A stretch of DNA of 26,222 nucleotides from Myxococcales bacterium (GTDB taxonomy: Bacteria; Myxococcota; Myxococcia; Myxococcales; JAKAPL01): NCBI GenBank assembly GCA_035508175.1, contig DATJNL010000226.1, forward strand, positions 1 through 26,222. Reading direction: 5' to 3'. A model generated the notes under the pieces. That model was not told the origin of the DNA, made no database searches, and saw nothing but the letters and a program-made list of their open reading frames with translations. The translations under genes and the position numbers were made by a program. Positions 1 to 26,222 of this stretch are shown here, in pieces. Positions within the stretch are counted from its first letter, which is position 1. Each line of letters starts with the position of its first letter.

Positions 1-7456: not shown

Positions 7457-9108
7457 AGCGCGTACCCCATGGCGCCCGAGGTCATCGGCGCTTCGGGATC
7501 GATCATCACGTTCACGCAGGCGACCTTGCCCGAGGCGACGGCCGCGTCCAGCGCGGGCCGGAGCTGCTCGGGGCGCTCGACGTGCCAACCCACGCCGCCA
7601 AAGGCCTCGACGACCTTGTCGTAGCGGGTGGGCAGGAGCGCCGTGCCGGGCGAGTGGTCTGGCCCGAACATGCCGATCTGCGGCAGGCGGATCTGACCCC
7701 AGGCCGCGTCGTTGCCGACGACGGCGACCATCGGCAGCTTGAAGCGCACCGCGGTCTCGAAGTCGAAGCCGTTCAGGCCGAACGAACCGTCGCCCTGGAT
7801 CACGAAGACGTGCCGGTCCGGGTAGAGCGTCTTGGTGGCGACCGCGAACGGCGCACCGACACCTAGACAGCCCAGCGGCCCGGGGTCGAGCCAGTGACCC
7901 GGCTTGCCGAGCTCGATCACCTTGGCCGCCATGGCGACGAAGTTGCCGCCGTCCGCGACGAAGACGCTGTCGCCCGCGCGCTTCGCCACCTCCGACAGCT
8001 CCCACGCGACGCGGAAGTGGTGGAGCGGCGTCTGGTCGGACTGGCACATCACCCGCAACTTCTCGATCTTGGCCTGCTCCTTCTCGCGCAAGGCAGCGAG
8101 GTGCTTGGCGCGCGCCGGCGCCGCCTTGGGGAGCGCCGCCGTCAGCTGCTCGAGCGCCGAGCGCGAATCCCCCGGGATGCCCACCGTGATGGCGCGGTTG
8201 CGGCCGATCTCGGTGGGATCGATGTCGACCTGGATCAGCCGTGCGGTCTTGGTGAACGTCGGCTCGGCGCCGTAGCCGAGGCGGAAGTCGAGCGGGGTGC
8301 CCATGATGAGCGCGACGTCGGCGTCGCCGAGGGCCTCCTTGCGCGTCTGCTGGAAGAAGTTCGGGTGCGCGGCCGGGAGGCAGCCGCGGCCGGCGCCGTT
8401 GAGATACACCGGTACGCCCGCCTTCTCTGCGAAGGCGGACAGGGCGGCCGGGGCGTCGTCCCACCAGATCGAGCTGCCGGCGATCACCGCCGGGCGCTCG
8501 GCCTTGGCAAGCAAGGCCGCCGCCTCCTCGATGAGCTTCGGATCGCCGGGCGACCGCGCGCGCGTGCGGTAGCCGGTGGGGATGGGCGCCTCGGTCTCGT
8601 CCACCTCCTGCATCAGCATGTCGAAGGGGATCTCGAGGAACACGGGTCCGGGGCGGCCCGACAGCGCGATCCGAAAAGCGCGCGCCAGGTAGGCCGGGAT
8701 GAGCTTGCCCTCGGGTATCCGGTCGGCCCACTTGGTGATGCGCAGGAAGAGATCCACCTGCTCGATCTCTTGCAGCGAGCCGCGACCCGCGTTGAAGGTG
8801 GGGGCAGCGCCACCCAGCAGGATCATGGGGCTGTTGGCGGCGAAGGCGTTGGCGACCCCGGTGAGAGCGTCGGTAACGCCGGGACCGGCCGTGACCACCG
8901 CCACGCCCACGCCGCGGGTGAGCCGCGCGTACGCGTCCGCTGCGTGCGCCGCGCCCTGCTCGTGGCGCGTGTCCACGACCGCGATACCCTCGTCCACGCA
9001 GCCGGCGTAGATGGGCGCCACGTGGAGCCCGGAGAGGGTGAAGATGGCCTTCACGCCCTCTTCCTTCAGCATCTTCGCCACGAGCTTACCGCCGCTGAAT
9101 GTCGCCAT
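7453..9108 (-). CDS. Thiamine-pyrophosphate-dependent enzyme, acetolactate synthase large-subunit-like (IlvB / oxalyl-CoA decarboxylase superfamily)
   Basis: N-terminus 'MATFSGGKLVAKMLKEEGVKAIFTLSG' is typical of the family. TPP-binding motif 'GDGSFGLNGFDFETAVRFKLPMVAVVGNDAAWGQI'. ATG at 9108 with GGGGTG upstream. Confidence 0.9.
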   Translation of the reverse strand: MATFSGGKLVAKMLKEEGVKAIFTLSGLHVAPIYAGCVDEGIAVVDTRHEQGAAHAADAYARLTRGVGVAVVTAGPGVTDALTGVANAFAANSPMILLGGAAPTFNAGRGSLQEIEQVDLFLRITKWADRIPEGKLIPAYLARAFRIALSGRPGPVFLEIPFDMLMQEVDETEAPIPTGYRTRARSPGDPKLIEEAAALLAKAERPAVIAGSSIWWDDAPAALSAFAEKAGVPVYLNGAGRGCLPAAHPNFFQQTRKEALGDADVALIMGTPLDFRLGYGAEPTFTKTARLIQVDIDPTEIGRNRAITVGIPGDSRSALEQLTAALPKAAPARAKHLAALREKEQAKIEKLRVMCQSDQTPLHHFRVAWELSEVAKRAGDSVFVADGGNFVAMAAKVIELGKPGHWLDPGPLGCLGVGAPFAVATKTLYPDRHVFVIQGDGSFGLNGFDFETAVRFKLPMVAVVGNDAAWGQIRLPQIGMFGPDHSPGTALLPTRYDKVVEAFGGVGWHVERPEQLRPALDAAVASGKVACVNVMIDPEAPMTSGAMGYAL

Positions 9109-9141
9109 CGTTCACCCCGTGAAGCTATAGTCTCGGACCGA

Positions 9142-10640
9142 TTGAGCCCGCCGAATCTAGCAGAAGAGCGCTTCCGTGTCTGGCTCGCCGGCCTCGGCAA
9201 GCCACGGCTGACCGGCCTCTCGCGCGAGTACGCGCGCCTCGCGTTCGAGGGCGGCCTCTCGGTCCTGCGCGACGGGGCTCCGCAGGCCATTCCGCCCGCG
9301 CTCACAGCGGTGGTGGACGAGCCCGAGCGACAGCGTGCGCGCGCCGACTTGGCTCACCGGCTGCTGCGGGGGATCGTGCGCACCCTGCGCTACCACCTCG
9401 GCGGTATCGGCCGCTCCGAGGCCGATGCCTTGCTCGCCGGCCTGTCGCCCTGGGAGCGCGAGCTCTGCGATCTGACATGGCGCGAGGGCGAATACGTGGC
9501 CATCGCGCGCGCCGACCTCTTCACCGACTCGGCCGGCGTCGATCGGCCGCTGGAGATGAACGCCACCATTCCCGCCATGCAGGCCTACTCCGACGTTGCG
9601 GCCCAAGCCTTCCTGCGGGCCGTGGGAGGGCTGGCAGGACTCTCGCGCGAGCGCATCGACGCGCTCGCCCGCCGCAACGGCTCGAACTCCGACGACCTGC
9701 GGCGCTCGCTGCTCGCGCACCACGAGCGGCTGGGCGGCCGCGGCGACGGCGCCCGCATGGCGATGGTGGCGCGTGCCCAGGATCCGCAGAGCACCGAGCT
9801 CGCCGCGCTCTGCCGCTCCTTCAACGCCGCCGGCCTCGAAGCCCACCGGTGCACCCCCGACCAGATCGGGCTCGACGAGCAAGGCCGTGCGACGCTGCTC
9901 GGCAAGCCGCTGGATCTCATCTACCGGCACGTCTTCGCCCGTCGCATCGAGCCCGCGAGCGCCCTCGGGCGCATCGCGCGCGAGCCGGCTCGCCACCACC
10001 TGCTGAACCCGGTCAACTCGCAGCTCGAGATGAAATCGGTCTTTGCCGAGCTGTCAGCCGCCGCCGCCGAGCCAGCGCTCGCACACGCGATCGGTTTCGA
10101 GCCGGACGAGCTCGCGGCGGCGGCCACGATTCCCTGGTCGCGGCGCCTCGGCCGGGCGCCGACGCCCGACCCCTCCGGCGCCGCAGTCGCGAACCTGCTC
10201 GCGTTCGCCCAGGCGAACCCCAGGCGGCTGGTGCTCAAGCGGAGCTGGGGCTACGGCGGCACGAGCGTGCTGCTGGGCGACGAGATCGAGACCGAGTCCG
10301 GCCAGCAGCGCGCGCGGGACATCCTGGGCACGGCGGAGGCGCGCGAGGTGTCCTGGCAGGATCTCCTCGAGCACTGCGCGCAGCGCGGCGGCTACGTCGT
10401 GCAGGAGCGCGTGGAGCTCGCGACGCAGCGCCACCTGGTGGCCGGAGACGGCGAGCCCGTGTGGCTGGACTGGTACGTGGACGTCTCGGCGTACACGAAC
10501 CTCGGCGTGGAACCGCGACCGACGGGGGCCGTGCGGCGGGGATCGAAGAGCCGCATCGTCAACATCGTGGGCGGCGGGGGGCTGGTGCCGGTGATCCTGC
10601 GGCCGGTGATGGAAGAGCTGCTCGAAGCGGTGGGGGTGTA

Positions 10641-10641
<1 letters not shown>
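9142..10641 (+). CDS. Circularly permuted ATP-grasp family protein (COG2308-like); start uncertain
   Basis: Motifs 'LDLIYRHVFARRIEP', 'RLVLKRSWGYGGTSVLLGDE', 'GGYVVQERVEL' and C-terminal 'NIVGGGGLVPVIL' occur in the order seen in CP ATP-grasp type-2 proteins. In the track, the open frame extends upstream as antisense to the TPP gene. The first in-frame start after the TPP gene is TTG at 9142 and has no RBS, and the true start may lie downstream. Confidence 0.55.
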
Positions 10642-10733
<92 letters not shown>

Positions 10734-10748
10734 CCGCCTCTCAGCGCC

Positions 10749-11897
10749 TCAGCCGTCGTTCGCCCGCCAGAGGTACCAGCTCGCCACCGACCGCCACGGA
10801 CGCCACAGCCTCCCGCGCTTCTCGATCTCCGCCGGCTCCGGCAGCTTGCGCTTGCCGAAGGCCCGCTGGAAGCCCTTGCGCACGCCGTAGTCGGTCACGG
10901 GCAGCACGTCGGGGCGGCCGAGCCGGAAGATGAGCATCATCTCGACCGTCCAGCGCCCCACGCCCCTGACCACGGTGAGCCGCTCGACGATCTCCTCGTC
11001 GTCGAGCTGCGCGAGCGCCGCCGAGCCGGGTACGACGCCCGCCTGCGCGTGGCGCGCGAGGTCCTGGATGGCCGCGAGCTTGCTTCGCGACAAGCCGGCG
11101 CCGCGCAGGCGGCGAGCCGGCGTCGCGAGGACGTCCGCCGGCTCGGGAAAACGCTTACCGGGGAACAGCGCGAGCACGCGCCCGAGGATCGTGGCGGCGG
11201 CTTTGCCGTTTAGCTGCTGGTACACGATCGATTGCAGCAACGACTCGAAGGGGCTGCGGCGCGCTTGCAGGCGCAGCCGCAGCGGCCCCTTGGCTTCGAT
11301 CAGCTCGCCGAGCCGCGGATCGGCCTCGGCGAGCCGGCGCGTGGCCTCCAGTCCGTCGTACGGCAGGGGCTCGCCGCCGCGGAAGAGCGCGCCGCCCTCC
11401 ACTTCCAACAGCCGCGCCTTCCTGGCCAGGCCGCCGAAGCCCGACCAGCCGCCGGGGCGCCCCGAGGCGCCGACCACGCGGTGGCACGGAACGACGAGGG
11501 CAAAGGGATTGCGCGCCATCGCATGGCCGACCGCGCGCGCCGCACCGGGGGAACCGGCGAGCTCGGCCAGCTCGCCGTAGCTGCGCGTCTCCCCAGCCTC
11601 CAGCGCCCGTGCGGCCTCGTAGACGCGCCGGTGGAAGGCGGGGATCCCTTCCATGTCGAGCTTCACCGACCCGAGGTTCTGCGACCGGCCGCCGAGGTGT
11701 TCCCTTACGAGGCGAATCGCCTCGCGAACGGGCGCCGGCGGCTTCGCCTCCCGCGCCGCGTCCAGCCCACGAAGCAGTGCGGCGCGCGTCGCCTCGTCGC
11801 TGCCCGCGGAGAGCTGGATGCGCCGGACGCCCCGGCGACCCCAGGCGATCCCGGCGGGTCCCAGCGCCGTCGGAAAGAGGGTGTAGGATATTTCCAT
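10749..11897 (-). CDS. Bifunctional methylated-DNA-protein-cysteine methyltransferase (Ogt-like, N-terminal) fused to DNA-3-methyladenine glycosylase II (AlkA-like, C-terminal)
   Basis: N-terminal half carries the 'LVVPCHRVVGASG' active-site motif (PCHR). C-terminal half carries the HhH-GPD motif 'VRGVGRWTVEMMLIFRLGRPDVLPVTD'. Preferred start is the ATG at 11897 ('MEISYTLFPTALGPAGIAW', a typical Ogt N-terminus). The track TTG at 11963 would add 22 residues. Confidence 0.85.
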   Translation of the reverse strand: MEISYTLFPTALGPAGIAWGRRGVRRIQLSAGSDEATRAALLRGLDAAREAKPPAPVREAIRLVREHLGGRSQNLGSVKLDMEGIPAFHRRVYEAARALEAGETRSYGELAELAGSPGAARAVGHAMARNPFALVVPCHRVVGASGRPGGWSGFGGLARKARLLEVEGGALFRGGEPLPYDGLEATRRLAEADPRLGELIEAKGPLRLRLQARRSPFESLLQSIVYQQLNGKAAATILGRVLALFPGKRFPEPADVLATPARRLRGAGLSRSKLAAIQDLARHAQAGVVPGSAALAQLDDEEIVERLTVVRGVGRWTVEMMLIFRLGRPDVLPVTDYGVRKGFQRAFGKRKLPEPAEIEKRGRLWRPWRSVASWYLWRANDG

Positions 11898-12135
11898 AGA
11901 ATGTCGGTTCGTGGATTTCCCGAGGGGAGAATATACTCGCCGCGGAAGACGTCGATCTCGCAAACATTACGGACCTGAGCTTGCAATCCTTGTCGTCCAA
12001 CCCCGCGCCGTCGCTCGAGGGGGCCGCCGTTCGCCAGCGTTCTCGAAGAGTTCCAGCATCCTCGCCGACGGGCACGCGGTTTGCGTCGTCAGTCGGGGGG
12101 CCGCCTCGCCGCCGTTTCAACTCCCGGAGTCAATC

Positions 12136-13191
12136 ATGAAGAAGGTCATCGCGGTCTTCGCCGCCGCCCTGTGCGCCTGCGCCGCAGCCCCGGTGGTTCC
12201 CGAAGCACAGTTGACGCCGACGGGGAAGATGCCGTGGCCGGCCCAGACGCAGGACCCGCCTGACGCGCCCGCCAAGGTGGCCTACTCGGCGCTGGAGTGC
12301 GAGCGAGAGGCGCGGGCGGCCTTCGAGGGCGGCGACACGGAGTGGGGCTGGCGAGCGCTCGTGGCATGCACCGAGCGGGCCGACTTCATGGACCTCCGGC
12401 CGCTGCTGCGCCGCCCCTGGAAGGACGAGATCGGCCGCCGCGGCAGCGAGGGCGCGGAGATGCTCGGGCGCGTGCTCGTGCGCACCGACCTCGAGCTCGG
12501 CTACGATCTGCGCCGCATCCAGAACGCCGGCATCCCGCTGCTCGACATGAAGCAGGTTGCCGACGATCCCGCCCTCGCAGCCGGCCAGTTCGTGATCCTG
12601 CGCGCCACGGTCGGCTCTCGAAAGGCCTCGCCGAGCGGCGAGCTCGTGCAGCTGTTCGAGCAGAAGCAGGTGGGCTTCTACGAAGGCATGGGCGGCGGCG
12701 AGGAGGGCCAGGGCGGTGGCGGCGCGTTCAGCCCGGCGCAGGTTGCTCGCATGGGCGGCCCCGGAGCGCTGGCCTACGCCGGCACCGGCTACTTCGGCAT
12801 CCCCACGGTGGGCACCCCCCTCGGCCGCGGGATGCGCGGCGGCATGATCGGTCCCGGTCGCCCGTACAGCGGCTGGCCGTACGGCGCCCCCTACAACAAT
12901 GACTACCGCGCCATCGGGCCGGTCTACGGCGAGCAGAGCGAGGACACCGGTCGCGAGGCGGTGCTCGACCTCGACCACCTCGATCCGCGTCTCACCCACG
13001 GCCTCGAGATCGCGGTGCTGGCCCAGGTGGTCGGCGCGGGGCAATCGGACGACTGGTCCGACGTGTGCCGCTCGGGCGACGTGAGCGGCTCGATCACCTG
13101 CCGCAAGGAGCGCCTCCAGGGCCCGCCCACCGCGACGCTCAAGCCCGTTCGGATCTGGATCCTCGAGGCGAGCGACAGCGACGAGCCGTAG
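12136..13191 (+). CDS. Hypothetical lipoprotein with a Gly-rich central region
   Basis: ATG at 12136 with GGAG 6 nt upstream. Signal 'MKKVIAVFAAALCACAAAP'. The 75 codons upstream in the track are antisense artefact. High GC3. Confidence 0.65.
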   Translation: MKKVIAVFAAALCACAAAPVVPEAQLTPTGKMPWPAQTQDPPDAPAKVAYSALECEREARAAFEGGDTEWGWRALVACTERADFMDLRPLLRRPWKDEIGRRGSEGAEMLGRVLVRTDLELGYDLRRIQNAGIPLLDMKQVADDPALAAGQFVILRATVGSRKASPSGELVQLFEQKQVGFYEGMGGGEEGQGGGGAFSPAQVARMGGPGALAYAGTGYFGIPTVGTPLGRGMRGGMIGPGRPYSGWPYGAPYNNDYRAIGPVYGEQSEDTGREAVLDLDHLDPRLTHGLEIAVLAQVVGAGQSDDWSDVCRSGDVSGSITCRKERLQGPPTATLKPVRIWILEASDSDEP

Positions 13192-13197
13192 CCCCGG

Positions 13198-15981
13198 TCA
13201 GCCGCCGTCGGGTGCGCAGTAGCTGTCGCCCCCGCCCGGGCACGGCTTGCAGAACCAGGCGCCCGGGCTCGAGGGATCGCACAACAGGGTCGTCGAGTTG
13301 CAGAGCTGGCCGAGGACCGGCGAGGCGGTGCACTGGTTCTGGAGGTTGGGGTAGCAGGTCGAGGGCTCGACGCAGTTGGCCGTCGCACCATAGACGAGAG
13401 CGCAGTCCGTGAACGAGCTGCACGCCCCGCCCGAGCCGCCGGTCGTGCCGCCGCCCGTCTTGCACGTGTCCGAGCCACCCGAGCCGACCGACTCGCAGCC
13501 CTGCGCGCAGCTCTCGACCTTCGTGAGCGCGCCGTCCTTGCAGGAGTACAGCGCGCTCGCTGTGCCAGGGATGCCGTGGCCGCCGCAGTACAGGCCGTTC
13601 CCGCTGGGGCAGCCCACGGTCGGGGGCGGACAGACGTCGACGCCCGAGGCCACGGACTCCCAGCTCGTCCACGCCGCAGGGCCATCGTTCTCGTGCCGGC
13701 TCGCGACGAGCTCGTGCCCCGAGTTGATCGCGAACACCTCGACCTGCCCGTGCTCGCGCTTCCAGGCGAACGGCTCGGAAGCCATCGAATCGTCCGACCA
13801 GTGGGAGAACGTCCCGAACCGCCGCGTCGCGGGGTTCATCACCGCGTAGCTGATCCGCCCCGAGAGGCCGCGCACGAACACCTCGACGCGCGAATCGGAG
13901 GTCCCGTCGGGCAGCTTCTGGTCGTCGACGGCCGCCGCCGGCTCGCCCTGGATCTGGAAGCCCTCGTTGATCACCTCGAAACGGGCGAAGCCCGAGGCCG
14001 TCGAGCGCGTACCGTAGAGCTGTCCGTCCATGCCTCGCGCGAAGACGTGCAGCACTCCGGTGGCCGGCTCGCGCACCGCGGTAGGGCGCGACGAGAAGCG
14101 TCCGCCCATCGGCTCCCACCCCAGCCACCCGCCGCCGTTCGCCTGCAAACTGGTATCGTACCAGGCCTGACCGTCGTGGTCGGTGACGAAGATCTGGGCC
14201 CGGCCGTCCTTGGTCAGGATCGGCGCGGCGCCGGTCGCAAAGGGGGCGTGGCCCGCGGCGTCGATCTCCAGCCAGCCCTGGTTCGGCGACGTCGACCAGC
14301 GCCGGGTGGTGGGGTCGTAGTACCGGTGCCAGATGCCCCCCTGCTTGCCCAGACCAAAGACCTCGGGCCGGCCGTCCATCCATGGCCCGCTGTGATCGTC
14401 GTTCCAGCGCAAGGTGGACAGCTGGGTGACCAGCCCGCCGCCGAACGAGGACAGGCCGTGCCAGCCGTTGTCGAAGTAGCCCATCTGCGTCTCCGACTTA
14501 CCGGGCGCGAAGAGCTGCGCCTCGGGGGCGGCCACGAGGCTGATCACGGACGCGACCCCGCACTCCGCCGTGCCCGAGAAGGACTCGGGCGGGTGCCAGT
14601 TGTCTGAGTTGCCGTTCGTCCACGCGTGGTGAGCGCTCCCGGAGAGCTCGCGCGCGAATACCTCCACGTGGCCGTCGGTGGGCCAGTCGACGGCCGAGAG
14701 CGTGCCGTTGTTCTCCACCTGGTCGAGCGCGATGAGGCGGCTGATGCCGAGTAGCCCGGCGCTGCCGCTGCCCGTGGGGTTGAGTCCGCCCGCCGCCGGA
14801 CAGCCGGCGGGGCTGCAGGTCGATCCGGCGCTGCAGACCGTCCCCCCGCAGACGGGCAGGCAGGTGTCCTCGAAGCACACCGAACCGCCGCCGCAGTTGT
14901 AGGAGCTCCCGCAGTCCTGAGGAACGCACGCCCCCTCGACGCAGATCTGTCCGGACTGGCACTTCACGCCGTAGCAGGCGGCGTCGACGCAGGTATTCGT
15001 GGCCACGTCGCACACGTCACCCGCCACGCACTGGACGCCGTTCGGGCAGGTCGTCGGCTCGCAGCCCGAGCCCGTGCACAGCGTCCCGGACGGGCAGCCG
15101 CCGCCGTTGAGGCACGCGACGGGCTGGCAGCCGTCGTCGACACACACCTCGCCCGCGGCACAGGTCTGCGAGTCGCAACTCGTGGAAGGACAGCTCCCGT
15201 TGACGCACGCGGAGCCCACGGGACATTCTATCCCGGCGCACGCGAGCTCGGTGCAGGCGCCCTCGTAGCACACCTCTCCCGGCGAGCACTCGACCCCGCC
15301 GTCGCAGGCCGTCGGGTAGTCGACGCCGTAGGCGCACTGCTGCCCGGCGGGCGGCTGGACGCCCACGCAGCCCGCAAAGGTGCAGGCACCCTGGTCGCAG
15401 ACCTCCTGGGCGAGGCAGGCGCCGCCGTCGCAGCTCGTGGGATAACAGCTGCCGGCGGCGCAGAGCTGACCAGAGCCGCAGACGACCCCGACGCACACCG
15501 TGGACGTGCAGGTCCCCTGATCGCAGACGTCGCCGGCGACGCACGACTCGCCGTTGCACGCCGTGGGGTAGCAGCTGCCGTCGGCGCACGCCTGGCCGGC
15601 CGGGCAAACGACGCCGACGCAGGTGGCCTGGGTGCAGACATCCTGATCGCAGACCTCGCCCGGGCCGCACGGCACGCCGTTGCAGCTCGTCGAGGGGCAC
15701 TGCCCCTGCGCATCGCACAGCGTGCCGCTCGGGCACGTCACGCCGACGCAGGCGGAGCTCTCGCACTGGTCGTCGACGCAGACCTGGTTCGCGCCGCAGA
15801 TCATGCCGACGCAGGTGGTGGAGTAGCAGCTGCCAGAGAGGCAAACCTGATCGGCCCCACAACCGGGATCGCAAGAGGCGCCGCCGTTGCTGGCGCCCCC
15901 ATGCCCCGCCGTGGCGCCGCTGCAGCCGGCCAGCAGGCAAGACGCGGCGAGGAAAAACCAGGGGCTCCGGCGGATGCGCAT
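13198..15981 (-). CDS. Secreted lipoprotein: ~15 tandem Cys-rich repeats, 7-bladed beta-propeller-like domain and C-terminal Cys-rich module; non-catalytic paralogue of the gene at 17332..20154
   Basis: ATG at 15981 with GGAGG 6 nt upstream. Lipobox 'FLAASCLLAGCSG'. Repeats of the type 'TCVGVVCPAGQACADGSCYPTAC'. Propeller blades 'HVEVFARELSGSAHHAWT', 'RPEVFGLGKQGGIWHRYYD', 'LHVFARGMDGQLYGTRS', 'VEVFVRGLSGRISYAVM', 'VEVFAINSGHELVASRH'. C-terminal 'CPSGNGLYCGGHGIPGTASALYSCKDG...' matches its paralogue. Confidence 0.8.
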   Translation of the reverse strand: MRIRRSPWFFLAASCLLAGCSGATAGHGGASNGGASCDPGCGADQVCLSGSCYSTTCVGMICGANQVCVDDQCESSACVGVTCPSGTLCDAQGQCPSTSCNGVPCGPGEVCDQDVCTQATCVGVVCPAGQACADGSCYPTACNGESCVAGDVCDQGTCTSTVCVGVVCGSGQLCAAGSCYPTSCDGGACLAQEVCDQGACTFAGCVGVQPPAGQQCAYGVDYPTACDGGVECSPGEVCYEGACTELACAGIECPVGSACVNGSCPSTSCDSQTCAAGEVCVDDGCQPVACLNGGGCPSGTLCTGSGCEPTTCPNGVQCVAGDVCDVATNTCVDAACYGVKCQSGQICVEGACVPQDCGSSYNCGGGSVCFEDTCLPVCGGTVCSAGSTCSPAGCPAAGGLNPTGSGSAGLLGISRLIALDQVENNGTLSAVDWPTDGHVEVFARELSGSAHHAWTNGNSDNWHPPESFSGTAECGVASVISLVAAPEAQLFAPGKSETQMGYFDNGWHGLSSFGGGLVTQLSTLRWNDDHSGPWMDGRPEVFGLGKQGGIWHRYYDPTTRRWSTSPNQGWLEIDAAGHAPFATGAAPILTKDGRAQIFVTDHDGQAWYDTSLQANGGGWLGWEPMGGRFSSRPTAVREPATGVLHVFARGMDGQLYGTRSTASGFARFEVINEGFQIQGEPAAAVDDQKLPDGTSDSRVEVFVRGLSGRISYAVMNPATRRFGTFSHWSDDSMASEPFAWKREHGQVEVFAINSGHELVASRHENDGPAAWTSWESVASGVDVCPPPTVGCPSGNGLYCGGHGIPGTASALYSCKDGALTKVESCAQGCESVGSGGSDTCKTGGGTTGGSGGACSSFTDCALVYGATANCVEPSTCYPNLQNQCTASPVLGQLCNSTTLLCDPSSPGAWFCKPCPGGGDSYCAPDGG

Positions 15982-16038
15982 CGAGAACCTCCGCATGGGC
16001 GATTCTAGCATGGAAAGCCTGGGCGGGCCGCTCCGGCG

Positions 16039-17256
16039 TCAGTCGCACGTCAGACCTGCGTCAGCGTCGCAGACGGGTGCGCTGGCGGGGCAGTCCGAGT
16101 TGTAGGTGCAGCTCCCACACGTGTAACTCGAACTGTCGCAGCCAGGGTTGTCGGCCGGACAATCGGCCGCGGTGCGACACTCGCCGCAGAGCGTGCCCTG
16201 CCCCTGCGGGGAGACACAGAACGGCGTGCCGGCATCCAGCGCCGCACAGTCGCCATCGACCCCGCACTCGCCGCAGGAGCCGCCGACGCAGAAGGGACTG
16301 TCGGGATCGGTGCAGTCGCTAGCCGTGGCGCACTCGACGCAGAGGCCGGTCGACGTGTCGCACACGCCGGTCCCCGTATCCGGATTGGCGAGACAGTCGT
16401 TGTCGGAAGTGCACGGCGGCACGCAGAGGCCGTCCTGTCCCTGGTTGGGATCGCACACATAGCCGCTGCCCGCCGAGGCGCAGTCGCTCTTCTGTGAGCA
16501 GCCGCACACCGGCTGCCCCGGGCCGCCGAACTGCGCTCCGCCGCCGTCTGGAATGCAGATCGGCGTCGCCGACGGACAGCTCGCGTTGGTCGTGCAGCTG
16601 CAGGTCTGGTTCAGGCACGTCATGCCGCTCGGACAGTCGCTCGAGAGGTTGCACTGGCCGCACGTACCCTGCGAGCAGCCGGGCTGGCTGGCCGGGCAGT
16701 CGGAGGGTTTCAGGCAATCGACGCAGCTGTCGGAGACGGTGTCGCAGATCGCCCCGCCCCCGCCGGCACTGCAGTCGCTGTTGCTGAGGCAATCCACGCA
16801 AGCGCCGCTCGCGGGATCACAAACCTGATTCTGGCCGTTCGCCGAGCACGCCGAGGGGTTCGAGCTGCAACCGCCGGCGACGCAGTTGTCCTGCCCCGGC
16901 GCGCACGCCTCGCCCGTGCCGCACTCGCCCGCGACGCCCGGCACGCACTCGACGCACGTCCCGAAGTACTGATCCGCGAGCGTATCGCAGTGCGGCTCGC
17001 CCTGCCCCACGCAATCCGTGTCGGACGCGCACTGCACGCAGGTCCCGTTCGTCGCGCAGTACGGCGTCGGCGCGGTGCAGGCGGGGCTGCAGACACCGCC
17101 ATCCGCCAGGGGGACGTGGTTCGGCACTCCCGAATCGGCCGGCCCTGCGTCGACGCCGGCATCGCCGCCGTCCGGCTTGTTCTCGGTCACGTTCCCCTGG
17201 CACGCGGCCGCCAGCAGGAGGGGGAGCAGGAAGAGCTTGCGCATGGCATTTTCCAT
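16039..17256 (-). CDS. Lipoprotein composed of cysteine-rich 'DC' repeats (C-x2-C-x4-DC-x5-9-C)
   Basis: Signal 'MRKLFLLPLLLAAAC' (alternative start 17244). About 10 repeats, for example 'CVDCLSNSDCSAGGGGAIC', 'CVECATASDCTDPDSPFC', 'CGECRTAADCPADNPGC'. Lies between the two paralogues on the same strand with 57- and 75-bp spacers. Confidence 0.75.
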   Translation of the reverse strand: MENAMRKLFLLPLLLAAACQGNVTENKPDGGDAGVDAGPADSGVPNHVPLADGGVCSPACTAPTPYCATNGTCVQCASDTDCVGQGEPHCDTLADQYFGTCVECVPGVAGECGTGEACAPGQDNCVAGGCSSNPSACSANGQNQVCDPASGACVDCLSNSDCSAGGGGAICDTVSDSCVDCLKPSDCPASQPGCSQGTCGQCNLSSDCPSGMTCLNQTCSCTTNASCPSATPICIPDGGGAQFGGPGQPVCGCSQKSDCASAGSGYVCDPNQGQDGLCVPPCTSDNDCLANPDTGTGVCDTSTGLCVECATASDCTDPDSPFCVGGSCGECGVDGDCAALDAGTPFCVSPQGQGTLCGECRTAADCPADNPGCDSSSYTCGSCTYNSDCPASAPVCDADAGLTCD

Positions 17257-17331
17257 TCTGGGTGAGAGGTTCGCGGGGATCGAATGACGGCGCGCGGGCC
17301 TACCAGAGCGCCCGCGCGCCGCTTTTACCGT

Positions 17332-20154
17332 CTAGCCTCCGAACACGCAGCAGCTCACGCCGGCGGCCTGGCAGCCCGACGGGCAGGCGCCGCATACCAT
17401 GGTGCCTCCGGTCGCGGGGTTGCAGTCGCTGTTGCTCGTGCAGCTCTGGCCCACCAGCACGGCCGCCTCGGTGGTGCAGAGGCTGGCGCCGGTCTCGCCG
17501 GCGCAGATGAGAGCCGGTTGCTCGCAGACCTCGTCGCTCGCGCAATCGGCGTTGCTGCCGCAGCTGCCGCTGCCCGAGCTCTTGCAGGCGTCCTTGCCGC
17601 CGCTGCCGTTGTCCTGGCAGCCGTCCGAGCAAGCCTCGAGCTCCGTCACCTTGCCGCCGTCGCAGGAGTAGAGCGTCCCGGTCGTGCCCTTCACGCCGTG
17701 GCCGCCGCAGTACAGGCCGTTGCCGTTCGGGCACTCGGGCTCGACCTGGGGCGCCGGGCAGGGGTCGATGCCGGTGGCGATGCGCTCGAAGGCCTTCCAG
17801 CCCGTCTTCGAGTGGTAAGCGGCGCCGAGGTGGCCGTTGGTCGTCACCGCGAAGACCTCGACCCGGCCATCGGGCCGCTGCCAGGCGAAGGGGTCGGAGG
17901 CGAAGTCGTCCTCCGAGAGCCTCACGAAGCGGCCGAACTTGTCCGTCTTCGGATCCATCGTGGCGTAGCTCACCTTATCAGAGAGGCCGCGCACGAACAC
18001 CTCGACCTTGCCGTCGTCGACGGCGGCCGAAGGCTCGCCCGCGAAGGCGAAGGTGTCGTCGATGACCTCGAACTTCGAGAATCCGCTGTCGGTGGAGTGG
18101 GCGCCGTAGAGCTTGCCGTCCTGGCCCCGTGCGAAGATCCGCACCGTGCCGCCCGGGTCGCGCACCGCGACCGGCCGCGATCCCAGCGTGCCGCCGAGCG
18201 ACTTCCAGCCCTTCCAGCCCTCGCCCGTCGACCGGTCGCTCTCGTCGTAGAAGGCCTCGCCCTTGGCGTCCGTCGCGAAGAGCAGCGCGTCGCCGGAGCG
18301 GTTCAGGATGGGACTCGCGCCGGTGGCAAGGTCGCCGCCGAGGCTGTCCCAGCTCGACCAGCGCTTGGTCTCCGGATCGTAGTACTTGTGGTAGATGTGG
18401 TGGTCGCCGGCCGCGAGACCGAACACCTCGGTCCGGCCGTCGTTCCAGCCGCCGCTCTTCTCGTCGTTCCAGCGCAGCGTGGACACCTGCTCGAGGTTCT
18501 CACCGCCGAAGCTCGAGAGGTCCTTCCAGCCCTTGTCGTAGAACGACGACTTCGTGTCGCCGTCGTGGCCGGCCGAATCGAAGACCTCGGCGTGCTCGTA
18601 GCCGGCGAAGCTGACGACCGAGGCCACGCCGCAAGCCGCGGCCGAGCCCGTCAGGTCCTCCGCCGCGTGCCACTTGTCGGTCGCGCCGTCCGTCCACACG
18701 TGCGTCGCGCGGCCGGAGTCGGTGCGAGCGAAGACCTCGATGTGCCCGTCCGCCCAGGTGACCGCGGTCAGACCGCCGTTGCTCTCGACCTGGTCGATCG
18801 GGCTGGCGAGAGTCTCGCAGGTGGTGGTCGACGGGACGTAGCCCTTCTTGCGGATGGGGAGGAAGATCTTGTCGACGTCGGCGTAGGCGCCCGCCTCGTC
18901 CCAGTATTCGTAGATGCTGTGGGGCCGGATGGCCGCGGTATAGCCGTAGTCGAACTCCTCGATCGCGCAGTACTCGGTGTGGTCCCGGTTCAGCCAGCCG
19001 CCCCACAGCTCGACGTGGCCCGTGCCCGCCTGCCAGTCACCGGGAAAGTTGATTGCGTCGCCCGGGGTGAGCTGGCCCCAGTTGATGCGCACGGACAGAT
19101 CGTTGTTCCAGGGGCCGCCGGCCAGCGAGTACGTGGTGTCGCTCGTGCCGAGCTGCCACACGTACGAGACGAAGCCCGAGCAGTCCTGCCGGTAGCCGTC
19201 GGTGTAGCTGTCCTGCGAGTACCAGACCCGGCCGACCCAGTTGAAGGCGCGGTCGAGCATGTCCTTGGCCGAACTCGGCGCGATGGCGCGGATGGCGCTC
19301 TCGTCGCAGGCGGAGAGCACGCCTTCGTCGCCGACGCCCGCATTGTTGCAGACCTGCGTGAAGGCCGGCGGCTCGGAGGGGCCGGTGCTGCCCCCGCTCG
19401 AGCCCGAAGAGCCGGAGGAACCCGACTCGTCGGCGAACCCCTGCAGCGACTTCAGATCGCCGATGTAATGATCGTGATCGAGGCCGGAGGTGTTGTACTG
19501 GAAGATGGTGAAGTGGTCCCACGGGCCGTCCGGCATCTGCGGGCAGGTGTTGCCGGGGTTCGAGATCCAAAGCGGGTACTTCGCGAACTCGTCCGGCACG
19601 CGGGTGCCGAAGAAGTCGGGGTAGGTGTAGATGAGCGGCGTGCGGCCCGTGGCCTGCTCCACGCGGTCCAGGAAGATCTTGGCGCGGGCGAAGGCCGTGC
19701 TCCAGTCGACGCCGCTCGTGATCTCCCAGTCCAGGGCCGGCGGAAGATCTCCCTTCGGCGCCGAGCCGATGATCTTGAGGAACAGATCGGCGGCCTTGTT
19801 CGGGTCACTGGATGGGTCGAAGAAGTGATAGGCGCCGTGAATGAGGCCGAGGTCGGCAGCCTTCTTCCGGTAGCCGTCGTAGGTGTCGTCGGTGAAGTAG
19901 TCGCCCTGGCTCGCCTTCAGGTAGACGAAGCGGACGCCGTTGGCCTTGGAGGCCGCCAGGTCGAAGTTCGCGCCGTTGTTGTTCGAGATGTCGATACCGT
20001 ACGTCGTCGCCCCGCTCTCGCAGACCTGGAGCGCCTCCTGCTCGGCATCGGAGAGCGGCTCGGCGCTCGTGGGAGCGAGCCCGCCGCAGGCCTCGAAGAG
20101 CCCGAGGGAGAGAGAAGCGAGGGTGATGGCGATCCAGCGAGAGTCGGCGTTCAT
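17332..20154 (-). CDS. Multi-domain secreted peptidoglycan hydrolase: GH25 muramidase + NlpC/P60-like endopeptidase + 7-bladed beta-propeller + C-terminal Cys-rich module
   Basis: ATG at 20154 with GGAGG 6 nt upstream. GH25: 'GIDISNNNGANFDLAASKANGVRFVYLKASQGDYFTDDTYDGYRKKAADLGLIHGAYHFF'. NlpC/P60 Cys-His: 'YRQDCSGFVSYVW...GDAINFPG...GHVELW'. Ser/Gly linker 'SGSSGSSGSSGGSTG'. Propeller blades 'HIEVFARTDSGRATHVWTDG', 'TVRIFARGQDGKLYGAHS', 'KVEVFVRGLSDKVSYATM', 'RVEVFAVTTNGHLGAAYHS'. Cys-rich C-terminus. Confidence 0.85.
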   Translation of the reverse strand: MNADSRWIAITLASLSLGLFEACGGLAPTSAEPLSDAEQEALQVCESGATTYGIDISNNNGANFDLAASKANGVRFVYLKASQGDYFTDDTYDGYRKKAADLGLIHGAYHFFDPSSDPNKAADLFLKIIGSAPKGDLPPALDWEITSGVDWSTAFARAKIFLDRVEQATGRTPLIYTYPDFFGTRVPDEFAKYPLWISNPGNTCPQMPDGPWDHFTIFQYNTSGLDHDHYIGDLKSLQGFADESGSSGSSGSSGGSTGPSEPPAFTQVCNNAGVGDEGVLSACDESAIRAIAPSSAKDMLDRAFNWVGRVWYSQDSYTDGYRQDCSGFVSYVWQLGTSDTTYSLAGGPWNNDLSVRINWGQLTPGDAINFPGDWQAGTGHVELWGGWLNRDHTEYCAIEEFDYGYTAAIRPHSIYEYWDEAGAYADVDKIFLPIRKKGYVPSTTTCETLASPIDQVESNGGLTAVTWADGHIEVFARTDSGRATHVWTDGATDKWHAAEDLTGSAAACGVASVVSFAGYEHAEVFDSAGHDGDTKSSFYDKGWKDLSSFGGENLEQVSTLRWNDEKSGGWNDGRTEVFGLAAGDHHIYHKYYDPETKRWSSWDSLGGDLATGASPILNRSGDALLFATDAKGEAFYDESDRSTGEGWKGWKSLGGTLGSRPVAVRDPGGTVRIFARGQDGKLYGAHSTDSGFSKFEVIDDTFAFAGEPSAAVDDGKVEVFVRGLSDKVSYATMDPKTDKFGRFVRLSEDDFASDPFAWQRPDGRVEVFAVTTNGHLGAAYHSKTGWKAFERIATGIDPCPAPQVEPECPNGNGLYCGGHGVKGTTGTLYSCDGGKVTELEACSDGCQDNGSGGKDACKSSGSGSCGSNADCASDEVCEQPALICAGETGASLCTTEAAVLVGQSCTSNSDCNPATGGTMVCGACPSGCQAAGVSCCVFGG

Positions 20155-20239
20155 GGTCGGCCTCCGGTTGCTGGTTAGCAAAGCAAGCGGGAGGCCAAGG
20201 CGTCGGAAGACGAACGCGCTGAAATTACATGTGAATTCT

Positions 20240-20258
20240 ATGTCAAACGAATTGACAT
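20240..20258. promoter_or_regulatory. 19-bp perfect inverted repeat ATGTCAA-acgaa-TTGACAT within an AT-rich island (20219..20262), 86 bp upstream of the lysin gene start; candidate operator or promoter element
   Basis: Seen directly. Local AT content is far above the ~70% GC background. It contains a TTGACA hexamer. Adjacent self-palindromes ACATGT and GAATTC are present. Confidence 0.4.
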
Positions 20259-20322
20259 GGAGTGGGGGACGGCCGCTCCACCTCGCGGCTGGACGGCCAG
20301 GGCTCCATTCGAGGCCGCCTGT

Positions 20323-20637
20323 TCAGAACTTGATCTGGAGGCGCGCGACGGGCCGGCCGTGGACCAGGTGTTCGTCCACGATCTCGGGCACATCGGCCAG
20401 CGTGACATGGCCATACCACACGTCGTCGGGATACACGACGATCGAGACGCCATGCTCGCAGGCGTCCAGGCAGCCTGCCGCGTTGGCCCGGCACGTCCCC
20501 TCGAGCCCCCGCTGCTTGATGGCCGCCTTCAACGCGTCCCGGACCGCTTCGGACCCCTTCTCGGAGCAGCAGCCCTTGGGATGCCCGGGCGGTCGCACGT
20601 TGGTGCAAACGAACAAATGTCTCTGGAAGGGCGGCAC
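20323..20637 (-). CDS. Thioredoxin-like [2Fe-2S] ferredoxin
   Basis: Cys pattern C11-x11-C23 ... C56-x3-C60, in 'HLFVCTNVRPPGHPKGCC...CRANAAGCLDACEHG'. GTG start. Confidence 0.7.
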   Translation of the reverse strand: MPPFQRHLFVCTNVRPPGHPKGCCSEKGSEAVRDALKAAIKQRGLEGTCRANAAGCLDACEHGVSIVVYPDDVWYGHVTLADVPEIVDEHLVHGRPVARLQIKF

Positions 20638-20838
20638 GTCCGGCGCATTCTAACCGCCGAACGGCCGGGCCGTCGATGGAAGCTCGGCTCGTCGCGTATT
20701 CCAGATGCGATCCAGAATACCGACAGGGCCTACCCTTCCGTTCGAGAGCGGTTCGACTTTCGTCGTCGCCACCTCTGCAGGTGGTCTATCCGTTCTCTTC
20801 TCGACGGCCGGTCAACTCAGAAAGTAGCCACGCCCCTC

Positions 20839-23574
20839 TCAGGAGCAACCGGAGGTGGAGCCGCAGTTGGCGCACTTGTAGCAGGCGCCGCTGCGCACCA
20901 TGATGCTGCCGCACGTGTGGCAGGGCGGCGCGTCGCTCTCGGTCTGGATGGCGAAGTTCCCCGAGGCCGCCGTGCGAACCGACGGGCTCTCCGGCGCCGG
21001 GGCGGGCAACGCCTTGCGGACCGCCTCCTTCAGCTCGCCGCCGTCCCCGCCCTCCTCGGTGATCTCCTGCTGCTGCGGCAGGAACTTGAGGGACAGCCAG
21101 CGGAAGACGTAGTCGACGATGGACTTCGCGATGGGGATCTGGGGGTTGCCGGTGAAGCCGGACGGCTCGAAGCGCGTGTGGCTGAACTTGTCGACCAGCA
21201 CCTTGAGCGGCACGCCGTACTGCAAGGAGAGCGAGATGGCCGTGGCGAAGCTGTCCATGAGGCCCGACACCACCGAGCCCTCCTTCGCCATCACGCAGAA
21301 CAGCTCACCCGGGCTGCCGTCCTCGTACATGCCGACCGTGAGATAGCCCTCGTGGCCGCCGATCGAGAACTTGTGGGTGATGGCCCGGCGCTCCTCGGGG
21401 AGCCGGCGGCGCAGCGGGCGCGCTTCGCCCGTCACCACCGGCTGGGTCTTGCTCGTGTTGAGCGGCTGGCTGCGCTTGCAGCCGTCGCGGTAGACGGCCA
21501 CCGCCTTGAGCCCCATCTTCCAGGACTCGAGGTACGCGCTCTCGATGTCCTCGACCGTGGCCTGCTGCGGCAGGTTCACGGTCTTCGAGATGGCGCCCGA
21601 CAGGAACGGCTGCACCGCGCCCATCATCTTGATGTGGCCCATGTAGTGGATGCTGCGGCTGCCCGAGGCCGGCTTGAAGGCGCAGTCGAAGACCGAGAGG
21701 TGCTCGGCCTTGAGATCCGGCGCGCCCTCGATGGTCTCGTGCTCGTCCAGGTACGCGAGGATGCGGCCGATGGCCTCCTGGCCGTAGCCCAGCCGCTCCA
21801 GCGCCCCCGGCACCGTGCCGTTGACGATCTTGAGCATGCCGCCGCCCACGAGCTTCTTGTACTTGATGAGCGCGATGTCCGGCTCGATGCCGGTGGTGTC
21901 GCAGTCCATCATGAAGCCGATGGTGCCGGTGGGGGCGAGCACGGTGACCTGCGAGTTCCGGTAGCCGTGGGCCTTGCCGAGCGAGAGCGCGTTGCGCCAC
22001 GCCTGCCGCGCCGCCTGCAGCAGGTCCGGCGGACACACTTCGTCCGGGATGCGCTCGGCGTAGCCGCCGTGCTTCGCGATGACGCGCAGCATCGGCTCCC
22101 GGTTCACCGGATAGCCCTCGAACGGCCCCACCTGCTCGGCGATGCGCGCGCTCATGGCGTAGGCCTCGCCGCACATGAGCGCCGTGATGGCCGCCGCGTA
22201 GGCGCGCCCCGCGTCGCTGTCGTAGGCGAGCCCGCGCGACATGAGCAGCGCGCCCAGGTTCGCGTACCCGAGCCCGAGCGGCCGGAACTTGTGGCTGTTG
22301 TCGCCGATCTTCTCGGTGGGGTAGCGCGCGTTGTCGACGATGATCTCCTGCGCCAGGATGAACACGTCGACGGCCTTCTCGAAGGCCTCGACGTCGACCT
22401 CGCCGTCGAGCGTCCGGAAGGTCATGAGGTTCAGCGACGCCAGGTTGCAGGCCGTGTCGTCGAGGAACATGTACTCGCTGCAGGGGTTCGACGCGTTGAT
22501 GCGCGCGGTGGCGGAGCAGGTGTGCCAGTCGTTCACCGTGGTGTCGAACTGCATCCCCGGATCGCCGCAGGCGTGCGCCGCCTCGGCGATCTCGCGGAAC
22601 AGCGCGCGCGCCTTGTAGGTGTCCATCACGCGGTCGTCGGTGATGGCGCGCGTCTGCCACTCCTTGTCGTCGACCACCGCCTGCATGAAGGAGTCGGTCG
22701 CCCGCACGGAGTTGTTCGAGTTCTGGAAGAACACCGAGGAGTACGCCGCGCCGTTGAAGCTCGAGTCGTAGCCGGCCTCGATGAGCGCCCAGGCCTTCTT
22801 CTCCTCGTCGGCCTTGCAGTGGATGAACTCGAGGATGTCCGGGTGGTCGGCGTTCAGGATGACCATCTTGGCGGCCCGCCGCGTCTTGCCGCCGCTCTTG
22901 ATGACGCCCGCGAAGGCGTCGAAGCCCTTCATGAACGAGACCGGCCCCGAGGCGTCGCCGCCGCCGGCGAGGAGCTCGCGCGACGAGCGGATCACCGAGA
23001 GGTTGGTGCCCGTGCCGGAGCCGTACTTGAAGAGCATGCCCTCGGTGTGCGCGAGGCGCAGGATGCTGTCCATCGAGTCCTGCACGCTGTTGATGAAGCA
23101 GGCGGAGCACTGCGGCTCCTTCTCGACGCCCACGTTGAACCACACCGGGCTGTTGAAACAGCCCTTCTGGCGAAGCAGGAGGTGGGTGAGCTCGGCGTGG
23201 AAGCTGGTCGCGTCGGTCTCGCTCGCGAAGTAGCTGCCCTTGCGCCCCCAGTCGGTGATCGTGTCGACCACGCGGGAGATGAGGTGCTTCACGCTGCGCT
23301 CGCGCTGCGGCGTGCCGAGCGTGCCGCGGAAGTACTTCGAGGCCACCACGTTCGTGGCGAGCGCCGACCAGCTCTTCGGGATCTCGACGTCTTTCTGCTC
23401 GAAGACGACCTTGCCGTCCTCGCCGGTGATCACCGCGGTGCGGTTCTCCCAGGCCACCTCGTCGTAGGGGTTGACGCCGGGGGTGGTGAAGTACCGGGGG
23501 ACCGCGAGGCCCACGCCGCTGCGCTTCTTCGAAGGCCGCTTCGACCCCTGCACGTCTCTGACCTGCCGCTCCAT
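20839..23574 (-). CDS. nrdJ: Class II (adenosylcobalamin-dependent) ribonucleotide reductase
   Basis: ATG at 23574 with GGAGG 5 nt upstream. N-terminus 'VPRYFTTPGVNPYDEVAWENRTAVI'. Active-site region 'NPCSEYMFLDDTACNLASLNL'. C-terminal zinc ribbon 'CHTCGSIMVRSGACYKCANCGSTSGC'. Confidence 0.95.
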   Translation of the reverse strand: MERQVRDVQGSKRPSKKRSGVGLAVPRYFTTPGVNPYDEVAWENRTAVITGEDGKVVFEQKDVEIPKSWSALATNVVASKYFRGTLGTPQRERSVKHLISRVVDTITDWGRKGSYFASETDATSFHAELTHLLLRQKGCFNSPVWFNVGVEKEPQCSACFINSVQDSMDSILRLAHTEGMLFKYGSGTGTNLSVIRSSRELLAGGGDASGPVSFMKGFDAFAGVIKSGGKTRRAAKMVILNADHPDILEFIHCKADEEKKAWALIEAGYDSSFNGAAYSSVFFQNSNNSVRATDSFMQAVVDDKEWQTRAITDDRVMDTYKARALFREIAEAAHACGDPGMQFDTTVNDWHTCSATARINASNPCSEYMFLDDTACNLASLNLMTFRTLDGEVDVEAFEKAVDVFILAQEIIVDNARYPTEKIGDNSHKFRPLGLGYANLGALLMSRGLAYDSDAGRAYAAAITALMCGEAYAMSARIAEQVGPFEGYPVNREPMLRVIAKHGGYAERIPDEVCPPDLLQAARQAWRNALSLGKAHGYRNSQVTVLAPTGTIGFMMDCDTTGIEPDIALIKYKKLVGGGMLKIVNGTVPGALERLGYGQEAIGRILAYLDEHETIEGAPDLKAEHLSVFDCAFKPASGSRSIHYMGHIKMMGAVQPFLSGAISKTVNLPQQATVEDIESAYLESWKMGLKAVAVYRDGCKRSQPLNTSKTQPVVTGEARPLRRRLPEERRAITHKFSIGGHEGYLTVGMYEDGSPGELFCVMAKEGSVVSGLMDSFATAISLSLQYGVPLKVLVDKFSHTRFEPSGFTGNPQIPIAKSIVDYVFRWLSLKFLPQQQEITEEGGDGGELKEAVRKALPAPAPESPSVRTAASGNFAIQTESDAPPCHTCGSIMVRSGACYKCANCGSTSGCS

Positions 23575-23707
23575 GACGACCTCCTGCTACCGGGCGGTGG
23601 GCGACGAGCCCACGCCGACCAGGCGCGCGTGTGAGTGATTGGTGTCCCCGTCCCACTTCATCGCAAGGAGGGTCAGCCTCTCACAGGCCTCTGACAACGC
23701 GTCGGCG

Positions 23708-24001
23708 CTAGGCAGATTTCCTGAACCGCGACGGGAAGTTGGGTGGGAAGGCCTGGTCCGGGTGCAGCTTTTTCGCACGCTCCAGCAGGTCGCCTTCGGC
23801 CTCGGGCCGGCCGGGGTCGGGGATGCAGCAGTCGACCGGACAGACGGCCGCGCAGGCCTCCCGCTCGTTGAAGCCCACGCACTCGGTGCACAGCCCGGGG
23901 TCGATGACGAAGATCTCCTCCCCCTGCGAGATCGCACCATTCGGGCACTCGGGCTCGCAAGCGCCGCAATTGATGCACTCTTCCGTGATGAGCGTGGCCA
24001 T
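23708..24001 (-). CDS. 2[4Fe-4S] ferredoxin
   Basis: 'CINCGACEPECP' and 'CTECVGFNEREACAAVCPVDCC' cluster motifs. 97 aa. Confidence 0.85.
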   Translation of the reverse strand: MATLITEECINCGACEPECPNGAISQGEEIFVIDPGLCTECVGFNEREACAAVCPVDCCIPDPGRPEAEGDLLERAKKLHPDQAFPPNFPSRFRKSA

Positions 24002-24008
24002 TGGGGCG

Positions 24009-24024
24009 ACGCTCTATATAACGT
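24009..24024. promoter_or_regulatory. AT-rich 16-mer ACGCTCTATATAACGT immediately upstream of the ferredoxin start; candidate -10 (near-leaderless) or NrdR-box-like element
   Basis: TATATA lies 14-19 nt upstream of the ATG in an otherwise ~70% GC region. Outer ACG...CGT arms are palindromic. It matches about 11/16 positions of the NrdR-box consensus as I recall it. Confidence 0.3.
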
Positions 24025-24041
24025 TTCGCGCGGCAGGCAAG

Positions 24042-24245
24042 CTACTGCAGCTCGTTCACCTCCGCCCGCGCCAGCTCGCCGTCGAGGCGCTCCCTGAAGA
24101 GCGCCAGGATGCGCTCCTGCTCCTTGATGCGCCGGCGCATCGGCTCGCTCTCGGTCTTGTAGATCTCCTCCCGCAGCTCCGGGAGCGTCCACTCCAGCAG
24201 CCGCAGCAGCGCCGCCGCCTCTTCCAGGTTCACCTCGATCTTCAT
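24042..24245 (-). CDS. Small hypothetical helical protein (67 aa)
   Basis: ATG start 15 nt after the KGG gene stop and 41 nt before the ferredoxin start. Acidic/basic helical composition 'MKIEVNLEEAAALLRLLEWTLPELREEIYKTE...'. No clear RBS. Confidence 0.4.
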   Translation of the reverse strand: MKIEVNLEEAAALLRLLEWTLPELREEIYKTESEPMRRRIKEQERILALFRERLDGELARAEVNELQ

Positions 24246-24260
24246 GGGAGCGCCCGCCCG

Positions 24261-24554
24261 TCAGTGCTTGACGGCGCCCTTCCCCTCGTCGATGAGCTCG
24301 CGGACGCGCTGCCCGCCCTTGTGCCCGATCTGGGAATAGAACTCGGGACCCCGCGTGCGCGAGACCGTCTCGCCGCCCAGCCGCCCCAGCTCGCGGTAGC
24401 CATCGGGCCCGAGTTGCAGCTTGCGCGCCTCGCCGCCCTTCTCGCCGCCCTTCTTGCCGATGGTCGAGTAGAACTCCCGCCCGCGCTCCCGGGCCACCTT
24501 CTCGCCACCCAGCCGGCCGGCCTCCTGGACGGTCATGCCTTTCTTCTCGTTCAC
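24261..24554 (-). CDS. KGG-repeat general stress protein (YciG / Con-10 family)
   Basis: Repeats 'GRLGGEKVARERGREFYSTIGKKGGE' and 'GRLGGETVSRTRGPEFYSQIGHKGGQ'. GTG start at 24554 with AGGAGG 9 nt upstream (the internal ATG at 24536 is the alternative). The upstream 54 codons in the track are artefact. Confidence 0.7.
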   Translation of the reverse strand: MNEKKGMTVQEAGRLGGEKVARERGREFYSTIGKKGGEKGGEARKLQLGPDGYRELGRLGGETVSRTRGPEFYSQIGHKGGQRVRELIDEGKGAVKH

Positions 24555-24663
24555 GATCCTGAACCTCCTTCGGTCACTCCCCCGCCCTGGAGGACCCTGG
24601 TTGGAAGTTAGGCATCGTCGGGGAGCGAACGAAGCGGGCGCCATGCCCTGCGTGCTCGCGAGG

Positions 24664-26222: not shown

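Follow-up and report, generated by a model that had tools for sequence, protein, structure and literature searches.

Lytic enzymes can be obtained from predatory myxobacteria, and little is known of how these enzymes are directed at prey. Both secreted and vesicle-borne wall-lytic enzymes are used by myxobacteria in predation (PMC10849154). Modular lysins, such as the GH25 enzymes Cpl-1 and cellosyl and the NlpC/P60 or CHAP enzymes with SH3b, LysM or PG_binding modules, consist of a catalytic head and binding modules. The lectins of the PLL family bind L-fucose and O-methylated sugars of nematodes, fungi and some bacteria (PMC6943638), and the sugar-contacting residues of PHL include paired Trp residues and an Arg/Glu/Gln polar site (PMC5584973). 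TraA of M. xanthus possesses a PA14 lectin-like head, a TIGR04201 Cys-rich stalk and a MYXO-CTERM anchor, and its Cys-rich repeats were proposed to form a rigid stalk that presents the lectin-like head (PMC3325183).

The window analyzed in this study, which is the whole stretch of 26,222 nucleotides of a Myxococcales contig, contains three consecutive minus-strand ORFs that are referred to as g1, g2, and g3 (Table 1). They were found in the ORF list where the preliminary description had placed them. It had also assigned a GGAGG-N6-ATG start to each gene and spacers of 57 and 75 bp. The starts of g1 and g3 and the 57-bp spacer between g2 and g3 were as claimed, whereas g2 lacks a GGAGG. In the public database entry P0137, g2 starts at 17244 (MRKLF), with which the alignment of its orthologues is concordant. 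This position is most likely the true start of g2, which makes the spacer between g1 and g2 87 nt instead of 75.

Table 1. Coordinates of the features identified at the g1-g2-g3 locus (positions in the window).
Feature	Position	Strand	Basis or content
g1, 940-aa lipoprotein lysin	17332..20154	(-)	GH25, NlpC/P60-like domain, PLL propeller, six-Cys module, Cys tail
g1 signal peptide and lipobox (…LFEA-C23)	20086..20154	(-)	Read from sequence
g1 GH25 muramidase domain, aa 54-224	19483..19995	(-)	PF01183
g1 NlpC/P60-like cysteine peptidase domain, aa ~291-440	18835..19284	(-)	Homology to Streptomyces P0015
g1 PLL-type seven-bladed beta-propeller, aa 453-797	17764..18798	(-)	PF26607 (precomputed), PDB lectins
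g1 six-Cys module, aa 808-857	17584..17733	(-)	
g1 C-terminal Cys-rich tail, aa 858-940	17335..17583	(-)	Common to g3, P0002, P0005, P0006, P0017
Perfect GC hairpin	17288..17321	(-)	10 nt past g1 stop; stem 12-13 bp, loop 10 nt
g2, 401-aa Cys-rich lipoprotein, 57 Cys	16039..17244	(-)	Start per P0137
g3, 927-aa non-catalytic paralogue	13198..15981	(-)	Lipobox, Cys-repeat stalk, propeller, six-Cys module, tail
g3 Cys-repeat region, aa 37-394	14800..15873	(-)	66 Cys, 5-5-5-6 spacing
g3 PLL-type propeller, aa ~419-780	13642..14727	(-)	Alignment with g1 propeller; L002 orthologue has PF26607
g3 six-Cys module, aa 791-840	13462..13611	(-)	

The product of g1 is identical to a public entry, 'GH25 family lysozyme [Myxococcales bacterium]', and its six identified orthologues were 51–75% identical to it. 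A search with full-length g1 returned 16 matches and missed g3, likely because word matches to the Ser/Gly linker took up the candidate list; the homology search was thus repeated with the C-terminal cassette (propeller, six-Cys module and tail) alone. The lipobox Cys of g1 was invariant in 7 orthologues, whose lipoboxes were GGC, AAC, GAC, and AGC. Both enzymatic domains named in the preliminary description were recovered. The GH25 domain scored 118.1 bits on PF01183 (E 7e-34), well above the curated cutoff of 27, and matched the PDB GH25 structures 4kru, 6zm8, and 1jfx. Its GIDIS and LDWE motifs, of which the Asp of the former and the D-x-E of the latter are presumably the catalytic acidic residues of GH25, were invariant in 7 orthologues. 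With this D/DxE motif intact, the domain is predicted to possess muramidase activity. The middle domain is a divergent NlpC/P60-like domain that stayed below the Pfam cutoff (14.5 bits on PF00877 vs. a cutoff of 23, E 0.034), and its PDB sequence match was to 3h41 (E 0.57). Nevertheless, it shared 36% identity (E 3e-20) with the NlpC/P60 region of the Streptomyces protein P0015, which carries PF00877 and PF01471, and 47% identity with Byssovorax P0007. Moreover, the Cys of its DCSGFVS motif and the His that aligns with GHV of the NlpC/P60-annotated Streptomyces protein were invariant in 7 orthologues. PDB matches of designer PPR proteins to the KKGYVPSTTTC stretch of g1 were judged spurious, and the Pfam matches bacHORMA_2, ACI44, DX, Dumpy_DPY, and acylphosphatase were all under cutoff and taken as chance.

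Seven EVFA-type blades could be read in the propeller sequence of g1, which matched the PDB lectins PLL2, PHL, PLL3, and PLL with E values from 2e-37 to 4e-26 (1.8e-37 for 6rfz). The propeller thus belongs to the PLL family. Its sugar-contact residues were compared by aligning g1 with the PDB lectins and with the contact residues listed in PMC5584973. The W..W motifs were kept in blades 3 and 4 only, R-x-E was retained in 2 of the 7 blades, and the WHxWQ motif was changed to YHKYY or FYDES. Given that most PLL sugar-contact residues (paired Trp and R-x-E) are not conserved, it is not certain that the propeller binds carbohydrates. In other proteins, PF26607 propellers were found to be fused to GH25, M10, C1, M23, tyrosinase, astacin, and other enzymes.

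That g1 and g3 share a propeller and a C-terminal Cys module, as had been claimed, was confirmed by pairwise alignment of their products, which were 47% identical over 509 residues (E 2e-138). A cassette combined with varied N-termini had also been proposed, and this was supported by the GH25 and NlpC/P60 domains of g1 and the Cys-repeat stalk of g3. The Cys-repeat region of g3 consists of ~17 units of 21 residues, close to the 'about 15' counted previously, with a period of 126 nt in the DNA, and it had no match in Pfam or NCBIfam. Orthologues of g3 were identified at L002 (835 amino acid residues), L003 (970 amino acid residues after the ORF was re-read), L008, L009, and L015. In a tree of the cassettes, the g1 sequences form a clade and the g3 sequences lie outside it, suggesting that the duplication is older than these lineages and that both copies were retained. 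In P0017, the cassette follows a third, non-GH25 N-terminus. P0017 nests in the g1 clade and is 84% identical to P0006 over the cassette. Its N-terminus appeared RlpA/DPBB-like by eye; as the match to PA4485 had an E value of 0.46 and no Pfam match was found, it is called here merely a different N-terminus. The fold family and domain partners of the cassette suggest a targeting role for it. Finally, the products previously described as secreted are better described as lipoproteins, given the invariant lipobox Cys of g1 and the good lipoboxes of g2 and g3, which for g3 was read by eye as …LLAG-C.

At least four loci had the order g1-g2-g3 (the window, L002, L003/L009, and L008), while L005, L015, and L016 contained a partial trio. 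All these loci are from uncultured bacteria, of which the named ones are Myxococcales. The cassette identities among trio loci ranged from 47 to 62%, and the flanking genes differ at L003 and L005. Directly downstream of g1, g2 was found in L002, L003, L004, L005, and L008; in L009 and L016, where the contig ends within a cassette-bearing gene, it lies behind the 3′ end of this gene, and in L015 it is duplicated. When species-representative genomes were scanned, the L005 contig was the only match apart from distant propellers of Sorangium. As judged from the genomes searched, the trio family is rare and patchy.

The three genes share a strand, are separated by short gaps (87 and 57 nt in the window; 42–112 nt at other trio loci), and keep their order in at least four loci, all of which are traits of an operon. 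The single operon of the preliminary description was not confirmed, however. A perfect GC hairpin lies 3′ of g1 in the window and at the equivalent position in all 5 loci checked (the window, L002, L003, L005, and L008), with perfect stems of 11–16 bp. The hairpin sequences are unrelated among loci, so that only their position is equivalent, and they lack a U-tract. Four such hairpins were found in the whole 26-kb window, compared with ~1.25 expected by chance. A scan of the DNA (70% GC) for consensus promoters and terminators yielded nothing useful. Since each of the five loci has such a hairpin behind the g1 stop, the trio is not established as one uniform operon; the conserved hairpin may separate g1 transcriptionally from g2-g3 and probably sets the g1 message level relative to those of g2 and g3. 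Overall, the paralogy and domains of the preliminary description were borne out, but the start and GGAGG of g2 and the single operon were not.

Orthologues of g2 were 49–61% identical, with 46 invariant columns that include 37 Cys. The lipobox, …LAAA-C by eye, has a Cys that is nearly invariant in these orthologues. The AF2 model of g2 had a pLDDT of 77 and showed no significant fold match in the PDB. On the TraA profile NF033759, g2 scored 29 bits vs. a cutoff of 750 (E 4e-7), and on TIGR04201 14.3 bits vs. a cutoff of 25; no match of g3 was found on either profile. The idea that g2 is a multiplied C-terminal tail of g1 was rejected, as no significant similarity was found (best E 0.15).

The constant company of g1 and g2 is compatible with self-protection, in which g2 would be a lipoprotein inhibitor, similar to the membrane-bound inhibitors of lysozyme in Gram-negative bacteria, and/or g3 a decoy that occupies the ligand of the lysin on the producing cell. 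In its favor, g2 follows g1 at every locus examined despite differing flanks and is duplicated in L015, g3 possesses the same binding cassette without the enzymes, and the hairpin could tune the ratio of lysin to partner. Nevertheless, g2 is a 400-residue repeat rod, different from known compact inhibitors, and matched no inhibitor structure significantly, its knottin matches having E values of 0.9 or higher. In addition, distant g2 homologs were found that are not adjacent to lysins, and an outward-facing lysin in the outer membrane would need no periplasmic immunity. Thus, we consider self-protection unlikely. Alternatively, the three genes could have no joint function, but result from tandem duplication and domain shuffling with g2 as a chance Cys-rich lipoprotein between the paralogues. 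Cys-rich lipoproteins similar to g2 do occur alone elsewhere and the hairpin may terminate g1 transcription, but the order was maintained at 47–62% cassette identity with different flanking genes, and gaps of 42–112 nt leave little room for independent promoters, which renders such an accident distinctly improbable.

The six-Cys module of 50 residues, of which the window contains two copies (in g1 and g3), was found in 882 representative proteins, with up to ~17 tandem copies per protein. Its partners among 86 proteins were M23 (16/86), CHAP (7), GH25 (6), and Amidase_2 (4), and also included NAGPA, SpoIID, and SLT. Neither Pfam nor NCBIfam contains a model for this module, and a literature search on its motif found nothing relevant. 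By its distribution, it is an independent mobile repeat carried by many bacterial cell-wall hydrolases. The best fold matches of the module were chitin binders. The tail that follows it had a model pLDDT of 74–89 and no match in family searches, and in P0004 a second six-Cys module is found in place of the tail. These partners bear on the possibility that the lysin acts on the peptidoglycan of its own cell during development, sporulation or programmed lysis, with lectin parts that attach to exopolysaccharide or matrix of the same cell. Sporulating myxobacteria remodel or remove their wall, and all three lipoproteins could face the periplasm. However, the module occurs mostly with lytic M23, CHAP, and GH25 enzymes, the pairing of two enzymatic domains with a large lectin cassette and disulfide-rich modules is seen more typically in extracellular enzymes, and the rare and patchy family is no housekeeping set; endogenous remodeling is therefore very doubtful. 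Recognition of fucosylated or O-methylated glycans or chitin of fungi or nematodes would agree with the sugars bound by PLL-family lectins (PMC6943638) and with the chitin binders that were the best fold matches of the module, but the catalytic domains of g1 are both peptidoglycan-specific and peptidoglycan hydrolases are the usual partners of the module, so that a eukaryotic target is the least probable explanation.

We hold with moderate confidence that the trio is a conserved, envelope-anchored kit for attacking the cell walls of other bacteria. Peptidoglycan would be cut in its glycan strand by the GH25 domain of g1 and in its peptide stem by the NlpC/P60-like domain, while the C-terminal cassette would hold the enzyme on the target surface. 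In g3, an old duplicate of this cassette would now be carried on a disulfide-rich stalk behind a lipid anchor, and would be displayed as a binding head on the outer membrane or vesicles of the producer, tethering them to the target. As for g2, this rod-like protein could serve the same surface assembly as a spacer or structural partner. Predation by the host is assumed from its order, as the organism is known from metagenome bins only. A bolder version, which is speculative and on balance unlikely, is that the trio is a new contact-dependent 'lytic adhesin', in which g3 grips the target by means of the shared cassette and the g2 rod holds or masks g1 at the outer membrane until contact, and that the six-Cys repeat is a new peptidoglycan-binding family in hundreds of wall hydrolases of Myxococcota, cable bacteria and candidate phyla. 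The locus combines a bifunctional lysin, whose putative targeting cassette was duplicated into a stalked, enzyme-free surface protein, with a Cys-rich partner that accompanies g1 throughout and has no recognizable fold. If g2 or g3 controls the lysin, the trio would represent a novel means by which a dangerous enzyme is managed at the outer membrane. About 900 representative proteins, wall hydrolases and the like, are marked by the six-Cys repeat, which, should it bind peptidoglycan, would constitute a new family of binding modules of use in annotating and engineering lysins.

Similar to TraA, g3 comprises an anchor, long disulfide-rich repeats and a lectin-type head, and g2 is weakly similar to the repeat region of TraA. 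Different from TraA, however, g3 has the opposite polarity, its lipid anchor being N-terminal and its head C-terminal, and the head is a propeller instead of PA14. Moreover, the trio locus has neither MYXO-CTERM nor a traB neighbor, and its scores are far under the family cutoffs. The six-Cys module may be comparable in fold to chitin-binding modules of the CBM14, peritrophin-A or tachycitin type. The propeller of g1 and the PLL lectins of Photorhabdus are clearly homologous, with ~345 residues and seven EVFA-type blades. While the latter are free oligomeric lectins without the six-Cys module and Cys tail, the g1 propeller is followed by both and is a single domain within a lipoprotein enzyme of 940 residues, in which most of the sugar-contacting Trp pairs and R-x-E of PHL are replaced. 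Similar to modular lysins, g1 has a catalytic head with binding modules and unites GH25 and a papain-like peptidase in one chain. Different from them, its binding part is a lectin propeller with a six-Cys module, and g1 itself is a lipoprotein, encoded by a diderm bacterium and accompanied by two conserved lipoproteins that lack enzymatic domains.

The three consecutive minus-strand genes of the preliminary description, g1, g2 and g3, were all found, spanning 13198..20154 of the window (26,222 bp, GC content of ~70%). Their features are listed below, together with those of neighboring genes and of related loci (L002 to L016).

Features of the g1-g2-g3 trio, its surroundings and related loci
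Feature	Location	Strand	Description
g1	window 17332..20154	-	940-aa ORF
g1, GH25 domain	aa 54-224		PF01183, 118 bits
g1, propeller	aa 453-797		PLL-type, seven-bladed; PF26607 on record for this protein
g1, C-terminus	last 133 residues		50-residue six-Cys module and 83-residue Cys-rich tail
Post-g1 hairpin	window 17288..17321	-	GC stem
g2	window 16039..17244	-	401 aa, 57 Cys
g3	window 13198..15981	-	927-aa ORF
Vault-like ORF	window 3..3185	-	>1,060 aa, cut by contig end
Predicted repair protein	window 10749..11963	-	methylguanine-DNA-methyltransferase DNA-binding domain fused to HhH-GPD glycosylase
Conserved hypothetical lipoprotein	window 12133..13191	+	MKKVIAVFAAALCAC…; convergent with g3
Suc_Fer-like protein	window 20323..20637	-	small; upstream of g1
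Ribonucleotide reductase	window 20839..23574	-	class II (B12-dependent); upstream of g1
L002			flanks as in window; g1, 399-aa g2, 835-aa g3
L002, post-g1 hairpin	12797..12836		
L003			flanks differ from window; g1, g2, g3 split by gene caller
L003, split g3 call	14193..15503		
L003, downstream protein	17176..21462	+	1,428 aa, immediately after trio
L005			flanks differ; g1, g2 up to contig end
L008			g1, g2, beginning of g3, up to contig end
L009			near-identical to L003 locus
L009, split g3 call	1604..2853		
L015	83..2773	+	two tandem g2 genes (417 and 421 aa) ahead of g3 start
L016			tail of g1-like gene, g2, inserted gene pair
L016, inserted pair	1621..2315	-	nucleotidyltransferase/NTase-substrate-binding pair directly past g2, opposite strand

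The g1 product was 100% identical to a public entry named 'GH25 family lysozyme'. Its signal peptide, whose last residue is Cys23, precedes the GH25 domain, which a Ser/Gly linker separates from a domain at residues ~291-440. The latter scored 14.5 bits against the Pfam NlpC/P60 model, under the cutoff of 23. Its identity was 36% (E 3e-20) with the NlpC/P60 part of a Streptomyces protein (PF00877 and PF01471) and 47% with a Byssovorax protein. Among seven g1 orthologs, the GH25 motifs GIDIS and LDWE were invariant, as were, in the NlpC/P60-like domain, the Cys of 'DCSGFVS' and the His aligned with 'GHV' of the Streptomyces protein. The propeller matched the Photorhabdus lectin structures PLL2, PHL, PLL3 and PLL (E 2e-37 to 4e-26). 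The ligands of PLL-family lectins are L-fucose and O-methylated sugars, bound at inter-blade sites (PMC6943638); in PHL these sites are formed by pairs of Trp side chains together with a polar Arg/Glu/Gln site (PMC5584973). In the g1 propeller, the W..W motif was kept in blades 3 and 4, WHxWQ was replaced by YHKYY, FYDES and similar sequences, and R-x-E was kept in two of seven blades when aligned to the Photorhabdus lectins. Given this loss of contact motifs, sugar binding is plausible at one or two sites at most.

The alignment of the g1 and g3 products starts at the first propeller blade, runs to the C-terminus and covers 509 residues with 47% identity (E 2e-138). At its N-terminus, g3 has a good lipobox (LLAG-C) followed by 358 residues in which 66 Cys recur at strict 5-5-5-6 intervals, making ~17 units of 21 residues. 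The DNA that encodes this region repeats with a period of 126 nt, and the region matched neither Pfam nor NCBIfam models. Thus, the two proteins had been described correctly as sharing a propeller and C-terminal tail on differing N-termini. In a cassette-only search, the partners of PF26607 propellers included GH25, matrixin (M10), papain (C1), M23, tyrosinase, astacin and DUF1906, among others. The propeller was combined with the six-Cys module only in the g1/g3 group and the related proteins P0017-P0020, of which P0017 carries the full cassette (propeller, module and tail) on a non-GH25 N-terminus, sits inside the g1 clade and is 84% identical to P0006. The propeller partners and P0017 support the proposed single cassette with exchangeable N-termini. 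In another relative, P0004, a second module copy takes the place of the Cys tail.

The six-Cys module follows the pattern C-x7-C-x14-C-x10-C-x3-C-x10-C with invariant G, Y, L-Y, G and D positions, and its AlphaFold model was confident (pLDDT 92-95). The g1 module matched no NCBIfam model, and a 15-copy protein matched no Pfam family. The window has only two copies. When a profile of the module was run against 1.84 billion representative proteins, 882 matched at E <= 1e-3, of which 387 reached E <= 1e-10, and up to ~17 copies stood in tandem. Myxococcales, Candidatus Electrothrix and candidate division WS6 are among the named sources, with hypothetical or generic annotations. The partners in 86 scanned matches were Peptidase_M23 (16), CHAP (7), GH25 (6), Amidase_2 (4) and, more rarely, NAGPA (2), SpoIID (1) and SLT (1), from which we infer that the module binds wall glycan.

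Orthologs of g1 were few, with identities of 51-75%. The family is rare: apart from distant Sorangium propellers, a scan of species-representative genomes matched nothing but the L005 contig. In L003 and L009, g3 is split in the public gene calls, its Cys-repeat half being uncalled or lying under short spurious antisense ORFs; database tallies of full-length g3 are therefore too low. Re-read, g3 of L003 is a 970-aa ORF that keeps the g3 architecture. The tandem paralogs of L015 show that g2 can be duplicated inside the cluster, and the inserted pair of L016 looks like a toxin-antitoxin system. A neighbor-joining cassette tree placed the g1 clade apart from g3 sequences, indicating that the duplication predates these lineages; g3 evolves faster.

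Among the neighboring genes, the vault-like ORF resembles eukaryotic major vault protein (MVP_shoulder, E 2e-25, plus Vault_3 and Vault repeats), and such a bacterial homolog is unusual. The fusion protein is an Ogt/AlkA-like repair protein. The hypothetical lipoprotein matched no Pfam family and also adjoins g3 in L002. The window shares its reductase and Suc_Fer-like synteny with L001 and L002 only. In the 1,428-aa protein of L003, 'CGPAGDGCGG…CGxC' Cys/Gly repeats surround an IgGFc_binding-type domain.

The preliminary description was essentially right and its modular interpretation is supported, except for two points. First, the GGAGG-N6-ATG start holds for g1 and g3 and not for g2, whose start (MRKLF) lies at 17244 according to its database entry and ortholog alignment, making the g1-g2 gap 87 nt. 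Second, the single operon needs correction, as a perfect GC hairpin of 12-13 bp lies 10 nt past the g1 stop. Hairpins of unrelated sequence with stems of 11-16 bp occupy the equivalent place in L002, L003, L005 and L008. Across the whole window, four such hairpins were counted versus ~1.25 expected by chance; their occurrence at one position in 5/5 loci is not chance. All post-g1 hairpins lack a U-tract, and they may be high-GC-type terminators, attenuators or message-stabilizing ends. No comparable conserved structure was found in the g2-g3 interval.

All three products have a lipobox (LAAA-C in the lipoprotein g2) and none has Lys at +2, which in terms of Myxococcus lipoprotein sorting suggests an outer-membrane location. 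There, g1 would be a bifunctional lysin, outer-membrane or vesicle-borne, whose cassette holds the enzyme on target walls; g3 would be a surface adhesin sharing the lysin's specificity, and g2 a rod-like partner. We lean slightly toward this joint reading. Several wall-lytic enzymes, free or vesicle-delivered, serve myxobacterial predation (PMC10849154). In g2 orthologs, 37 of 46 invariant columns are Cys. More distant g2 relatives (39% identity) do not adjoin lysins. A role of g2/g3 in immunity or as a decoy is unlikely, and mere adjacency by descent slightly more so. Endogenous wall remodeling by the lysin is improbable, and a eukaryotic target most improbable.

The GH25, NlpC/P60-like and PLL propeller parts of g1 belong to known kinds, as do Cys-rich stalks. 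The trio as a conserved set, g2 with no matching fold and the unmodeled six-Cys repeat are new variants. Weak, sub-threshold similarity was found between g2 and the Cys-repeat region of TraA. The anchor, stalk and head layout of g3 mirrors that of TraA, whose Cys repeats were proposed as a rigid stalk bearing a lectin-like domain (PMC3325183).

Follow-up and report, generated by a model that had tools for sequence, protein, structure and literature searches.

A 26,222-nucleotide stretch of DNA from a Myxococcales bacterium (as a whole referred to below as the window) encodes a protein that a preliminary description, made from the letters alone, read as a secreted lysin joining GH25 muramidase and NlpC/P60 endopeptidase modules to a beta-propeller and a Cys-rich tail, and as a candidate effector of predation or bacteriolysis. 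The locus thus raises the question of whether two wall-cutting domains truly share one chain, and what the large remainder of the protein does for them. We find that the lysin is real and represents an unusual version of a familiar type of bacteriolytic enzyme. It is likely to be a bifunctional peptidoglycan hydrolase that is exported and probably anchored by a lipid, and in which the propeller and Cys-rich modules form a cassette for targeting or retention.

The lysin gene and its export signal

The lysin gene lies on the minus strand (Table 1), a point on which the preliminary description is corrected. Its GC3 of 0.92 is typical for coding sequence in a contig of 70% GC, and a GGAGG Shine-Dalgarno motif is located at 20165..20161, 6 nt upstream of the ATG. 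Public databases contain the exact protein as HUB07416.1, "GH25 family lysozyme [Myxococcales bacterium]", from a Myxococcales MAG, with an annotation covering the GH25 part only; an ENA contig, 99.8% identical to positions 17158-26222 of the window, carries the gene too. The deposited record bears out the myxobacterium-like origin proposed earlier, and the motifs that had been quoted, GIDIS, FVYLKASQG, GAYHF, the linker SGSSGSSGSSGGS (residues 244-256), DCSGFV and GHVELW, are all present in the ORF.

Table 1 Features of the lysin gene and its two partner genes, in window coordinates.
Feature	Residues	Position	Strand	Basis
Lysin ORF, 940 codons		ATG 20154 to stop 17332-17334	-	
Signal peptide, just before Cys23; probable lipobox L-F-E-A-C	1-22	20089..20154	-	Sequence reading
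GH25 muramidase domain	46-243	19426..20019	-	Pfam PF01183 and PDB matches
Gly/Ser-rich interdomain linker, ESGSSGSSGSSGGST	244-258	19381..19425	-	Sequence reading
Divergent NlpC/P60-fold cysteine peptidase domain	284-446	18817..19305	-	
Seven-bladed PLL-family (PropLec7A-type) beta-propeller	452-797	17764..18801	-	
'LYCGG' module, 50 aa, 6 Cys	808-857	17584..17733	-	
Second Cys-rich C-terminal module	865-940	17335..17562	-	
Cys-rich lipoprotein gene, 405 aa, lipobox LAAAC, downstream partner		16039..17256	-	
Third gene, 937-aa lipoprotein: Cys-rich repeats, then propeller, LYCGG and tail-2 cassette		13198..16011	-	

The protein had been described simply as secreted. A signal peptide is indeed recognisable; because it ends in a conserved cysteine, Cys23, which is invariant between the lysin and its orthologue P0006 (LFAAC), the lysin is probably a lipoprotein. 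This assignment is probable rather than certain because, measured against the lipobox pattern [LVI][ASTVI][GAS]C, the lysin's L-F-E-A-C23 has an atypical Glu at -2. Canonical lipoboxes are found in relatives that carry the same C-terminal cassette (P0256, AVSC; P0258, LAAC; P0260, LAGC). An RlpA/DPBB-like reading of the P0258 N-terminus was unsupported by Pfam. A family-model scan for the MYXO-CTERM signal (TIGR03901) gave no match in the lysin.

A GH25 muramidase domain with intact catalytic motifs

The GH25 module and its signature are recovered by Pfam, with PF01183 matching residues 54-224 (E=7.2e-34, 118.1 bits against a cutoff of 27), above the curated threshold and across 175 of the 180 model positions. 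PDB matches are 4kru/4krt (E=1e-22), 2x8r and cellosyl, 1jfx (E=4e-14). The catalytic residues are in place as Asp55 (GIDIS), Asp142-Trp-Glu144 (ALDWE) and Asp226 (GLDHD); in an alignment with 4kru, 6zm8, 2x8r and 6zmv, these three motifs fall on GIDVS/GFDIS, ALDIE/LDIE and GGDSD/GGDSN of the solved enzymes. The catalytic roles of these acidic motifs are established in the GH25 literature on cellosyl and Cpl-1, and the domain would therefore be expected to cut the glycan strand at MurNAc-beta-1,4-GlcNAc.

Cellosyl (1jfx, Streptomyces), the Acp autolysin (4krt, Clostridium perfringens) and the fungal muramidases (2x8r, 6zm8) share with the lysin the same full-length Pfam GH25 domain and the catalytic Asp / Asp-x-Glu / Asp motifs. 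The lysin is ~30-35% identical to these characterised enzymes and differs from them in adding a second lytic domain and a lectin-type propeller. In the orthologue P0006 the linker between the two lytic domains is Pro-rich instead of Gly/Ser-rich, so its sequence is not conserved.

A divergent NlpC/P60-fold peptidase domain

Sequence scans of the second lytic module against Pfam, NCBIfam and the PDB returned sub-threshold matches only; NLPC_P60 (PF00877) scored 14.6 bits against a gathering threshold of 23 (E=0.033). A structure prediction built on a 122-sequence alignment shows the papain-like alpha+beta fold of NlpC/P60 enzymes. Foldseek gave no match at E<=1e-3, the best reaching 1.4e-3 with a TM score of about 0.45. 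The module's best structural matches are NlpC/P60 enzymes such as MepS, CwlO, LytE and RipA. Because it falls below the NLPC_P60 threshold and its Foldseek matches are weak, the module is a remote variant of this fold. The miss by PF00877, which is matched by 22 of 113 close relatives of the module, is a limit of that model and not a structural criterion.

The catalytic pair, Cys325 and His380, is invariant in the 122 sequences and aligns with the corresponding Cys-His pair in Spr and CwlO; in the predicted structure, Cys325 begins a helix (58-65, model numbering) and His380 begins a strand (113-120). For the third triad position there are two candidates, Glu399 (E in 103/122) and Glu400 (E or Q in 115/122), both on the strand following the His380 strand in the predicted model. 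The third catalytic residue is probably Glu rather than His. The NlpC/P60-like module proposed from its DCSGFV and GHVELW motifs is accordingly an NlpC/P60-fold cysteine peptidase that the Pfam family alone would miss, and it may cut the stem peptide or the cross-link. It appears highly improbable that the module is instead a scaffold without activity, or a papain-like enzyme acting as amidase or acyltransferase on another substrate; the protein would then be a GH25 lysozyme with a single activity, as its present annotation has it.

At ~20% identity to the C40 endopeptidases E. coli MepS/Spr, B. subtilis CwlO/LytE, C. glutamicum Cg1735 and M. tuberculosis RipA, the module belongs to a distinct subfamily of the MEROPS C40 NlpC/P60 enzymes, below the Pfam threshold. 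The subfamily carries the motif W-x5-Y ... Y-R-x-D-C-S-G-F-V-S-x-x-W ... G-D ... H-V-x-L-F-x-x-W ... Y-E-E ... P-x-R. A word-index search had found 5 relatives, suggesting a rare domain; this was rejected when an exhaustive homologue search gave 2,795 representatives.

A PLL-family propeller followed by Cys-rich modules

The propeller had been described as seven-bladed, possibly lectin-like, and distinct from the known wall-binding domains LysM, SH3b and PG_binding. It is none of these three, as stated, and it can be assigned to a named family, that of the PLL lectins. A phmmer search against the PDB matched PLL2 (6rfz, E=1.8e-37) and PHL (5mxe, E=1.9e-30), a profile of the propeller family hit nothing but the 8 lectin sequences of the PLL family (E=4.8e-61 to 1.3e-43), and the precomputed Pfam label is PF26607 Beta-prop_PLL; the NCBIfam beta_propeller_lectin model gave no match in the lysin. 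Seven repeats of 36-53 aa each (residues 466-797) could be delimited and aligned with the blades of PLL2, consistent with the predicted blade number, and the propeller spans 346 residues against 369-381 in PLL chains.

The characterised Photorhabdus PLL/PHL lectins (5c9o, 5mxe, 6rfz, 6t96; PF26607 / DUF346; UniLectin PropLec7A) are clear sequence homologues, and like the lysin propeller they have seven blades of ~48 aa, a D-G-R-x-E-V-F motif in the strands and, in blades 3-4, aromatic pairs of the form W-x-x-W. An insect pathogen makes them as soluble lectins that stand alone, whereas the lysin propeller is a domain within an enzyme, ~30% identical to them and with several pocket Trp residues changed to Tyr or Phe. 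W-S-S-W (blade 3) and W-K-G-W (blade 4) are retained, as is R-x-E in blades 3 and 7, and W-H-x-W is replaced by Y-H-K-Y or F-Y-D-E. In no blade is the canonical W-H-x-W / W-x-x-W pair complete in Trp, Tyr or Phe taking some of the positions; blades 1, 2, 6 and 7 are divergent, and canonical aromatic pockets occur mainly in blades 3-5. In a set of 8 cassette proteins, the pocket aromatics W599/W602, W647/W650, Y683 and F692/F695 do not vary. The strong homology to PLL/PHL lectins argues for a lectin-type targeting domain, as had been guessed, which would bind sugars.

Behind the propeller, the final 143 residues of the lysin contain 19 Cys. The first module there has the consensus CPxGxGLYCGGHGVxGxxGTLYxCxxGxLTxxxxCxxGCxxxGxGGxDxC and was counted 15 times across 11 proteins, with tandem copies in P0006, P0280 and P0282; it matched no Pfam family and nothing in the PDB at E<=10. 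The second is 38-60% identical to modules in P0256-P0262 and in the neighbouring gene, again with no family match in Pfam and none in the PDB. The propeller, LYCGG and tail-2 cassette contains no catalytic motif.

The cassette is shuffled among wall hydrolases

The propeller is also found behind other wall hydrolase heads, which comprise GH25, NlpC/P60, Rv2525c-like GH and Amidase_2. The full stack of both heads plus propeller was seen in only three loci in the searches run, where the alignment-based genome rescan was keyed on GH25 motifs and could miss full-stack genes without those exact motifs. A genome scan with the lysin protein as single query and a metagenome scan with the NlpC/P60-propeller junction gave no match. 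The architecture, described at first as unusual, is therefore unusual only as a full stack, fusions of GH25 or of NlpC/P60 to the propeller being recurrent. One metagenome holds a split form, in which adjacent GH25-propeller and NlpC/P60-propeller genes have C-terminal halves that are 98% identical.

GH25-propeller and NlpC/P60-propeller proteins from Myxococcota-type MAGs (for example P0263-P0266, P0276 and the L061 twin genes) share their heads and propeller family with the lysin, and the annotation of some of them reads 'lysozyme' or 'MYXO-CTERM domain-containing protein'. They differ in having a single catalytic head and a MYXO-CTERM-type anchor (23.9 bits against 20 in the GH25-propeller relative P0264), where the window lysin has both heads followed by LYCGG and a Cys-rich tail.

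These comparisons bear on whether the lysin acts on the producer itself, as a periplasm-facing lipoprotein autolysin working on its own peptidoglycan during growth, division or myxospore wall loss. The probable lipoprotein signal would put it beside the producer's own wall, its best structural matches, MepS, CwlO, LytE and RipA, are housekeeping autolysins, and the flanking genes are chromosomal housekeeping genes (RNR, TPP enzyme, DNA repair). Neither a multivalent lectin propeller nor a tail with 19 Cys, however, is a feature of known housekeeping autolysins, and an architecture confined to three loci points to no conserved core function. The cassette is moreover shuffled among at least four lytic heads and paired in relatives with MYXO-CTERM surface-sorting signals, which indicates an outward-directed role. 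We therefore regard self-directed activity as distinctly unlikely and favour an exported hydrolase that would be used against other bacteria, in predation or competition.

A conserved three-gene module

The lysin gene is followed, 75 nt downstream on the same strand, by the 405-aa lipoprotein gene, whose product shows weak TraA/Myxo_Cys_RPT similarity. Its orthologues lie directly behind the lysin orthologue in locus L002 (47% identity, E=7e-82) and likewise in L054. The third protein is 47% identical to lysin residues 453-927 (E=3e-138) and has an orthologue, P0260, in a Myxococcales MAG. In L054 the order of lysin, Cys-rich lipoprotein and Cys-repeat-propeller paralogue genes is identical to that in the window, so that the three genes form a conserved module. 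Co-transcription is plausible, because a promoter and terminator scan found no terminators between the genes and a lone promoter-like site, upstream of a 104-aa ORF.

That upstream ORF was considered as an immunity gene and rejected, since it resembles a thioredoxin-like [2Fe-2S] ferredoxin (weak Suc_Fer-like match) and is absent beside the lysin orthologue in L002. Origin of the lysin as a prophage endolysin was likewise rejected, given the chromosomal housekeeping flanks and the protein's own signal peptide. With housekeeping genes as neighbours, the window contains nothing tying the lysin gene to a secretion or predation machine; a role in predation is plausible.

The module also bears on what the cassette holds on to. 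The lysin might lyse foreign cells while its propeller and tail anchor it to the producer's surface, exopolysaccharide matrix or vesicles, or to the two co-encoded Cys-rich proteins, which would keep a costly lytic enzyme near the swarm. Consistent with this, the conserved module repeats the lysin's cassette in its third protein, where a Cys-repeat stalk carries it, and has a Cys-rich lipoprotein as its second product, relatives have MYXO-CTERM tethers, and PLL-site pockets can accommodate non-sugar ligands, for example Met side chains (PMC6943638). On the other hand, the homologues are soluble lectins that bind foreign glycans, and the non-catalytic C-terminal domain of endolysins and autolysins usually binds the substrate wall (PMC3314691). 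Anchoring to the producer is a rather doubtful account of the cassette, and targeting of the substrate cell is the reading that we carry forward.

Discussion

Our analysis suggests how such a lysin could work. With the GH25 domain and the divergent peptidase attacking both polymers of the sacculus simultaneously, faster wall collapse would be expected. The C-terminal cassette of propeller, LYCGG module and Cys-rich tail would form the targeting or retention part. Multivalent binding of a surface glycan, by way of the aromatic pockets retained between blades 3-5, is the most likely task of the propeller; the enzymes would thereby stay attached to the substrate cell, as a phage endolysin does by its cell-wall-binding domain. 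The disulfide-rich tail may stabilise or tether the lysin outside the cytoplasm.

The closest parallel is to modular phage endolysins such as mycobacteriophage Lysin A, which has an N-terminal peptidase, a central GH25, GH19 or amidase domain and a C-terminal wall-binding domain (PMC3314691). Both place peptide-cutting and GH25 glycan-cutting domains on one chain with a non-catalytic C-terminal targeting domain, and both show extensive module shuffling between family members. In contrast to the phage enzymes, the lysin is encoded in the chromosome of a bacterium that is Gram-negative and of predator type, and would be exported by its signal peptide or lipobox, not a holin. Its GH25 domain precedes the peptidase, where Lysin A has the peptidase first, and its putative targeting domain is a 340-aa lectin propeller with Cys-rich modules, not LysM, SH3b, PGBD, LGFP or CW_7.

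The individual enzyme domains are already familiar, and the lysin itself is already deposited. New is the hidden second lytic domain, a member of a large NlpC/P60 subfamily (~2,800 representatives) mostly missed by the Pfam model. New, too, is the recurrence of a PLL-type propeller, earlier known only as stand-alone insect-pathogen lectins, as the C-terminal partner of wall hydrolases, a repeated pairing that points, at the level of genomes, to a new type of targeting domain. Taken together, and only tentatively, the PLL propeller and Cys-rich modules could be a new glycan-reading, cell-targeting cassette that Myxococcota shuffle among wall-lytic heads, with the three-gene module as a surface-displayed unit of prey recognition and lysis whose middle gene would provide a tether or self-protection.

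The fused and split pair, together with the conserved three-gene module, yields testable hypotheses on how myxobacteria aim their lytic enzymes. Should defined glycans of bacterial surfaces prove to be its ligands, the propeller could serve engineered lysins as a new multivalent binding module and would give a handle on the determinants of prey range in predation.

Architecture and export of the lysin

The best-supported reading of the 940-aa lysin is a two-headed peptidoglycan hydrolase concentrated by a lectin-type cassette. It would be exported and probably lipid-anchored, with the C-terminal cassette (propeller, LYCGG unit and second Cys-rich module, tail-2) gathering it on a surface that bears glycans. 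Domain identities, catalytic residues, the peptidase's fold, cassette reuse and the conservation of the gene module are shown by the analysis; both enzyme activities, sugar binding, lipid anchoring and the target are inferred. Starting from an in-frame TTG, nine codons further upstream, would extend the 940-codon ORF to 949 codons; the ATG at 20154 is favoured because GGAGG (20165..20161) precedes it by 6 nt. Third-position GC (0.92, on a contig of 70% GC) is in line with a real gene, and the identical protein is already public (HUB07416.1, "GH25 family lysozyme [Myxococcales bacterium]"), as sole member of its 90%-identity cluster. The window, itself an entire 26,222-bp MAG contig, is matched at 99.8% identity across 17158-26222 by an ENA contig (L001).

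The lysin starts with a signal peptide that ends L-F-E-A-C23. Cys23 is kept in the orthologue (LFAAC) and relatives carry canonical lipoboxes, suggesting that the lysin is likely a lipoprotein despite the atypical Glu at position -2. The 168-nt upstream spacer holds an AT-rich island with a perfect TTGACA (20246..20241). The consensus scan called no promoter here, because just 11 nt separate this element from TGTAAT, the best -10-like hexamer; the gene may still have its own, non-canonical promoter.

Coordinates of the lysin, its domains and neighbouring features (window positions unless stated)
Feature	Residues	Position	Strand	Remarks
Lysin ORF		17332..20154	-	
GH25 domain	46-243			Pfam Glyco_hydro_25 E=7.2e-34, 118 bits, cutoff 27
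Divergent NlpC/P60 module	about 284-446			profile homology, invariant Cys-His
Seven-bladed PLL-family propeller	452-797			PDB and profile homology, PF26607
Cys-rich tail	798-940			19 Cys, two parts
LYCGG unit	808-857	17584..17733	-	50 aa, six Cys
Tail-2	865-940			common to P0256-P0262 and neighbouring gene
Module gene 2, Cys-rich lipoprotein		16039..17256	-	405 aa; weak TraA / Myxo_Cys_RPT similarity
Module gene 3, Cys repeats and cassette		13198..16011	-	937 aa; 47% identical to lysin residues 453-927
Part of gene module, L002		L002 12855..14195		
Gene module, L054		L054 12164..16040		
AT-rich island		20215..20265	-	5' of lysin
Vault-like ORF		3..3185	-	at least 1060 aa, off left end
DNA-repair-like ORF		10749..11963	-	404 aa

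Two predicted lytic heads

All motifs quoted in the preliminary description are found in the ORF, and its GH25 assignment is borne out by a Pfam match above cutoff with the Asp / Asp-x-Glu / Asp motifs in place. A PDB search with this head matched the C. perfringens autolysin 4kru/4krt (E=1e-22), the fungal muramidases 6zm8 and 2x8r (~1e-15) and cellosyl 1jfx (4e-14). Asp55 in GIDIS pairs with GIDVS/GFDIS of solved GH25 enzymes, Asp142 and Glu144 in ALDWE with ALDIE/LDIE, and Asp226 in GLDHD with GGDSD, so the head looks catalytically competent.

The NlpC/P60 module described in the same place was not recovered by a domain scan: the Pfam NLPC_P60 model scored 14.6 bits, below its cutoff of 23 (E=0.033), an NCBIfam scan gave no match, and a direct PDB sequence search had a best E of 0.5. 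Its identity comes from relatives, of which a word-index search found 5 and an exhaustive profile search 2,795 representatives at E<=1e-3 (1,680 at E<=1e-10). Pfam NLPC_P60 matched 22 of 113 representatives (best 8.6e-7), other members of this set carry a domain of the Peptidase_M23, Amidase_3, SpoIID, phage lysozyme, GH25 or LGFP type, and many relatives are named "NlpC/P60 family protein" by NCBI/JGI. A 38-sequence profile matched E. coli Spr/MepS (2k1g, E=2.1e-5) and CwlO (7.4e-5), and all 23 of its PDB matches at E<=1 were NlpC/P60 enzymes, aligned on D-C-S-G-F and the His. All 122 sequences compared keep Cys325 and His380, at which a helix and a strand begin in the predicted structure, and also Trp306, Tyr312, Arg322, Asp324, Gly365-Asp366 and Trp387. 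On the next strand, Glu399 (E in 103/122) or Glu400 (E or Q in 115/122) is probably the third catalytic residue. From the relatives' Pfam matches, the deep profile and the invariant Cys-His pair, the module is assigned to the NlpC/P60 superfamily, as part of a subfamily under-detected by PF00877. As a two-headed hydrolase the lysin would carry this peptidase as its second wall-directed activity; a rival reading gives the peptidase a role other than at the wall.

Four subfamily members (P0086, P0163, P0170, P0197; E about 1e-38 to 1e-41) sit in eukaryotic datasets, namely EukProt transcriptomes and the 'Eukaryota sp. TZLM1-RC' and 'GEM-RC1' genomes, and could reflect horizontal transfer or contamination.

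A PLL-type propeller and a Cys-rich tail

The seven blades proposed earlier can be delimited and aligned to those of PLL2. The suggested lectin-type character also gains from homology, and the propeller has a named family. PDB searches matched PLL2 (6rfz, E=1.8e-37) and PHL (5mxe, 1.9e-30), an eight-protein cassette profile matched nothing in the PDB but its eight PLL-family sequences (E=4.8e-61 to 1.3e-43), and the precomputed Pfam label is PF26607 Beta-prop_PLL; in UniLectin, the related DUF346 falls under "PLL-like, PropLec7A" (PMC7778903). By sequence homology, the propeller is a member of the seven-bladed PLL/PHL lectin family of Photorhabdus.

In PHL/PLL, fucose and O-methyl sugars are held between blades by two Trp, one opening W-H-x-W and the other closing W-x-x-W, and a second, polar site is built on R-x-E (PMC5584973, PMC6943638). 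W-x-x-W is intact in lysin blades 3 (W-S-S-W) and 4 (W-K-G-W) and replaced by F-S-K-F, F-G-R-F and W-K-A-F in blades 5-7, and W-H-x-W reads Y-H-K-Y or F-Y-D-E. W599/W602, W647/W650, Y683 and F692/F695 are invariant in all eight cassette proteins, several of which have Trp at positions 588 and 635. These kept motifs and aromatics suggest that two or three PLL-type pockets are probably functional. Sugar binding there would gather the lysin on a glycan-bearing surface; alternatively, the cassette would be a self-tether.

The Cys-rich tail was likewise described correctly. Its LYCGG unit occurs in 15 copies in 11 proteins, in some singly behind a propeller. Tandem copies are present in P0006, and arrays of the unit also stand in Cys-rich proteins that are otherwise unrelated (P0280, residues 336-501, and P0282, residues 703-804). 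Neither this unit nor tail-2 matched Pfam or PDB, and the LYCGG unit is an undescribed small disulfide domain.

Cassette reuse and a conserved gene module

The fetched proteins include nine GH25-propeller, four NlpC/P60-propeller and one GH25-NlpC/P60 combinations, and seven with propeller, LYCGG and tail-2 on other heads, including Rv2525c-like glycoside hydrolase (P0256, P0257) and Cys-rich repeats (P0260); P0284 joins Amidase_2 to a propeller. Among the 10 closest propeller loci in JGI metagenomes, eight have the GH25-propeller fusion and one an Rv2525c-GH-propeller-LYCGG-tail protein. The full stack of GH25, NlpC/P60 and propeller occurs at three loci only: the window, P0006 on L002 (a "Proteobacteria bacterium" MAG; 64-65% identity, sole match among 185,579 species genomes) and L054 (an 83-kb ENA contig whose three module genes are all frame-shifted, probably by assembly indels). 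The architecture is thus as unusual as had been thought in its full form, but its GH25-propeller and NlpC/P60-propeller parts recur.

In L061, a 620-aa NlpC/P60-variant-propeller gene (9449..11311) is directly followed by a 694-aa GH25-propeller gene (11360..13444). Their C-terminal 438 residues (propeller, linker and Cys-containing membrane anchor) are 98% identical. A duplication of very recent date or gene conversion would account for this, as would an assembly artefact at a repeat. Thus the two heads are delivered on the same putative targeting module, fused or separate. In P0264, a GH25-propeller relative, the MYXO-CTERM sorting domain scores above cutoff, implying surface display of that protein.

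The lysin gene is followed by genes for a Cys-rich lipoprotein and a Cys-repeat, propeller and tail protein, forming a conserved module. L054 has all three in the same order; L002 holds the first two before its contig ends, with the Cys-rich gene (47% identical to that of the window, E=7e-82) behind the lysin orthologue and with upstream genes that differ from those of the window. Candidate roles of the middle gene are immunity, tether or stalk.

Elsewhere in the window, one ORF resembles Major Vault Protein, with matches to MVP_shoulder (E=2.3e-25), Vault_3 (E=2.4e-9) and the Vault repeat (E=5e-6), and is unusual for a Myxococcales contig. Another, with methylguanine-methyltransferase DNA-binding (E=8e-29) and HhH-GPD glycosylase (E=2e-14) domains, looks like an Ada/AlkA-type DNA-repair fusion.

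Relation to known lysins and lectins

The lysin is assembled from known parts. In working layout it resembles mycobacteriophage Lysin A, a modular bifunctional endolysin with peptidase, GH25 and wall-binding domains (PMC3314691), but its gene is chromosomal, its product is exported by a signal peptide, and a lectin propeller replaces the classical wall-binding domain. Whereas characterised PLL lectins are stand-alone proteins, this propeller is fused to hydrolases, and full-text literature searches turned up no account of a hydrolase joined to a PLL propeller.

In myxobacteria, secreted or vesicle-borne wall-lytic enzymes help lyse prey (PMC10849154). Use of the lysin against other bacteria would fit this biology and its outward-facing features; a rival reading is a self-directed autolysin. 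As part of a two-headed hydrolase, the propeller cassette may plausibly represent a new class of targeting domain, a proposal that is testable.

Follow-up and report, generated by a model that had tools for sequence, protein, structure and literature searches.

A Pfam model (PF26607) and over 20 crystal structures already exist for PLL-type propellers, the study of which has so far been confined to the free lectins of insect-pathogenic Photorhabdus. The ligands of these lectins are L-fucose and O-methylated sugars, bound in inter-blade pockets (PMC5584973, PMC12203525), with O-methylated sugars being preferred, and the propellers form dimers and tetramers (PMC12203525). Most natural members of the family are fusions to cell-wall hydrolases. 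Literature searches on DUF346, PF26607, PLL-like proteins and myxobacterial GH25 predation enzymes returned nothing on enzyme-fused PLL propellers, and neither a characterised fusion nor binding data for enzyme-fused PF26607 domains were found in the searchable literature. Two propellers of this type are encoded in the stretch of DNA analysed here (the window, 26,222 nucleotides from an uncultured Myxococcota bacterium). They represent a divergent case, with most of the canonical sugar sites gone, and could reveal the ligands of propellers that serve lytic enzymes.

Two paralogous genes with a PLL-type propeller

A seven-fold repeat at 17770-18792, described in an earlier note on this DNA, is real and corresponds to aa 464-804 of a minus-strand ORF, in which all of the strings quoted for it are present (IEVFART, AEVFDSA, TEVFGLA, ALLFATD, VRIFARG, VEVFVRG and VEVFAVT). 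The second copy reported at 13636-14739 likewise exists, as aa 425-792 of the minus-strand ORF 13198-16011. The coding strand of the repeat region is the minus strand, and the repeats sit in two paralogous genes, P1 and P2 (Table 1), each with seven blades of ~47 residues and with products 47% identical across 509 aa (E=2e-138). The plus-strand frame at 17284-20178, rich in Ala and Arg, is a shadow ORF and was rejected as the coding frame. The 940-aa P1 product is identical to an entry in ENA assembly ERZ27256562 that carries precomputed PF01183 and PF26607 matches, and P2 is 100% identical to an entry of the same assembly (P0086) with a precomputed PF26607 match; the P2 record is found from the called start (ATG 15981), whereas the query from the upstream start gave no exact database record.

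Table 1. Features of the two propeller genes and the gene between them. P1 residue numbers run from the upstream TTG at 20181 (minus-strand ORF 17332-20181).
Feature	Residues (aa)	Position in window	Strand	Basis or remark
Gene P1	940 aa from ATG at 20154	17332..20154	-	ORF and translation
Predicted GH25 muramidase domain of P1	63-233	19483..19995	-	Pfam Glyco_hydro_25
Middle Cys/His domain of P1	266-461	18799..19386	-	Sub-threshold NLPC_P60 score
PLL-type seven-bladed propeller of P1	462-808	17758..18798	-	Extended to conserved C-terminal Cys808
P1 blade 1	477-528	18598..18753	-	Blade HMM 27.2 bits; contains Cys517
P1 blade 2	529-579	18445..18597	-	Blade HMM 1.3 bits; degenerate
P1 blade 3	580-627	18301..18444	-	Blade HMM 37.4 bits
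P1 blade 4	628-675	18157..18300	-	Blade HMM 25.5 bits; F644, W656, W659, GG
P1 blade 5	676-721	18019..18156	-	Blade HMM 21.6 bits; contains STDSGFSKF
P1 blade 6	722-769	17875..18018	-	Blade HMM 19.4 bits
P1 blade 7	770-808	17758..17874	-	Blade HMM 20.4 bits; ends at Cys808
C-terminal Cys-rich module of P1	809-949	17335..17757	-	Alignment with P2 and P0001-P0003
Middle gene, predicted Cys-rich lipoprotein	405 aa	16039..17256	-	ORF; between P1 and P2
Gene P2	927 aa from ATG at 15981	13198..15981	-	Translation; minus-strand ORF 13198-16011
PLL-type seven-bladed propeller of P2	429-794	13630..14727	-	phmmer to PHL; blade HMM

Homology and fold show that the repeats form a seven-bladed beta-propeller of the PLL type, in the known family PF26607. 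In phmmer searches against PDB sequences P1 matched PLL2 (1.9e-37), PLL (1.4e-31), PHL (2.1e-30) and PLL3 (4.2e-29), with a range of 1.9e-37 to 2e-26 over eight distinct PLL-family sequences, and P2 matched PHL best (E=7.6e-32, with further matches down to 1.5e-22). For the two identical products on record, the precomputed PF26607 (Beta-prop_PLL) matches have E<=1e-5. An AF2 model of the P1 propeller, the construct for which stopped at aa 806, has a pLDDT of 88.7 and a pTM of 0.89, in agreement with the seven-bladed propeller that had been proposed, and in a Foldseek search of the PDB its top 22 matches were all PLL-family (TMq 0.82-0.86 over ~355 columns, E ~1e-22), which bears out the suspected relationship to lectins.

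This assignment removes the candidate new family. Two results of the present work would fit the proposal of an unclassified, lectin-like propeller family confined to predatory proteins: local Pfam and NCBIfam searches on the propellers gave only sub-threshold DUF346 and FG-GAP_3 scores, and 185,579 species genomes, scanned with one pattern, gave no near relative of the sub-branch to which the window copies belong. The first of these carries no weight because the Pfam copy used is older than PF26607; DUF346 (PF03984) reached 14.8-18.7 bits in P2 and 12.9 bits in P1, below its 22-bit gathering threshold. Against the proposal stand the match to PDB sequences at E=2e-37, the Foldseek TM of 0.85, PF26607 on the exact proteins and 4119 related cluster representatives spread over many phyla. 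The proposal is refuted: the outcome that the note itself named as fatal to it, a confident assignment to a well-known family, has come about. The earlier exclusion of tachylectin, TECPR, PD40 and BNR families holds, since Pfam matches to these are absent.

Individual blades were delimited with a 47-position blade HMM trained solely on proteins other than P1 and P2, the consensus of which agrees with the blade motif previously described. It finds seven blades each in P1 and P2 (whole-protein E of 4e-47 and 1e-40 for the two window proteins), with i-Evalues of 1e-5 to 1e-14 for six of the seven and a weak blade 2 (E 0.035 in P1, 0.003 in P2). In P1, a long loop precedes blade 3 and pLDDT is low at the edges of blade 2. 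Blade 3 is the most canonical of P1 (R, E, Y597, H, W608, W611, GG), and the key positions of blade 1 read H E D T H W T W A. The string STDSGFSKF (aa 696-704, window 18070-18096), once likened to an Asp-box, aligns to canonical blade positions 21-31 as an ordinary PLL blade loop with a W to F replacement, and its P2 counterpart, STASGFARF, is missing the Asp; it is therefore a regular blade loop and not an Asp-box, and Pfam returned no BNR match in the window proteins. Sialidase-type propellers repeat the Asp-box S-x-D-x-G-x-T-W in their blades, whereas the string here is a single one. The ring is bracketed by a conserved Cys pair, Cys517 and Cys808, for which a disulfide is putative.

P1 has a four-part architecture, running from GH25 through the Cys/His domain and the PLL-type propeller to a Cys-rich tail, and its product is probably a lipoprotein or secreted protein, with a hydrophobic signal at the N-terminus. 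Its predicted GH25 muramidase domain scores above the family threshold (Glyco_hydro_25, 118 bits versus a cut-off of 27, E=7.3e-34) and matches GH25 lysozymes in the PDB (4kru, 6zm8, 1jfx); the PDB matches 4krt and 4kru are GH25 autolysins. The middle domain probably acts on peptidoglycan as a peptidase or amidase of the NlpC/P60 or CHAP type, an insecure assignment, as NLPC_P60 stays below threshold in P1 (E=0.036) and in its orthologue (E=0.0012), with bit scores of 14.5 and 19.2 versus a cut-off of 23. Its invariants include YRxDCSGFVS, PGDA.N and GH, with the Cys and His unchanged throughout, and the same Cys/His domain is elsewhere joined straight to the propeller without GH25. The AF2 model of this domain is of low confidence (pLDDT 61.6) and gave weak Foldseek matches (E ~1e-2), almost all of them to CHAP, Tse1 or endolysin amidases. 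P2 is a predicted lipoprotein (lipobox LLAGC) in which Cys-rich repeats at the N-terminus precede the propeller, with a tail that is again Cys-rich; a catalytic domain was looked for in P2 and none was detected. The C-terminal Cys-rich module common to P1 and P2 is present in 8 of 227 collected relatives and gave nothing significant in a Pfam search. The middle gene carries a lipobox (LAAAC) and matched no Pfam family.

Sugar-contact positions in the window propellers

The residues of the two kinds of Photorhabdus sugar site were taken from PMC5584973, mapped on the PHL sequence and expressed as positions of the blade HMM consensus. The hydrophobic (fucose/O-methyl sugar) site comprises Thr12, Trp17 and Trp31 of one blade with the GG backbone of the preceding blade, and the polar (galactose-type) site Arg4, Glu6 and Trp20 of blade i with Gln21 and Trp28 of blade i+1. 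The polar site is not retained: Gln21 is found in 0/7 blades of P1 and 0/7 of P2, Trp20 in 1/7, and Gln21 is missing from every blade across the 45-member sub-branch. Nor is the hydrophobic site, with Trp17 in 0/7, Trp31 in 2/7 and Thr12 in 1/7 blades of P1 (2/7, 2/7 and 0/7, respectively, in P2). Position 17 of P1 is occupied by Tyr in blade 3 and Phe in blade 4, and the aromatic pair of this site survives in these two blades only, as Y597/W611 and F644/W659 in P1 and as W/W in blade 4 of P2.

At most 2 of the 14 Photorhabdus-type sugar sites keep an aromatic pocket, one between blades 2 and 3 and one between blades 3 and 4. For this reason binding by the window propellers is probably of low valency, with a specificity that is unreadable from PLL, and with most of the PHL contact residues missing, sugar binding could have been lost entirely. 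Blade-to-blade identity is 22-24% in the window propellers versus 68% in PHL, so the seven sites are non-equivalent. It is accordingly quite unlikely that the window propeller is a PLL-like multivalent lectin for fucose and O-methyl sugars, even though it shares family and fold with PLL, retains the aromatic pair in blades 3 and 4, and has GH25-fused relatives (P0005, P0007) with Tyr or Phe at position 17 of otherwise canonical blades. Beyond the low identity between blades, the polar-site Gln is missing in 14/14 blades, no blade has a full R/E/W triad along with its next-blade partner residues, and the hydrophobic-site aromatics are gone in 5/7 blades.

Family distribution and proposed role

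Far from being specific to predatory proteins, as had been suggested, the PLL-type family comprises 4119 cluster representatives in an exhaustive phmmer search, with named sources including Variovorax, Streptomyces, Actinospica, Bacillota, Alphaproteobacteria, Archangium and Polyangiaceae. The propeller is usually joined to a peptidoglycan hydrolase. Fusion partners among the relatives are GH25, M23, Rv2525c-like/DUF1906, Amidase_2, Amidase_3 and CHAP, as well as C1 peptidase, M10 with PG_binding_1, and polysaccharide deacetylase. The two propellers of the window fall in a divergent sub-branch, some 45 cluster representatives in size, which aligns colinearly with the query over 345 aa in one stretch and conserves Cys517 in 43/43, Trp552 in 44/45 and Cys808 in 43/44 members. 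GH25 accompanies the propeller in 16/45 and an Rv2525c-like domain in 4/45, and many relatives pass the DUF346 threshold (13/45 in the sub-branch). A non-exhaustive scan of the contigs of the 185,579 species genomes with one pattern gave 242 pattern matches and zero sub-branch relatives. Sub-branch members often sit on GH25 or NlpC/P60-like enzymes.

We infer a binding role and a ligand class for these domains: the PLL-type propeller likely acts as a non-catalytic module for targeting to the cell envelope. It is no free lectin here but an internal module of two predicted exported lipoproteins, and would most likely tether the enzyme to a polymer of the cell envelope (glycan or peptidoglycan), which would let the catalytic domains act at high local concentration. 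In P1 the propeller follows GH25 and the probable NlpC/P60-like domain, and in P2 Cys-rich repeats take their place. P2 offers no catalytic domain for targeting, which counts against such a role. The C-terminal Cys-rich module could itself be the actual binding element.

The genes of the cluster (P1, the Cys-rich gene and P2) recur together in a metagenome locus, L001, at 55%, 51% and 45-47% identity, with a P1 orthologue (55%) and a same-position counterpart of the middle gene (51%). The maintenance of this cluster, together with the loss of sugar-contact residues and the dimers and tetramers made by PLL-family propellers (PMC12203525), is consistent with a propeller that has given up glycan binding and works as a protein-protein platform, be it for docking of the Cys-rich lipoprotein, P1-P2 pairing or oligomerisation. 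The blades are also differentiated yet conserved between orthologues and paralogues (39-62% identity between same-numbered blades of P1 and P2; sub-branch consensus), a pattern typical of asymmetric interaction surfaces. However, the many unrelated cell-wall hydrolase partners in the family and the sub-branch suit substrate targeting better, and we regard a platform as unlikely.

Lipoprotein-type signals are encoded by all three cluster genes, and Myxococcus xanthus LPS has O-methylated sugars. Both points, and the preference of PLL-family lectins for O-methylated sugars (PMC12203525), would fit a propeller that tethers the enzymes to the surface, matrix or outer-membrane vesicles of the producer through its own glycans, not those of prey. 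Such self-anchoring is very unlikely, however, as few residues of the canonical pocket for O-methyl sugars remain and a lipid anchor alone would retain the protein on the producer. A further reading, which we consider conceivable though doubtful, is that the sub-branch has turned a multivalent lectin into an asymmetric receptor of new specificity which, with the Cys-rich lipoprotein and the enzyme-less P2, would form a dedicated three-protein module of uncultured Myxococcota for attack on the prey wall. The target of this receptor may be, for example, peptidoglycan itself or a prey-specific envelope polymer.

Comparison with known systems

The Photorhabdus lectins PLL, PLL2, PLL3, PLL4, PLL5 and PHL (e.g. 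PDB 5c9o, 6rfz, 6t96, 8q82, 8q83, 5mxe) are homologous to the window propellers, with 22-24% structure-based identity and seven W-motif blades of ~47 aa in both, and the PLL blade consensus DGRxEVF...G.L.H...W..W..LGG..S.P is recognisable in the window blades. The lectins are stand-alone proteins of ~370 aa, whereas the window domains lie inside predicted lipoproteins of ~930-940 aa. In Photorhabdus, near-identical blades (68%) provide as many as seven sugar sites of the hydrophobic and seven of the polar kind; the window blades are differentiated, have lost every polar-site Gln and most site Trp, and carry the Cys pair 517/808.

Enzyme-fused PF26607 relatives (P0005, P0007 and P0034 with GH25, P0037 with M23 from Archangium, and P0013 with a C1 peptidase from Variovorax) resemble P1 in placing a PLL-type propeller C-terminal to a secreted cell-wall hydrolase, and those with GH25 share its partner. 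Their blades are near-canonical and mutually alike, unlike those of the window, with R/E/W/Q/W/W contacts in most blades, and they match the query in several repeated stretches instead of the single colinear stretch of the sub-branch.

More distant are two other groups of lectin propellers. The next-best structural match, CV39L of Chromobacterium violaceum (PDB 6gxs), is also a seven-bladed lectin propeller (TMq 0.78-0.80); it has 14-15% identity and no sequence-level match to the window propeller, and constitutes a separate family. The AAL/AFL/RSL fucose lectins (PF07938) are short-repeat lectin propellers whose aromatic sugar pockets likewise lie between the blades. The loose resemblance to AAL and RSL in the earlier note stands as a distant likeness of fold and goes no further, given six blades versus seven, TMq ~0.52-0.56, 10-13% identity and no Pfam match.

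Wall-binding modules of GH25 lysins include the choline-binding repeats of Cpl-1 and the SH3-type domains of clostridial lysins. The analogy with these is functional only, their folds being unrelated to the propeller: they too are non-catalytic repeats C-terminal to GH25, and the mode of action proposed for the propeller would work like the targeting that cell-wall-binding domains provide in modular lysins.

Assignment of the repeats to a known propeller family

The repeat region of the minus-strand gene P1 and of its paralogue P2 almost certainly belongs to the PLL-type propeller family PF26607, the family of the Photorhabdus seven-bladed lectins PLL, PLL2-5 and PHL. When P1 was compared by phmmer with all PDB sequences, the top eight matches were the eight distinct PLL-family sequences (E=1.9e-37 to 2e-26), followed by GH25 lysozymes aligned to the N-terminal domain, and the P2 propeller matched PHL among PDB sequences at E=7.6e-32. 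An AlphaFold2 model of P1 residues 462-806, built from a 50-sequence alignment, reached a mean pLDDT of 88.7 and a pTM of 0.89; Foldseek against the PDB placed PLL, PLL2-5 or PHL entries in all of the first 22 ranks (E ~1e-20 to 1e-22, TMq 0.82-0.86), with the CV39L lectin next (TMq 0.78-0.80). PF26607, whose family name is Beta-prop_PLL, was precomputed on 82 of the 82 relatives retrieved by word-indexed search. The ENA metagenome assembly ERZ27256562 contains the exact products of both genes, annotated there with PF01183 and PF26607 (P1) and with PF26607 (P2). An older Pfam release predates PF26607 and for that reason yields nothing on the propeller but sub-threshold DUF346 and FG-GAP_3 matches. 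The earlier note had taken the repeats for an unclassified, possibly new family; the confident assignment to a well-known one overturns that proposal by the note's own reasoning, and a new family now retains practically no probability. The likeness to AAL/RSL lectins suggested there holds as a loosely similar lectin fold, but the AAL-type fucose lectins are six-bladed and fall far behind the PLL family (TMq ~0.52 to the P1 model).

The repeat itself is real and, as described, seven-bladed. An independently built blade HMM (47 positions, trained on 191 blades from other proteins), with whose consensus the described motif agrees, finds exactly seven blades in each protein, six of them individually significant (i-Evalue 1e-5 to 1e-14) and blade 2 degenerate. 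The module is indeed common to both paralogues, which share 47% identity across 509 residues spanning the propeller and the C-terminal Cys-rich module. The supposed Asp-box-like STDSGFSKF (P1 residues 696-704) corresponds to the ordinary loop that occupies blade positions 21-31, in which Phe has taken the place of Trp, and P2 reads STASGFARF.

Exhaustive phmmer against 1.84 billion cluster representatives returned 4119 relatives at E<=1e-3, of which 1168 reach E<=1e-10 and 39 reach E<=1e-30, with database-named sources including Variovorax, Archangium, Polyangiaceae, Streptomyces, Actinospica, Bacillota and Alphaproteobacteria. The domain is neither new nor confined to predators, contrary to the suggested specificity to predatory proteins. 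Its fusion partners in annotated relatives are GH25, M23, DUF1906/Rv2525c-like, C1 peptidase, Amidase_2, Amidase_3, CHAP, M10 with PG_binding_1, polysaccharide deacetylase, tyrosinase and trypsin domains.

Domain architecture and gene context

Features of the window (P1 residues numbered from the upstream TTG)
Feature	Position	Strand	Residues	Remarks
P1	17332-20181	minus		from upstream TTG; recorded 940-aa product starts at ATG 20154
P1 leader				first of five parts; signal or lipoprotein type
P1 GH25 domain			63-233	E=7e-34; Ser/Gly linker next
P1 Cys/His domain	18799-19386	minus	266-461	putative second wall-cleaving domain
P1 propeller			462-808	
P1 repeats, earlier note	17770-18792	minus	464-804	
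Cys517	18631-18633	minus	517	after blade 1
Cys808	17758-17760	minus	808	end of blade 7
P1 Cys-rich tail	17335-17757	minus	809-949	module shared with P2, after propeller
Middle gene	16039-17256	minus		405-aa Cys-rich lipoprotein, lipobox LAAAC
P2	13198-16011	minus		recorded product starts at ATG 15981; canonical lipobox LLAGC
P2 N-terminal half	14746-15921	minus	~31-422	about 365 residues of Cys-rich repeats
P2 repeats, earlier note	13636-14739	minus	425-792	
P2 tail	13201-13629	minus		as in P1
Vault-like gene	3-2597	minus		runs past window start
Predicted proteins	2788-5112, 5168-6166, 9142-10641, 12136-13191	plus		
Rejected ORF	17284-20178	plus		964 aa, antisense to P1

The Cys/His domain of P1 is probably a second wall-cleaving domain and probably represents an undescribed NlpC/P60-like subfamily. 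Its YRxDCSGFVS, PGDA.N and GH motifs are invariant, its NLPC_P60 score is sub-threshold, and its weak AlphaFold2 model yields weak fold matches, almost exclusively to peptidoglycan amidases of the CHAP or Tse1 type. Three relatives (P0104, P0126 and P0137) lack GH25 and have this domain fused straight onto the propeller. In P2 no catalytic domain was detected; roughly twelve Cys-rich units of ~30 residues, arranged in tandem ('C.G..C..G..C..G.C.PT.C'), make up its N-terminal half, and no Pfam family exceeds the threshold there. The shared C-terminal module has the pattern 'CPNGNGLYCGGHG..GT..LYSC..G.....C..GC' and then another Cys-rich segment. Neither Pfam nor the PDB gives the module a significant match, and of 227 collected relatives only 8 carry it.

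The gene between P1 and P2, for which no family assignment was found, lies on the same strand as both, with intergenic gaps of 75 and 57 bases. The three-gene order recurs in the JGI metagenome locus L001 at 55%, 51% and ~45-47% identity, the 51% being that of the gene in the lipoprotein's position. A protein-protein platform, possibly involving this co-encoded lipoprotein, is an unlikely role for the propeller. At L001 8792-10009, upstream of the propeller relative P0001, lies a region similar to the P2 Cys repeats; gene calling apparently skipped this Cys-repeat N-terminus of the P2 orthologue.

In ERZ27256562 the paralogues are recorded on separate short contigs, k141_4686419 and k141_4777144 (L085 and L086); the window joins them and so appears to derive from a better assembly, either of that organism or of a near-identical one. 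A class II ribonucleotide reductase encoded nearby shares at most 74% identity with its counterparts in Myxococcaceae MAGs and Archangium gephyra, so the source is a Myxococcota lineage that has no close species representative. Since G+C is ~70%, long ORFs occur in many frames, and the ORF antisense to P1 was rejected as an Ala/Arg-rich high-GC shadow.

Elsewhere in the window, the product of the vault-like gene is a bacterial protein homologous to the eukaryotic Major Vault Protein, with Pfam matches to MVP_shoulder (E=1.6e-25), Vault_3 (E=1.5e-9) and Vault (E=2.9e-6). No Pfam family exceeds the threshold in the four plus-strand predicted proteins. Lipoprotein-type leaders occur in three, and the protein of 774 residues contains a long Ser/Gly/Thr-rich linker together with a weak, sub-threshold carboxypeptidase-A-inhibitor-like Cys motif (E=3.7e-4).

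Blade differentiation and binding-site residues

P1 and P2, both metagenomic and uncharacterised, fall in a divergent sub-branch of ~45 representatives, in which the whole 345-residue domain is aligned colinearly in one stretch, whereas canonical family members are matched as several repeated stretches. Each sub-branch blade carries its own signature. Blades of one and the same protein are 24% identical in P1 and 22% identical in P2, compared with 68% in PHL; same-numbered blades of P1 and P2 share 39-62%, indicating that blade differentiation predates the paralogue split. Cys517 is present in 43 of 43 and Cys808 in 43 of 44 sub-branch sequences, a pair that canonical PLL lectins lack. The two may form a disulfide that links blade 1 with the C-terminal end of blade 7 and locks the ring; the least confident part of the AlphaFold2 model is the segment around Cys517.

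Published PHL contacts were mapped onto the PHL sequence and expressed as blade-HMM positions. The hydrophobic site comprises Thr12, Trp17 and Trp31 of one blade with the backbone after the preceding blade's GG, and the polar site Arg4, Glu6 and Trp20 of blade i with Gln21 and Trp28 of blade i+1 (PMC5584973).

Blades, out of seven, carrying each PHL contact residue
Protein	R4	E6	T12	W17	W20	Q21	W28	W31
PHL	7	7	5	7	5	7	7	7
P1	2	4	1	0	1	0	4	2
P2	3	4	0	2	1	0	4	2

Positions 17 and 31 both remain aromatic only in blades 3 and 4, as Y597/W611 and F644/W659 in P1 and as W/W in blade 4 of P2; GH25-fused relatives with otherwise canonical blades (P0005 and P0007) likewise usually have Tyr or Phe at position 17. 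Across the sub-branch, Gln21 is absent from every blade and Trp17 is kept mainly in blades 3 (25/45) and 4 (36/45). As most canonical sites are lost, we expect no more than one or two PLL-like pockets, situated where blade 2 meets blade 3 and blade 3 meets blade 4, or else another binding surface, and a fully PLL-like multivalent lectin is quite improbable despite the shared fold. No fucose or O-methyl-sugar specificity is predicted for the window propeller.

Proposed role of the propeller

The domain family, its Pfam model and its structures are already known. The remaining interest lies in enzyme-fused PLL propellers, for which a literature search found no characterising paper, and in the remodelled binding sites of the sub-branch. 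That the region is a PLL-type propeller with a targeting role is, as a joint statement, likely. Lectin-family homology, the propeller fold, an exported multidomain protein with a muramidase and recurrent fusion to many unrelated wall hydrolases lead us to favour, by a little over even chances, a non-catalytic targeting or retention module. Retention on the producer's own glycans is very improbable. As a targeting module, the propeller would bind an envelope polymer and so enrich the catalytic domains locally, much as the wall-binding modules of other modular lysins do.
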